DNA of 64,000 bases, taken from a virus. The stretch covers positions 1 through 64,000 of IMG/VR virus record IMGVR_UViG_3300009171_000001. One strand, written 5' to 3'. This document shows, piece after piece, positions 1 through 64,000 of this stretch. The notes beneath the pieces are model-generated. The model searched no databases and was not told the DNA's origin. It saw only the letters and a list, made by a program, of their open reading frames with translations. The first letter of the stretch is position 1. Each line of letters begins with the position of its first letter. The position numbers were made by a program, and so were the translations under genes.

Positions 1-358
1 TCTCCAATTCAGTATAATCTTCATCCAATAAATCACTGTTTACAATAGTAATTTTGACCATACTTCCTATACCACCATCAAATTCCTCCAACTTAGACTC
101 AAGTAATCTTGTTACATTAGTCACATGTAATGTCAATGTAGGTATATCCCCCTTGCTCGATTCGGTCATCATCTCAAGAGAAAAATTCATAGCCGTATAA
201 AGAATCCCCCCCGTTCCTCCCCTCACTAAATCTTCATTATTCCGTACCAAATGAAACTCTGTATCATCTGGTAAAGTAATATCAAGAAAAGGTAACCAAC
301 AAGATGTTGTTGAACGCAAGTTCTTTTTTGCAATTAAACTGGTTGGTAATTCTTTCAA
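1..358 (-). CDS. Tail tip/minor tail protein (DUF1833-like), partial; 3' end runs off the window
   Basis: Manual translation from TTG at 358 gives MKELPTSLIAKKNLRSTTSCWLPFLDITLPDDTEFHLVRNNEDL...GDIPTLTLHVTNVTR; open to position 1; follows the distal tail gene. Confidence 0.6.
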   Translation of the reverse strand, partial: MKELPTSLIAKKNLRSTTSCWLPFLDITLPDDTEFHLVRNNEDLVRGGTGGILYTAMNFSLEMMTESSKGDIPTLTLHVTNVTRLLESKLEEFDGGIGSMVKITIVNSDLLDEDYTELE

Positions 359-359
359 C

Positions 360-722
360 TCAATCTTCCTCCATTACAATATGAGCAGACCATAAAGTTG
401 GGTCTTCCTCATCCAATCTATATTCTATAGGTTGAGCAAACCGGACTACAAACACATCCTCCACTCCCTGTTTATTTCGTGTCCAATTGAAAGTCTCACC
501 ACCTACTTTGACCGTAACCTCCTCAAAAATCTCCAACAAAGTCTTATCTTCCTCCCCCATCTTATCAACATTAAATTCAAATTTCTTTTTGGCTAATGTA
601 ACCCTACCCCGTGTCATAATTTTGCCATCTTCAGGCGTAGTACGCAAAGTTGGATCAAACACCCTGGTTTCAATATATCCCTGAATAGATACTCCCCTGG
701 ATAATGAAGGAAAATCAGCCAT
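360..722 (-). CDS. Distal tail / minor tail protein
   Basis: 120 aa directly downstream of the tape measure gene; ...GGETFNW...VRF motif typical of lambda gpM/Dit-like proteins. Confidence 0.6.
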   Translation of the reverse strand: MADFPSLSRGVSIQGYIETRVFDPTLRTTPEDGKIMTRGRVTLAKKKFEFNVDKMGEEDKTLLEIFEEVTVKVGGETFNWTRNKQGVEDVFVVRFAQPIEYRLDEEDPTLWSAHIVMEED

Positions 723-3522
723 TGTTTTTCGTTCCTCCCATTACTTGTCTTATTGGGCCGTTGCTTACCAAATCATTTATTACCGTGTCCGTCACCAATG
801 TAACCACCCATTGCTTACCATCAAATTTTGGTGAACCACTTTGCTTGATATTTTGCCCAGTGTTATTATTAATGACTACTGAAGGAGTACGGGATTTATT
901 TGCATCATATTTAGGTATGATTTGTTCTCCCCGTTGAATGATAGCAGGGAATTCATCTGGACGAAAACCACTGTGCAAGCGTGGGAGATAATCTACTGAG
1001 ATACCCTTATGAGCTACACCAGCCATTGCAGGATTTATGTCACCAATCGGTGCGGTTTTAACTGCACCCATCCCACCAAAAAATCCTGGGAAAAAGGATG
1101 TCATCGCAGCAGCCATTTGCCAACGTATCATCATTTGCAATAAATCTGCTATAATTGCACGGGCAAAATCTTGGAAATTGCCCTTACCTTCCATTATCAT
1201 ATCCGTCAAACTTTTACTCGCCCTATCAAAAGTGCTTACCATTATATCACCCAAATTCTGCCAGATATTTTGTGCATCACTGGCCCACTCGCCCATAGTC
1301 GAATGAAATGCTGCTATCCCCCTGCGGCCTTTTAGTAGTTTATCCAAAGCCTCTGTATATTCTTTTACTTTTTCTGTTCGCCTTTCTATTTCCCCACCAT
1401 AAGCATCGGTTGCCTTTGTTTCAAATTCTAATATGGCTGCAGCTCTCTCCCGTGCTTCATTTGTTTTTCCTAACTGGGTATATTCATTTTTGAGAGCATC
1501 TATCATTCTATTTAATTCTCGTTGATTATCTCTTAAAGATGACAAATCCCCTTTTTCACCCCCCCTCTCCAATCCAATTTTTTCCAATTGAGTTTCGATA
1601 GCATCTATATTTTTTTGTATTTCCTGCTCCACCGTTATGGCTGTGCCTTTTTCTACATACTTACCCACAAAAGTATCTAATTGTGTACTCATAGCCTTAA
1701 AATCTTTTTCAAATTGGGTGGCTATGTCTGTACCAAGCATTTTTGCCCGTTCTTTTACCGCCAAAACGGTAGCCTCAGCATAGGTAGGGATTTTTTTGAA
1801 AGTATCAGCAACTACAACACCCACCCCCTTTATATCCTCTTTCAAAGGTCCAATTGCATCTCTGGATTCCACAAAAGCCGCTGCCATTCTCTCCACAATA
1901 CTGCTATCCCAAAATTCCTGATTTGTCATATTCCACAAACGCTCTGCCGCAGCCCCAGTAGCCACTAAATCAGGAATAAATTCTTTCAATTGTTTTGAAC
2001 CTTCCGCTACCATATAATTGATTGGATATTTCCAAAAACCTGCTTGGCCCTTAGCTATTTCCTCATTAGCCTGTTTCCAAGCATTCTTGAACCAATCCAA
2101 AAATGCCGCAGTCTGATCACCCAACCAAGTGTAGAGATGTTGAAAAACTACTTCCAATCCAAGAATAGAATCTTTGAGCTCCGAAAAAGAACCATTCCAA
2201 GCTGCCCGAAATGTATAAGCCAAAACAATCAAAAGTGTGAAGGGATTCAAAAGTCCAAGAACAACAACACCAAGCATACCAAAAATTTTGACAGCCATTA
2301 CCATAGTAATTAAAGCAGGCCCAAGCACCCCTATAATTGCCGCCCATTTAACAATACTACTCCTCATACTCTCATCCATTCCAAACCACACACGGCTCAG
2401 TGTCTTAAGATAATCAGCCACTTTCTCAATGGACGGTGCTAATAATCTACCTACATCACGGCTTAACCAAGTAACATGATGCCATATCATTACTAATTGT
2501 TCTTTGAAGGAGCTTAAATTTATAGCAGCTATTTCTGCTGTTTTTCCCGTCCCTTCTGTAGCTTTCATCAATTGCTCATAAAATTTACGCATCATGTCTG
2601 CTTTACCCAACAGGGGCATAATGACTTGTTGCGAACGGGCTTCAAAACCCAAGGCTTTGAACATTTTCCCAATATCTTCCGTAGATAACTTTTCGGATAT
2701 TTTAGTCAAATCATCTAAAATATCAAACAGATTACGAAATTCCCCTTCAGCATTAAAAACAGATACACCCAATTCGTCCCAAGCCAATCTATTTTCACGA
2801 AAGCCTTGGGTCATAAGCCGTAACATACGCCCAAAAGCTGTACCAGCCTCCTCACCCTTCATATTCTGGGCATGATAAGCAGCCAACACAGCCATACCCT
2901 CTTCCAATTGTATCCCCCAAACTTTCATAGCTTGTCCAGATTCTTCTGTTAAAGCCTTAGCAAACTGAAAAATTTCACCGCTGGCCATAATGTTAGCCTG
3001 AGAGAAATTATCTGTAACACGTCTTATATTTTTCAAAGTCTGAATGGGGTCATCTGTGGACAATCCCAAAGCTCTGAGTGAATCTGCCATAAAAACAGTA
3101 GCTCTGCCAAGGTCAAAAGAACCTGCCACAGCAAATCTCTCTGCCAAGCTAAGCAAATTCAACGATTGCACAGCATCAAATCCCGCTGAACCCAAATGAC
3201 GATAACCCTCAGCCAACTCAGTAGCTGTCATGGATGAACGTAAAGATATTTCCTCCGCATTCCTTGTCATCTTTTCTTTCATTTCATCCGACAAATTCCC
3301 AAACATAGCAAAGGCTTTGGTCATAGCATCTTGAAAGCTGGCGTAAGATTTTACCATCCCAGTCAAAGGGGCAGTTACAGAAATACTTAACCGGCGTCCA
3401 AGACTTTCCAAATCATGGCCCAATCTTTGAAAACGGGATTTGACTGAATCTAAAGTATTTTGCCATTGGGTGGCATCCACTCGTAAATGAGCTACCAAAT
3501 TACCTAAATCAAGCCCTGTCAT
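715..3522 (-). CDS. Tape measure protein (TP901-family core)
   Basis: 935 aa, helical and Ala-rich; SVTAPL...F++AM...L+EG+..L.SAG...KG.EAGTA+.RML motifs; follows the tail chaperones. Confidence 0.93.
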   Translation of the reverse strand: MTGLDLGNLVAHLRVDATQWQNTLDSVKSRFQRLGHDLESLGRRLSISVTAPLTGMVKSYASFQDAMTKAFAMFGNLSDEMKEKMTRNAEEISLRSSMTATELAEGYRHLGSAGFDAVQSLNLLSLAERFAVAGSFDLGRATVFMADSLRALGLSTDDPIQTLKNIRRVTDNFSQANIMASGEIFQFAKALTEESGQAMKVWGIQLEEGMAVLAAYHAQNMKGEEAGTAFGRMLRLMTQGFRENRLAWDELGVSVFNAEGEFRNLFDILDDLTKISEKLSTEDIGKMFKALGFEARSQQVIMPLLGKADMMRKFYEQLMKATEGTGKTAEIAAINLSSFKEQLVMIWHHVTWLSRDVGRLLAPSIEKVADYLKTLSRVWFGMDESMRSSIVKWAAIIGVLGPALITMVMAVKIFGMLGVVVLGLLNPFTLLIVLAYTFRAAWNGSFSELKDSILGLEVVFQHLYTWLGDQTAAFLDWFKNAWKQANEEIAKGQAGFWKYPINYMVAEGSKQLKEFIPDLVATGAAAERLWNMTNQEFWDSSIVERMAAAFVESRDAIGPLKEDIKGVGVVVADTFKKIPTYAEATVLAVKERAKMLGTDIATQFEKDFKAMSTQLDTFVGKYVEKGTAITVEQEIQKNIDAIETQLEKIGLERGGEKGDLSSLRDNQRELNRMIDALKNEYTQLGKTNEARERAAAILEFETKATDAYGGEIERRTEKVKEYTEALDKLLKGRRGIAAFHSTMGEWASDAQNIWQNLGDIMVSTFDRASKSLTDMIMEGKGNFQDFARAIIADLLQMMIRWQMAAAMTSFFPGFFGGMGAVKTAPIGDINPAMAGVAHKGISVDYLPRLHSGFRPDEFPAIIQRGEQIIPKYDANKSRTPSVVINNNTGQNIKQSGSPKFDGKQWVVTLVTDTVINDLVSNGPIRQVMGGTKNNG

Positions 3523-3845
3523 TTCTCCCCCCTTTTCTTTCTCTTACCAACTAATCCAGTCAAGGCAAAAAAGAATGCTTTTGTACGATTAGCTTTTGTT
3601 TGAGCTACCATAGCAGATTCCTTTTGTTCTGATTCTTTCCTCGGTGGTTCAAATTTCATAATGAAATCGGCCACTTTTACATTTCGCGGTTCTTTTACAT
3701 TACCACGTCTTATCTCAGCTGCAATTTGAGCTAAATAACATCTGGTGACGTCGAAAGCATTTGTTTCCCATTCAAAAAACTTCATCCATAAAACAAACTG
3801 AGAAGCCGATGTTTCCACCTTCACTCTATCCAAAGACATACCCAA
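3519..3845 (-). CDS. Tail assembly chaperone, GT (frameshift) C-terminal part
   Basis: Lies between the G chaperone and tape measure genes; its frame is open back to the slippery site at 3890-3896. Confidence 0.8.
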   Translation of the reverse strand: MGMSLDRVKVETSASQFVLWMKFFEWETNAFDVTRCYLAQIAAEIRRGNVKEPRNVKVADFIMKFEPPRKESEQKESAMVAQTKANRTKAFFFALTGLVGKRKKRGEK

Positions 3846-3849
3846 ACGG

Positions 3850-3896
3850 GCGGCGAGCTTTAACCAACCAAGCTCGTCGCTGTTCAGGAGTTTTTT
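3850..3896 (-). promoter_or_regulatory. Programmed -1 ribosomal frameshift signal (A AAA AAC plus downstream hairpin)
   Basis: Minus strand reads GCA AAA AAC TCC TGA, then the stem GCGACGAGCTT/AAGCTCGCCGC; the -1 frame reads KLLNSDELGWLKLAARLGMSLD into the next ORF. Confidence 0.85.
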
Positions 3897-4243
3897 GCTT
3901 CAATTTCTTGCTTTTCTTGACCTTTCTTATTTAGACCGCTCAACTCCTGAGCCGCATCAAACAAACCAGATAACATAGTAGCTGGCCAGGTTTGTACTAC
4001 GCTAAGGGGGACGGATTTGCCAGATTCATCAAACAAACACAATGGCAAAAGGTGAAGCTCTGGTGTAACGATGTTCATATCAGTAAGCATCAATTTACCA
4101 TCCCCACCAACAGACACCTTACCACCAAGTGCCTCACGCCACTTTTTCTGTCCCGCACCGTTAAGCTCACGGAGCACATAAGTCTTATCATCAATTGTGA
4201 CAGACAGTTCTTTCAAACTGGTTTGAAATACTAAATTGCCCAT
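3884..4243 (-). CDS. Tail assembly chaperone G
   Basis: 119 aa ending EAKNS, a typical G-chaperone C-terminus; lies between tail tube and tape measure genes. Confidence 0.85.
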   Translation of the reverse strand: MGNLVFQTSLKELSVTIDDKTYVLRELNGAGQKKWREALGGKVSVGGDGKLMLTDMNIVTPELHLLPLCLFDESGKSVPLSVVQTWPATMLSGLFDAAQELSGLNKKGQEKQEIEAKNS

Positions 4244-4378
4244 ATCAAAGTCCTTTCCTACAGTCTAACTTATACTTTAACAAGTAAAACAAGCTGTCTA
4301 TCGCAAGGCGGGGCTTGCGATTACCCTAAAACGTAGGGGATATTACCCTTAACCGAAAATCGGCCCTTAAATCGCATC

Positions 4379-4816
4379 CTATGCAGCTACCTCATAATCT
4401 GGTGCAATCTCATTACCATCATTATCTTGATTGCTACAATGAATCGTACCAGTAGCCGTTGGCATAGTACCTTCAACACACTCACCAGGAGTGAAGTTGT
4501 TGAGCCACCCGTAAAATTCCAATGTTGAACCATCAGAGAACTCGACGAGGATAATTCCATTCACATTAACAATGGAAAGTATCTGGTCGTAGATAGCAGG
4601 GTCATATTGGAAAGTACAGGATGCATCGGTCAATTCAACCAATGCTTTTGGCTGCTTAGTCCTCCACACAGTGTTCCGCATTGTAGTAGTTACATTTGGC
4701 CCACCACCATCAATGCCTGGAGGGGTGACAGATGTTTCTTTCAAAAGAAGCGTCACTCCTGAACCCAAAGCATCGAATGTGATAGTAGTAGGATGTCCAT
4801 CAGTCAAATAACTCAT
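4379..4816 (-). CDS. Major tail tube protein
   Basis: 145 aa, beta-rich (VTPPGIDGG...F.DGST+.F.GW); position upstream of the chaperones. Confidence 0.8.
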   Translation of the reverse strand: MSYLTDGHPTTITFDALGSGVTLLLKETSVTPPGIDGGGPNVTTTMRNTVWRTKQPKALVELTDASCTFQYDPAIYDQILSIVNVNGIILVEFSDGSTLEFYGWLNNFTPGECVEGTMPTATGTIHCSNQDNDGNEIAPDYEVAA

Positions 4817-4829
4817 TATATTACTCCTT

Positions 4830-5816
4830 TCAAAGTTTGGTCAACGAGACCAGAAAATTCATCGAAAACATTTTACGTCGTTTTGTTGTCATTTCCTCCC
4901 CCAACACATTAACACCACCCATTCTCGATATATTATGCAACCGATAAGTTGAACCATCTTTTATTACATCTACATTCACTACAGAATCAAGTTGGTTGGC
5001 AAGTATGTTACATTTAGCCCATCCCGTTTCTTCCGTCAAAGCTCGGAGAATTATCTGAATGCCATAGTGTTGTAAAATAGAACCATCCACCATCCACCGT
5101 CCATCTTTGACAGGGGTAGTATTATAAATTGCCCCTGCATTATCCTTTACCCCTTGCTCATCCCGTAAATAAGAAATATAAAGGGGCCAATCCCCTGCGG
5201 AAGATGGTACTGTCATCAATGCCACACCCGTTAGGTATGTAGCCACCACAGCAGCAGGGGATTCACCTACTACATCATAGGATTCAAGCAAATCAATCAC
5301 CAAATGTACTGGGACAGCATTAGTAGCTGTTATCATAAATCCTACAATATCATTTGCATCAAAATCTTCTTCCTCTGCCCGAAAAACATATTGTCCATTA
5401 CCCAACTCTACAAAATCACCACTTACACTCTCTTGAACCCCACCATCCAAACAACGGTATGCTGTTGGTAATGCCCCTATCAAGCCCAAACTATCATCAA
5501 CATTAATCAATAAGAAAGGTATATCATAAGATATATCTGGTCTGAAAAATTGCATTTGCATTAAGATATGGACGGGCACAGCACCAGTAGCCACAAACAA
5601 AAATCCTGCTGTAAAATTGGCGTTGAAATCACCAGCCACCCCCGCAAACAGATATTGACCATTACCAAGCTCAGATATTGTCCCCTCAACAGCTTCTTGA
5701 ACCCCACCATCTAAGCAACGATAAGCTGTTACCGTTGCTCCGGTCTTGGGTTGACCACCTAATGCATTAACCAAAGCAAAAGGTATGTCGTGTGCTATGT
5801 TCTTTATTACTGGCAT
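4830..5816 (-). CDS. Tail terminator-like protein with two N-terminal repeated (Ig-like) domains
   Basis: C-terminal ~140 aa resemble tail terminators (HYGIQIILRA...RR.MFSMNF); N-terminus is a duplicated ~90-aa unit (AYRCLDGGVQE...ELGNGQY). Confidence 0.6.
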   Translation of the reverse strand: MPVIKNIAHDIPFALVNALGGQPKTGATVTAYRCLDGGVQEAVEGTISELGNGQYLFAGVAGDFNANFTAGFLFVATGAVPVHILMQMQFFRPDISYDIPFLLINVDDSLGLIGALPTAYRCLDGGVQESVSGDFVELGNGQYVFRAEEEDFDANDIVGFMITATNAVPVHLVIDLLESYDVVGESPAAVVATYLTGVALMTVPSSAGDWPLYISYLRDEQGVKDNAGAIYNTTPVKDGRWMVDGSILQHYGIQIILRALTEETGWAKCNILANQLDSVVNVDVIKDGSTYRLHNISRMGGVNVLGEEMTTKRRKMFSMNFLVSLTKL

Positions 5817-7307
5817 TTATAATCTCATAACCACCGAATTTAATGAACCTGTATTCACCCCCACCAACCATCCAGGTTTTGGCCTCGCAAGCAATATCAA
5901 CGCACCATTTGTTTCTATTTCTATCATTATTGAACCATGTAAAACCTGATATACAACCATTCGTCCTATAACTGAGGTTAAAATATCTATCGAACCTGTC
6001 AACAGTCGTGTTGAATTCATTACACCAGAAACTATTATATCTACAGGAGAAGCCCCCGTCAAGCTCCTATCCCTGGAAATTTCTCCTAAAGTTTCTATTT
6101 GAATTTGAGTTATAGTTAATACACCCCGTTGACGAATTAAATCCCCAAGACAATCTATCCCAATAACCGACATTCCGACAAGGGGTTGAATTTGACCTGC
6201 TACCAAATCACCAACATTTGTAACGGATATATCTATTTGTCCTGTTAGTTTTCTTTCAATTTCAAGATTGCCAACGCTTTCCGTAGCAATACTAACCACA
6301 CCAACTATATTTTTAGCTACTAAAAGTGAACCGGAAATAACCAATCCAATAACCGACATTCCTACAAGTGGAACACTTGCTTTCATTGTTCCATTTGTTG
6401 AAATTGCTACAATTGATTCACCTATCAAATTTCGTTCAATGGACAAACTGGCATTAGCACCCAAATCTATATCTGCTTGTCCTTGTAATTTGGTGATGCG
6501 ATTCAACACACCCGTAGCAGATATTGCTACGTTGATTTGTCCATCAATTTCCCGTTCTATTGAAGATACAGCCGATGAAGAAATGGTAATAGGTGTAGAA
6601 CCAATTACTGTTTTTTGACAAGATAAATCGCCAGAACAACTCAACCCAATATCTATATCTGCAATTAAATCAATGGTGGGTAATAGGTCAAGGTTCTGGA
6701 CGTAGCCTGTCATCCAGTTGGTTACACCGTCGTCGTAACTATTTAGGCCATGAATATACCTAAAATCATTTTGTTGTGCGGAACTATCCGCTATCAATGT
6801 ATCGACTAAATCGCCGCCATCATCATCATAGTTGGTAGTGGCAATATAGGCGGTGTACCTGCCCTTATTAGTAGCTCCACCATCATCATCCCTTGTTATT
6901 CGTATAAAGTATTCTACATTCAGACTCCAACCATAATAAGGGTCTGAACCTACATTAACACCATCTTCCATAACTCTTAATAGAAAATAATCATCACCCC
7001 CACTGTTCCATCGAACGTAAAAATGCACAAAAGATTTACTTGTACTACCTAAATGGCAAGTATCATTTAAGTCATTAGAAAGCAGCCATACGGACGTTGT
7101 CGGAACAGCCGTCCCTGTATTTACTGCTGTTATTTTGAATGAAAACTTATGCTCGAAGTCACCGGAAAAGTAACCTGCTCCCTTATCTTTATAGACGTAG
7201 GAGGTTACGTTTCTTGGAAGTTCAGTATAGTTAATCTTCGCGGCAGCAACGGATATATCCGCCCCTTCATCAACTTCGGTATAAGTAGTAAAATCTTCAA
7301 TCGCCAT
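5817..7307 (-). CDS. Virion structural protein (lectin-like N-terminus, ~19-aa repeat stalk), probable collar/neck fibre
   Basis: Beta-rich aromatic N-terminal domain followed by many G.I.I.I...G.L repeats. Confidence 0.5.
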   Translation of the reverse strand: MAIEDFTTYTEVDEGADISVAAAKINYTELPRNVTSYVYKDKGAGYFSGDFEHKFSFKITAVNTGTAVPTTSVWLLSNDLNDTCHLGSTSKSFVHFYVRWNSGGDDYFLLRVMEDGVNVGSDPYYGWSLNVEYFIRITRDDDGGATNKGRYTAYIATTNYDDDGGDLVDTLIADSSAQQNDFRYIHGLNSYDDGVTNWMTGYVQNLDLLPTIDLIADIDIGLSCSGDLSCQKTVIGSTPITISSSAVSSIEREIDGQINVAISATGVLNRITKLQGQADIDLGANASLSIERNLIGESIVAISTNGTMKASVPLVGMSVIGLVISGSLLVAKNIVGVVSIATESVGNLEIERKLTGQIDISVTNVGDLVAGQIQPLVGMSVIGIDCLGDLIRQRGVLTITQIQIETLGEISRDRSLTGASPVDIIVSGVMNSTRLLTGSIDILTSVIGRMVVYQVLHGSIMIEIETNGALILLARPKPGWLVGVNTGSLNSVVMRL

Positions 7308-7332
7308 TTACATCTTCTGGACAAACACGATA

Positions 7333-7740
7333 TTATGTACAAGTTATAGCAAGGTCACCAGCATCGAACTGAGCAGTGTCACCATTATCTATTGCTTTCG
7401 GCGTAGTCAACTCACCATAGGCCAGCATATAACCACCATTGTAACTACCACTGGTCATAATAGCAAAATGTGTCACCGTACCCCATGAATCTGTAGCTTT
7501 TGGAAATGTAATTGGATTAGCATTATCAATTTGTCCACCAGCTGCGGCATTCCAATCACCACCTGCGGTAGCCACACGGGCATAAGAACCGCTATTAGGT
7601 ACTTCCGAAATGTAAGCACCAGAACCTGCTTCACTTGGGTCAGCATCACAAAGTGCTATATAAGCCGTAGGCATTGGAAAAGATGTTTTACCTACAATAT
7701 GCTCCAGAATTTTATTTTCCAAATAATCACTTGCACTCAT
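7333..7740 (-). CDS. Phage structural/fibre-associated protein
   Basis: MSASDYLENKIL...Y+AL...DP...SYARV...FP.AT..WGTVTHFAI motif, widespread in phage fibre modules. Confidence 0.7.
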   Translation of the reverse strand: MSASDYLENKILEHIVGKTSFPMPTAYIALCDADPSEAGSGAYISEVPNSGSYARVATAGGDWNAAAGGQIDNANPITFPKATDSWGTVTHFAIMTSGSYNGGYMLAYGELTTPKAIDNGDTAQFDAGDLAITCT

Positions 7741-7761
7741 TTGAACTCCTTTCGTTCAACA

Positions 7762-8268
7762 CTATTTCAACAAACTTTCATTTCTAAGTATTCTCAACAA
7801 AGCATCCCTCCCCTCCCTCATCGGCCTTTCCAAAAACTTATATTGCTCCTCTTTCTTACGTGGAAACATACCACCAGCTGCCGTACCCGCTGCCGTCAAA
7901 GGCTTCCATTTTGTCCGTCCACTTTTGAGTTGAACCATTTTACCCGCTGCCGCGATTTCAGCTGCATGCTTGATATTGAATTCTTCCCCATGAGCCAAAT
8001 ATGGATTTTCATGAACGGTTACAGCATAATCAAGTCCTGAACCATAACTTACCACAACATCCGTAGAAAAACCCACCCCAGATACTTTACGGGTATTACC
8101 AGTAGATTTTAATATCCCCAATTGTACTGGTACTATTTTTTGGGATTCCCTAAACAAATATAATCCACATTTCTTCAATCCAGATTCAACCCGTCCAGCA
8201 AGTCTCCTATCAACATTTTTCAGTCGATTCAAAACCTGCTGAACACCTTCTACTTTCACTACAAGCAT
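7762..8268 (-). CDS. HK97 gp10-like tail completion protein
   Basis: VPV..G.LK...YAV.VHE...KFLERP motifs. Confidence 0.75.
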   Translation of the reverse strand: MLVVKVEGVQQVLNRLKNVDRRLAGRVESGLKKCGLYLFRESQKIVPVQLGILKSTGNTRKVSGVGFSTDVVVSYGSGLDYAVTVHENPYLAHGEEFNIKHAAEIAAAGKMVQLKSGRTKWKPLTAAGTAAGGMFPRKKEEQYKFLERPMREGRDALLRILRNESLLK

Positions 8269-8633
8269 TATAATACAGCCGTCCTCAAAAATTCAGTGGC
8301 CTTGAAATTTGGATTTTTCAAAAATGCTCTAATTTCATAAGCCCCATCATTTGCTTTTGGGTCATCCAAATATACTACATCATCCAAAGTACCTAACATC
8401 AACACCCCACCAATAGAAACATCCCTGTCAACATACACTTTAGCCCGTGAAATAAAAACATTATCTTGAGCATCTAACACCTCAACCATTTCATCATCCC
8501 ACCTACAATCTATCTCAACAGCATCACCATAAACAGTTTGTCCATAATCGTCCACAGCCTGCCCACCAGTTTCTTCAGAGGCTAATGGCCAATATACTGC
8601 CGTCTGTTTCAACATTCTGGTTAGGATAGACAT
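8268..8633 (-). CDS. Head closure (stopper) protein
   Basis: QTAVYW...DDYG...CRW pattern; position in the head-tail module. Confidence 0.7.
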   Translation of the reverse strand: MSILTRMLKQTAVYWPLASEETGGQAVDDYGQTVYGDAVEIDCRWDDEMVEVLDAQDNVFISRAKVYVDRDVSIGGVLMLGTLDDVVYLDDPKANDGAYEIRAFLKNPNFKATEFLRTAVL

Positions 8634-8636
8634 AAT

Positions 8637-8942
8637 TTATCCTTTTGGACGTTTGTTCACTATCAATTCTTTAACACTTGCAAATCCAGCATCAACTTTC
8701 TTTTCTAACAAATTCAAAGTTGAATCAAATCTCTTCACTGTTTCTGTACAAGTATCTTTGAATTGAACGGTTCTTTGAAGATGTAAAACTTCTTCTCGAA
8801 TACCCGATTGATTTTCATTAACATCCTTACTATTACGTTTAGAAGCAAAAGCAAACGCCTCTTTCACCACAAGAATGGCGATAATACTTCCCACACCCAC
8901 TTGGGTTATAGAATCACTTTGAGCTAACAAATTATTTATCAT
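8637..8942 (-). CDS. Small membrane protein with coiled coil, possible holin
   Basis: One N-terminal hydrophobic segment followed by a charged coiled coil. Confidence 0.4.
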   Translation of the reverse strand: MINNLLAQSDSITQVGVGSIIAILVVKEAFAFASKRNSKDVNENQSGIREEVLHLQRTVQFKDTCTETVKRFDSTLNLLEKKVDAGFASVKELIVNKRPKG

Positions 8943-8945
8943 TAA

Positions 8946-9347
8946 TTATTCCTCTTCATCCTCTAAATCAGTACCTAACCAGGAGATACCCGCTGTAATT
9001 TTTGCCCCGTGTTTGGCTTGTACATTTAGTGCTGACAATCCACCAGCACTATCTAATCTCATCACCATTTGGCCGTAACGTGTGTTGTCAAAACCAAGTG
9101 CAATTACACTTTCAAAACTTTCACTAACCGGCCCACCTTTTTCTTGCGTTACCCGAACATCCCTTTGAGCATAAAAGTGGGCTGAAAGCCAAACAGCTAT
9201 CATATTTAATCGAGTGTCGTCATAATCGTCCGTACTACAATGCTCGGTGACCAATACTACTGCAGCAGCAATAAATGGGGCCAAATTTATGGTAGCATCT
9301 ACCTCAATAATTGCTTCCACATCATCAGATGTTACAGATATACTCAT
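8946..9347 (-). CDS. Head-tail connector/adaptor (DUF4054-like)
   Basis: WLSAHF...T.YGQ motif; position after the capsid genes. Confidence 0.75.
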   Translation of the reverse strand: MSISVTSDDVEAIIEVDATINLAPFIAAAVVLVTEHCSTDDYDDTRLNMIAVWLSAHFYAQRDVRVTQEKGGPVSESFESVIALGFDNTRYGQMVMRLDSAGGLSALNVQAKHGAKITAGISWLGTDLEDEEE

Positions 9348-10063
9348 GCTAATCTCCTCAAACGGTTATATCCATAAACCTTAAACTGTCTAATTCGCTT
9401 TCGTCTTTTTTCACACCATACTTTTGCTGCTAACCATTTGGCTTTGTTTTGAGGATTATTCCAAGCAAATTCAGGTTTCAATTCTATCAAATCCACTTTA
9501 CCATTTGCATAATAAACGAGAAGGTCTGGTATATAAACGTGAATGATTTTCTTCCATACATAAGAAATAGCAACAGGTTCTGTTTTATATTTCATAACCG
9601 TAGATTGCTTTTCTAAAAGCATATACCAATCCCGTTCAAGGTGGGAACGATAATGTAGCTTCTTTTGATTCTTTTGAGAATAAAACCAACCACCCCTTCC
9701 TCGTCCATTATTACTATGTCCTGCCTGAATTCGTTTTATTGCAACTTTCCTCAATTTTGCTTTTTGTTTCTCAGTAAGATGACCACCTTTATTTGCTCCA
9801 GGATGTCCCATAAGCGAATTACTAATTTTCCTTTTCGTCTCATTTGAAGTTATGTGTCCTTTGAGACCTTCACTAATACGCCTCCGCTCATCTACAGATG
9901 GTATTCTTCCAAATGTTTTACTTGGGGGCATAGTTTGAAATCGAATTTTCTGGGCCTTACTCATTTTTCTTTTCTGTTCTGGAGTTCTCTTTTTACCCCG
10001 TAAAGAGGCTGCCCTTCTTGCTATCCAAATATCAGTATGATGTTTTATATGATTGTTGGCCAT
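9344..10063 (-). CDS. Free-standing homing-type endonuclease: NUMOD3 repeats plus TnsA-N-like PD-(D/E)XK domain
   Basis: Repeated H+S.E++.KIS NUMOD3 motifs; YRS.LER, Y.PD.LV.Y..G...LIE+KP catalytic motif. Confidence 0.8.
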   Translation of the reverse strand: MANNHIKHHTDIWIARRAASLRGKKRTPEQKRKMSKAQKIRFQTMPPSKTFGRIPSVDERRRISEGLKGHITSNETKRKISNSLMGHPGANKGGHLTEKQKAKLRKVAIKRIQAGHSNNGRGRGGWFYSQKNQKKLHYRSHLERDWYMLLEKQSTVMKYKTEPVAISYVWKKIIHVYIPDLLVYYANGKVDLIELKPEFAWNNPQNKAKWLAAKVWCEKRRKRIRQFKVYGYNRLRRLA

Positions 10064-10221
10064 TAAAATCCTATTAATTCCAGCCGCGTAGCATCATAAT
10101 CATCTGTACTACAATGTTCGGTAACTAAAGCATTAGCTACTTCAATAAATGGAGTTAAACTTATTGTGGCATCCACCTCAATAATTCCACCCACAGCTTC
10201 AGCCGTTGTTCTCACTGCCAT
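10064..10221 (-). pseudogene. Degenerate duplicate of the 5' end of the head-tail connector gene
   Basis: Translates MAVRTTAEAVGGIIEVDATISLTPFIEVANALVTEH*, then STDDYDATRLELI in a shifted frame; matches the N-terminus of 8946..9347 (IIEVDATINLAPFI...VTEHCSTDDYDDTRL). Confidence 0.85.
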
Positions 10222-10233
10222 AATAATTTCCTC

Positions 10234-10863
10234 TTACATTAACTTGCGGACAGATTCCCTCACACCCGATGTTTCCTGTGATTCCTGGAGAATCGCTTTT
10301 GCTACCACCACATCAGTTACAACCGGATTGGCCAACAGAGTATTTACAGAATGAACAAGGCCGGAGCTCACTTTCTTTGCCCGCTTGGCAAGAATAGTCC
10401 CTATTGTTCCAGCAAGAATACCCCCCAGCGTTATCAAAGGGCCAACGGGAGCTGGTATCAGGGGACCAACCTGAGAAGCCGCTTGACCATACAGAATTAA
10501 CTCATCGGCATAGGTTACGTCTTTGTCTTTAAGTTCAAGGAGTTTGGCTTGCCATATATTTATCTGGGCATCAATCTGTGCCTTCTTCTCGGCCACAACC
10601 GTAGCCTGAGCTATAGCATTAGTAAGTAATGCTTGAATCTTCTCCCGTTCAGGCAAGGCCAAATTTGGGTCTGCCAATACCGTCTGCATTTCAATCATCC
10701 CTTGCCGCAAGGTTGTCAACTGCTCAGTCATCGCGGTCGAGGCTTCGTTAGCTTTTGCCACAATACCTTCAAGCAAGTCCAACCGTTCTCTACTGTCTGT
10801 ACCACAACCACCAATAAGCAGAGAAATCATAAGTATAACCATCATTAAATAACAACGCCGCAT
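10234..10863 (-). CDS. Lipoprotein with coiled coil and C-terminal TM segment (possible spanin/lysis accessory)
   Basis: Signal peptide with lipobox LIGGC; long coiled coil; hydrophobic PLITLGGILAGTIGTIL. Confidence 0.5.
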   Translation of the reverse strand: MRRCYLMMVILMISLLIGGCGTDSRERLDLLEGIVAKANEASTAMTEQLTTLRQGMIEMQTVLADPNLALPEREKIQALLTNAIAQATVVAEKKAQIDAQINIWQAKLLELKDKDVTYADELILYGQAASQVGPLIPAPVGPLITLGGILAGTIGTILAKRAKKVSSGLVHSVNTLLANPVVTDVVVAKAILQESQETSGVRESVRKLM

Positions 10864-11555
10864 AATTCACTTCCTTTCTGTGCATCTTTAGGTTCGTCAT
10901 CTTTTACAACCCTTTGATGCTTAGCCCAAAATTCTTTTGTTCCAATTTTTGGAAATACAATCAAACTACTATCATCTGTCACATTTACTACTGAACAATT
11001 TGGAAACTTTTCCTTCAAATCCCTATTAACATAACCAAACGCTACCAACATTCTGGCATATACATCTTTAGATGGTTTGTCTATCTGAAAATTGTGCCAG
11101 TTAGGATTATTATTATCGTCAAGGTGCATATCAAAACCAAGCAGATATATGTTATTTGCACCGAACAATAAAGCCAAATTGATAGCCGTGGCACCAGAGC
11201 TGGCATTATATCCTAAAGCATCACGATGAAGGCCACGTGTTTGTCGTTGCATAATCTTAATCCACGGTTCATTGCATCCTATCAACTGGTTGCAATTAGT
11301 AACAACAGGACCAGTAAATTTGGCAAGCTCTTCATATACACCAACTCTTGGCTTTTTACCATCGTATAGAAATTTGCGGTCAACAAAAACACATACCTTG
11401 CAAATCTCAGGCCCCAAACGAAAGGCGTTGTTGCAACCTATCGTATTCTCATCCCGTAACAATTCCCAATCAAAGTTACGAAGTGATGGGCCACCACCTA
11501 TGATAAAAGCATCTTGACCTTGCCAAATTGGCTCTGGATTCCACCAATTGACCAT
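10845..11555 (-). CDS. Maf/DUF115 (MptE-like) glycosyltransferase-fold protein
   Basis: FIIGGGPSL, TIGCN, SG..A+NLA...GA..IYLLGFDM signature. Confidence 0.75.
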   Translation of the reverse strand: MVNWWNPEPIWQGQDAFIIGGGPSLRNFDWELLRDENTIGCNNAFRLGPEICKVCVFVDRKFLYDGKKPRVGVYEELAKFTGPVVTNCNQLIGCNEPWIKIMQRQTRGLHRDALGYNASSGATAINLALLFGANNIYLLGFDMHLDDNNNPNWHNFQIDKPSKDVYARMLVAFGYVNRDLKEKFPNCSVVNVTDDSSLIVFPKIGTKEFWAKHQRVVKDDEPKDAQKGSELCGVVI

Positions 11556-11558
11556 ATT

Positions 11559-12029
11559 TCACTCCAGACGCTCGGTAATAAAATCATTCACCTGAGACCG
11601 TAATATAGGCCCATTTGTGGTCAAGACTTTCCCTTCCTTATCAGTAATAGTGTACTTGTGGTCTTTATACAGTATATGCAAACCCAATGCACGAGCACGT
11701 GTAAATTTCAGAGTGACATCCTTGCCAGGAAGATTAATAATATCCACAGCACCTTGCTTAACTGCTTCCGCAACGGCGGATTCCTTGGGACACGCTCCCG
11801 TGAGGGCCGTTTGTCCCAAGGTTGTATCCGCTTTCGGGAGGAGGCTTTCTGCTTCCTTATCTGTCAAACGCCGAAATTTATTAGAACCAAACAAGGCTAC
11901 CAAATCCTGTTTTGATTCAACTACAGGCTGCTCAAGGTAAATCCTTTCGCCCTGTTCGTTTCTACCCATCACTGTTTGGTATTTTTTTCCCAACTCAGTA
12001 TGGATTCCATGTAGTAACTGAAAATACAT
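11559..12029 (-). CDS. Hypothetical head-associated protein
   Basis: 156-aa ORF with RBS directly after the capsid gene. Confidence 0.55.
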   Translation of the reverse strand: MYFQLLHGIHTELGKKYQTVMGRNEQGERIYLEQPVVESKQDLVALFGSNKFRRLTDKEAESLLPKADTTLGQTALTGACPKESAVAEAVKQGAVDIINLPGKDVTLKFTRARALGLHILYKDHKYTITDKEGKVLTTNGPILRSQVNDFITERLE

Positions 12030-12096
12030 AATTTGTCCTTTCCTATTTTTTCATAGGTTAAAAACCAATCCAACCTAACAATACTTAGCCCTATTT

Positions 12097-13179
12097 TTAG
12101 CTGGTGCTACCGTGGACGATGCCAGTATTACCATCAATGTCTGCCCGAAGTTGCGGGATGATAATACACATCACCTTGAAATTCTTCAACAAACCACCAT
12201 GGGTGTCCCATTCCAAGGTCATTATATCCATCCCAATAACCATACGGATGGTGCTACTATCCATTTCAAGCAAAATCACATTGTATGTGCTGTCTGCTGT
12301 ATCCAGATAATCCAGTGTACGAACATCGGAAATACCGTCGATTTCCTTAATTCTATTCCGCAATGTCTTGTTGGGATAATTGGTGTTGAAATCATCATCC
12401 AAATACTTATCCCACGCTGAGGAATAATACAGGACAAATGGCCCATAATGTTTAGCATCTTGAGCGGTCTGCTTCATTGCCAGGATTTCAACCAGATGTG
12501 TAGCAGCCGTCCAACCAGTAGCAGTGGGGGATGTAATAGTGTCTGTGAGTCTGCTTGTAAAATTAGCCATCCCATAAATCGTCCCACCACCATAAGCATA
12601 GGAAGATAGACGGCCCAACGTGAGCTTTTCAACCATCTCAGCAACCTTACGACCAGCCAATTCACCCATCGTAGTATCGAGCGGAGCGCCAGACTGACGC
12701 GAGGTTTGAATCTGTCGCAGCGAGAATTGGAAATCCTTATGGATGATTGGAAGGGGCAAGAAAGCCGATTCAAAGACCGGCCTATCATCCGCACCCAACC
12801 GCAAACCATCCATACTAATGGTGGCATCGTTGATGTCACTCATCTTTTGATATTCCAATACGGTTGTACCCATACCATTAGGCACACCATAAGTCAATCC
12901 AGACCCACGCAAATCAGCTACAACCCGCAGACGATTTCTGGCTGCCCGAAGAACCTGGGTGTCCAAATGTAGCCATGCTTCTTTTGTCAATGTGGCCTGT
13001 GTATTGGTGCGGATTGCTTCCAATTTACCGTTTCGATAAACGGTAACATAGGATTGTCCATTCTCCGCAATATACGGACGCAGTACACCTGGGTCCATAT
13101 TACATGCCATCAATTTAGATGCCATGTCTGGATTGCTGGACATGCCATTGAGGATAAAATCTATTTGAGCATTTTGCAT
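12097..13179 (-). CDS. Major capsid protein (HK97 fold, linocin/encapsulin-like phage family)
   Basis: 360 aa; LPLPIIHKDF.FSLRQ...SR..G.PLDT motif; strong RBS AAGGAG. Confidence 0.88.
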   Translation of the reverse strand: MQNAQIDFILNGMSSNPDMASKLMACNMDPGVLRPYIAENGQSYVTVYRNGKLEAIRTNTQATLTKEAWLHLDTQVLRAARNRLRVVADLRGSGLTYGVPNGMGTTVLEYQKMSDINDATISMDGLRLGADDRPVFESAFLPLPIIHKDFQFSLRQIQTSRQSGAPLDTTMGELAGRKVAEMVEKLTLGRLSSYAYGGGTIYGMANFTSRLTDTITSPTATGWTAATHLVEILAMKQTAQDAKHYGPFVLYYSSAWDKYLDDDFNTNYPNKTLRNRIKEIDGISDVRTLDYLDTADSTYNVILLEMDSSTIRMVIGMDIMTLEWDTHGGLLKNFKVMCIIIPQLRADIDGNTGIVHGSTS

Positions 13180-13253
13180 TCTAAAGCTCCTTTCAATTAG
13201 TTTTTATTATTTTTTGTTATTTTTTCTGTTGATATCCTTTTGTACAATCTGAT

Positions 13254-13697
13254 TTATGCAATCTGGATGGCCTTGAGTGTGTCTTCTTCCAATGCATCAA
13301 ATTCTGCTTCAGAGGCATCAATGTGACCAACTATATTGTCCAATTCAGTTGAAGTGGACAAATTGGACACAAGAATAACATGTCCTGTACCATCACTGGC
13401 CACCTCTTGCCCAGGGCTACCAGTCTCTCCCGCAAGCATCAACAGGTTAAAAACTGAACCTGGTGACATCACGGCAATGGAAACGATGTCATCTTCAGAA
13501 TAATCTGTATCAACCCCATTACCCTGCAAAGCATCTTCCACAGCTACCATACGCCCGTGTCGGCCACCTTCATTGGAATGAGCTTGTACTTCGCCATCTG
13601 TAGTCATTTCCAAAATCATTCCAGGCTTAATGGTACCAGCAGCCACCGCCTCTTCATGTCGCCAATCACCTTTGTTATGTATTCTACGATATGCCAT
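13254..13697 (-). CDS. Head decoration (cement) protein
   Basis: E..AAG.I.PGM...A.ED..QG motif; between scaffold and capsid genes. Confidence 0.7.
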   Translation of the reverse strand: MAYRRIHNKGDWRHEEAVAAGTIKPGMILEMTTDGEVQAHSNEGGRHGRMVAVEDALQGNGVDTDYSEDDIVSIAVMSPGSVFNLLMLAGETGSPGQEVASDGTGHVILVSNLSTSTELDNIVGHIDASEAEFDALEEDTLKAIQIA

Positions 13698-13770
13698 TCT
13701 GCTATCCTTTCAACAAGTATATTTACTGATTTTTATTTACTTTTTCTACTCAGATGAATAAATGAAAGAA

Positions 13771-15600
13771 TTAACTTGCTTTCTTGTCAAAATTCATCGT
13801 GGGCAAAGCCAATGGTTCAACCGGCTTATCATCTGTCCCCGCACCATTCTGACCGAGGAAAATGGGAATCGTTCTGGGTGCTATATTTTCCTCAGTAGCC
13901 AGGTTTGCAATACCCCGCAAATCTTCAACACTTTTCGTTGCCAAATACTCTTTGGTAAATATGTTGCGTTTGTTCGCTGTGATGGCTTCAATGAGATTCT
14001 TACGAACCTCTGCCGCCGTCCTTTTCGCCTCAAGCATCCCTTCCCTCAATGTAAGGGGAGCATTGGCAATATACTCATCTTCAGTCATTGCCTTCGGAGC
14101 GGCTGCCGGTTGAGCATTAGCTACGGGCAGCGGGGCAGCCGGATTTGGTTTGTCTTCCGGCTTGTTGACATCGGGGGACTTGGTCAACTCGGCCACATCT
14201 GCGTGCATATTCGTTAGCACCACTTCATCGAGAGCCATCAACACTGACCGATGCTCCTCAGTCCACGATGTCCTTTCGTTTTCTATGAGTTCATTTACAA
14301 TTTTCTCTTTGTCCATCTTCTTACCTTTCAAAATAGGATTTTCTTTGTTTGTTGACAATGTTATTTCTTTATATGTAACCTGACGCTCAACACTTACCGA
14401 CAAACCTTCCAACCGCACCTGACCTTTATCTATCTTGTAATTTTGTCGGTACAATTTACCATCCTTTTCATAGATGAAATAAGTATCAAACACATCAGTT
14501 ATCCACGCATTATCCTCTTTAGCTATTAAAGCCCCCCGCAACAAGGTTTGTACAGAATCATAACTTATCTCATTCATTATGATAGTTGAAACATTAGTTA
14601 CACCCTTGTACTTAGCCACCCAAGTTTGGGCTTTGCCAAAATCCCACTTATCCCTCTTAAACAAATAGGCTTGCACAATGGTATTACCCTCCCCCTTCAC
14701 ATTTCCTATCACAACTTTGATGCCTTTGAGCTTATTAAGCCAAATCGTTTTGAAACTACCCTCAACAAAAGGACCTGGTTCTTTTTGTTGCATACGGATG
14801 TATTCTTCCGTAACATCCACATCATTCTCTATAATAATCAAATCATCCCCAGATTGATTCATCCTCAATAATCCTGCCCCATCTGCTATCGAGCAAGCAC
14901 CCTTCAAATCTGGCAACACAGCCAAATGGTCTGGTTGTATATTACGGGCTGTCCCGATGTAACTCTCCCCATTCCATTCGCCTGGTGTCCGCTCCAAATC
15001 CATAAACAAGCCGGTTGAGACTTCCATCACCTCATTATTCTCTATCGCCTCAGCCACCCTATTATCCACTGTTCTTATACGGGATGGGTCCAACCATGCT
15101 TCTGCCCCCAACTTTTTACTTTCATCATTGAAAGTAGTTTTCATCAACACCCCAATTTTCCGTGCAGTCAATTCTACAGGGTCACAAGCCGACACACCTA
15201 TCCCATTCCGTTGTGGATGATAAACCACTACAGGTTTGTGATTCCATACAGCTGTCATTTTAGCCAATTCAGCAGCTGGATAGAATATGGGCCCATCACT
15301 ACCATTATGAACCCCTTCCGTTATCATTTGTACCGGCCCCACCAACCAATCCCTATCCTCCATCGAATCATGCCGCACAACAGGTTTCAAATTAGTGACA
15401 ATGTATTGAAACATTTTATTCGCTCCTTGTTGCAGATTCCCTACATAACCCGCTGCATGAGCAGCACGACCTTGAGCATTAGCTTTTTTAGTAGCTCTAC
15501 TACGGGCGGCATCATCTCCACAAGTATAATAATACTTTTTGCCGTGCCCACCCCACTGCTGGAAGCAACCCTTTGCATCTTTACCCGAATGAGTTGGCAT
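13771..15600 (-). CDS. Prohead protease (DUF2213-like) fused to a scaffolding domain
   Basis: WN.KPVVV.HP, EVSTG, PDHLA+LPD..GACSI.DG.G motifs; helical C-terminus. Confidence 0.82.
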   Translation of the reverse strand: MPTHSGKDAKGCFQQWGGHGKKYYYTCGDDAARSRATKKANAQGRAAHAAGYVGNLQQGANKMFQYIVTNLKPVVRHDSMEDRDWLVGPVQMITEGVHNGSDGPIFYPAAELAKMTAVWNHKPVVVYHPQRNGIGVSACDPVELTARKIGVLMKTTFNDESKKLGAEAWLDPSRIRTVDNRVAEAIENNEVMEVSTGLFMDLERTPGEWNGESYIGTARNIQPDHLAVLPDLKGACSIADGAGLLRMNQSGDDLIIIENDVDVTEEYIRMQQKEPGPFVEGSFKTIWLNKLKGIKVVIGNVKGEGNTIVQAYLFKRDKWDFGKAQTWVAKYKGVTNVSTIIMNEISYDSVQTLLRGALIAKEDNAWITDVFDTYFIYEKDGKLYRQNYKIDKGQVRLEGLSVSVERQVTYKEITLSTNKENPILKGKKMDKEKIVNELIENERTSWTEEHRSVLMALDEVVLTNMHADVAELTKSPDVNKPEDKPNPAAPLPVANAQPAAAPKAMTEDEYIANAPLTLREGMLEAKRTAAEVRKNLIEAITANKRNIFTKEYLATKSVEDLRGIANLATEENIAPRTIPIFLGQNGAGTDDKPVEPLALPTMNFDKKAS

Positions 15601-15811
15601 TCAAAAACACCAAAACAAAAACTTATTATCGGGCAATCCCCTTACCCTTGCTATAAAAGTATATATCAACAAAGATAAAGTCAAGAGAATTTTGAAAAAT
15701 AGGAATGGAATTTTAGGAAAATAAGGAAGTGAAGTGCTTTATCTCTTTGCCATTATTGAACTTACGGGGGAAATAATTAATTAAAAAATTTTCTAATCAT
15801 TGCAAAAATAT

Positions 15812-15904
15812 CAGTCTGGCGGGCAGGTGCATTATGCGTAGTTTGCGCTAATAGGCTCAGACCTGCCACTGTCCATCGCCACTGACCACGCCGCCACCAG
15901 ACTG
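15812..15904 (-). repeat. Intergenic tRNA-derived hairpin element A
   Basis: Terminal inverted repeat CAGTCTGGTGG...CCGCCAGACTG with an internal GGCAGGT/ACCTGCC stem; ends shared with elements at 16095 and 17050. Confidence 0.6.
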
Positions 15905-15908
15905 TTAT

Positions 15909-16070
15909 TTACTTCATAATTTCGAGCATGACTTTTGATGCTTTGCAAACATTTTCAAATGCTCGAATTGCATCGGTTTTGGCATCATAATATACAAGAA
16001 AACGCCGACGAATCTCTTGTTCGCAGTCTGTACCGGCATCTTTAATAAGCACTATTCTAACCTCGTACAT
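15909..16070 (-). CDS. Hypothetical 53-aa protein (not in the ORF track)
   Basis: MYEVRIVLIKDAGTDCEQEIRRRFLVYYDAK...; RBS AAAGGAG; stop abuts element A. Confidence 0.6.
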   Translation of the reverse strand: MYEVRIVLIKDAGTDCEQEIRRRFLVYYDAKTDAIRAFENVCKASKVMLEIMK

Positions 16071-16094
16071 TTCATTTTCTCCTTTTCAAAAATA

Positions 16095-16183
16095 AGTCTG
16101 GCGGGCAGGATTCGACCGTTTTGACGCTTCATTGGCAGGTCAAAATCCATCGGCAATTTTCCGGTCTTGCCGCCGCCAGACTG
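16095..16183 (-). repeat. Intergenic tRNA-derived hairpin element B
   Basis: AGTCTGGCGG...GTCGAATCCTGCCCGCCAGACT; T-loop-like TCGAATCC. Confidence 0.6.
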
Positions 16184-16282
16184 TTATTCTGGTCGAGATG
16201 CCAACCACCAGATAATAAATATTACTATACTTATTGCAACACCTATACTTAGGGGCAACAACAATATGGTTATGTCGCTCAT
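16184..16282 (-). CDS. 32-aa single-TM peptide (not in the ORF track)
   Basis: MSDITILLLPLSIGVAISIVIFIIWWLASRPE; RBS AAAGGAG. Confidence 0.6.
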   Translation of the reverse strand: MSDITILLLPLSIGVAISIVIFIIWWLASRPE

Positions 16283-16322
16283 TCTATTCTCCTTTTCAAA
16301 AAATTCAGCAGGATTTCCTTAT

Positions 16323-16805
16323 TCAATGTACCACTGTAAAATCTTTAATTTTATTAACTATTTGATTAACCCGCTTACGAATAGTCTCTTTCGAGACACA
16401 ATACTTTCGAGTCAACTCTAACACCGACAACTGGCATATGTACTTATCATAAAGAAGAACAAAATCCTCTGCTGACACACAATCCCGCAATTCGATAAGA
16501 GTAGCATCATCTGTGGTAACTTGTTCTTCAATTTCTTTATGGATTTGTAACTCATTTTCCTTTTGCCAATATCGTGCCATTGCAAAAGCACAATCTAAAT
16601 ACCCATACTTTTTAGCCTCATCCAAATTTTTAGCATATCGCAACATCTTAAACCAACCAACGCCTATCAATTCACCCTTCTCACACTCCTTTCCTACAAT
16701 TCTACAGGCTTTCTTTTCTGCAGCCTCTAACATCCCCCAACAATCAGGATGCCAAAAATTGGACTTATTTCGTAAAGGCCTTCCCTGAGCTCTACGAGTA
16801 ATCAT
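16323..16805 (-). CDS. Sigma-factor-like protein with region-4 HTH
   Basis: C-terminal LS..EL...Y.VSKETIRKR HTH. Confidence 0.55.
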   Translation of the reverse strand: MITRRAQGRPLRNKSNFWHPDCWGMLEAAEKKACRIVGKECEKGELIGVGWFKMLRYAKNLDEAKKYGYLDCAFAMARYWQKENELQIHKEIEEQVTTDDATLIELRDCVSAEDFVLLYDKYICQLSVLELTRKYCVSKETIRKRVNQIVNKIKDFTVVH

Positions 16806-16809
16806 TTGT

Positions 16810-17022
16810 TCATTTTCCTTTTTTAGTTTTCTTGGCTCTTCTTACGGAGGTAGCCATTTCATACATAGTTTTTAAGTCTTTGTAATCAACCACCCAACCA
16901 CCCCTATCCCCGTGTTTCAGTGAAATCCCATCTGTTATACGTCCACATGCATTTGGCCCAGGACTGAATACCAATCTTGATTCGGAATGACCCGCCACGA
17001 TAAAAGTTATGTCTTTCATCAT
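16810..17022 (-). CDS. Hypothetical protein
   Basis: 70 aa with RBS AAGGAG. Confidence 0.55.
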   Translation of the reverse strand: MMKDITFIVAGHSESRLVFSPGPNACGRITDGISLKHGDRGGWVVDYKDLKTMYEMATSVRRAKKTKKGK

Positions 17023-17049
17023 AGTCTAATTCTCCTTGCTCTAAAATAT

Positions 17050-17143
17050 CAGTCTGGTGGGCAGGATTTTATCCCGTTCACTGTGGCCTTTCACAACACG
17101 CTCGATTGCACGTCTGCATTCCGCCGCCGAGGGCCGAGATAGC
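17050..17143 (-). repeat. Intergenic tRNA-derived element C (pseudo-tRNA-like)
   Basis: GGCGGCGGAATGCAGACG resembles a Leu/Ser tRNA D-arm; 3' end AAATCCTGCCCACCAGACTG is shared with elements A and B. Confidence 0.55.
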
Positions 17144-17377
17144 CTATTCGGAAACATGTAACCGAATCGTTAGCACCAACACATTTGGGTCTTCCACTGC
17201 CGGATGAATTGTCTGCCCAACAATCTCAATCCGCACCGTTCCCCCATATTGCATCTCAACAACATTTGGATCAATGGACGGGACTGACCACACCCCAAAC
17301 GGACGTGCTATAATTGTACTAACCACCATCAATGCCAAAACGGCCAAAACCATACATATCAACCTATTTTTTTTCAT
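17144..17377 (-). CDS. Small secreted/membrane protein
   Basis: Signal peptide MKKNRLICMVLAVLALMVVSTIIA; two DPNV motifs. Confidence 0.6.
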   Translation of the reverse strand: MKKNRLICMVLAVLALMVVSTIIARPFGVWSVPSIDPNVVEMQYGGTVRIEIVGQTIHPAVEDPNVLVLTIRLHVSE

Positions 17378-17651
17378 TTTTATTTCCTTTCCTAAATAAT
17401 CAGGCCAAAATACCTCTTTTTATCAAGAAGAAGAAGGTAGCAAGTTATCATCCTTGAATAGTCTATTAGTCTCGTCCCTGACCACCTTGCTACCTTCTGC
17501 TGCATATAAACTTTTAAGGTGTGTGGGGCAAGGGATAGCCCCACACCCATCTTAGAAAAGGAGACACTTGGTAGAACCCACGGTTCTACTTGTTGTTCCA
17601 CGCCGGAGTTACTAAGCCACCACCGGCTGGGCTCGTTCCCATTATACTATA

Positions 17652-18539
17652 TTATTGCCTATCGTTTTTCCGTTTTTCCGTTTTTATTTCTGATGGTATC
17701 CAACAACAACGACAATTTGGATGAAGTGGTATTGTCCCCCTTGCCTCTTCCACAGTAAATGTCTCACCTTCCCTCGCACCACACTCTTCACAAACCAAAG
17801 CATCCCCCGCAGTACTCCATTCAGCCATCAATCCCAATTCATCTACTCCCAACATTTGAAATGAATCCAATTGTCCCTCAGCATGTGCATGAATTATTTC
17901 TGTCCTGGCAATCATTCTGGCCCGTGTACGGGACAAACTACCTATGGACTTTCTCATTTCCCTTGCAATCTGTAATGGGGACGCTCCATGCATCAATCCA
18001 TTTATTAAATGAGTACTCAATTGTTGACTCATTGAAGCAGTAATACCCTTCAATTGTTCAAATGAACGTGAACCCAACAATTGCAATTTACTCATCATTT
18101 CCGGTTGAGCAAAAGCCGTCCTCAAAAATTGTTCCCTACTCCCCAAATAGAAATCTGGTTGGGCCGATGCATACAAAATCCTATTAGCATCAATGTATGC
18201 CCTGGTCATACCCCGATGATAAGCAGATTCTATATATTCATATGTCCATGGTCGCCCATATATTCCCTTTCCAGACACGGTCAAAATACCAGCATTGACT
18301 TGATTGGCCAACCAACTTTGGAAAATCTGTAACTTTTGAGGATTAGTAGCAAAAGCATAATGCCCTGTTGCATGAAGGACCAAAGGCTTTTCGGGTTTTT
18401 TCAAACCCAATGAATCTTCCTCTACCAACCATTTCAATATCTGAACATACAACCAATTGAAACGGCGTTTTATTTCCCCCAAGAATTTCCGTTGTAACAA
18501 GGTTGTCCTTGTAGGGTCATGTCTTATGGTTGTTGTCAT
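17652..18539 (-). CDS. Minor head morphogenesis protein (Mu gpF / SPP1 gp7 family)
   Basis: RA.MIARTEII.AH, WSTAGD..VC..C, P.HPNCRC motifs. Confidence 0.9.
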   Translation of the reverse strand: MTTTIRHDPTRTTLLQRKFLGEIKRRFNWLYVQILKWLVEEDSLGLKKPEKPLVLHATGHYAFATNPQKLQIFQSWLANQVNAGILTVSGKGIYGRPWTYEYIESAYHRGMTRAYIDANRILYASAQPDFYLGSREQFLRTAFAQPEMMSKLQLLGSRSFEQLKGITASMSQQLSTHLINGLMHGASPLQIAREMRKSIGSLSRTRARMIARTEIIHAHAEGQLDSFQMLGVDELGLMAEWSTAGDALVCEECGAREGETFTVEEARGTIPLHPNCRCCWIPSEIKTEKRKNDRQ

Positions 18540-18556
18540 ACGTATCCTTTCAAAAA

Positions 18557-18609
18557 GTAGAAGGCCCGTTGCTTGGGGATTAATTCAAAACGCTTGGCGG
18601 GCCTTCTAC
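18557..18609 (-). terminator. Long hairpin between portal and gpF genes (terminator or processing stem)
   Basis: 12-bp inverted repeat GTAGAAGGCCCG/CGGGCCTTCTAC followed by a T tract on the minus strand. Confidence 0.55.
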
Positions 18610-18624
18610 CTAAATTATCTAATC

Positions 18625-27265: not shown

Positions 27266-28372
27266 ATGAATGCTATGGAAATTATGACTAAGGCCAGAAC
27301 TCACTTGTTGCTTGACCATCCATTTTTTGGATGCTTGGCCATGCGATTAAGTCTGGTTGAGGACAATCAGTTTGAAACAGCGGGGACAGATGGCAAGGAA
27401 TTGAGATTCAATTCACAATTCATTCAATCATTACGATTGAATCAAGTGGTTGGATTGTTTGCTCACGAGGTTATGCACTTGGCTTTGGGGCACAACTGGC
27501 GGCAAGGCACACGTGAACATGAACGGTGGAACAACGCTGGCGATTACGCCATCAATTCCAATCTTGTCCGCACTGGGATTCACCTGCCGGATGGTGCTTT
27601 GATTGCTTATCAGTTTGACAAAATGAGTGCAGAAGAAATTTACACTTATCTTCCGTCCAATCCAAACCAAAATCAAAGCTCCGGCTCAAGCCAAACGTCT
27701 GATCCAGGTGGTTGCGGGGCAGTATTACCCACACCCAATGATTCTCAACTGGATGAGACTAAGGCAGAGTGGAAGACAGCAGTGGCTCAAGCCATACAAT
27801 TTGCTGGCATCGGTAATTTGCCTGCGGATTTGGCTCGCCAATTACAATCGGTGATTGACCCATCGTTGCCATGGTATGTATTGCTGCGTGATTTTGTAGA
27901 ACGCTCAGCGCGCAACGATTTCACTTGGCAAAGGCCAAATGCTCGCTACATCAATCAAGGCATTGTTCTGCCAGGATTGATTAGTGAAGAGTTGCCTGAA
28001 GTGATTGTGGCTGTTGATACCAGTGGCTCAATTAGTCAAGCCCAATTGGATTCTTTTGCGGCTGAGGCCAGTGCGGTGCTTAGTGCTTACAAAACAACAA
28101 TCCGTGTGATATATTGCGACAACGAAGTACAAGGCGAGCAAATCTATCAAACAGATGATTTGCCCATCCACTTATCACCGAAAGGTGGTGGCGGGACAAA
28201 GTTTGACCCTGTGTTCCGCTATGTAAACGAGAATGGATATACACCATCCTGCGTGATATATCTGACGGATTTGTTGGGGCCCACACCCCAATGTGAGCCA
28301 GAATGCCCTGTACTTTGGGTAAGTACAAAGCCAGGCAAAATGCCCTTTGGTACAGTGATTCAACTGAATTGA
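27266..28372 (+). CDS. DUF2201-type metallopeptidase plus VWA-like domain protein
   Basis: HEVMH zinc motif, MIDAS DTSGS, GGGGT.F and YLTD motifs. Confidence 0.88.
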   Translation: MNAMEIMTKARTHLLLDHPFFGCLAMRLSLVEDNQFETAGTDGKELRFNSQFIQSLRLNQVVGLFAHEVMHLALGHNWRQGTREHERWNNAGDYAINSNLVRTGIHLPDGALIAYQFDKMSAEEIYTYLPSNPNQNQSSGSSQTSDPGGCGAVLPTPNDSQLDETKAEWKTAVAQAIQFAGIGNLPADLARQLQSVIDPSLPWYVLLRDFVERSARNDFTWQRPNARYINQGIVLPGLISEELPEVIVAVDTSGSISQAQLDSFAAEASAVLSAYKTTIRVIYCDNEVQGEQIYQTDDLPIHLSPKGGGGTKFDPVFRYVNENGYTPSCVIYLTDLLGPTPQCEPECPVLWVSTKPGKMPFGTVIQLN

Positions 28373-28373
28373 A

Positions 28374-28447
28374 TGTCGAAATACCCGATAATCTATATCG
28401 GGTATATATAGGCTAAGGCGATAACCTATACTGATGAGACAATCGCT
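28374..28447 (+). ncRNA. Hammerhead ribozyme H4 (type II); predicted cleavage after 28406
   Basis: TGTC-GAAA-stem III-TA-[TATAGG/CCTATA]-CTGATGA-GACA; pseudoknot GGCGAT/ATCGCT. Confidence 0.92.
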
Positions 28448-28483
28448 AAAATATCTAATAAATATCTTAAAAGGAGAACAAAA

Positions 28484-28690
28484 ATGGAACTATGGACTAA
28501 AACACGATGGACTCGCTTGCGAAAGAAATCGAAAATAATTCAAACGGGTGGGATTGAAGGTTCACAAATTTACAATCTCATAATCGAAACACCCGAAGGC
28601 AAACACCTGGCTGGAGACTTGATATGGGATGGGTGGGCAGAGCTTGTGCAAGTCTGGACGCCAACACCACAAGAATACAAGCAAACGTAA
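28484..28690 (+). CDS. Hypothetical early protein
   Basis: Conserved leader/RBS; 68 aa. Confidence 0.7.
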   Translation: MELWTKTRWTRLRKKSKIIQTGGIEGSQIYNLIIETPEGKHLAGDLIWDGWAELVQVWTPTPQEYKQT

Positions 28691-28708
28691 GGAGAACCAA
28701 AATACATC

Positions 28709-28738
28709 CGCTAAGGCTCGCTAAGGCTCGCTAAGGCT
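28709..28738 (+). repeat. Tandem 10-bp repeat CGCTAAGGCT x3
   Basis: Directly visible; shares the GCTAAG core with the 24306 repeats. Confidence 0.85.
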
Positions 28739-28761
28739 AACATTTTTTAAGGAGAACAAAA

Positions 28762-29268
28762 ATGAACAACAATAATATAGAAATGACGTATTGTGATTGT
28801 GTTGATTTGATACGCAAAACAGTTTGGGATTTCATCGCTAAGTACAACAAACATCCCGATGAGTTTGATGAACTGATGAGTCAGGCTAATGAATACTTTA
28901 TGACCGCATACAACACGCATGATAAAACGCGAAGCTCATTTACCACGTGGTTGAGGGTAAGGGTATGGTACGGATTAGTGATGGCTAATGGCAAAGAAAT
29001 GAAACACACTCGCAATCAATCCCGTCCACCACGCCCAACAAATCATCAAGACAACATAGGATTATTGGATTTGATAGACAGTTTGAATGAGGATGCCAAA
29101 AATCTAATCTTGCTGGTACGAAGTGTGCCAGCAGATTTGGACCAGCTGTTTCATCGTGCACACCGCAAACCCGCACGCAAGTATGTCTTTCAATACTTGA
29201 AAGATTGTGGATGGACGCGGAGTGAGATATTGAATGCTTTTTCAAGTTTGAAATGCCTATTACAATAA
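28762..29268 (+). CDS. Sigma-70-like factor (region 2)
   Basis: DELMS.A...FM.A...HD..R.SFTTWL motif of sigma region 2. Confidence 0.65.
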   Translation: MNNNNIEMTYCDCVDLIRKTVWDFIAKYNKHPDEFDELMSQANEYFMTAYNTHDKTRSSFTTWLRVRVWYGLVMANGKEMKHTRNQSRPPRPTNHQDNIGLLDLIDSLNEDAKNLILLVRSVPADLDQLFHRAHRKPARKYVFQYLKDCGWTRSEILNAFSSLKCLLQ

Positions 29269-29282
29269 AAAAGGGGGACAAA

Positions 29283-29453
29283 ATGGAAACCGACAAGAAG
29301 GAACAAATTGTTTATCTACATATTTGCTTTTTTTGTAACAAACGCTGGTGGACACCTAACAAAGTTGCTAATTGTCCCAAATGTTCCCATCAGCATATTT
29401 GGTTCAGGGGGACAAGTAAAATAGTTGATGTAAAAATGGAGGTACAAAAATGA
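29283..29453 (+). CDS. Small zinc-ribbon protein
   Basis: CFFC...CPKC; RBS GGGGA. Confidence 0.5.
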   Translation: METDKKEQIVYLHICFFCNKRWWTPNKVANCPKCSHQHIWFRGTSKIVDVKMEVQK

Positions 29454-29692
29454 CTTCATTAAACCGACCAGTTAAGCGTACAAACGCTGGGATGGTGCGT
29501 GAAGGCGGTAAGATGAGGGCCATTATCATTACCATCCGGCCACCTAATATTATTGGATTCAGGGCAAAGGGATGTCACAAGGAGTATCAACTGACTACAG
29601 AGGCTTGTTACATTATGGCTGTACGAGCCCAGGTATTGGATTTACAAAAACAAAAGAAACTCAAAAGAAGACACAAAGGAGAACAAAAATGA
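29450..29692 (+). CDS. Hypothetical basic protein
   Basis: 80 aa; RBS GGAGG; translationally coupled to its neighbours. Confidence 0.6.
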   Translation: MTSLNRPVKRTNAGMVREGGKMRAIIITIRPPNIIGFRAKGCHKEYQLTTEACYIMAVRAQVLDLQKQKKLKRRHKGEQK

Positions 29693-30246
29693 AAAACATA
29701 TCAAAAAATTGTAAACAGGAGGGGACAATAATCTCCAAAGCACTCGAACCTTTGGCAGTAGAAGCAAGGAAATATAAGACAGTAGAGGAATTTGAGGAAA
29801 AATTATGGGAGATAAAACAATGGGGCGAACAAAGACATAGAACGTCCGGTTTTCCTCAATTAAGCGCAATGCCTGGAGAAGAGGAACGATACAATAAGTG
29901 GTATGAAAATTTATCACCAGAAAAGAAGGCATTAGAAGATTTATACGTTTCTTATAGAAACGTTCCCAATAGGGGAATTACCATATCAGATTTTTACAAG
30001 CAAGCCAAGCAAGCCCCTGCGCCAGAGGGGATAATTAAAGTAGGTGATACAATCACAAATGGAATGGTACGTGGCAAGGTTATTGGTGAAGGCTCTATCA
30101 AATTTGGCAAAAGTCCATTGCCTGCCTACAAAGTCAAAATCCTCACCGGCCATGAAAAAGGTACAATTTCATTGATGATTAAAACCGACTCAAAGTTAGT
30201 ATCAAATGATGCCTTTGTACAGCAGTACGGCAGAAAGAAGAAATGA
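29689..30246 (+). CDS. Hypothetical protein
   Basis: Start re-called at ATG 29689 behind GGAGAACAAAA. Confidence 0.55.
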   Translation: MKNISKNCKQEGTIISKALEPLAVEARKYKTVEEFEEKLWEIKQWGEQRHRTSGFPQLSAMPGEEERYNKWYENLSPEKKALEDLYVSYRNVPNRGITISDFYKQAKQAPAPEGIIKVGDTITNGMVRGKVIGEGSIKFGKSPLPAYKVKILTGHEKGTISLMIKTDSKLVSNDAFVQQYGRKKK

Positions 30247-30408
30247 CCAAACTATATCCATTTCAAAAACGTGGTGTCCGCCAAATAATCCGATTTGGTG
30301 GACGTGTGTTGTTGATAAAATATAAAATATCTCTTGACCTTTTCCTATACCCATTATAGTATTGGGTTTTGGTAAAAAGAACATTCATTATTAGAAAGGA
30401 ACAAAAAG

Positions 30409-30939
30409 ATGCCAAGAGGTATTTATCCAAGGACAAAAAATCAATTGAAAAATGCGAAGAAAAATCTTGCAATGGGTCGTACTCCCAAAGCACGAGAAAA
30501 AGCAAGACAAAAAATGATTGAGAAGGCAAAAAATATAGAATGGAGAAAGTTAGTATCAGAACAAACTAAAAAGGCCATGCATCAACCAAACATACGAAAA
30601 AACCACCTGAGAGGACTGTTCAAAGCAAGAGCAAAATATGGTATCAATTTTAAGGGAGGTAATGGACAAAAGCCAACCCCTATTATAGAATTAGCTAACA
30701 AATTATTTAGTCAATGTGGATTTGAAAGAGAATATGTAATAGAAACAAAAATAATAAAACAAAACTTTGAAAATATACCAGATTCATATAAAGCTGATTT
30801 TTGTAATCCCAAACAAAAGTTGATAATAGAAATGGATGGACCTTGCCATCGGCCCAGGAAACAAAGAAAACTGGATAGAAAAAAGACAAAAGTATTAAAA
30901 GCTCTTGGTTGGCGGGTTGTGAGGTTGAAACATCAATGA
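30409..30939 (+). CDS. Homing-type endonuclease with DUF559/Vsr-like domain
   Basis: MPRGIY N-terminus; Y.ADF......KL+IE+DG..H...D......L...GW.V+R motif. Confidence 0.78.
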   Translation: MPRGIYPRTKNQLKNAKKNLAMGRTPKAREKARQKMIEKAKNIEWRKLVSEQTKKAMHQPNIRKNHLRGLFKARAKYGINFKGGNGQKPTPIIELANKLFSQCGFEREYVIETKIIKQNFENIPDSYKADFCNPKQKLIIEMDGPCHRPRKQRKLDRKKTKVLKALGWRVVRLKHQ

Positions 30940-32288
30940 CAAAATTATTTTCGTACCAAAAAGAATCTGTAAGACAGATCATACGGTTCAAAGGAAGAAC
31001 TTTACTTGCGTTAGAAATGGGTTTGGGTAAGACTTTAGTGGCTCTGTCTTATCTTCGACAACAAACGGGGACAATCCCTGCGATGGTTGTCTGTCCTGCA
31101 TCGGCTAAGTGGGTATGGAAAAACGAAATCAAGAAACATACCCACTTCAAAAGTCAGATTCTAAATGGCAAATCGCCCAGGCCCATCCAATGCAAAGACA
31201 TAACCATTATAAACTATGATATTTTACCACAATGGAAAGATGTTTTGAAAGGGATGAATCATCCTACAATGATATTAGATGAGTGCCAATACATCAAATC
31301 CTGGCAGGCCAAGCGCACTAAGGCTGTGATAAGTCTGGGCCGAAACAAACCTCACATCCTTGCGTTAAGTGGTACACCTTTGACTAATAGGCCAAAGGAA
31401 TTATATAATGTATTACATTTGTTGTTGCCTGAAAGGTTCACCTCATTTGTCCCATATGCTTGGCGGTTTTGTAACAGACGGATAACACCTTGGGGATGGG
31501 ATGATAATGGGGCAAGCCATTTGGATGAGTTGCATAATATACTCAAAGAGACATGTATGATTAGGCGTTGCAAAAAACAAGTGTTGTCTGAATTACCGGA
31601 CAAACAACGCAGTGTAATTTTGTTGCCTGTTAATCTGACCGAATATCGTAGGGCTGAAGATGATTTTATCAACTGGTTAGCTGAGCAGGATGTCGCTAAG
31701 GCTGAAAAAGCTAAGCAAGCAGAGGCTTTGGTCCAATTGGGTTATTTGAAACGATTGGCCGCTAAGTTGAAGATGAAAGCAGTGATGGAATGGATGGATG
31801 ACTATTTTGAATCAACTGACGCTAAGTTGGTTGTTTTTGCATATCATAAATCCATAATCCAAACTTTGCATCAACAATACAAAAAATTCAGTGTGGTATT
31901 AGATGGGAGGACATCTCAGGCGGGAAGGATACAAAGCATCCAAAAATTTCAAGAGGATAAACAAACCCGTTTGTTTATAGGTCAGTTAATTGCAGCAGGC
32001 ACAGCTATTACCCTGACCGCAGCATCGACAGCCGCGTTTGTAGAATTAGATTGGGTGCCAAGCAACCATATACAAGCAGAGGACAGGTTGCATCGTATAG
32101 GTCAAAAAGCCCATACCCAAATATATTATATAGTTAGTAAAGATACTATTGAAGAAGATTTGTGTAATATAATTCAAAAGAAAGCAAAAACGATTACATC
32201 TGTATTAGATGGTCGAAAAAGAAAAGATGAATTAAATATCTTTGATAAATTGAAGAACATTATTTATGAAAGGAAAAACAATGGATAA
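30936..32288 (+). CDS. SNF2-family (HARP-like) helicase
   Basis: EMGLGKT, DECQ, LSGTP and QAEDR.HRIGQ motifs. Confidence 0.93.
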   Translation: MTKLFSYQKESVRQIIRFKGRTLLALEMGLGKTLVALSYLRQQTGTIPAMVVCPASAKWVWKNEIKKHTHFKSQILNGKSPRPIQCKDITIINYDILPQWKDVLKGMNHPTMILDECQYIKSWQAKRTKAVISLGRNKPHILALSGTPLTNRPKELYNVLHLLLPERFTSFVPYAWRFCNRRITPWGWDDNGASHLDELHNILKETCMIRRCKKQVLSELPDKQRSVILLPVNLTEYRRAEDDFINWLAEQDVAKAEKAKQAEALVQLGYLKRLAAKLKMKAVMEWMDDYFESTDAKLVVFAYHKSIIQTLHQQYKKFSVVLDGRTSQAGRIQSIQKFQEDKQTRLFIGQLIAAGTAITLTAASTAAFVELDWVPSNHIQAEDRLHRIGQKAHTQIYYIVSKDTIEEDLCNIIQKKAKTITSVLDGRKRKDELNIFDKLKNIIYERKNNG

Positions 32289-32460
32289 CAAGCCAAAAAA
32301 ATCAGACCAGACAATGTCAACTATTTTCATCAAGAGCATCCCACGTACACTAAAAAGTAGTTTCAAAGCATACTGTGCCAGACGGGATAAATCGATGACA
32401 CAAGTCTTGCTCCGGTTTATGCGGGATAGTGTGACCAAGAATGAACCTGCAAGTAAATAA
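32281..32460 (+). CDS. Ribbon-helix-helix DNA-binding protein
   Basis: TIFIKSIP..LK..FKAYCA....SM.QVL pattern. Confidence 0.6.
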   Translation: MDNKPKKSDQTMSTIFIKSIPRTLKSSFKAYCARRDKSMTQVLLRFMRDSVTKNEPASK

Positions 32461-32507
32461 GCTCCGGAGCGGTCTTTGTTTTTGCCGAGGCTAAAAAGGC
32501 GTCCAAG

Positions 32508-33377
32508 ATGAAATTCATCGATATACTTGAAGAAAATAATATCCCTACAGCACCACAGGGACATCATCATCGGACACAAGGATGGATACAATTTGATTGT
32601 CCATTTTGTGGGCGGGATAGTGGACGATTCCATATGGGATATAATCTGGGTGGGGGGTTTGCTAATTGCTGGCGGTGTGGCCCCCATTCACTTTATCAAA
32701 TCCTGCAGGAATTGACAGGGTTACACCACAACAAAATAAAATCCATAATCTCACAATTGGATGAAGTTGTAATGGAGGATGAGGAGAAAATACATCACAC
32801 CCTCATCCTCCCCTCCCACTTAGGCCCACTTGGTACAACCCATATAAGATATATCAACAAACGCCATCTACATCATCTTGACTTGGAACGATTATGGCAA
32901 GTGCAGGGCATAGGGTTTTTTGGCAGATTGAAATGGCGGTTGTTCATACCTATAATCTACAAAGGACGGATGGTCAGTTGGACTACACGTACCATTGGTG
33001 AAACAGGATTGAGATATATTAGTGCTCAACCTGGACAAGAATTAATGCCACACAAGACCTTGTTGTATGGACAAGATTATGTAAGGCATACCGTCATTGT
33101 TGTGGAAGGGCCGATGGATGTTTGGGCTATTGGACCTGGGGCTGTGGCTACATTTGGGACGGCTTATACCAAAAGTCAGGTGGCTAAGTTGATAGAAATT
33201 CCACGCCGTATTGTTTGTTATGACAATGAACCAGAGGCTCAAAAACAGGCCCAAAAACTCTGCAACGAATTGGGGGGATTTGGGGGTGAAACTATCAATG
33301 TTGTTTTGAATAGCAAAGACCCAGGTGAAGCAAAACCGGCTGAATTAAATCTATTAAGAACATTTTTAGAAAGATGA
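32508..33377 (+). CDS. DNA primase (zinc finger plus TOPRIM)
   Basis: CPFC...CWRC, VVEGPMD, YDNE and KDP motifs. Confidence 0.88.
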   Translation: MKFIDILEENNIPTAPQGHHHRTQGWIQFDCPFCGRDSGRFHMGYNLGGGFANCWRCGPHSLYQILQELTGLHHNKIKSIISQLDEVVMEDEEKIHHTLILPSHLGPLGTTHIRYINKRHLHHLDLERLWQVQGIGFFGRLKWRLFIPIIYKGRMVSWTTRTIGETGLRYISAQPGQELMPHKTLLYGQDYVRHTVIVVEGPMDVWAIGPGAVATFGTAYTKSQVAKLIEIPRRIVCYDNEPEAQKQAQKLCNELGGFGGETINVVLNSKDPGEAKPAELNLLRTFLER

Positions 33378-33415
33378 ACAAACAAAGACACAATGTTTTG
33401 AAAGGAGAACAACAA

Positions 33416-33631
33416 ATGAACGAAGCACCAGAAAGAATATGGCGACCGGCGAAGAGTCAACGATTTAAGGGCAAACTGCTTGATACTGATATTGAGTACA
33501 TCCGAGTCGATATAGCCAAAGCCGAGAGCGAGCGATTGAGAGGATTACTATTACAATGTATTCCAGCCTTACGAGAATCCAAAAGAGACGTAACGCTTTT
33601 ACCGGAAGTTGAAATAGCTACAATGTTTTGA
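33416..33631 (+). CDS. Hypothetical protein
   Basis: MNEAPERIW...DIEYIR.D; flanked by a direct repeat CAATGTTTTGAAAGGA at 33391 and 33621. Confidence 0.6.
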   Translation: MNEAPERIWRPAKSQRFKGKLLDTDIEYIRVDIAKAESERLRGLLLQCIPALRESKRDVTLLPEVEIATMF

Positions 33632-33645
33632 AAGGAAAATGAAAA

Positions 33646-34320
33646 ATGTTTATCTGTCGAGAATGTTGGGGCGTGAAACGCGATGGTTTTTCCACCACGA
33701 TTTATGCGACTTGCGATTTATGCAACAAAGAAACAGTGTGCAACGACATAGCTTACGGTTTGGTCCCTTCAGATATTTTGGTCAGATACCGTACTGTGGT
33801 AAGAGACGAACTCGTATGTAAACTTCAAGCTGAGAACGCGCGGCTCAAAGAGAAACTCGTCCAGAAGATGAAAATCATATGTTTGTTAAGTATTATTGGA
33901 CTTTGTTTAAGTATTATTGGACTTTGTTTGATGGGTGGATGTACCAAAGCTCAATGGGAAAGATGGAATGACCCTTTTGCTACTCAGAGGGAATGGGAAA
34001 ATAGCCGGATGATGGAAACATTCCGGATAAGAGCGATGGAAGAAGAGGCACGGGATTTGAAATGTAGCAAACCCTATTTGAACATAGAAAAGGCCATTCA
34101 AAATAGTGAAATCAAAGTAGGAATGTCCCAAAGGGAAGTTTTCAACCTATATGGAAGGCCCATCGGGGATAGTTATACTGGAGATTGCATAAATAGTAGT
34201 GTTGGGGTTTGGGGTGTATATGAACAAGTCACATACACCAGATATCAAGGCCCAGACTATAATCGTAAATACATCTATCTGTATTTTGACAATTATGCAC
34301 TCACCGGATGGCAAGATTGA
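33646..34320 (+). CDS. Hypothetical protein: zinc-finger N-terminus fused to a lipoprotein-like (SmpA/BamE-like) part
   Basis: CREC..CDLC; internal MKIICLL...MGGC lipobox; I.VGMS..EV...YG.P and YLYFD...L..WQD. Confidence 0.5.
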   Translation: MFICRECWGVKRDGFSTTIYATCDLCNKETVCNDIAYGLVPSDILVRYRTVVRDELVCKLQAENARLKEKLVQKMKIICLLSIIGLCLSIIGLCLMGGCTKAQWERWNDPFATQREWENSRMMETFRIRAMEEEARDLKCSKPYLNIEKAIQNSEIKVGMSQREVFNLYGRPIGDSYTGDCINSSVGVWGVYEQVTYTRYQGPDYNRKYIYLYFDNYALTGWQD

Positions 34321-34463
34321 AAAAGAAAAATTTTTAGAAAATTAAAAGATTTTTCTTTACCTAAAACCGTATGGGCAATAATATATACGGCGTTCGCAGT
34401 ACAAAAACAAAGTTAGAATAGAAGCAAAAAGGTAAAAGTGGTATCTTATTATTTTTGACTATG

Positions 34464-34519
34464 GCCGCCCATTGTAGCTTCTATTTTAATAGGCGAACTA
34501 CAATGGGCGGCGTTTTTAT
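34464..34519 (+). terminator. Intrinsic terminator/attenuator in the leader of the replication initiator gene
   Basis: 14-bp stem GCCGCCCATTGTAG/CTACAATGGGCGGC followed by GTTTTTATT. Confidence 0.7.
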
Positions 34520-34536
34520 TGGAAAAGGTATATAGG

Positions 34537-35382
34537 ATGACAAAACAAAAACCCTACCAGACAAAAGACTACAAAAAGCATCCCCCTGTTATTAACATAA
34601 CCAAAACAACTATGGATATTTTGAAGGAGAGAGAAAAAAGTGGGGAATTAATGGGATTATATATATGGTATTGTTATGTAACTATTTGGCAGAATACCAC
34701 GACCATTTGGGCTGGAGTAAAATATATGAGTGCCTTGACCAAATGGTCTATGGAAAAGATACGACAATTGAGGAAAATTTTGTTAGATATTGGTTTGATT
34801 GAAGATGTACAAAATCGAGAGGAAGGCGGAAATTTTGGCAGACGATATGTACGTGTGCATTACATATCCGCACTCTCAACCACCGTCGTACCGAAAACCC
34901 GTAGTACGGCAAACCGTAGTGCTAAGTACTTAGTAAGAGATAAGAAGTGCTTAGGAATAAATAACTATCGTCAGCCACAAAAAGTGGCTGGTATAAATAA
35001 TAAAAATTCTTTGGTAGGAAAAGACAACTCATTCATTACCCGCCATGCTGAGAAATTACAAAGATTACTTAATATCCGTAGTAGATACCACCCTGTTACA
35101 ATAGCCACCTGGTCCAAACAAATATCTTATTTACTTCATCATGATAATATATCACCCAAACGATATGCCCGTGTAATTCGATGGTACTTGAAAAACAAAG
35201 ATACCTATGACTATTGTCCCCAAATTCGTAAGGCCACCGATTTGGTGGACAAATTCTTAACCATAGAACAAATGATGAAAAAACAAACCAAAGTCAAGCA
35301 TAAAGAAGACAACATACATTACCATGATGATCCAGACCCACGTAAGGCAGGATATTTTGATGATAGTTTGGGGGATGACTAA
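34537..35382 (+). CDS. Replication initiator-like protein
   Basis: N-terminal winged HTH, repeat-containing linker; upstream of the DnaB-like helicase. Confidence 0.6.
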   Translation: MTKQKPYQTKDYKKHPPVINITKTTMDILKEREKSGELMGLYIWYCYVTIWQNTTTIWAGVKYMSALTKWSMEKIRQLRKILLDIGLIEDVQNREEGGNFGRRYVRVHYISALSTTVVPKTRSTANRSAKYLVRDKKCLGINNYRQPQKVAGINNKNSLVGKDNSFITRHAEKLQRLLNIRSRYHPVTIATWSKQISYLLHHDNISPKRYARVIRWYLKNKDTYDYCPQIRKATDLVDKFLTIEQMMKKQTKVKHKEDNIHYHDDPDPRKAGYFDDSLGDD

Positions 35383-35384
35383 TC

Positions 35385-36770
35385 GTGAAGATACAGCACC
35401 AAACATTTGATGAGGAGCGGGTGGTGTTGATAGGCATGATAGTAGATAAAACTGTTTTGGGTAGAATATCAACCAAATGGCAGCCACCCATGTTTTTATC
35501 ACCACATGCTAACAAGGTGGGTCAATGGTGTATAGATTATTTTCATCAATATGAAAAAGCCCCAGGCCGACACATTCAATCCCTATATGAAAGTTGGGCT
35601 GTTGATAGTCGAAACAAAGACAGTACAGAAATAATAGGTTCATTTCTTGACAGTCTAAACAAACAATATAAAAGGCTGTCCCAAGATAGCAATAGTCAAT
35701 ATGTAGTGGATTTGGCTGCCAAGCATTTTAATCGGGTGAAGTTGAATCAACTGACAGATGCTATAAGTGGGGATTTAATTCAAGGTAAGACAGACAAAGC
35801 TGTAAGCAGAGCTTTGAATTACCATAAGGTGGAAATGGGTGTGGGTGAGGGGATTAAGGTTTTTCAAGATAAGGATGTTATATGTGAGGCGTTTGAAGAG
35901 AGTCATGAACCATTGATAAAGTACACAGATGGATTGGGTAAGTTTTTTGGGGATACATTAGAGCGGGATGGATTCATAGCATTTCAAGGCCCAGAAAAAC
36001 GCGGCAAATCTTTTTGGTTGTTAGATGTGGCATTTCGAGCGGTGATTCAAAAACGCCGTGTAGCCTTTTTTGAGTGTGGGGATTTAAGCCGCAATCAAAT
36101 AATGAGACGATTTATGGTACGAGTATCACGCCAACCGCTATATCCTTGCGATGTACGTTACCCATTGTCTATCAAACACAAACCCAAACGACCACCAATT
36201 ATCCGTACAAAACATAAACATTACAAAAAGGGATTGACTTGGCGGGCATCCTATAAAGCGTGTAGGATGATTACCAAACACCGCAAACTCAAGGATGCTT
36301 TACGATTATCCGTTCATTTTAATGATACTTTGAATGTTGAAGGTATTAGGGGGATGTTGGAGGAGTGGGAGAGGGATGGGTGGATACCGGATGTGATTGT
36401 GATAGATTATGCCGATATTCTCAATATGGACCATACGGGTTTGGAGGGGCGGGATAGGATAGATTACACGTGGAAACAATTGAGACGGTTGAGCCAGGAA
36501 AGACACTGCCTTGTGGTAACAGCCACCCAAACAGCTGCACGTGGATATGATGTATTGACACAAAGCCAAAAACATTTTAGTGAAGACAAGCGTAAAAATG
36601 CCCACGTGACTGGGATGGTGGGATTGAATCAGACGGTGAAGGAGAAAGAAAAGGGTATTATGAGGCTCAATTGGATTGAGTTGCGTGAAGGGTGGTATAG
36701 CGAACGGCAATGTTGTTATGTAGCCACTTGTTTTGAGTTAGCTAATATGGCTGTGAAAAGTTGTTTCTAA
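35385..36770 (+). CDS. dnaB: DnaB-like replicative helicase
   Basis: GPEKRGKS Walker A, VIVIDYAD and TATQ motifs. Confidence 0.85.
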   Translation: MKIQHQTFDEERVVLIGMIVDKTVLGRISTKWQPPMFLSPHANKVGQWCIDYFHQYEKAPGRHIQSLYESWAVDSRNKDSTEIIGSFLDSLNKQYKRLSQDSNSQYVVDLAAKHFNRVKLNQLTDAISGDLIQGKTDKAVSRALNYHKVEMGVGEGIKVFQDKDVICEAFEESHEPLIKYTDGLGKFFGDTLERDGFIAFQGPEKRGKSFWLLDVAFRAVIQKRRVAFFECGDLSRNQIMRRFMVRVSRQPLYPCDVRYPLSIKHKPKRPPIIRTKHKHYKKGLTWRASYKACRMITKHRKLKDALRLSVHFNDTLNVEGIRGMLEEWERDGWIPDVIVIDYADILNMDHTGLEGRDRIDYTWKQLRRLSQERHCLVVTATQTAARGYDVLTQSQKHFSEDKRKNAHVTGMVGLNQTVKEKEKGIMRLNWIELREGWYSERQCCYVATCFELANMAVKSCF

Positions 36771-36857
36771 AATGAGATGAACAATAATATAGTGAAGAAA
36801 GGTGATTAAGTGCTATTAGATTACCCTATAAAACCGTCGAATCTATTGCTACCGCAA

Positions 36858-36934
36858 GCTACAGCCTGCGAAGTACTTGCGGGAGGTATAAAACCCCGTA
36901 CTTTTAATAATCGCCTGTCTAATCGTCGCACGGT
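36858..36934. repeat. Dispersed intergenic repeat, copy 1
   Basis: GCTACAGCCTG and the 31-bp CCCGTACTTTTAATAATCGCCTGTCTAATCG are identical at 60686-60760. Confidence 0.85.
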
Positions 36935-36973
36935 AGTAGATTCACAAATAGAATTGATGAAAGGAGATTGAAA

Positions 36974-37135
36974 ATGAGAACGTGGGAAGATTTTGTTGAA
37001 GATATGATAAGTCAAGGCCGGTCATTGAGACAAATATATGCAGTTTGTTTGGGTACGCATTGGTGGGATAATTGTCAGGAGATAATGGATAGGGCCAGAC
37101 AGTTGAGAAAATTTTTCAAAAAACCGAAAAAATAA
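36974..37135 (+). CDS. Hypothetical 53-aa protein (not in the ORF track)
   Basis: MRTWEDFVEDMISQGRSLRQIYAVC...; RBS AAGGAG. Confidence 0.55.
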   Translation: MRTWEDFVEDMISQGRSLRQIYAVCLGTHWWDNCQEIMDRARQLRKFFKKPKK

Positions 37136-37216
37136 TCATTGAATTACAAGATGATTAGCAATAATATAACAGTGAAACATATTTATCAACTTTTTATGAT
37201 ATGAAAGGACAAGAAA

Positions 37217-37768
37217 ATGGCAAAGGTAATGAAAGTAGAAAAGAGTAAGGCTGTGGCTTTGTTTGTGGCGATGGGCTTCAAGACTGCCGGAAAGTGGGAT
37301 GCTGAAAAGCTGACCGAAAAGATTAACCTGATTGAGGATGCCCCAGAAAAGCCGCTGGAGGATGAGGCTTTGGATGGCCTTTTGGATGAAATCCTGGGGG
37401 CAGCGGGGGACATCGTGGTTGTGGACGACGAGGCCGAGGGTGACGAAGAGGAAGAGCCTGAGGCCGATGATGAGGATGAAAAGCCCAAAAAGGGCAAAAA
37501 GGACAAAAAGGCAAAGGCAACCAAAAAGCCTGTGAAGAAGAACCTGAACCGAATCCACGCCGTCACGGACATTTTGAGAAAGCTGAAGAAGAGTGGTGCT
37601 ACAGCTGAGGACATCATCAAAGCAGCGGATGATGCCTATGTTGCAGATGGTGGCAACAGCAATCTGAAAGAAGCCGGATACAGCACTCACAGGGTCATTC
37701 AGGTAATGGAACGGCTTGGGATGGTGTCTGTGGAAGATGGTAAAGTCCGTCCGGTCAATCCTGTCTAA
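37217..37768 (+). CDS. Hypothetical protein with acidic and Lys-rich linker and HTH-like C-terminus
   Basis: 183 aa; RBS AAAGGA; promoter-like motif at 37157. Confidence 0.7.
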   Translation: MAKVMKVEKSKAVALFVAMGFKTAGKWDAEKLTEKINLIEDAPEKPLEDEALDGLLDEILGAAGDIVVVDDEAEGDEEEEPEADDEDEKPKKGKKDKKAKATKKPVKKNLNRIHAVTDILRKLKKSGATAEDIIKAADDAYVADGGNSNLKEAGYSTHRVIQVMERLGMVSVEDGKVRPVNPV

Positions 37769-37785
37769 ACAGCACAGCGGGGATT

Positions 37786-38844
37786 TTGATGAAACGATAC
37801 CAAAGTGCAATTGGGGTAAGGGGTGATTGTTTATATTGCCCCTTGCCTTTGTCTATTGATACCTATTGGAATTGTGAACCTGATTGTTATCATTGTTATA
37901 GCCGCCGCCTTAATCGGATATGGGGGATGGATTTGCGGCCTGCTGACCCTGATGCTATCGCCCACAAATTACATAATGGATTGAAATGCAAAAATCCACG
38001 TAGTAGTTTGGCTTGGGCTTTATATCATAAGAAAACCTTGCGGGTGGGAAATCGTACAGACCCATATCAACCAGCTGAATTGAAACATCAAGTTACTCAT
38101 CAGGTATTAAATATCTTGATTGATTTGAAATGGACGTTTGTTATTCAAACGCGATTTACAAATAATATGTCTAATGATGAAGAGGCCATACTCAAAGCAA
38201 AGGATAAACAACTCATTACTTTGCTGCCCATTATTAGTCCAGGGGGGGAGTGGGATAGGACTGTTTTGGAAAAAGGGGCAACACCATCAATTCATAGCCG
38301 ATTACAAATCATCCGTCGATATATCAAAAAAGGTGTGCCTGTAGGTGTGGGGGGTGAACCTTTCATTCCTGGTTTGCATACGCCTAAAATGTTTGAAGAT
38401 ACTTTGAAGTCATTAAAATCAGTAGGGGTAAAAAGTTATAATACATATAATTTGCATTTCAACGACCATGTAGCCAAACAACTGGTTGGTATTGGATTAG
38501 ATATTGAAAGGATTTGGCATTATAATCAGGACAAACAATGGCGTCCAATTTTGCATAGGTTGTGCGAAATGGCTGATAGGCTGGGGATAGTATTGGGTTG
38601 CCCGGACTTTGTCAACGTACCGTACAGTTATACAACAAAATCTAACACTTGCTGCGGTATATCGGTAACAAACCCCAGCCGATTTAACACAGACACTTGG
38701 CGAAGGTTGTTGATGGATGGGAAAAAACCAGGATGGGTGTTGAAAAAGACGTGGGAGGGGATTGGGAATAAGGAGATGGGATGGAAAATCTTGTTTGGCA
38801 AACCGTGTGAATTTTATACGATGAAAGATGCAGGGATTATATGA
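37786..38844 (+). CDS. Radical SAM protein (SPL-like)
   Basis: CEPDCYHC CxxxCxxC motif; TDPYQP.E. Confidence 0.9.
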   Translation: MMKRYQSAIGVRGDCLYCPLPLSIDTYWNCEPDCYHCYSRRLNRIWGMDLRPADPDAIAHKLHNGLKCKNPRSSLAWALYHKKTLRVGNRTDPYQPAELKHQVTHQVLNILIDLKWTFVIQTRFTNNMSNDEEAILKAKDKQLITLLPIISPGGEWDRTVLEKGATPSIHSRLQIIRRYIKKGVPVGVGGEPFIPGLHTPKMFEDTLKSLKSVGVKSYNTYNLHFNDHVAKQLVGIGLDIERIWHYNQDKQWRPILHRLCEMADRLGIVLGCPDFVNVPYSYTTKSNTCCGISVTNPSRFNTDTWRRLLMDGKKPGWVLKKTWEGIGNKEMGWKILFGKPCEFYTMKDAGII

Positions 38845-39560
38845 AAAGAAGAAAAGACCGGATATTACCAAAAGATAAATGGAAATTTGATGATGCTGTT
38901 GCTAATTGTTTTGATAATATGTTGGAACGTAGCATACCTCAATATGAAGTAATGAGGAAGGCGGTTGTTGATATTGCTTGTGAATTTCAATCGGATAATA
39001 CTTGCATTATGGATTTGGGAACGTCTTTGGGGGGGAGTTTATCTCCTCTGATAGAAAAGTTTGGAAATAGAAATCATTATGTAGGGATGGAAATGTCTAT
39101 TCCCATGATTGAAAAAGCGAATCGAAGATTTGAAAAAGAGGTAAAAGAGGGGTATGTAATAATAAAAGAACATGATTTAAGAAAAGGGGTGCCCCAATCC
39201 CCCACGTGCATTGCTATGTCTATATTGACAATTCAATTTACACCAATAGAATATCGTCCTCATATCATTAGTTCTGTTTTTGAAACACTAATATCTGGTG
39301 GGGTTTTCATTTTGGTAGAGAAGATATTGGGTCAGACAAGTCATATAGATAAGTTGATGACCAAATTGTACTATAATATGAAAGGCAAGGCTGGGTATTC
39401 TCAAAAACAGATAGAGAGAAAACGATTGAGTTTAGAAGGAGTGTTGGTGCCTGTGACGGCTAAGTGGAATGAAGAGCTTTTGTGTTGGGCTGGATTCAAA
39501 GAGGTGGAATGTTTCTGGCGATGGATGAACTTTGCGGGATGGGTGGGGATAAAAAGATGA
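38841..39560 (+). CDS. cmoA: CmoA-like carboxy-SAM synthase / SAM-dependent transferase
   Basis: W.FD..VA..FD.M+.RS+P.Y, DLG.S.G, T+QF, L.EK, KR.SLE.V and NF motifs of CmoA. Confidence 0.78.
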   Translation: MKRRKDRILPKDKWKFDDAVANCFDNMLERSIPQYEVMRKAVVDIACEFQSDNTCIMDLGTSLGGSLSPLIEKFGNRNHYVGMEMSIPMIEKANRRFEKEVKEGYVIIKEHDLRKGVPQSPTCIAMSILTIQFTPIEYRPHIISSVFETLISGGVFILVEKILGQTSHIDKLMTKLYYNMKGKAGYSQKQIERKRLSLEGVLVPVTAKWNEELLCWAGFKEVECFWRWMNFAGWVGIKR

Positions 39561-40300
39561 AAGATTTATGGATATGTCAAAAATGGAAGATGAAAAATGT
39601 GGGGAGCACTTTGTCGGAAATTATCGAAGTGGGAGGAAAGAGGACTGTCTGGCATGAACATAGAATTAAACACCTAAGTGAAAATGTATGGTGTTTATAT
39701 CAAGCACTTCAAATAGTGGGGGGTGTAAAATCAGTGATAGACCTTTGTGCTGGAATAGGATTGTGGGCGAAGGTGATAGAACAGGAAATAAAACCTTTGC
39801 GATTGACTTTGATAGATTTGGATTATGCTTGTTGTGAAAGATTGAAAACACAATTTCCAACAGCTGATGTTCTCTCAGATAATTATTGGAACATATCTTG
39901 TAGAGGTTATGATTTAGTTTGTATGGATGTTACTATTAGCACGGCTCATAGGATATTTGATAATAATCCTGATATTCCATTAATGAAAGTGTTGGGGGAA
40001 GGAGTTACTTGGATCATAATATCGGATTGTGCTGCCCCTAAATTACACCTCAACAAAAAATCTTATGAAAATGTACTTAAAGGTGAAATTGATTCTTATG
40101 AAGACTACATAAGATTATATTCAAAAAGACTTTTGAACAAAACAGGAAAATCCATTCATACCGTTTTTCTAAGTGGCGGTTCTAAACGTCCACATTCAAG
40201 TTACTTTTTAATCAAAAATGATGCGAGAGATTTTGAGATTAAAAGGGTAGAGAATGTTCCTGAATCTTCTTTTTATCGGGGGGATTTATTGAATGATTAA
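39557..40300 (+). CDS. Class I SAM-dependent methyltransferase-fold protein
   Basis: VIDLCAGIG motif I, LIDLD motif II. Confidence 0.7.
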   Translation: MKDLWICQKWKMKNVGSTLSEIIEVGGKRTVWHEHRIKHLSENVWCLYQALQIVGGVKSVIDLCAGIGLWAKVIEQEIKPLRLTLIDLDYACCERLKTQFPTADVLSDNYWNISCRGYDLVCMDVTISTAHRIFDNNPDIPLMKVLGEGVTWIIISDCAAPKLHLNKKSYENVLKGEIDSYEDYIRLYSKRLLNKTGKSIHTVFLSGGSKRPHSSYFLIKNDARDFEIKRVENVPESSFYRGDLLND

Positions 40301-41144
40301 AATTGATACTCCCGTAGAAAGTCACTATATAAAGGGGAGGGAGATTTGGGTGAAAAGAGAAGATTTATGCACCCAAATCCCAGGCCCACCTTTTAGCAAA
40401 TGTCGGGGATTGTATCCTCATATGAAAAGGTTGCGGGATGAAGAGAAAGTACATATAGTGGGTTATGTTGAAACACCCATATCAATGGCTGGATGGGGTG
40501 TGGCTTGGTGTGCTAAGGCTTTGGGAATGACTGCGGTAATATATGAACCCCAATATAAACATGGCGCACCAAAAATGTTGATTAAGCATAAACAACATTG
40601 GGAAAAGTTTGGAGTGATAATCGAACATATCCCAGCAGGCATGACTTGTATTAATCAACACATAGCCAAAAAACATTTGTTGAAAAAATACGGTGCCAAA
40701 ACACATTTGTTACCCATAGGGATACCTTCAATAGAAACGGTGGAAGAAACAGCTGCCGAATGGCGGAGGACAATATACCAATATGGTAAATTTGAAAATG
40801 TTATCGTTCCTGTAGGCAGTGGTACCATTTGTGCAGGTGTATTAAAGGGGATGTTACCTGAAGATGGGTGTTTGACTGGAGTAATGGTTTATTCTAAAAA
40901 CATTCCAAAAAAATTCAAATCCATTTGTAATAAAGCGGGCAAACAAAATCTTCCCTTGTTAGAAAACAATCTTAATTTTAGATTGATTGATCCTGGATGG
41001 AGTTATACAGAAATGGCAACCATACAAGCACCATTCCCTTGCCACCGATATTATGATTTGAAAGGCTGGCAGTGGTTATTAGAAATGTTGCCTACAATGA
41101 AAGATAGAGTGTTGTTTTGGAATATAGGCTCAGAAGGTCAATAA
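40293..41144 (+). CDS. PLP-dependent enzyme (ACC deaminase/D-cysteine desulfhydrase fold II)
   Basis: IWVKREDL......SK.R, VP.GSGT..AG, YD.K and LFWN.G motifs. Confidence 0.85.
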   Translation: MIKIDTPVESHYIKGREIWVKREDLCTQIPGPPFSKCRGLYPHMKRLRDEEKVHIVGYVETPISMAGWGVAWCAKALGMTAVIYEPQYKHGAPKMLIKHKQHWEKFGVIIEHIPAGMTCINQHIAKKHLLKKYGAKTHLLPIGIPSIETVEETAAEWRRTIYQYGKFENVIVPVGSGTICAGVLKGMLPEDGCLTGVMVYSKNIPKKFKSICNKAGKQNLPLLENNLNFRLIDPGWSYTEMATIQAPFPCHRYYDLKGWQWLLEMLPTMKDRVLFWNIGSEGQ

Positions 41145-41187
41145 GCAATAATATCTTATACGGTTAAGTTAATAGGATTTTATTTTA

Positions 41188-42615
41188 ATGAATTACTACG
41201 AGTTGAGAAAAGCTGTGGCTCAAGTCATCCCGCATAGTCACCGGATTACGGGGGAGAGGATGAGAGTACGGGCGGTGAAAGAAAAGGGACGCAAAAGTGG
41301 ATATGCTGAGTACAAATTGTCTCAACAGGAGTGGGTAAAACAAGAGCGGTTGTTAAATGTAGATGAAGTGAGTAGTTTTATTGAAGTTAGTTGCAGGGCA
41401 CAGGCTTGCCCAATGCCATTAAACATCGACATTTGGGATGGATTGATTTGTCCCTACAATTGTTGTTATTGTTTTGCTAATAGTTTTAGGGCATCTTTGT
41501 ACACAGCATTTTTTGATAATAGCAAAACTATGGGTATGCGGCATTGTAACACTGCTAAGTACAAAAAGGATTTGGACAAACTATTCCTTCAATATCGTGG
41601 TAAAAATTCTCATGACATAAACAATCCTGTTGCTAAGGCTATAGCTATAGGAATACCTATACGATTTGGCATCCGGTTTGAGGATTTTTTGAAGCAAGAG
41701 GAGAAAAGCGGGGTGAGTTTGGAAATGTTGAAATACCTTGCTAAGTGCAAATATCCTTTGATGGTCAATACCAAGTCTGTATTGATAGGTCATGAAGAAT
41801 ATGTTCATGCATTAAGTCATAACAAAGGCAAAACGGCAGTACATATCACTTTAATAAGTAGTAACAATGGTTTGTTGAAGGCTTTAGAACCTGGGGCACC
41901 ATCCTATGAGGATAGAATAGGGGCTATGAAAAATTTGGTGTCTGCTGGGGTGAGGGTAGTAGCCAGGATTGAACCGTGGATGCCTTTTGTGAATGACGAC
42001 CCTGACCATACCGAAAAATATATGCAAGATTTGAAAGATATTGGGGTAAAACATTTGACCTTTGATACATACTCCTACAGCGCCAACAATCCAGGTATTG
42101 CCCAGGCTTTCCGAAATCTCAATATGGATTGGGATAGGATTTTCTCCATGGGTTGTGAAAGTCAAGGTTTTGGCAGCATCCTGTTAGGTTACTATATGAA
42201 ATTGTGGCAAGACAAAGGATTTCATTGTTCAACTTTCGATATGGGTAATATGCCCACTAATTCTCAATCTATCTGTTGTGAAGTGGGGGATTTGTTTGAA
42301 ACTACGGGTGGCTTTAATTACGGTTGTACTGTGATGGCTGCCAGATATATCATTGGTAAAAAAGGTTCATCGGTAAGTTGGGGGGAATTTTGTGCCCATG
42401 TAAATAAACATGGTGGATTTTTGTCCAAAGCCTTAAAAGATGAAGTATTATTGTTATGGGACTTTTTGGGTAAAGATGCTTATAGTCATGGTTGGAGTGC
42501 GGGGATGGAAATAGATGGGTGTGATGAAAATGGACATATGGTGTGGAAATATAATTCCGATTTAGATTTTCGTCAAGATTTGTTAAAAGGAGTAGGCATT
42601 GAGTTACAAAGCTAA
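41188..42615 (+). CDS. Radical SAM protein (SPL-like), paralogue of 37786
   Basis: CPYNCCYC motif; CPMPLNID; LEPGAPS...R; C-terminal CC. Confidence 0.9.
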   Translation: MNYYELRKAVAQVIPHSHRITGERMRVRAVKEKGRKSGYAEYKLSQQEWVKQERLLNVDEVSSFIEVSCRAQACPMPLNIDIWDGLICPYNCCYCFANSFRASLYTAFFDNSKTMGMRHCNTAKYKKDLDKLFLQYRGKNSHDINNPVAKAIAIGIPIRFGIRFEDFLKQEEKSGVSLEMLKYLAKCKYPLMVNTKSVLIGHEEYVHALSHNKGKTAVHITLISSNNGLLKALEPGAPSYEDRIGAMKNLVSAGVRVVARIEPWMPFVNDDPDHTEKYMQDLKDIGVKHLTFDTYSYSANNPGIAQAFRNLNMDWDRIFSMGCESQGFGSILLGYYMKLWQDKGFHCSTFDMGNMPTNSQSICCEVGDLFETTGGFNYGCTVMAARYIIGKKGSSVSWGEFCAHVNKHGGFLSKALKDEVLLLWDFLGKDAYSHGWSAGMEIDGCDENGHMVWKYNSDLDFRQDLLKGVGIELQS

Positions 42616-43309
42616 TAAACGCATTGAAGATATATTTGCTCATGCGGTAGCATTACAACAAAATGGACGTATGCGCAATACTATATATTGTAGAAAAAAT
42701 TATATTTATATCTTGAATCAAGATGATACAATTTTGCTACGATTTTGTTTAAGGCTCAGTGAGGTAGTATTTGCTCATCCAGTATCTTTTTATGCTAATG
42801 ATTATGATAGCAACAAGTTTTATGAAGAGGATGGAAAAATCCATTTTGTAATTGAAAATGAATTTCATCAAAGAATCAAACAATGTGGGACACCTAAGCG
42901 AAATCCCTTGCAGGTTCATAAATTATTTCAACAAATAAAACCGTTGATGGAAAATGCTGTGGATATAGGGGAATCTCTATTAGGATTTCTTGATGAGGAT
43001 TTGACCCATATAGAATTTTCTGCTTCAAAAGGCAAACTCAAGATTGTCCAACGTAATATCTATACAGGTTCAATAATAACCATCCAGGAAAAAACAGGGC
43101 AAGAACAAGGATTGGTACAAATATCCCCCCATCTAAAAGATTTTGTCCCAATAGCTATTCGTACCAAAGATTTTTTAGCCTTGTTTAGTTTTGCCAATAT
43201 TGTATCCTTTTGTTTTGGTGATCATTATATATGGGTAGAAAATAAAGACCATAAAATACCTTTTATGGGTATAATAGGATTATGTAGATATAATGAGTTG
43301 CAAGGATGA
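42599..43309 (+). CDS. Hypothetical protein in the modification cluster
   Basis: 236-aa ORF overlapping both neighbours. Confidence 0.6.
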   Translation: MSYKANKRIEDIFAHAVALQQNGRMRNTIYCRKNYIYILNQDDTILLRFCLRLSEVVFAHPVSFYANDYDSNKFYEEDGKIHFVIENEFHQRIKQCGTPKRNPLQVHKLFQQIKPLMENAVDIGESLLGFLDEDLTHIEFSASKGKLKIVQRNIYTGSIITIQEKTGQEQGLVQISPHLKDFVPIAIRTKDFLALFSFANIVSFCFGDHYIWVENKDHKIPFMGIIGLCRYNELQG

Positions 43310-44181
43310 AAGATTTGTTGGGACAACCCATTTCTCTTAAATTGCGTGAGAGGTATGTTGAACCACCTTTCACAGTTTTATCCACTTACTCTTCCTTTTG
43401 GATAAATCGACGGCGACAATGGTTGCGTTTGGGCATTCAAAGTGAATTGGGACGGACAAGTTCTACATTTAGTGGAGGATTGCCTAATTTCATAACCAAA
43501 ACCAAAAAATCAAAAAGTTTGAAACAACGTACTTCTATTTTTGATCCAGTTTTGTGTGAATTAATATATCAGTGGTTTTGTTTTGAAAATGGAAAAGTGT
43601 TGGACCCATTTGCGGGTGGAAGTGTGCGGGGGATTGTAGCGGGATATTTGGGTTATCCCTATGTTGGGATAGAATTGAGTGAACCCCAAGTAAAAGCTAA
43701 TGAGAAACAGGCCCATCATATTCTATCATCAAACATAAAAACATATCCACAATGGATAGTGGGGGATGCTGAAACCGTTTTGCCCACATTAAAAGAAAAA
43801 GTATCACTAATTTTTTCCTGTCCACCTTATATGAATTTGGAAAAGTTTAGTAATCATCCAGAGGATTTGAGTAATATGGATGATGAGCATTTTATTGCTA
43901 AATATAACCGGATTATACAATATGCCTGCAAATTGTTAAAACCAAATGGTTTTGCTTGTTTTGTGGTGGGGGATTTGCGAGATAAAAAAGGATATTTCAA
44001 AGATTTCCCCATGATAACTAAGCAGGCTTTTTATGGGTGTGGTTTGAAATTGTACAATGAAGCTATTTTGTTAAACAGTTTGGGTAGTGCTGCTATACGG
44101 GCTAAGTGTCAGTTTGATAGAGGGAGAAAGTTGGTGAAGGTACATCAAACAGTTCTGGTTTTCAAAAAGGTAAAGGATTGA
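43306..44181 (+). CDS. DNA amino-methyltransferase (N6A/N4C-type)
   Basis: SIFDPVLCE, VLDPFAGGSVRG and SCPPY motifs. Confidence 0.85.
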   Translation: MKDLLGQPISLKLRERYVEPPFTVLSTYSSFWINRRRQWLRLGIQSELGRTSSTFSGGLPNFITKTKKSKSLKQRTSIFDPVLCELIYQWFCFENGKVLDPFAGGSVRGIVAGYLGYPYVGIELSEPQVKANEKQAHHILSSNIKTYPQWIVGDAETVLPTLKEKVSLIFSCPPYMNLEKFSNHPEDLSNMDDEHFIAKYNRIIQYACKLLKPNGFACFVVGDLRDKKGYFKDFPMITKQAFYGCGLKLYNEAILLNSLGSAAIRAKCQFDRGRKLVKVHQTVLVFKKVKD

Positions 44182-44183
44182 TT

Positions 44184-44339
44184 ATGGGTGGCAAAAGTCG
44201 CAAATCAGGCGGTATTAGTAAAACACTGGTTCAACGTCTATCCCGTGAACATCGACAAAATCAAAAGGTGAAAAAAGATGAACGAATATCTACAAGCAGT
44301 GGAAAAAGCCGGTCAAAACCCCAACTTTTGGATGAGTGA
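44184..44339 (+). CDS. 51-aa basic peptide (not in the ORF track)
   Basis: MGGKSRKSGGISKTLVQRLSREHRQNQKVKK...; RBS AAGGA; overlaps the next gene. Confidence 0.4.
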   Translation: MGGKSRKSGGISKTLVQRLSREHRQNQKVKKDERISTSSGKSRSKPQLLDE

Positions 44340-45054
44340 AGAATACATCCAAAAAGCTAATTTGGTTTGGGTATATGAAAATGAACTTTTAGGATATAAA
44401 ATGAATCCAAAAGATGATGAATGGTTTTTTCCACCTATTGATAAAGATAGACAATTTGATTTGAAAAGGAACATTTTCTGCGGATTTGTTTTATCAGATT
44501 CAGATTGTGAGGAAGGTTCATTTTTGGATTTTCAATTTTTCTACAATCCCCCAGCATTTCTATCAATGCAAGGTAGTCATTGGGATGTGTTTCGTAAAAA
44601 CATTCGCAAAATTCCCAAACGTACCAAAGGTGAATTAATATATAAACCAATTTGTGGAAAAAGTTATTCTCAAGAAATATCCCAACTGATAATTGAGTGG
44701 TCTGACAGAATGGGAGAAGTGCAAGACCATATAGTTTGTATCAAATATGCTTTGAGTGGATGCAATCGTTGGGGTTTGTTTTTGGAAAACCAATTGATAG
44801 GATTAAATGTTTGGGATGAAAATTTTAAGTATATCAATTTTCGTTATTGTATAGATAATGGGATGCCTTTTCTACAAGAATATCTCCGTTATCGTTTTTA
44901 TCTTCGTATTATGCATATTCAAAAGTGGGTAAATGATGGTGGTGTTTTAGATAATGCTGGATTAAAACGGTTCAAAGAAAAACTGAACCCTATAACTATA
45001 GGAAAAGTTTGTCAATATAAAGGAAAGGATATGATTTATGCAAGTAGTACGTGA
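44278..45054 (+). CDS. GNAT-fold / DUF2156-like (aminoacyl-transferase-like) protein
   Basis: L...G..W..FRKN and WVNDGG.L...GL..FK.KLNP motifs resemble the MprF C-terminal/DUF2156 family. Confidence 0.6.
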   Translation: MNEYLQAVEKAGQNPNFWMSEEYIQKANLVWVYENELLGYKMNPKDDEWFFPPIDKDRQFDLKRNIFCGFVLSDSDCEEGSFLDFQFFYNPPAFLSMQGSHWDVFRKNIRKIPKRTKGELIYKPICGKSYSQEISQLIIEWSDRMGEVQDHIVCIKYALSGCNRWGLFLENQLIGLNVWDENFKYINFRYCIDNGMPFLQEYLRYRFYLRIMHIQKWVNDGGVLDNAGLKRFKEKLNPITIGKVCQYKGKDMIYASST

Positions 45055-46060
45055 ACAATTAAACAAAGAATTGAAAGCTGTTATGGCCGGATTATCCCCA
45101 CAAGAAACAATTGAACAAAGTGATTGTTTTGTTTTTCAAGATGGTAAGGTGATAACATTTAACGATGAGATTGCTTGTCATTCACCTTGTTGCTTACCCA
45201 TCACAGGGGCCATAAAAGCTACCAAGTTGTTGGGGATGATAGAACAATGGCCGGAAGATAATATCGAATTTGAAGTGGAAAAGGACAAACTCAAATTCCA
45301 AGGGAGAAATCGGCATGGTTATTTTGTTATGCAAAAACAAATTACTTTGCCTATTAAGGATATTGAAGTGGCGGGTAAATGGAATAAACTGCCTGAAGAT
45401 TTTCTAACAGCCGTATCTCTAATAGAAAAGAGCGCCAGTCATGATGAAACCAAGTTGCAATTTACCTGTTTGCATTTATCCAGCCAATGGATAGAATCCA
45501 GTGATGGTTTTCAAGCTGGACGATATTCTATGAAGTTGCCTTTTTGTAAATCCCTTTTACTTCATAAAAAAATAGTCAGATGGTTAGGTGAAATAAATGC
45601 CAATCAAATGAATGAAACCTTACATTGGATTCATTTTCGCAACAGTGAAGAAAAGGATATGATAATCAGTTGTCGCAAACGGGACCAAGGTCAAAATTAT
45701 CCCAGTGATGCATTGACGGATATATTCAAAACAAAAGGTACACCTATAAAACTACCCAAAAACTTGAAAAATCTGACAAACCGTCTTAAAGTATTTTTGG
45801 ATGAGGCGAATGTAATTCAATCATCTTTGATTATTCAATTGAACAAAAACCGCATATATATTACAGGTAGTGGAACGTATGGTGCTCAAACGGAGAGAGC
45901 TAAAATTTGTTATGATGGAAAGCCCTTCAAATTTAATATCAATCCTGAATTATTACAGGAATTTAGTACACAACATGATGAATGTATGATTTCTGACAAA
46001 AATATAAAAATACGAAAAGGGAATTATCAATTTGTATCTTGTTTGTGGCTGACTGAATGA
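45038..46060 (+). CDS. DNA sliding clamp (Pol III beta-like)
   Basis: 340 aa; S.DE++...C+H, SDGF, YP and F.INP motifs of beta clamps. Confidence 0.7.
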   Translation: MQVVREQLNKELKAVMAGLSPQETIEQSDCFVFQDGKVITFNDEIACHSPCCLPITGAIKATKLLGMIEQWPEDNIEFEVEKDKLKFQGRNRHGYFVMQKQITLPIKDIEVAGKWNKLPEDFLTAVSLIEKSASHDETKLQFTCLHLSSQWIESSDGFQAGRYSMKLPFCKSLLLHKKIVRWLGEINANQMNETLHWIHFRNSEEKDMIISCRKRDQGQNYPSDALTDIFKTKGTPIKLPKNLKNLTNRLKVFLDEANVIQSSLIIQLNKNRIYITGSGTYGAQTERAKICYDGKPFKFNINPELLQEFSTQHDECMISDKNIKIRKGNYQFVSCLWLTE

Positions 46061-47274
46061 TGCACGGTTTTCTTCTCAATACTAATACAGATAACCGAAT
46101 AGGTTTGGCTCATAATCCACAATGTGGTAGTTGTGGTTTGGCCCGCAAGTGCAAATCCCCTAAGATGAAATATACTGGTAAGGGGGAGAGGAAAATACTC
46201 ATTGTGGGGGAGGCTCCTGGGGTGGAAGAAGATAAAGTCAATGAACAATTTGTGGGTAAGGCTGGCAAACGATTGAAGCAAGAGTTGAAAAGGCAGGGTG
46301 TAGATTTATTTAGGGATTGTTGGAAAACCAACGCCATACGTTGCCGCCCACCAGAAAACAAAAAGCCCGATAACAAGCAAATTGCCTATTGTCGGCCAGC
46401 TTTGTTTTCCGAAATAGAACAACTCAAGCCTATTTCTATCTTGTTATTTGGTAATGTGGCGGCTAAGTCTGTGCTTGGTCATTTGTGGGATAATAGTGAA
46501 GGTTATGAAATGTCCACTTGGACAGATTGGTTGATACCTAATCGCAAACCCAATAGTTGGATTAGTGTTCACTATCATCCATCGTATTTAGAGCGACAGG
46601 GGGATGGTTTGTTGGATTTATTGTTTCAGCGGCATTTGAAACGGGCGTTGAAAAAGACAGAACGCCCGTGGGATAAAATCCCTAATTATGAAAATGATAT
46701 TGATATATTATATACACCCAAAACAATTATCCCTTGCATTCAGGGATTGATAAATTGGGGGGAACCAATTGCTTTTGATTATGAAACCAATTGTCTCAAA
46801 CCAGAATATGAGGGGGCAGAAATTGTTAGTTGTTCTATTTGTTGGGGGGAAGATGGGGAAGATAAGGTAATAGCCTTCCCCTGGATGAAAGAAATCCTAA
46901 AAGCAATGGATTTGTTGCTCAAAAGTCCTGTCCCAAAAATAGCCAGCAATATGAAATTTGAGGAGCGGTGGACAAAATATGTATTTGGACATCCTGTAAA
47001 GAATTGGGCGTGGGATACAATGCTGGCTGCCCATACTTTGAATAATAATGGCGGTGTAACTGGTTTGAAATTCCAAGCATTTACCCGTTTGGGTCAACCC
47101 CCATATGATAAACACATTGAATCTTATTTGAAACCTGCCCGCAAGCAATACTTGAATAGAATACGAGAAATACCATTGAAGGATTTGCTCTTGTATAATG
47201 GGATGGATTCATTATGTGAGTACCTTGTAATGCAAAAACAAAAGAAAATCGTAATGAAAGGACACAATCCTTGA
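46057..47274 (+). CDS. Family-4 uracil-DNA glycosylase fused to a 3'-5' exonuclease (N-terminal half of the split DNA polymerase)
   Basis: C..C.L, VGEAPG..ED, FVG.AG, CRPP.N, YHPS; Exo I FDYET, Exo II N.KFE, Exo III YN..D. Confidence 0.88.
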   Translation: MMHGFLLNTNTDNRIGLAHNPQCGSCGLARKCKSPKMKYTGKGERKILIVGEAPGVEEDKVNEQFVGKAGKRLKQELKRQGVDLFRDCWKTNAIRCRPPENKKPDNKQIAYCRPALFSEIEQLKPISILLFGNVAAKSVLGHLWDNSEGYEMSTWTDWLIPNRKPNSWISVHYHPSYLERQGDGLLDLLFQRHLKRALKKTERPWDKIPNYENDIDILYTPKTIIPCIQGLINWGEPIAFDYETNCLKPEYEGAEIVSCSICWGEDGEDKVIAFPWMKEILKAMDLLLKSPVPKIASNMKFEERWTKYVFGHPVKNWAWDTMLAAHTLNNNGGVTGLKFQAFTRLGQPPYDKHIESYLKPARKQYLNRIREIPLKDLLLYNGMDSLCEYLVMQKQKKIVMKGHNP

Positions 47275-47600
47275 AGGTATTAAAAGTTCAAGATTGTGAA
47301 GTGTTATTAGATGATTATGATTGGTTACGATTATGTCGAATCAAATGGAAAATCCGAACACCCAAAGATGGGGCTAAGTATATTTGTTGTAACAAATGGG
47401 TTACTTTACAAGATGGTTGTAGGGCAAAAAAAACTATCTATCTACACCGAGCTATTTCTTGTCCGCCGTATGGATTAGATTTGCCACCTGATATTGAAGT
47501 ACATCATAAAAATAGTAATCCCTTGGATAATCAACAATGTAATTTGGAACGGTTAAATCGAGTTGCTCATGGTAAAATGACACGGAATAATCATCAATGA
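47271..47600 (+). CDS. HNH endonuclease
   Basis: YLHR.I...VHH.N.NPLDN...NL motif. Confidence 0.85.
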   Translation: MKVLKVQDCEVLLDDYDWLRLCRIKWKIRTPKDGAKYICCNKWVTLQDGCRAKKTIYLHRAISCPPYGLDLPPDIEVHHKNSNPLDNQQCNLERLNRVAHGKMTRNNHQ

Positions 47601-48982
47601 TAAAAGCCACCACACAAGATGCTTATAGATTGCTTCATGAAGGCTTATTAGTTATGGCTGAAATGGAGGCGAACGGAATCTGTGTAGATGTAGATTATAT
47701 AAAACGGACACAAAGAAAAATAGATGTTCGTATTAAGTATCTTACTGAACAGTTGCAAGAAGATAAGATATACAGGGTATGGAAAAAGACATTTGGTTGG
47801 AAGACGAAACTTGGCAGCCGAGCGCAATTAGCTAATGTATTGTTTGATAAAATGGGAATACGTTCGGAGAGACAAACTAATACACGACAGGCGGCTGATG
47901 CAGAGGCTTTAGAGGGATTGAACATACCATTTGTTAAACAATATCTACATATCGAAAAGTTGAAGAAAGCCCGCAGTACATATCTTGCTAATATCCTGTA
48001 TGAAACGGTAAATGGATTTATTCATCCCAATTTTAATTTGCATATTGCAAGAACTTTTAGAGGTTCATCTGACCATCCCAATTTTCAGAATATACCTATG
48101 CGGGATGTTCTCATCAAAAAGTTAATAAGACGTAGTTTTATTGCTCGGCCAGGACATTGCTTGGTTGACTTGGACTTCAAGGGCAGTGAAGTCAACGCAG
48201 CCAGTTGGTATCATAAAGACCCAGTGATGCTAAAATATATTGCTACTAATCCAGGCAAGATGCATTTTGATGCCGCTAAACAAATCTACAAGTTGCCCAG
48301 CAAATTGATGACGCCAGAAATACGATATTGTGCAAAGAATAAGTTTGTATTCCCTCAATTTTATGGTGATTGGTGGTTAAGTTGTGCACACAATTTATGG
48401 AATGCTATTGATAGGATGAAATTGAAAACCGCTAATGGCATCCCATTGAAAGAATGGCTTGAAAGAAAGGGCATAGTATGTTTGGGGACAGGTGATACAA
48501 AAAATATAAATCCTAAATCTTTTGAAGCCCATTTGAAGGAGGTAGAATATGACTTTTGGCATAATCGTTTTGCTGTATATCAAGAATGGAAAGAAGAGTG
48601 GTGGGAACAATATCAAGAACGTGGGTGGTTTCAAATGTTATCGGGTTTTAGGGTGTCGGGATATTTGAATCGTAAAGAGGTCATCAATTATCCAGTACAA
48701 GGTACAGCATTTCATGCTTTGCTTTGGTGTCTCATTCGTATTAGCCAATTGTTAAAAAAGTATAATATGAAAACAAAACTGGTTGGGCAAATCCATGATG
48801 ATGCTGTGAGTGATGTACCGGAAAAGGAGTTAAGCAATTATATAGAAATAGCATTAGATGTAATTATGGTACAGTTGAAAAAACATTGGCATTGGATAAT
48901 CACGCCCATGCAAGTGGAGATTGAGACAACTGAAATAGGTGGTTCGTGGTATGGTAAAAAGGAATACAAAATTACCAATTAA
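47597..48982 (+). CDS. polA: Family A DNA polymerase, polymerase domain
   Basis: SSD.PNFQNIP, DLDF...E (motif A), R..AK...F...YG (motif B), NYPVQGTA, QIHD (motif C). Confidence 0.93.
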   Translation: MIKATTQDAYRLLHEGLLVMAEMEANGICVDVDYIKRTQRKIDVRIKYLTEQLQEDKIYRVWKKTFGWKTKLGSRAQLANVLFDKMGIRSERQTNTRQAADAEALEGLNIPFVKQYLHIEKLKKARSTYLANILYETVNGFIHPNFNLHIARTFRGSSDHPNFQNIPMRDVLIKKLIRRSFIARPGHCLVDLDFKGSEVNAASWYHKDPVMLKYIATNPGKMHFDAAKQIYKLPSKLMTPEIRYCAKNKFVFPQFYGDWWLSCAHNLWNAIDRMKLKTANGIPLKEWLERKGIVCLGTGDTKNINPKSFEAHLKEVEYDFWHNRFAVYQEWKEEWWEQYQERGWFQMLSGFRVSGYLNRKEVINYPVQGTAFHALLWCLIRISQLLKKYNMKTKLVGQIHDDAVSDVPEKELSNYIEIALDVIMVQLKKHWHWIITPMQVEIETTEIGGSWYGKKEYKITN

Positions 48983-49616
48983 TCAAATCATCTGCGGTGA
49001 TTGTAGAGAAATCATCAAGGATTGGCCAGATGGATGTATTGACTTAATCCTTACTGACCCACCGTATGGTATTGATTATGCAAAGATTCAAGGGACAAGG
49101 CCCAATGAGAAAAAGAGAAAAGTGTTTGAAGGTGATAAAATTCCAATAGATATGACCTTTTTGTTTAATCGGCCCGAACCTAAAATCATTTTTGGTGCAA
49201 ACAACTTTTGGAAACAAATACCTACACGTGGTCGATGGTTATGTTGGGACAAAAGAACAAAAATAAGTGCTGATAAGACTCTGGGCTCGCCATTTGAATT
49301 AGCTTGGATAAATCGAGAACACGGTTATAATAGAATCTATCGTGTGATGCATGGAGGTGTTATTAATAATGACCAGTATTATGGCGAAAGAAAAAGATGG
49401 CATCCAACACAAAAGCCCATCAATTTAATGAGATTGATATTGGAAGATTTTAGCAAACCCAACGACATAATCCTTGACCCATTTTGTGGTAGTGGTACTA
49501 CCTGTATAGCCGCCGCCTTAATAGGCCGTCGATACATTGGTATTGATATTGATGAACAGTATTGTGAAATAAGTAGGAAAAGAATTAAACGAATAACAAG
49601 TGGGATGTTAATATGA
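48951..49616 (+). CDS. DNA N6-adenine/N4-cytosine methyltransferase (beta class)
   Basis: TDPPY, HPTQKP and LDPFCGSGTT motifs. Confidence 0.92.
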   Translation: MVKRNTKLPINQIICGDCREIIKDWPDGCIDLILTDPPYGIDYAKIQGTRPNEKKRKVFEGDKIPIDMTFLFNRPEPKIIFGANNFWKQIPTRGRWLCWDKRTKISADKTLGSPFELAWINREHGYNRIYRVMHGGVINNDQYYGERKRWHPTQKPINLMRLILEDFSKPNDIILDPFCGSGTTCIAAALIGRRYIGIDIDEQYCEISRKRIKRITSGMLI

Positions 49617-49957
49617 GTTGGTGGATTAGTCTAAGAGATTCTCAAGGTGATTATCTGGAAACAGATACTATTTGTTGCGAAGGTGGTACGCAAGTTGTAG
49701 GTGGTACGAGTGAAGCAGTATTGAATGTTACCTACAACTATGGCAAACATTTTTGCTTTCCAAAACTTCAAGGATTGACAGCCATAGAAGCCAAACCCAT
49801 TTTATCTGAAGCAATTAAACAACTTAAAGATGACACCGATGAAGATTATTGGAAAGCTACGGAAGGCAATGCCAAGCGAGCTATACAAACTCTGTTGGAT
49901 TTTTGCGAATTTGCTATCCGTACCAACCGGACAGATGCAAAGTTTGTAGTGAACTAA
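49613..49957 (+). CDS. Hypothetical phage protein
   Basis: EGGT..VGG...A.LN+TYNY...DYWK.TEGNAK motif seen in many phages. Confidence 0.65.
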   Translation: MSWWISLRDSQGDYLETDTICCEGGTQVVGGTSEAVLNVTYNYGKHFCFPKLQGLTAIEAKPILSEAIKQLKDDTDEDYWKATEGNAKRAIQTLLDFCEFAIRTNRTDAKFVVN

Positions 49958-49971
49958 AAGGAGATGATGCA

Positions 49972-50889
49972 ATGATGGAATTGTACCGTAAATATCGCCC
50001 GACACGTTTGAAGGATGTTTTGGGACAACCTGAAGCTGTAAACATTCTTCGCAAGAAAATCAAAAGTGAATCCGTACCCCACGCCATCTTATTTCATGGC
50101 CCCCCAGGTACGGGCAAAACCACCTTAGCACGTATAATAGCTAAGCACGTTAAGTGTAGTGATTATGATTTGCAAGAAAAGAATACTGCCGATTATAGGG
50201 GGATTGATAGTATTAGGGAAATCCGCAATAGTGTAAATCAAGCACCTATGAGTGGTGAATCCCGCGTATGGATATTAGATGAAGTACATAAGGCTACTAA
50301 TGATGCCCAAAATGCAATGCTCAAATTATTAGAAGAGCCACCTGACCATGTTTATTTTATCTTGTGCACTACTGACCCCCAAAAACTACTTTCAACCATC
50401 CTACAGCGGTGTACTGTTATCCGTTTGTTACCCATCCCGTTTGAAGATATTAGGGATATAGTAAAGAATGTTTGTCATCAAGAAAATATCAAATTATCGA
50501 AAAAGGTTTTTGAGCGGCTGATAGAATATGCGGAAGGTTCTGCCCGTGAAGCCCTACAAATCCTGGACAAAATATATCAATTGGAAGATGAACGGGAACA
50601 ATTAGATGCTATTGAAAAAGCATCTGTCAAAACTCAAGCTATCACTATTGCCAGGATGTTGTTGAATACAAAAACAAAATGGAAACAAATATCCCCTATT
50701 TTGAAAGAATTAGAAAATGAGGATGCTGAACAAATCCGATATATGATATTGGGTTATGGACGGGCAGTTTTGTTAAGTAAAGATACCCCACGGGCATTCA
50801 GAATGATTGAATCATTCCGTGATAATTTTTATGATAGCAAATTTAGTGGTGTGGTGGCAGCTTGTTATGAGGTGATTCAAGGTGGATAA
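49972..50889 (+). CDS. dnaX: Clamp loader, DNA Pol III gamma/tau-like
   Basis: LYRKYRP, GPPGTGKTT, LDEVH, QNAMLK.LEEP and GSAR motifs. Confidence 0.92.
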   Translation: MMELYRKYRPTRLKDVLGQPEAVNILRKKIKSESVPHAILFHGPPGTGKTTLARIIAKHVKCSDYDLQEKNTADYRGIDSIREIRNSVNQAPMSGESRVWILDEVHKATNDAQNAMLKLLEEPPDHVYFILCTTDPQKLLSTILQRCTVIRLLPIPFEDIRDIVKNVCHQENIKLSKKVFERLIEYAEGSAREALQILDKIYQLEDEREQLDAIEKASVKTQAITIARMLLNTKTKWKQISPILKELENEDAEQIRYMILGYGRAVLLSKDTPRAFRMIESFRDNFYDSKFSGVVAACYEVIQGG

Positions 50890-50949
50890 ATTAACGGGTT
50901 GTTAGAAAACAATGGGCAATAATATAGTAAAAGGAAAGGTTTATTTTTT

Positions 50950-51420
50950 ATGAATAAAAGTGAACAAAAAGAATTTGAAGGTTTGTTAGATATTGATAAG
51001 ACACGATTGGATGAGGAATGTGAAAGACAACCATATCTTGTTTGGGAATATGGCCGTATGTCAGCTAAGGCTCTGCGGGATGTAGATGATGCTTTGTCTA
51101 ATCTCAAATTGGTTGAAGCTGATGTAGATGCGGCTGTAAGGGATGCCCCTGCTAAATTTGGGCTGGACAAGATAAATGAAACTGCTATCAAACGTGCTAT
51201 TTTACGCAGCGAGGAGTTTCAGGAGGCTCAAGAACAATTGAATAAGGCAAAATACCGAGTGAATGTTCTTGAAGCAGCTAATAGGTCATTGGATCATCGT
51301 AGAACATCCTTAACAATGTTGGACAAACAAGATGAACGTGGTTACTTTGCCCGCCCCACACAAAAGGTACGGACAGATACCGGCAAATCACCTCATCGCA
51401 AAACTTTGAAAAAGCAATAA
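50950..51420 (+). CDS. UvsY-like recombination mediator
   Basis: Helical 156 aa (ID...LDEE...QP...K.+E.AI); upstream of SSB and RecA. Confidence 0.55.
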   Translation: MNKSEQKEFEGLLDIDKTRLDEECERQPYLVWEYGRMSAKALRDVDDALSNLKLVEADVDAAVRDAPAKFGLDKINETAIKRAILRSEEFQEAQEQLNKAKYRVNVLEAANRSLDHRRTSLTMLDKQDERGYFARPTQKVRTDTGKSPHRKTLKKQ

Positions 51421-51599
51421 TATGAACAACCCAGTAAATGATATTATTACTTTTGGAATAATTGTAGTAGTATTACCTATTTTGACTTATTTCATAGTCA
51501 AATTTGGTGCGGCAGGTTATTATAGTGCTAAGCGTATATGGGATAAATCATCCCAAAATGATAGTAAAGATGAACAAGATGAAATAAAGGAGTAGTAGT

Positions 51600-52745
51600 A
51601 TGAGCAGACAAAGTAAGAAACGTGAAAAGAGAAGTGTGGCCGGAGCAACGGCTAAAAGGAGGGAGAAGGCTGGACAGGGATTTTCTGATATGTTCAACTT
51701 TCCCAAAGGGACGGAAACCTTTGGTATAGATTCCTCCGGTGTCAAACGTATCGACATTGTGCCTTACGTGGTAGGCAAAGGCAACCCCAATGCGGAAGAT
51801 GGGGCTTTTTATTGGGAGAGGACGTTCTTTGCTCATCGTGGCATCGGGGTGAACAACGATTGGGTTGTGTGTCCTGCCCGCACGGTTAAAAAGCCTTGTC
51901 CAATTTGTGAGTTGGCTGCCAAGATGCAAAAGGATGCTGATGCTGATGAGGATGCAGTCAAAGCTCTCTCCCCCAGCAAACGCATGCTTGTAAATGTACG
52001 CGACCTCAAGAAAGACCCTGACAAAGTAAAAGTCTGGCATGTATCTCATTGGTACTTTGGCAAGGCTCTTGATGAAGCACTCGCATCGGCGTATGAAGAC
52101 CACGAAGACAACATGGACAATTTCTGCGACCCTGAAGGTGGTCATTATCTCAAGTGTATGGCTGAGACTGGTTGGGAGGGGCAAGGTTATCAAATTGCCC
52201 GTGTGGACTTCGTTCCGCGTAAAGAGGATTTGACTGATGAAATCCTTGAAAAAGCAGTATGCCTCGATGACGCACTCAATATCAAGAGCTATGAGGAAAT
52301 AAAAGAAATGCTTTATGCGGGGGAAGATGAAGATGAAAAGCCGGCAAAAAAGTCCAAATCTAAATCGGACGATGATGATGAGGACGATGAGGATGAGGAT
52401 GAAAAGCCGGCAAAAAAGTCCAAATCTAAATCCAAATCAAAGGATGATGATGATGAAGATGATGACGAAGAGGCCGATGATGATGATGATGATGATGATG
52501 AAGATGATGATGATGATGATGATGAAGAGGCCGATGATGATGATGAAGAGGCCGATGACGAGGACGATGAGGATGAAAAGCCGGCAAAAAAGCCCAAGCC
52601 CAAGCCCAAATCCAAATCCAAATCTAAATCTAAATTAGATGATGATGAGGAGGAGGAGGAAGACGAGGAGGACGACGATACCGAAGACGAGGACGATGAT
52701 TGGGATGATGATGAGGATGAAAAGCCCAAAAAGGGCAAAAAGTAA
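51600..52745 (+). CDS. Single-stranded DNA-binding protein (gp32-like) with long acidic tail
   Basis: H..+G......CP......CP+CE zinc motif; F.DP..G; ~140-aa D/E/K tail. Confidence 0.78.
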   Translation: MSRQSKKREKRSVAGATAKRREKAGQGFSDMFNFPKGTETFGIDSSGVKRIDIVPYVVGKGNPNAEDGAFYWERTFFAHRGIGVNNDWVVCPARTVKKPCPICELAAKMQKDADADEDAVKALSPSKRMLVNVRDLKKDPDKVKVWHVSHWYFGKALDEALASAYEDHEDNMDNFCDPEGGHYLKCMAETGWEGQGYQIARVDFVPRKEDLTDEILEKAVCLDDALNIKSYEEIKEMLYAGEDEDEKPAKKSKSKSDDDDEDDEDEDEKPAKKSKSKSKSKDDDDEDDDEEADDDDDDDDEDDDDDDDEEADDDDEEADDEDDEDEKPAKKPKPKPKSKSKSKSKLDDDEEEEEDEEDDDTEDEDDDWDDDEDEKPKKGKK

Positions 52746-52760
52746 ATTCTCTTAAATTTT

Positions 52761-52831
52761 GGTGGGCAGGTACATTAAACAGTAACTATTGGGTCTGGTT
52801 TGATTGCCTAAAAATCCTGCCCACCTATTTT
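52761..52831 (+). terminator. Hairpin after SSB, related to the 15.8-17.1 kb elements
   Basis: GGTGGGCAGG...CCTGCCCACC followed by TATTTTT. Confidence 0.6.
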
Positions 52832-52847
52832 TGACTTCCAGGTAAAT

Positions 52848-53894
52848 ATGAAAACTGAAGAAATAAAACGACGCTTGAAACATCGTAAAGAAAACAAAGA
52901 ATTGACTGCCGGTGATTTTGTAAGTACCGGCAGTTCAATGCTCAATCTTGCCTGTACAGACAACCCAAACAAAGGCTTTGCTAAGGGATATTACTACCTA
53001 TTAGTTGGCACAAGCCAATCGGGCAAAACCTTTTTATCGTTGACCTGTTTGGCAGAGGCTACACGTAATCCCTGTTTTCAGAATCATCAATTCATTTATG
53101 ATGATGTGGAACGGGGAGCTTTAATGGACATCGAAAAGTTTTTTGGCAAGGCGGTAAAAGAAAGGTTGAAGGTCATTCATTCTCATACTATAGAGGAGTT
53201 TTATTATCGGTTGGACAATCTTGCCAAAAAGGGCAAACCATTTATTTATATATTGGATTCTATGGATGGTTTGACCAGCCAGGCAGAGCTCAAGAAATTT
53301 GGTCAGCAAAAGAAAGCATATCGAGAGGAGCGTGAAGCACCTGGTAGTTATGGGGATGGCAAGGCAAAAATCAATAGTCAAAATTTGCGATGTGTCCTCA
53401 ATCCACTTCAAGAAACAGGTAGCATACTCATCATTATAAATCAAACACGGGACAAATTGACGGGTTTTGGGGGTAAGACACGGAGTGGGGGGAATGCCTT
53501 ACAATTCTATGCTTGTTTAGAAATATGGAGTGATGTTAAGAAACATATCACCAAAGTGTACAAAGGCAAACCACGGGCTCAGGGTGTATTGTGTACTTTG
53601 CGGGTGAAAAAGAACCGATTCAAAGGCAAAGACAGGATGATTGAAATACCCATCTATTATAGTTATGGTATAGATGATGTGGGTTCCTGCATAGATTATT
53701 TGGTGAGTGAAAAACATTGGAAAAAACGGGATGGGAGTATCATAGCCCCTGAATTTGATTTCAAAGGCAAACGTAATAGCCTCATTCAACATATAATCAA
53801 TAATAATATGGAAAAAGATTTGGGGGAGGTGGTGATGGATGCTTGGCAGGAAATAGAGAGGGCAATTGATATAAAAAGAAAACCAAGATATTGA
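52848..53894 (+). CDS. recA: RecA/UvsX-like recombinase
   Basis: STGS..L, G.SQSGKT, LDS, INQ.R, GG.AL.FYA and KN+ motifs. Confidence 0.9.
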   Translation: MKTEEIKRRLKHRKENKELTAGDFVSTGSSMLNLACTDNPNKGFAKGYYYLLVGTSQSGKTFLSLTCLAEATRNPCFQNHQFIYDDVERGALMDIEKFFGKAVKERLKVIHSHTIEEFYYRLDNLAKKGKPFIYILDSMDGLTSQAELKKFGQQKKAYREEREAPGSYGDGKAKINSQNLRCVLNPLQETGSILIIINQTRDKLTGFGGKTRSGGNALQFYACLEIWSDVKKHITKVYKGKPRAQGVLCTLRVKKNRFKGKDRMIEIPIYYSYGIDDVGSCIDYLVSEKHWKKRDGSIIAPEFDFKGKRNSLIQHIINNNMEKDLGEVVMDAWQEIERAIDIKRKPRY

Positions 53895-54082
53895 CGGATA
53901 GTAAAAAGGATTTTTTGATGGACAAGGATAGAATTATCAGGATATTAGAATGGATGATATATTCCCTCAAAGTATATTATACCAACGCTTTTGGGGATGA
54001 GGATTTACCAGACGATCAAATCAACTGGAGTCCTGAAATGAAAGAGGCTATGGATGTATTGGAGGAGTTGAAAAGGGAATGA
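53891..54082 (+). CDS. Hypothetical protein
   Basis: 63 aa, overlaps both neighbours. Confidence 0.5.
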   Translation: MTDSKKDFLMDKDRIIRILEWMIYSLKVYYTNAFGDEDLPDDQINWSPEMKEAMDVLEELKRE

Positions 54083-54921
54083 ACCAACGTCATCTCATTC
54101 TTGATAGTAACTACCTGGCCCATCGTGCTAAGTATGTGTTTGGTAATTTGTCTGACAAAGGCTCTGCTACGGGTGTTATATATGGATTTCTAAAAGATTT
54201 GTTGATATTAAGAGATAAGTTTCAAACCAACCATTTTGTGTTTTGTTGGGACCATCCATTTTCCAAACGCCAAAATTTGTTACCTGCATATAAACAGCAT
54301 CGAGAGAAAGAGTTTGATAGTAAAGAGGAGCAGGAGTTTGAATTAGAATTTCAAAGACAAATTATTGCATTGCGAGATACTTATTTACCTATCATCGGAT
54401 TTTGTAATATCTTTTGGCAAGTGGGATATGAAGCTGATGATATAATTGCTATGGTTTGTAAAAATCTCAATCCTGCTACAGAAGAAGGAATTATAGTAAC
54501 AGCAGACCAGGATTTATATCAACTCCTTCGGATAAATATCACTTGGTATAATCCGAGAACAAAAGAACATTTGAATGTTTCTAAATTCAAAAAGAAATAT
54601 GGTATCAAACCTAAACAATGGATAAAAGTCAAAGCTATTGCTGGTTGTCATAGTGATAATGTACCTGGTGTGCCAGGTGTGGGTGAGAAAACTGCTATCA
54701 AGTATTTGCGGGGTGAATTGAATCCCTCTTACAAAACATATCAAGCCATTAAAAATCATTGGCAAGATATTGTGCTACGAAATCGGCCTTTGGTAGAATT
54801 ACCTTTGAATGGTACAATATCCCGTAGTCTAAAAGAAGCAGACAATGTGACACAAGAGGGTTGGAACGAAGTTACTAAAGCATTGGGAATGAAAAGCATA
54901 CGGTACAAAAATATAATGTGA
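54079..54921 (+). CDS. 5'-3' exonuclease / flap endonuclease
   Basis: LD...LAHR, YK..R, EADD.I, D.D..QL and SDN+PGV.G+GEKTA motifs. Confidence 0.92.
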   Translation: MNQRHLILDSNYLAHRAKYVFGNLSDKGSATGVIYGFLKDLLILRDKFQTNHFVFCWDHPFSKRQNLLPAYKQHREKEFDSKEEQEFELEFQRQIIALRDTYLPIIGFCNIFWQVGYEADDIIAMVCKNLNPATEEGIIVTADQDLYQLLRINITWYNPRTKEHLNVSKFKKKYGIKPKQWIKVKAIAGCHSDNVPGVPGVGEKTAIKYLRGELNPSYKTYQAIKNHWQDIVLRNRPLVELPLNGTISRSLKEADNVTQEGWNEVTKALGMKSIRYKNIM

Positions 54922-54931
54922 AAGGAAAAAG

Positions 54932-55228
54932 ATGTTTATCACAAAGATGCCCATCACAGGTAATTTCAAAATCAGTTTTCAAAGACAGGATAGTCACATT
55001 AGAGGGAAAGTAGATACTTTGTGTGAAATTCGTCGGATCAATTCAGAAAATTCACTCATTTCGTCTGCAACAGCACATCTTCATCCTAAAGATAAATATG
55101 ACAAAGTTAAGGGTAAGAAAGTTGCTTTAACCAAAGCACTTGCCAAATGTCTTCTTTTTGACAAGATAGACCGAGGATGTTTTTGGCTGGATTTTCGGCA
55201 TTGGGTAAATAGTTGGAAGGCAAAATAA
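54932..55228 (+). CDS. Hypothetical phage protein
   Basis: A..HP.D.YDK..G+K+AL.+AL motif. Confidence 0.6.
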   Translation: MFITKMPITGNFKISFQRQDSHIRGKVDTLCEIRRINSENSLISSATAHLHPKDKYDKVKGKKVALTKALAKCLLFDKIDRGCFWLDFRHWVNSWKAK

Positions 55229-55824
55229 TGAAAACCAAGCGTAAAGGCAGAGGAATGAAAAAAGGCTCTGCATTTGAAAGAGAGATTTGCAAACAACTAA
55301 GTTTGTGGTGGACGGGTAGTGAACGAGATGATGTGTTTTGGCGGACCAGTGGTAGTGGGGCCAGGGCCAAAACCAGGGCTAAGACTGGCGGACAAACCTT
55401 TGGTCAATACGGGGATGTTCAAGCTACTGACCCAATAGGCCAACCACTTTTGGATTTATTCTCTATTGAAATCAAACGTGGTTATAGTAAAGCAACCTTG
55501 TCTGATTTTGTGGATAGCAAACAAAAAGCCAAACCCCAACTACAAAAGTTTTTGGAGCAGACAATAAAAGACAGCCAGCTAAAAGGGGGAATGTGTAGTT
55601 GGATGTTATTAGTAAAACGGGATTACAAAAACACTCTTCTTTTTACCCCCTACAACCCCTTCAAAATAATGACCTCCTATCAAGATAAACAAAAAACCGA
55701 AATGGGGTGTGTGTTATTAAAATGTAAATTATTAGGTATAAAACAAACCATACTCATTTGTAGTTTGGACTGGTTTTTCAAACGGATAACTTCAAAGGAT
55801 ATTAAACATTATGAAAAAGGGTAG
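55228..55824 (+). CDS. Holliday junction resolvase (PD-(D/E)XK)
   Basis: KG..FERE+CK.LS.W, R..GSG, GD+ and IE+K motifs. Confidence 0.8.
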   Translation: MKTKRKGRGMKKGSAFEREICKQLSLWWTGSERDDVFWRTSGSGARAKTRAKTGGQTFGQYGDVQATDPIGQPLLDLFSIEIKRGYSKATLSDFVDSKQKAKPQLQKFLEQTIKDSQLKGGMCSWMLLVKRDYKNTLLFTPYNPFKIMTSYQDKQKTEMGCVLLKCKLLGIKQTILICSLDWFFKRITSKDIKHYEKG

Positions 55825-56007
55825 ATACAAAGGTAATGAATTTGATACTTTATTGCTGTGTCCTAATTGTGGGGAGCGTACATTGCGACGGAAAAGAAAA
55901 AAGCGAACCTGGATTTGTCCACTTTGTAAATATAGGGAAGAGAGATAACAATGAAAATTCCAATTCAAACTGAAAGGTTCGAGGCCAACCGATAAAGGAC
56001 TGACTGA

Positions 56008-56193
56008 ATGACAGATAAAGATTATCGCAATATGATGGAGGAATTACTTGCACAAGATTCCGGTTTGACGGCTTGGGAAATAGATTTTCTCGATAGTTTG
56101 TGCAACAAGGGCTTTCAGAACGAAGAATACTGGCATTTTACCGAGAAACAGTTGGCTTGCTTTGAAAAGATTTACAATAGGATTTTCAGATGA
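56008..56193 (+). CDS. Hypothetical protein
   Basis: LT.WE.DF+DS...TEKQ...+.KI small phage family pattern. Confidence 0.55.
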   Translation: MTDKDYRNMMEELLAQDSGLTAWEIDFLDSLCNKGFQNEEYWHFTEKQLACFEKIYNRIFR

Positions 56194-56306
56194 CAGATAA
56201 AGGAATGACTGAATGAAGCGTATCTGCATATCAAAAACTAACACAATGTCCCCCAGCGACAAAATCAGATATAAAGAATAAATTTAACAAAACGATGTAA
56301 ACCATT

Positions 56307-56531
56307 ATGATATCATCAGATAATATATCCCGCAAACAAGCCCGCAAACTTGTCAAATTATTAGAACGATGGACCAGAGCAGATGTAATGAGCCGTCTGG
56401 GACAGTTTGACAATTTGGAATATCTGGATTATGCCCAACATAAAATAGATTATGAAGATAAAATACGAAAAATGTTATTTGATACTTCAAACTTTGCAGA
56501 GTTAGCAAAACTGTGGGGTATTAGAAAATAG
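56307..56531 (+). CDS. Hypothetical protein
   Basis: 74-aa ORF on the operon strand. Confidence 0.45.
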   Translation: MISSDNISRKQARKLVKLLERWTRADVMSRLGQFDNLEYLDYAQHKIDYEDKIRKMLFDTSNFAELAKLWGIRK

Positions 56532-56648
56532 CCAGGAATGAACCTTGCCCTTGTGGTAGCGGTAAAAAGTTCAAAAAGTATTATTGGCTTGAAGCAATAT
56601 AATGAAAAAATGGATAAGCAATAATATATAGAAAGGATTAATCGAAAA

Positions 56649-57188
56649 ATGAAAAACGAATCGCCCATACATATAACCATCCCATTTTGGGGTTTGTTAC
56701 TTTCTTTGGTTGTATTTTTCTTTGTAGGATTAGGCATTCCCGTAGTTATTAATACGAGCAAACCACTCTTGACCGGAATCGAGACCGAACCCAATCTTCT
56801 CTCCACTCCTCCTTTTCATCAAAAAGGGCAAAGTCTCGATTCCATTATTACTAATCCCAACCCTATCAACATAAAATCCCTGGGCAAATATACAGTAACC
56901 GCCTATTGTCCTTGTGAGAAATGTTGTGGGGTTTGGGCCACTAAACCAGGCCCAAGAGTTACTGCTAATGGACATAGTATTGAACCTAATGACCGTTTTG
57001 TAGCAGCACCAAAAAACATGCCTTTCAAAACAAAGTTGATTATTGAAGGGTACACAGATGGTTTGGTTTTTGTATATGACAGGGGAGGGGCCATCAAAAA
57101 CAAAAAACTTGATGTATTTTTTCCTACTCATCAAGAGGCATTAAATTGGGGTGTCAAAGAGATTGAAGTGTTTGAGGTGAAAGAATAA
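56649..57188 (+). CDS. Membrane-anchored 3D-domain (lytic transglycosylase-like) protein
   Basis: N-terminal TM; VTAYCPC..CCG, TA.G, DRGGAIK..+LDVF...H.EA..WG. Confidence 0.88.
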   Translation: MKNESPIHITIPFWGLLLSLVVFFFVGLGIPVVINTSKPLLTGIETEPNLLSTPPFHQKGQSLDSIITNPNPINIKSLGKYTVTAYCPCEKCCGVWATKPGPRVTANGHSIEPNDRFVAAPKNMPFKTKLIIEGYTDGLVFVYDRGGAIKNKKLDVFFPTHQEALNWGVKEIEVFEVKE

Positions 57189-57652
57189 TGTGGCCATATA
57201 GGGGAAGACGATTAGATAACGGTGAGTGGGCCTATGGCTATTATCTGGTGGTAGAAAGCCGTAGTTTTATTTGGAATGGTTATCATGAGGCAAGTAGATG
57301 TGGTGAAGATTCTTGCATACACCTGTCTTTCTATAACAGCCTTATTGAGGTTGACCCTGCCACAGTGGGCCAGTCCACCGGCAAGAGGGACTGCAAGCGG
57401 ACGGCGGAATATCCAGAGGGGCAGGAGATATATAAGGGAGATAAACTTAGAGACGACACGGGCGAAATCGGGATTGTTCGGTTCGGAGAGTTGCCCCTGG
57501 ATAAATCAGGTGATTGTGTGTGTCGTTATTTGACGTTTTATGTCGAATGTCTTGGCAAATTAGGCCAAGCACCGTTTTATGCTTGTGTAGATATAGGCGA
57601 TTGGATGGAGGTTATCGGCACAATCCACGACAAGGAGAAGGAACAATACTAA
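57188..57652 (+). CDS. YopX family protein
   Basis: YRG++.DNGEW.YG, VDP.TVGQ.TG..D, EIY.GD and EVIG.IHD motifs. Confidence 0.88.
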   Translation: MWPYRGRRLDNGEWAYGYYLVVESRSFIWNGYHEASRCGEDSCIHLSFYNSLIEVDPATVGQSTGKRDCKRTAEYPEGQEIYKGDKLRDDTGEIGIVRFGELPLDKSGDCVCRYLTFYVECLGKLGQAPFYACVDIGDWMEVIGTIHDKEKEQY

Positions 57653-58536
57653 CCAAACTTCAAATCCGCAACTTTCGCAAACATAAGCGATTAGATGTCC
57701 CCTTGTCCCGTATTACTACTATACGTGGGGCAAGTGGGGCGGGCAAGAGTGCTTTGATAGGAGCATTCAAATGGTTAGCCCTCAATCAACCGGCTGGTGA
57801 TGGATTCATCAATTGGGAGGCAAGACAAGCAGCAATCCGCTTACATGTAGATGGTCATGACATCCGCCGCAAACGTGGCCCCACAGACAATAAATATCAA
57901 CTAGATGGGAAAACTTTCAAAGCATTTGGTCCAAATGTACCTGCCCCCATAATAGATATATTAAACATAAACCATCTAAATTTTCAACAGCAACATATAG
58001 GCCCATTTTGGTTCAGAGAAACAGCTGGTGAAGTATCCCGTCAATTAAATACCATTATCAATTTAGACTTGATAGACAGCACCTTAGCCAACTTAGGCAA
58101 ACGTCAACGACAAGCCCAATATCAAATCAAAGATACTCAACAACGAATATCTACTGCAACTCAACAAAAGGCTTCCTTACGATTCATTTTGATATTAGAT
58201 AAAAAGCTGATTGCTCTGGAAGATCAACAAACTCAACTTGTTGAGGATAATCATACAATAAATGTATTATCCGGTTTGATTGAACAAGGTAAATTATATG
58301 AAATAGCAAGCAGTCAAACCATCCCCAATATCCAACCATTATTAACCCTTCATGAGCAATGGAAAGTTCAACAAACATCCTATAAACGATTGAACCAACT
58401 ATATGAACAGGCAAAAGATTATGAAGAAAGTTTTATTCAATTGGGCAATAATATAGATAAGGATGAACAAAAACTGAAACATATGTTGGGTAAACAATGT
58501 CCTTTGTGTGGTAGTATTTTAGGAAAAGCAAAATGA
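57646..58536 (+). CDS. SbcC/Rad50-like ATPase, N-terminal half (Walker A, Q-loop, coiled coil, zinc hook)
   Basis: L.+.NF+.H, GASGAGKS, QQQ and C-terminal CPLC; likely start is the ATA at 57646 behind AAGGAG. Confidence 0.8.
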   Translation: MLTKLQIRNFRKHKRLDVPLSRITTIRGASGAGKSALIGAFKWLALNQPAGDGFINWEARQAAIRLHVDGHDIRRKRGPTDNKYQLDGKTFKAFGPNVPAPIIDILNINHLNFQQQHIGPFWFRETAGEVSRQLNTIINLDLIDSTLANLGKRQRQAQYQIKDTQQRISTATQQKASLRFILILDKKLIALEDQQTQLVEDNHTINVLSGLIEQGKLYEIASSQTIPNIQPLLTLHEQWKVQQTSYKRLNQLYEQAKDYEESFIQLGNNIDKDEQKLKHMLGKQCPLCGSILGKAK

Positions 58537-59516
58537 AAATGGCCTCAGCACAACAAATCTATCCCATAGCCATATGTACTGCGGACTGGCATCTATCTCA
58601 CAATCCCCCTATTTTCCGTTCTGCCGAACCAAATTGGTATGCTGCTATGCAAAGAGTCTTGGAGGAAATAGTCAAGTTATCTGTAACTTTTGATGGCCCA
58701 ATTTTGTGTGCTGGGGATATGTTTCACAAATGGAATAGCCCCCCAGAATTGATAAATTTTGCTATGAGAAGGCCCAATCGGGGCAAAACATTGGCGATAG
58801 CAGGTCAACATGATTTACCCAATCATAATTTTAATGAGATAGAACGGAGTGCTTATTGGACTTTGTGTTATGGAAATGCCATCCATCATATAGATGCTAA
58901 AATACCATCAAATTGGGGGGAGATGAAAATTTATGGATTCTCATATGGCTCTCCTTTGAAACCCTTACCAAAAGAGAAAGTATCTAATAAATTGATAAAT
59001 GTAGCCCTTGTTCATGATTATGTATGGACAGCAGCAGCTGGATGCTCTTATCCCCATGCTCCAAAGAACAAGGAAATCAAAAATCAATCACATAGCAAAC
59101 ATCTTATTAATGGTAAGTATTATGGATATGATGTAATTGTCTATGGGGATAATCACCGAGGATTCAAAAGGCAAATAGGTGAAACTGTCATTTTTAATTG
59201 TGGTACTTTAATGCGCCGCAATTCGGACGAAATAAATTATTGTCCACAAGTGGGTTTGCTTATGTCTGACGGTTCGGTGGAAATTCATCTTTTAGATATA
59301 TCTCAAGACAAATGTTTGCCAGTGGAGGAGGCTAAAGTTGCTGAACGAGAAGATGAATTAAATATGGAGAAATTGGCAGCGGAGCTACACCAGTTGGGCT
59401 CATCTGCTTTAGATTTTGCCGCCGCCCTTGAATCCTATTGTGAGGCTAATAGTATAAAGGAATCAGTGAAAAAGATTTTGCTTGAGGCTATGAATACAGA
59501 TGAAAGACCTGACTGA
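58533..59516 (+). CDS. SbcD/Mre11-like metallophosphoesterase nuclease
   Basis: ADWH, AGD.F, GQHD and GDNH motifs. Confidence 0.88.
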   Translation: MKMASAQQIYPIAICTADWHLSHNPPIFRSAEPNWYAAMQRVLEEIVKLSVTFDGPILCAGDMFHKWNSPPELINFAMRRPNRGKTLAIAGQHDLPNHNFNEIERSAYWTLCYGNAIHHIDAKIPSNWGEMKIYGFSYGSPLKPLPKEKVSNKLINVALVHDYVWTAAAGCSYPHAPKNKEIKNQSHSKHLINGKYYGYDVIVYGDNHRGFKRQIGETVIFNCGTLMRRNSDEINYCPQVGLLMSDGSVEIHLLDISQDKCLPVEEAKVAEREDELNMEKLAAELHQLGSSALDFAAALESYCEANSIKESVKKILLEAMNTDERPD

Positions 59517-59748
59517 CCAACTGCTGGAAATCAAACGTAATGTTGAGCGGATGAAACAAAATAAGGAACAAGCCTGTGGTGCTTTGAGCCAGGTGATGAA
59601 ACAAATACGGGCAGAATTCAAATGTGAAAATTTGGATGATGCGGAAGAACTATTATCCAAAATGAAAAAACAATTGAAACAAGACAAAGAACAATTGGAA
59701 AAATCGGTTATTGTATTAAAACGGGAGTTGGATGAACATGCTTCTTGA
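59500..59748 (+). CDS. Small coiled-coil protein (possible SbcC fragment)
   Basis: Heptad-rich 82 aa between SbcD and the SbcC C-terminal half. Confidence 0.6.
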   Translation: MKDLTDQLLEIKRNVERMKQNKEQACGALSQVMKQIRAEFKCENLDDAEELLSKMKKQLKQDKEQLEKSVIVLKRELDEHAS

Positions 59749-60310
59749 TGCCTTACGCTCCAAAATCAACACTATCAAAGGGCAATACATCACAGCCAAA
59801 TCCCTGTTGCAAAGTGAGACTGAAAATTTACAAAGGATAGAACAGGAACAAGGTTACATAGAGCATGCCTTACAAATAGCTCAAAGTGTAGCCCAAACTA
59901 TACAACAACAAGCCCATGAGAAGATTGCCCGCGTAGTATCTGCCTGTTTACAAACGGTCTTTTATGACCAGGATTATACATTTAAGATACGGTTTGAACG
60001 CAAACGTAAAAAGACAGAGGCCAAGTTGTTACTTATCAAGGATGGCCACGAAATAGAAAATCCAATGGAAGAAGATAGTGGTGGGGTGGTAGATGTATCT
60101 GCTTTCGCTTTGCAATTATCGGCCTTAATGCTGAGCAAACCACCTGTCCGCCGTCTATTTGTTATGGATGAACCGTTCAAATATGTTAGTGCCGAATATC
60201 GGGATAATGTACGACAAATGTTAGAAAAACTGGCTGAGGATTTTGATGTGCAATTTTTGATGGTTACGCATATTGAAGAATTGATGACAGGAGAGGAAAT
60301 ACAATTATGA
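59732..60310 (+). CDS. SbcC/Rad50-like ATPase, C-terminal half
   Basis: Signature SGG, Walker B VMDEPF, H-loop VTH. Confidence 0.85.
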   Translation: MNMLLDALRSKINTIKGQYITAKSLLQSETENLQRIEQEQGYIEHALQIAQSVAQTIQQQAHEKIARVVSACLQTVFYDQDYTFKIRFERKRKKTEAKLLLIKDGHEIENPMEEDSGGVVDVSAFALQLSALMLSKPPVRRLFVMDEPFKYVSAEYRDNVRQMLEKLAEDFDVQFLMVTHIEELMTGEEIQL

Positions 60311-60555
60311 AAAAACCATTTGTACCTGATGAATATGCTCATATTGTGAAATTGATACTTCCTACTGTGATAGAATTAGCTGAAGAACGGGATGGTTTGG
60401 TTGCTGATGAGGAGACTTGTAGAATAATATATTACTGTTTGGGTACTGGATTTTCGTTGGGTATGGCCTATAATCAAACAGATAAAACCAAACCTTGGGA
60501 GCTGAGAGTGTATGAAGCCTTAGAGATAGTCAAATCAGGAAAATTGAATTCATAA
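60307..60555 (+). CDS. Hypothetical protein
   Basis: 82 aa; last gene of the plus-strand block. Confidence 0.5.
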   Translation: MKKPFVPDEYAHIVKLILPTVIELAEERDGLVADEETCRIIYYCLGTGFSLGMAYNQTDKTKPWELRVYEALEIVKSGKLNS

Positions 60556-60685
60556 AAGGTGGGGTGTGTCATTGGTTGGGCTAAGGTCTTTTCGGAAAGG
60601 ACACCAAAACACACCCCATTACGCATACCACTGGAGAAACACACCTAAAGTAATCTATATAGCCGTTAAATTCGTTTCTACGCAC

Positions 60686-60760
60686 GCTACAGCCTGTGTA
60701 TTTCCCCCGAGTAGGGGGGGAAACCCGTACTTTTAATAATCGCCTGTCTAATCGCACGGT
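60686..60760. repeat. Dispersed intergenic repeat, copy 2
   Basis: 31-bp identity with 36895-36925; lies at the convergence of the + and - gene blocks. Confidence 0.85.
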
Positions 60761-60788
60761 GGTGGTTTTTTGCAATTCCATAGAAATA

Positions 60789-61388
60789 TCACGTTTTCCT
60801 TTTCATACCTACCCGCAAATTACCATTATGAATCCTAACTGTGCGGGATGCCTGGTAATGTACGATGATTGGACTTTTTATATATTTCATCTTATCCATA
60901 ATCTTACAGTATTCGCCTGGCAACAATTCAAAATCCTTTTTCAACACAGCCTCCAAATGTTTTTGGTCCCATATTTTAGGTTGCTCTTTACACAGCTTCT
61001 CCCATTGTTCTACAATAGCAAAAACTTTTGGACTATTACGAAAATAAACCGTGCCACTCAATAATTCTGGTATCCAATCAGCCTTATTATATTCCTTACC
61101 ATCATATACATAAGCAGCAACATCACAGGATAGATTATCAAACAAAATAGGATATGCAAAGAACTCAGCATCACAATCCACCCAAACAATGTTTGTTTCA
61201 GGAAATTTTAATAACATATTCTTTACGAAGGTTGGCTTATATCCAGTATTTTTCTGCCAATTCCCCAAACTTTCAATCCCCTCTACATGATAAGGTATAT
61301 TGAATTTTTGAAGGGATTGAACAAATTTTTGGGCCTTCCCTTCATATATGGTATTGTGGGTGTAATAAGAGACAATTAGATAACTCAT
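60789..61388 (-). CDS. Nucleotide-diphospho-sugar transferase (GT-A fold)
   Basis: KP.F+, VWVDCD DxD motif, SG.+YF, WDQ..L and H.QASR motifs. Confidence 0.8.
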   Translation of the reverse strand: MSYLIVSYYTHNTIYEGKAQKFVQSLQKFNIPYHVEGIESLGNWQKNTGYKPTFVKNMLLKFPETNIVWVDCDAEFFAYPILFDNLSCDVAAYVYDGKEYNKADWIPELLSGTVYFRNSPKVFAIVEQWEKLCKEQPKIWDQKHLEAVLKKDFELLPGEYCKIMDKMKYIKSPIIVHYQASRTVRIHNGNLRVGMKRKT

Positions 61389-62263
61389 ACAACCTCAAAA
61401 ATCTCTGCATATTTTTTTGCTACTTTGGTTATATCATGATTTTGAACAGCAAATTCCCTCGCCTCTTTTTTCATCCGTTCATATAATTCTTTATCCTTGC
61501 TCATCCATATCATTCTCTCCTGTACCTCCCGTATATTTTTCTCTACAAGGAATCCTTGTTTCCCATCTATTAGGGCGTGACTATGAAATCCAACTTTTGT
61601 AATAATAACGGGAATGCCGCAGGCCAAAGCCTCTGTCACGACATTAGAACATCCCTCACCATCACTCAATAAGATGAGACAGTGGATTTTGTTATAGAAT
61701 TCACTAACCATCTTATCTGCTGATAATTGGTTCACCCCATATATTACATTGAATTGAGCAACTTCATTAAGAAGTTCTTTGATGGCTGCCTGATACACAT
61801 TCCATCCCTTGTAAATAGAGTACGCACCAGATATGTTACCCGCAAACCCAAATGTGAATATGTTGGATTGTTTGCTATAATCCGGCTTATAGTATTCCAA
61901 ATCAACTCCATTTGTCTGCATGATGACATTCTGATTGTATTTTGAAGCCTTATCAAAAAGCATCTTATTTGTACAGATAATCCCAGACACCTGAGACAAT
62001 TTACTTTTGTCTGAATCAGTCAATGCCCGCATGCTATCCAGGACGGATATGACTTTATGAAAATCTGAATACATATAAAAACTCAAAGGATTCATTGCCA
62101 CAATAATATCCATTTTTGGAGTGATCAAATCGGCCTGTTCCCGATTAGTAGAAACGGTATAAATAAAATGATGTTCATATTGTGGCATTTGAGTAGCCAA
62201 GGCTTTTGCATTCACATCATATGCCCATCCAGGCTCATCACTAATCCATAAAACCTTTTTCAT
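61385..62263 (-). CDS. Glycosyltransferase family 4 (GT-B)
   Basis: NGVD, KG, S..EG....+.EA+ACG+PV+.T.VG motifs. Confidence 0.9.
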   Translation of the reverse strand: MKKVLWISDEPGWAYDVNAKALATQMPQYEHHFIYTVSTNREQADLITPKMDIIVAMNPLSFYMYSDFHKVISVLDSMRALTDSDKSKLSQVSGIICTNKMLFDKASKYNQNVIMQTNGVDLEYYKPDYSKQSNIFTFGFAGNISGAYSIYKGWNVYQAAIKELLNEVAQFNVIYGVNQLSADKMVSEFYNKIHCLILLSDGEGCSNVVTEALACGIPVIITKVGFHSHALIDGKQGFLVEKNIREVQERMIWMSKDKELYERMKKEAREFAVQNHDITKVAKKYAEIFEVV

Positions 62264-62967
62264 AATCTCTTTTCCTTAATAATTGTATGAGATAATGCTC
62301 TTTGATTGGCAAGAGCAAAAATATCAATTCCATCTTGTCTTGGGGCAATACTTGACCCTACACGCCGAGTGTACAAAACTTCACAACACACCCATCCTTT
62401 GTAAAATTGTTGAATCCGCCGACAGTAATTATATGACTCCCCATGAAACGTGCCAAGGTCATAATATCCTATTTTATTAAAAACCTCACGGGTGAACATT
62501 ATAGAGGCATCTATCATACAATGAGTATAAGGATAAATCTTCTCCAAATCCTCATTAGTACATCTACAATGGGTATCGACATAGTGAATTATTGGATTGC
62601 CTTTGATATCAATAGAATTACCCCAACAACCCACAAAACCAACTCCCTTTTCAAACAAATGTAATTGTTTTTCCAACCGCATCGGATGACTTATATCATC
62701 ACCATCCATCCTAACAATAAAATCACCCCTAACTAAGTCAAGACAATCATTCAATCGGGTAGTTAATCCCTCATTTTTATCACTTCGATATGCCCTTATC
62801 CGAGAGTCTTGGCATGATTGTATTTTACCAAGTACGGGCTCAGTCGAACCATCATCCATAATAATGAATTCAAAATCCGTCTCCGTTTGATTAAGAATAC
62901 TTTCAATAGCTTCTCCCAAAAAACGGATTCCATTATACACAGGCATTATCACGGATATTTTAGGCAT
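62260..62967 (-). CDS. Glycosyltransferase family 2
   Basis: ISV+MPVYN, DDGST and RMDGDD motifs. Confidence 0.92.
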   Translation of the reverse strand: MPKISVIMPVYNGIRFLGEAIESILNQTETDFEFIIMDDGSTEPVLGKIQSCQDSRIRAYRSDKNEGLTTRLNDCLDLVRGDFIVRMDGDDISHPMRLEKQLHLFEKGVGFVGCWGNSIDIKGNPIIHYVDTHCRCTNEDLEKIYPYTHCMIDASIMFTREVFNKIGYYDLGTFHGESYNYCRRIQQFYKGWVCCEVLYTRRVGSSIAPRQDGIDIFALANQRALSHTIIKEKRL

Positions 62968-62970
62968 ATA

Positions 62971-64000
62971 TTATCTCATATAATAAACTGTTGATTTTCT
63001 CAGAATCGCCCGATTGTTATGTAATAACTCATAAGCATTTGGTTCCGCCATACCAACAGCCATAGCACTCAGATATTCTACATTTTCATTTTGGATATTG
63101 ATAGATTTCAAAAACTCTTGCATATCCGGTATAAAATAAGACAACCAACAACAAGACAATCCGATTGATTCACAATAGAGCAACATATTTTGAATAGTTG
63201 CAGCAATATCTTGAAACTTCAACACTTCCCATGCAGGATTTTTATGCTGAAAATTAACCGTCTGCGGTTCACCAAAATCATAACCAACAAAAATAATAGC
63301 TGGTGGAAAGCACGATGTGTACTTATGCTTGGCATAAATACTTGCTAATATCTTTTTGTCTGTAACTATCTTAAATCTTATACATTGTGAATTTGCACCG
63401 GAGGGGGCATCTATCCCAATTTGAATGATATCATTCAAAACATTATTTGGGATTATAGTTGGCCTCCATTTTCTAATTGTTCTCCTATGATAAATAACAT
63501 CTTTAACCATATTCAGATTTGGAACAACCCCAGTATGAATTACGGATGAAATTGTTTGGTAGTATAATGCAATAGCTTTGGACGGATTATAGGTGAAGGG
63601 TTTTGAAATGTTTTGAAGACTTTTAGAAAAAGAGGAAACATCCATACATATGGAAGTATTTGTATCCAGATATTTGTACCAATAGGTTGAACTGATGATT
63701 TTATGATTTATGGTAGGAAATGCTATACAAGGTGTCCCCGCTACACCAGCAAATACCGTACCATGAAATCTATCAGTTACCACCAACCGATAGTGGGAGA
63801 TATGGTCCAATAATTCTGGCAACTTTTTGTCGATGTTAAGAATTGGTTTTCGATTACCATCAACATGCCCCTCAGTATCTATAATATCAACCTTTGAATC
63901 TATATCCTTACATTGTTTGATAACATCTTGTTTTTGCATTTTCAGCCAATCTTCTTTGTCCTCACGGAAAATACAAAGGATACCTTGTCTATCATACTTT
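62971..64000 (-). CDS. Polysaccharide pyruvyltransferase domain fused to a nitroreductase domain (5' end outside the window)
   Basis: VVTDRFHG.+FA...TP.+A (pyruvyltransferase C-terminus); RR++R.+...APSG.N.Q...QN++L.....GL.SCW (nitroreductase); frame open to the window edge. Confidence 0.75.
   Translation of the reverse strand, partial: KYDRQGILCIFREDKEDWLKMQKQDVIKQCKDIDSKVDIIDTEGHVDGNRKPILNIDKKLPELLDHISHYRLVVTDRFHGTVFAGVAGTPCIAFPTINHKIISSTYWYKYLDTNTSICMDVSSFSKSLQNISKPFTYNPSKAIALYYQTISSVIHTGVVPNLNMVKDVIYHRRTIRKWRPTIIPNNVLNDIIQIGIDAPSGANSQCIRFKIVTDKKILASIYAKHKYTSCFPPAIIFVGYDFGEPQTVNFQHKNPAWEVLKFQDIAATIQNMLLYCESIGLSCCWLSYFIPDMQEFLKSINIQNENVEYLSAMAVGMAEPNAYELLHNNRAILRKSTVYYMR

What the first reader, a model, noticed from the sequence alone, without database searches (positions are those of the whole stretch)
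37786..45054. Unusual multi-enzyme cluster predicting an undescribed DNA hypermodification
Seen: radical SAM, CmoA-like, SAM-transferase, fold-II PLP enzyme, second radical SAM, unknown, amino-MTase and DUF2156/GNAT-like genes, tightly packed and running into the clamp and UDG-polymerase genes. Established: phage thymidine hypermodification uses radical SAM, PLP and acyltransferase tailoring enzymes. I see no dUMP hydroxymethylase, 5-hmU kinase or deazaguanine genes in this window. Inference: a different base chemistry, possibly involving carboxymethyl or aminoacyl groups.
Basis: partly seen in the sequence, partly recalled or inferred. Interest (0 to 1): 0.8.

Follow-up and report, generated by a model that had tools for sequence, protein, structure and literature searches.

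The report
Phage DNA-hypermodification module with carboxy-SAM add-on
An uncultured freshwater-sediment phage carries, inside its replication genes, an unstudied enzyme set that probably decorates its DNA bases without any known starting enzyme, and only this phage and two relatives add a carboxy-SAM synthase joined to a new methyltransferase-like enzyme.

Summary
Its "unknown" gene is a PCNA-like clamp, and a ninth 51-aa gene was missed. The stretch has three layers.

1. A core is shared by about 100 uncultured-phage contigs: two SPL-like radical SAM paralogues, a PCNA-like clamp, a GGKSRK peptide and a DUF2156-type transferase.
2. A swappable cassette sits between the two radical SAM genes. 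Here it holds a PLP enzyme 38.8% identical to phage M6 gp52 decarboxylase and g3, a methyltransferase-fold protein. The g3 family has no Pfam model, spans 753 clusters, and also sits inside M6-type clusters.
3. Two insertions follow: CmoA, start-stop-coupled to g3, and a common ParB-type amino-methyltransferase.

The complete 73.8-kb genome lacks C5-MTase/CmoX, CmoB, a CmoY-type ligase, dUMP hydroxymethylase, ThyX, TET/JBP, TGT and QueC. BLAST finds no M6 kinase or aGPT-Pplase.

The CmoA-linked g3 subgroup alone replaces the family's D-S-A-C-[YF]-G motif with D-C-A-A-P-K.

Best reading (about 0.5): a post-replicative hypermodification from an amino-acid-derived side chain that is decarboxylated and, here, carboxymethylated. 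DNA as the target is unproven; a peptide-directed pathway is the main rival. This scan found the core earlier in other genomes. The CmoA-g3 link is new here.

The parts
37786..38844 (+). rS1: SPL-like radical SAM enzyme (352 aa), C-X3-C-X2-C motif. Core gene.
   Evidence: NCBIfam rSAM_PA0069 2.8e-18 and rSAM_Rv2578c 2.2e-13. Paralogue of rS2: 24% identity, E 6e-13. Forms its own clade of 51 sequences with support 1.0. Present in nearly all related loci.
38841..39560 (+). CmoA-like carboxy-SAM synthase (239 aa). An insertion, seen only here among the roughly 100 related contigs fetched.
   Evidence: TIGR00740 3.2e-40, below its curated cut-off. phrog_4752 1e-67. Full-length match to E. coli CmoA 4gek at 1e-23, with the equivalents of Arg199 and Glu164 conserved (residues from PMC3663124). 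No CmoA in loci L009-L148.
39557..40300 (+). g3: class I methyltransferase-fold protein (247 aa) from a family with no Pfam model. Its ATG overlaps the cmoA stop codon. Candidate carboxy-SAM-dependent transferase.
   Evidence: Fold: Foldseek E 5e-5, VIA Z up to 9.6; the model is weak at pLDDT 63. Family: 753 representative clusters. Members lie between rS1 and rS2, and also inside M6-type clusters. The D-C-A-A-P-K motif is unique to the three CmoA-linked members.
40293..41144 (+). Fold-type II PLP enzyme (283 aa), a homologue of phage M6 gp52 decarboxylase. Cassette gene.
   Evidence: 38.8% identity over the full length to M6 gp52, E 2e-44. The PLP lysine (F-S-K-x-R-G) and the C-terminal P-F-P-C / Y-D-L-K / F-W-N-I motifs are shared. 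gp52 function comes from PMC8989533. Present in about half of the related loci.
41188..42615 (+). rS2: SPL-like radical SAM enzyme (475 aa), C-X3-C-X2-C motif plus a C-terminal extension. Core gene.
   Evidence: NCBIfam rSAM_Rv2578c 5.9e-11. Same position and length as M6 gp53, but only 21% identity, pairwise E 0.002. Falls in a separate clade from gp53.
42599..43309 (+). g6: PCNA-like two-domain sliding-clamp protomer (236 aa). Core gene.
   Evidence: AlphaFold2 on 16 sequences: pLDDT 89, pTM 0.86. All 500 Foldseek matches counted have E <= 0.001; every match listed is a PCNA chain, best E 4.4e-10, TM 0.51-0.61. Always directly follows rS2. Absent where the radical SAM genes are absent: L119, L129, L130.
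43306..44181 (+). g7: amino-(N6/N4) DNA methyltransferase of the ParB-associated family (291 aa). Motif I F-A-G-G-S, motif IV S-C-P-P-Y. An insertion.
   Evidence: N6_N4_Mtase 1.4e-10, phrog_12517 1e-87. 35-55% identical relatives occur in Listeria, Enterococcus, Mycobacterium, Haloarcula and cyanobacterial viruses that lack the rest of the cluster. The C-P-P-Y motif is a feature of the whole family.
44184..44339 (+). Tiny ORF (51 aa). Invariant head M-G-G-K-S-R-K-x-G-x-x-S-x-x-L, a lysine-rich linker, and a hydrophobic-acidic end (Q-L-L-D-E). Overlaps the start of g8.
   Evidence: An A-A-G-G-A motif lies upstream of the ATG. The same head appears in 67 of 80 loci exactly, and in at least 8 more with one or two extra N-terminal residues. 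It is absent in L119, L129 and L130, which lack the radical SAM genes and g6.
44278..45054 (+). g8: DUF2156 / LPG_synthase_C-like double-GNAT protein (258 aa). Candidate aminoacyl-tRNA-dependent transferase.
   Evidence: Atlas feature score 0.98 to viral clusters, a minority of whose members carry PF09924. Structure TM 0.81 to LPG_synthase_C and GNAT clusters. 5 of 16 family members hit PF09924, best 1.3e-6; the window's own protein does not. The family profile hits 2hqy at E 0.0027.
45038..47274 (+). Context: replicative clamp (phrog_947) and the UDG plus 3'-5' exonuclease part of a split family A polymerase.
   Evidence: The order DnaB - g0 - rS1 ... rS2 - g6 - peptide - g8 - clamp - PolA - clamp loader is conserved.

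Best explanation
The stretch is a composite locus that most likely makes a post-replicative DNA hypermodification.

Shown by tool results:
- The core is two SPL-like radical SAM paralogues, a private PCNA-like clamp, a GGKSRK-headed peptide and a DUF2156-type transferase. It is conserved as a block in the replication operon of a large group of uncultured phages.
- Between rS1 and rS2 lies a swappable cassette. In different phages it holds a PLP enzyme, g3-like proteins, an aldo-keto reductase or methyltransferases.
- Here the cassette holds a homologue of the M6 gp52 decarboxylase and g3. The g3 family also sits inside classical M6-type thymidine hypermodification clusters.
- Only here, and by inference in two relatives, does a CmoA gene sit start-stop-coupled in front of g3.

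Inferred:
- The radical SAM pair, working on DNA held by the clamp, builds or rearranges an amino-acid-derived side chain directly on a canonical base. This would replace the hydroxymethylase, kinase and aGPT-Pplase front end of known pathways.
- The PLP enzyme decarboxylates that side chain to a primary amine.
- g3 alkylates the side chain, or the base itself. Sister phages would use SAM and add a methyl group. This phage makes carboxy-SAM with its own CmoA and would add a carboxymethyl group. The subgroup-specific lysine in D-C-A-A-P-K would play the part that Arg350 plays in CmoX.
- The DUF2156-type enzyme supplies or adds an aminoacyl group from charged tRNA.
- g7 is an ordinary, independent DNA methyltransferase.
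For: - PLP enzyme: 38.8% identical over its full length to M6 gp52. gp52 decarboxylates an amino acid borne on DNA (PMC8989533).
- rS1 and rS2: belong to the SPL/gp53 branch of radical SAM enzymes. The two characterised members named in PMC8989533, SPL and gp53, act on DNA.
- Core block: found in 23 of 60 PLP-anchored loci and in most of 80 g8-anchored loci, always in the replication operon.
- Co-variation: the PCNA-like g6 and the peptide are present or absent together with the radical SAM genes.
- Cassette content varies from phage to phage, as expected for tailoring enzymes. The aldo-keto reductase hits PF00248 at 1e-42.
- g3 family: 28 ORFs in these loci, including ones embedded in aGPT-Pplase / kinase / gp53 / PLP clusters.
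- CmoA: key residues conserved. Phage CmoA is a proven carboxy-SAM source for DNA modification (PMC12783734).
- No other known carboxy-SAM user, and no known front-end enzyme, anywhere in the complete genome.
- CmoA-g3 pairing recurs. g3 relatives of 73% and 48% identity sit on contigs of 17,351 and 3,768 bp. Two CmoA relatives from the same sources sit on contigs of exactly those lengths.
- D-C-A-A-P-K occurs only in those three g3 proteins, out of 152 family proteins checked (the best 149 new representatives plus the three themselves).
Against: - No result shows DNA as the substrate, and no cultured phage carries rS1, rS2 or g8. No modified base has therefore ever been measured for this module.
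- rS2 is not an orthologue of gp53.
- All related loci share one phage backbone, so part of the co-occurrence is common descent.
- g8 persists in three loci that lack the radical SAM genes.
- The PLP decarboxylase needs a free alpha-amino acid, and the enzyme that would install one is not identified.
- cmoA could be a chance insertion into a hot spot that also collects methyltransferases and homing endonucleases.
- The g3 model is weak (pLDDT 63), so the place of Lys162 in the active site is unverified.
- The same-contig inference for the CmoA-g3 relatives rests on equal contig lengths only.
Confidence: 0.5

Rival explanations
1. A peptide-directed (RiPP- or pearlin-like) pathway. The GGKSRK peptide is the substrate or scaffold. 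The DUF2156-type enzyme aminoacylates it from charged tRNA. The radical SAM, PLP, g3 and CmoA enzymes then tailor the added residue. The product is a modified peptide or a released small molecule, possibly docked on the PCNA-like clamp, and DNA bases are untouched.
For: - A tiny ORF with a 16-residue invariant head overlaps the start of the DUF2156-type gene in at least 75 of 80 loci.
- Radical SAM enzymes next to a small conserved peptide are the usual signature of peptide-modifying pathways (established knowledge).
- FemX/MprF-type enzymes acylate amines such as lysine side chains (established knowledge; PMC13219725).
- The peptide co-varies with the radical SAM genes and g6.
Against: - The nearest characterised relatives of the PLP enzyme and of the radical SAM branch work on DNA.
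- g3-like proteins also sit in M6-type clusters, which have no such peptide.
- A PCNA-like clamp and a fixed place in the replication operon point to DNA.
- Phage CmoA is so far known only in DNA modification.
Confidence: 0.2
2. CmoA plus g3 is a self-contained two-gene system that carboxymethylates a canonical DNA base directly. It would be a functional analogue of CmoA-CmoX built on another methyltransferase fold. It merely landed in the insertion hot spot between rS1 and the PLP gene, and has no chemical link to the radical SAM module.
For: - cmoA and g3 are start-stop-coupled.
- The pair seems to recur on two other contigs.
- The slot also holds unrelated methyltransferases and homing endonucleases in sister phages.
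- The genome has no CmoX or CmoB.
Against: In every locus fetched here where a g3-family ORF was found, it lies inside a hypermodification cluster, either between rS1 and rS2 or beside the gp52-like PLP gene of an M6-type cluster. This argues that the family works on the appended side chain or an intermediate. These loci were, however, fetched by anchoring on cluster genes, and the contexts of the other 753 family clusters are unknown.
Confidence: 0.15
3. The two SPL-like radical SAM enzymes and the PCNA-like clamp are a DNA repair device, for example lyases for UV or radical lesions. CmoA, g3, the PLP enzyme and g7 would then be unrelated passengers, and no hypermodified base is made.
For: - The family models that match are named 'DNA repair photolyase' types, and SPL itself is a repair enzyme.
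- About a third of related loci have rS1 and rS2 with no PLP gene.
Against: - Two paralogues are always kept together, with a variable enzyme cassette between them. That cassette includes a gp52-like decarboxylase, an aldo-keto reductase and g3-like proteins shared with M6-type clusters. This is the pattern of a biosynthetic pathway, not of a repair lyase.
Confidence: 0.07
4. The carboxy-SAM user is g7, or the second N6_N4 methyltransferase at 48939-49616. The product would be N6-carboxymethyladenine or N4-carboxymethylcytosine.
For: - Two amino-methyltransferases lie within 10 kb of cmoA.
- The authors of PMC12783734 say that such enzymes are conceivable but that they found none.
- In two cyanophages, g7-like enzymes are fused or adjacent to gp52-like PLP domains, so some members of the family may do more than methylate.
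Against: - g7 relatives with the same motifs are common in phages that lack cmoA.
- g7 is four genes away from cmoA, whereas g3 is start-stop-coupled to it.
- No residue specific to the window's g7 was found.
Confidence: 0.05

Closest known systems
5-(2-aminoethyl)-deoxyuridine pathway of Pseudomonas phage M6 (Yuavirus): dUMP hydroxymethylase, 5-hmdU DNA kinase gp54, glycine:DNA transferase gp51, radical SAM isomerase gp53, PLP decarboxylase gp52 (PMC8989533)
   Same: A gp52 homologue at 38.8% identity, directly followed by an SPL-like radical SAM enzyme of the same length. The genes sit within the DNA replication genes. g3-family proteins occur in both kinds of cluster.
   Different: The whole genome has no hydroxymethylase, kinase or aGPT-Pplase. 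There are two radical SAM paralogues, which form clades separate from gp53. There are also a private PCNA-like clamp, a GGKSRK peptide, a DUF2156-type transferase and CmoA.
CmoA-CmoX-CmoY system of Synechococcus phage S-B43, which makes 5-carboxymethylcytosine and its glycine amide (PMC12783734)
   Same: A phage-encoded CmoA homologue with the carboxylate-binding arginine, placed beside a SAM-fold transferase in a DNA-modification context.
   Different: No C5-methyltransferase homologue (CmoX) and no asparagine-synthetase-like ligase (CmoY). The coupled transferase belongs to an unrelated family with no Pfam model. The neighbours are radical SAM and PLP enzymes.
Mom of phage Mu: a GNAT enzyme that moves glycine from Gly-tRNA to N6 of adenine in DNA (PMC13219725)
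   Same: It sets the precedent that an acyltransferase-fold enzyme can use charged tRNA to modify DNA. g8 has the double-GNAT fold of tRNA-dependent aminoacyl transferases.
   Different: g8 is of the DUF2156/MprF-C type, not a Mom homologue. Its donor and acceptor are unknown. Mom works alone, whereas g8 is part of a multi-enzyme block.
Spore photoproduct lyase and the PA0069/Rv2578c radical SAM family
   Same: The C-X3-C-X2-C radical SAM core. These are the best family matches for both rS1 and rS2.
   Different: The scores are far below the families' cut-offs (66 bits against 360). The genes are phage-borne paralogue pairs with a tailoring cassette between them, and rS2 has a long C-terminal extension.
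Bacterial CmoA-CmoB tRNA cmo5U pathway
   Same: CmoA chemistry: SAM plus prephenate gives carboxy-SAM.
   Different: No CmoB is present (PF08003 is absent). The setting is a phage replication operon.

Membership tests
CmoA carboxy-SAM synthase | Full-length similarity to the CmoA equivalog models | tested here: inconclusive
   TIGR00740 E 3.2e-40, but 138 bits against a cut-off of 193. Full-length match to E. coli CmoA at 1e-23. phrog_4752 1e-67. 46.9% identity at best to isolated-phage homologues.
CmoA carboxy-SAM synthase | The arginine that binds the carboxylate (E. coli Arg199) and the acidic residue Glu164 | tested here: met
   Both align to identical residues in the phmmer alignment with 4gek. 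Their roles come from PMC3663124. Asn132 is replaced by Ser.
CmoA carboxy-SAM synthase | Makes carboxy-SAM from SAM and prephenate | not testable with these tools
   Needs an enzyme assay.
CmoA-CmoX-CmoY DNA 5cxmC system | A C5-cytosine methyltransferase homologue (CmoX) with the S-P-P-C motif and Arg350 | tested here: not met
   PF00145 has no match at E <= 0.1 in the complete genome.
CmoA-CmoX-CmoY DNA 5cxmC system | An AMP-forming amide ligase of the asparagine-synthetase type (CmoY) | tested here: not met
   PF00733 has no match in the complete genome.
M6-type thymidine hypermodification cluster | A dUMP hydroxymethylase (thymidylate synthase homologue) or TET/JBP dioxygenase to supply 5-hmdU | tested here: not met
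   PF00303, PF02511 and PF12851 are absent. tblastn with the M6 enzyme gives nothing below E 0.6.
M6-type thymidine hypermodification cluster | A 5-hmdU DNA kinase and an aGPT-Pplase amino acid:DNA transferase | tested here: not met
   tblastn of M6 gp54 and gp51 against the whole genome gives no hit for gp51 and only a P-loop hit at E 0.73 for gp54. They are also absent from all core-module loci at 1e-4. Very remote homologues cannot be excluded by BLAST.
M6-type thymidine hypermodification cluster | A gp52-type fold-II PLP decarboxylase | tested here: met
   38.8% identity over 99% of the length. The lysine of F-S-K-x-R-G and the C-terminal motifs are shared. Decarboxylase activity is inferred, not tested.
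M6-type thymidine hypermodification cluster | A gp53-type radical SAM isomerase | tested here: inconclusive
   Same superfamily branch, position and length, but 21% identity. rS1 and rS2 form clades apart from the gp53 clade.
Radical SAM superfamily | C-X3-C-X2-C cluster-binding motif in a radical SAM core | tested here: met
   C-E-P-D-C-Y-H-C in rS1 and C-P-Y-N-C-C-Y-C in rS2. PF04055 8.2e-5 for rS2. NCBIfam matches for both.
DUF2156 / LPG_synthase_C (MprF C-terminal, aminoacyl-tRNA-dependent transferases) | Sequence or structure membership of PF09924 | tested here: inconclusive
   The window's own protein gets no Pfam hit. 5 of 16 orthologues hit PF09924, best 1.3e-6. The family profile hits 2hqy at E 0.0027. 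The Atlas model aligns at TM 0.81 to PF09924 and GNAT clusters.
DUF2156 / LPG_synthase_C (MprF C-terminal, aminoacyl-tRNA-dependent transferases) | Uses aminoacyl-tRNA as donor | not testable with these tools
   Needs biochemistry. The window encodes no tRNA.
PCNA-type sliding clamp | Two-domain clamp protomer fold | tested here: met
   pLDDT 89. PCNA chains fill the Foldseek list, best E 4.4e-10, TM 0.51-0.61 over about 260 alignment columns. There is no sequence-level match.
PCNA-type sliding clamp | Forms a closed ring on DNA and binds partner tails | not tested
   Ring formation was not modelled. For the single docking job see Tried and rejected.
N6/N4 amino DNA methyltransferase (ParB-associated) | Motif I (F-x-G-x-G) and motif IV ([DNS]-P-P-[YF] type) | tested here: met
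   D-P-F-A-G-G-S and S-C-P-P-Y, aligned with S-P-P-Y of 2zie. Both motifs are conserved in relatives from five viruses.

The most novel reading that the evidence does not exclude
This phage builds a hypermodified base from an unmodified base in DNA. Two radical SAM enzymes riding on a private PCNA-like clamp would start the chemistry. The amino-acid-derived side chain is then decarboxylated and capped with a carboxymethyl group by g3. That would make g3 the founder of a third natural class of carboxy-SAM-dependent transferases, after CmoB and CmoX, with a lysine (D-C-A-A-P-K) as the carboxylate reader. Charged tRNA would feed the pathway through a DUF2156-type enzyme.
Probability: 0.25. Interest if true: 0.9.

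Novelty: new variant of a known kind. Interest (0 to 1): 0.72.

Why it matters
Known thymidine hypermodifications all start from 5-hydroxymethyl-dU, made before or after replication, followed by a kinase and an aGPT-Pplase. The only known natural DNA use of carboxy-SAM goes through a C5-methyltransferase homologue. This locus has the downstream enzymes of the first system and the cofactor synthase of the second, but neither front end.

If the reading holds, three things follow:
- A radical route exists to functionalise canonical bases in DNA.
- There is a new carboxy-SAM-dependent transferase family with a simple, testable sequence switch: D-S-A-C-[YF]-G for methyl against D-C-A-A-P-K for carboxymethyl.
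- There may be a second class of tRNA-dependent DNA modifiers.

Such enzymes matter for phage resistance to restriction and CRISPR, for detecting modified DNA in metagenomes, and as tools to put carboxyl or amine handles on DNA. The g3 pair gives an unusually direct experiment: one protein, two cofactors.

Tried and rejected
I could not read the contigs of the two g3 relatives (P0002, P0003) or of the CmoA relatives. Their co-location rests on equal contig lengths.
- The search for related loci found nothing with rS2 alone in IMG/VR, or with the three-sequence g3 alignment in IMG/VR and in JGI metagenomes.
- blastn of the whole stretch against 50,697 phage records matched only 108 bp of cmoA. 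tblastn of rS1, rS2 and g8 against the same records found nothing.
- The cmoA neighbourhoods of Erwinia phage Alexandra and Alcaligenes phage Afa-NA1 share nothing else with this cluster.
- rS2 as an orthologue of M6 gp53: rejected by the tree.
- C-P-P-Y in g7 as a special feature: rejected, because it is family-wide.
- g3 as a C5-type or CmoB-type enzyme: no support. The structure matches are generic class I methyltransferases. Profile searches of the PDB reach only Mtf1 and KsgA-like N-terminal halves, at E 2.9e-4 and weaker.
- Complex prediction of g6 with the 51-aa peptide returned no verdict (score 0.00, controls not run). This is neither evidence for nor against docking.
- The promoter and terminator scan was at chance level. 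No tRNA genes were found.
- No RNA run holding this DNA is listed. The DNA holders are kept as contigs only, so no modification signal could be read.
- The literature search found no paper on this module or on carboxy-SAM with radical SAM enzymes in phages. The library lacks most subscription journals.

Full report
**What is there.** The window is the first 64,000 bases of a complete 73,759-bp virus record with a 123-bp direct terminal repeat. Structural genes lie on the minus strand up to about 22 kb. A long plus-strand replication operon follows.

The finding's stretch, 37786-45054, holds nine plus-strand genes that overlap or nearly touch:
- rS1, 37786-38844
- cmoA, 38841-39560
- g3, with its true ATG at 39557, ending at 40300
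- a fold-II PLP enzyme, 40293-41144
- rS2, 41188-42615
- g6, 42599-43309
- g7, 43306-44181
- a 51-aa ORF, 44184-44339
- g8, 44278-45054

Next come a clamp gene (45038-46060) and a split family A polymerase: UDG plus exonuclease at 46057-47274, an HNH gene at 47271-47600, and the polymerase domain at 47597-48982. Its "unknown" gene is a PCNA-like clamp protomer (pLDDT 89; every Foldseek match listed is a PCNA chain, best E 4.4e-10).

**Links to known systems.** The PLP enzyme is 38.8% identical over its whole length to gp52 of Pseudomonas phage M6. It shares the PLP lysine and the C-terminal motifs.

In M6, gp51 (aGPT-Pplase) and gp54 (kinase) put glycine on 5-hmdU in DNA. gp53, an SPL-like radical SAM enzyme, shifts the glycine from N-linked to C-linked. 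gp52 then decarboxylates it to 5-(2-aminoethyl)-dU (PMC8989533). In M6 the PLP gene is directly followed by the 480-aa radical SAM gene. Here it is followed by the 475-aa rS2.

rS2 and gp53 are only 21% identical. In a tree of 162 sequences, rS1 (51), rS2 (66) and gp53-like proteins (30) form separate clades, and rS1 and rS2 are sisters. rS2 is therefore a distant relative of gp53, not its orthologue.

The cmoA product matches E. coli CmoA over its full length. It keeps the arginine that binds the carboxylate of carboxy-SAM, and Glu164. A phage CmoA was recently shown to feed a C5-methyltransferase homologue, CmoX, which makes 5-carboxymethylcytosine; a ligase, CmoY, then amidates it. The authors state that they found no other kind of carboxymethyltransferase beside phage CmoA (PMC12783734).

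**What is missing.** The complete genome has no match at E <= 0.1 to any of these:
- C5-methyltransferase (PF00145)
- asparagine synthetase-type ligase (PF00733)
- thymidylate synthase/hydroxymethylase (PF00303)
- ThyX (PF02511)
- TET/JBP (PF12851)
- TGT/DpdA (PF01702)
- QueC (PF06508)
- CmoB (PF08003)

tblastn with the M6 kinase, aGPT-Pplase and hydroxymethylase finds nothing. Pfam scans of the other replication-operon genes found no nucleotide-metabolism enzyme. Any modification must therefore start from canonical bases, most likely after replication.

**The cluster is a composite.** I scanned IMG/VR with a PLP alignment and got 60 loci. These split in two:
- About 30 are M6-type, with an aGPT-Pplase, kinase, gp53 and hydroxymethylase.
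- 23 share the window's rS1, PLP, rS2, g6 and g8, and have none of the M6 front-end genes.

A second scan with a g8 alignment gave 80 loci. All have one backbone: DnaB, g0, rS1, a variable slot, rS2, g6, the tiny ORF, g8, clamp, polymerase, clamp loader.

The slot between rS1 and rS2 holds different genes in different phages:
- the PLP gene, in about half
- g3-like genes
- g3-like plus an aldo-keto reductase (PF00248, 1e-42)
- N6_N4 or MT-A70 methyltransferases
- a GIY-YIG endonuclease
- nothing

None of these loci has cmoA. g7-like genes appear in only a few of them, at other positions.

Three loci (L119, L129, L130) keep g8 and the clamp but lack rS1, rS2, g6 and the tiny ORF. So g6 and the peptide co-vary with the radical SAM pair, while g8 is less tightly bound to it.

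No cultured phage among 50,697 records has rS1, rS2 or g8.

**The tiny ORF.** At 44184-44339, a 51-aa ORF follows an A-A-G-G-A motif and overlaps the start of g8. Its first 16 residues (M-G-G-K-S-R-K-x-G-x-x-S-x-x-L-[IV]) are invariant in 67 of 80 loci. At least 8 more loci have the same head with one or two extra N-terminal residues. The rest of the peptide is a variable lysine-rich linker and a short hydrophobic-acidic end, such as L-L-D-E or L-F-D.

Earlier notes of this scan led me to look for it. I confirmed it independently here.

**g3 and CmoA: the part that is new here.** g3 has a class I methyltransferase fold but no specific family. The evidence is a weak FtsJ hit, Foldseek and VIA matches to many methyltransferases, and profile matches only to the SAM-binding half of Mtf1/KsgA-like proteins.

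A word-based search of 5.8 billion proteins found two relatives, of 73% and 48% identity. An iterated profile over the fetched loci found 28 more distant members, about 20% identical and of the same length. Most lie between rS1 and rS2. Four are embedded in M6-type clusters, beside the PLP gene. A profile search of 1.84 billion representatives gave 753 clusters at E <= 0.001, of which 97 are at E <= 1e-30.

The family is thus a regular but unnamed component of both kinds of hypermodification cluster. That argues it acts on the appended side chain or an intermediate, not on a bare base.

In the window, its ATG overlaps the cmoA stop codon. The two near relatives sit on contigs of 17,351 bp (Logan) and 3,768 bp (ENA). 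CmoA relatives of 70% and 57% identity sit on contigs of exactly those lengths from the same sources. The pairing therefore probably recurs, but this is an inference.

After the family's conserved aspartate, the common motif is D-S-A-C-[YF]-G. Only the three CmoA-linked proteins have D-C-A-A-P-K, out of 152 family proteins checked. A lysine or arginine placed to meet the carboxylate is what distinguishes CmoX (Arg350) and the engineered M.MpeI N374K from ordinary methyltransferases. Whether Lys162 does the same in g3 is untested, because the g3 model is weak (pLDDT 63).

**g7.** g7 belongs to a widespread family of ParB-associated amino-methyltransferases. Relatives in Listeria, Enterococcus, Mycobacterium, Haloarcula and other viruses lack the rest of the cluster. 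The odd S-C-P-P-Y motif is family-wide. I read g7 as an independent methyltransferase. A second N6_N4 methyltransferase lies at 48939-49616.

**Most likely mechanism (confidence 0.5).**
- Shown: the anatomy, the homologies, the co-variation and the absences described above.
- Inferred: the radical SAM pair acts on DNA threaded through the PCNA-like clamp. It installs or rearranges an amino-acid-derived group on a canonical base. The gp52-like enzyme decarboxylates it to an amine. g3 alkylates the product, with carboxymethyl from phage-made carboxy-SAM here and with methyl in sister phages. The DUF2156-type enzyme brings or adds an aminoacyl group from tRNA, for which Mu Mom is the only precedent on DNA (PMC13219725).
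- Weak points: the donor of the amino acid moiety is not identified. All related loci share ancestry. Nothing shows DNA as the target.

**Rivals.**
- A peptide-directed pathway on the GGKSRK peptide (0.2).
- An independent CmoA-g3 base carboxymethylation system that landed in a hot spot (0.15).
- A repair function for the SPL-like pair (0.07).
- g7 as the carboxy-SAM user (0.05).

**Habitat and earlier notes.** The DNA is held whole by one freshwater-sediment metagenome run (possibly its source). A second sediment sample holds identical fragments. A wetland sample holds fragments, some 95-99% alike and others more distant. The large terminase is about 39% identical to those of Cellulophaga and Croceibacter phages, which is only a faint hint at the host.

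This scan has already described the core module in at least eight other genomes, as a "kinase-free" module. Those are unchecked AI notes. My synteny, fold and peptide results agree with them and were obtained independently.

Noticed in passing
L005:9482-11971 (Pseudanabaena phage Pam4 gene 70) and L006:10242-11833 (Microcystis phage Mae-JY30): A g7-like ParB-type amino-methyltransferase is physically tied to a gp52-like PLP domain in two cyanophages. In Pam4 the PALP domain is inserted between the motif I half and the motif IV half of the methyltransferase, within one 829-aa protein. In Mae-JY30 a 236-aa PALP protein overlaps the stop of the methyltransferase gene. No radical SAM gene or cmoA lies nearby. 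This may be a separate, undescribed two-enzyme DNA modification, for example transfer of an amino-acid-like group from SAM followed by decarboxylation.
   Followed up: partly
window 46057-48982: The family A DNA polymerase is split. A UDG-like domain plus the 3'-5' exonuclease lies at 46057-47274, a 109-aa HNH endonuclease gene at 47271-47600, and the polymerase domain at 47597-48982. All three overlap by 4 bp.
   Followed up: no
L009:10861-13339: In the closest relative (a 77-kb contig), rS2 is read as two ORFs. The second begins with an intein splicing motif (PF14890, 9e-7), so the radical SAM gene there carries an intein. Earlier scan notes report split inteins at the first cluster cysteine in related genes.
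   Followed up: partly
window 48939-49616: A second N6_N4 DNA methyltransferase (225 aa, PF01555 4.5e-29) lies just after the polymerase. Relatives of it sit inside the rS2-g6 junction in sister phages L032, L035 and L066.
   Followed up: no
window 37217-37768: g0 is a 183-aa protein with an acidic stretch followed by a lysine-rich stretch (weak DUF6465 hit). It is conserved directly upstream of rS1 in many sister phages. Its function is unknown.
   Followed up: no
window 26271-28372: A MoxR-like AAA ATPase (328 aa) is followed by a DUF2201 metallopeptidase/VWA protein (372 aa; 1.3e-48 and 9.2e-30). This is an unusual pair for a phage early region.
   Followed up: no
window 57514-59516: An SbcC-like AAA_23 ATPase (340 aa) and a calcineurin-like phosphoesterase (327 aa, SbcD-like) form an overlapping pair. 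RecA-like, FEN-like and PDDEXK genes lie upstream at 52848-55824.
   Followed up: no
L100:6039-7732, L124, L132, L137 and others: In sister phages, the g3-like gene is regularly followed by an aldo-keto reductase of about 330 aa (PF00248, up to 1e-42) in place of the PLP enzyme. This implies a carbonyl intermediate in that variant of the pathway.
   Followed up: partly
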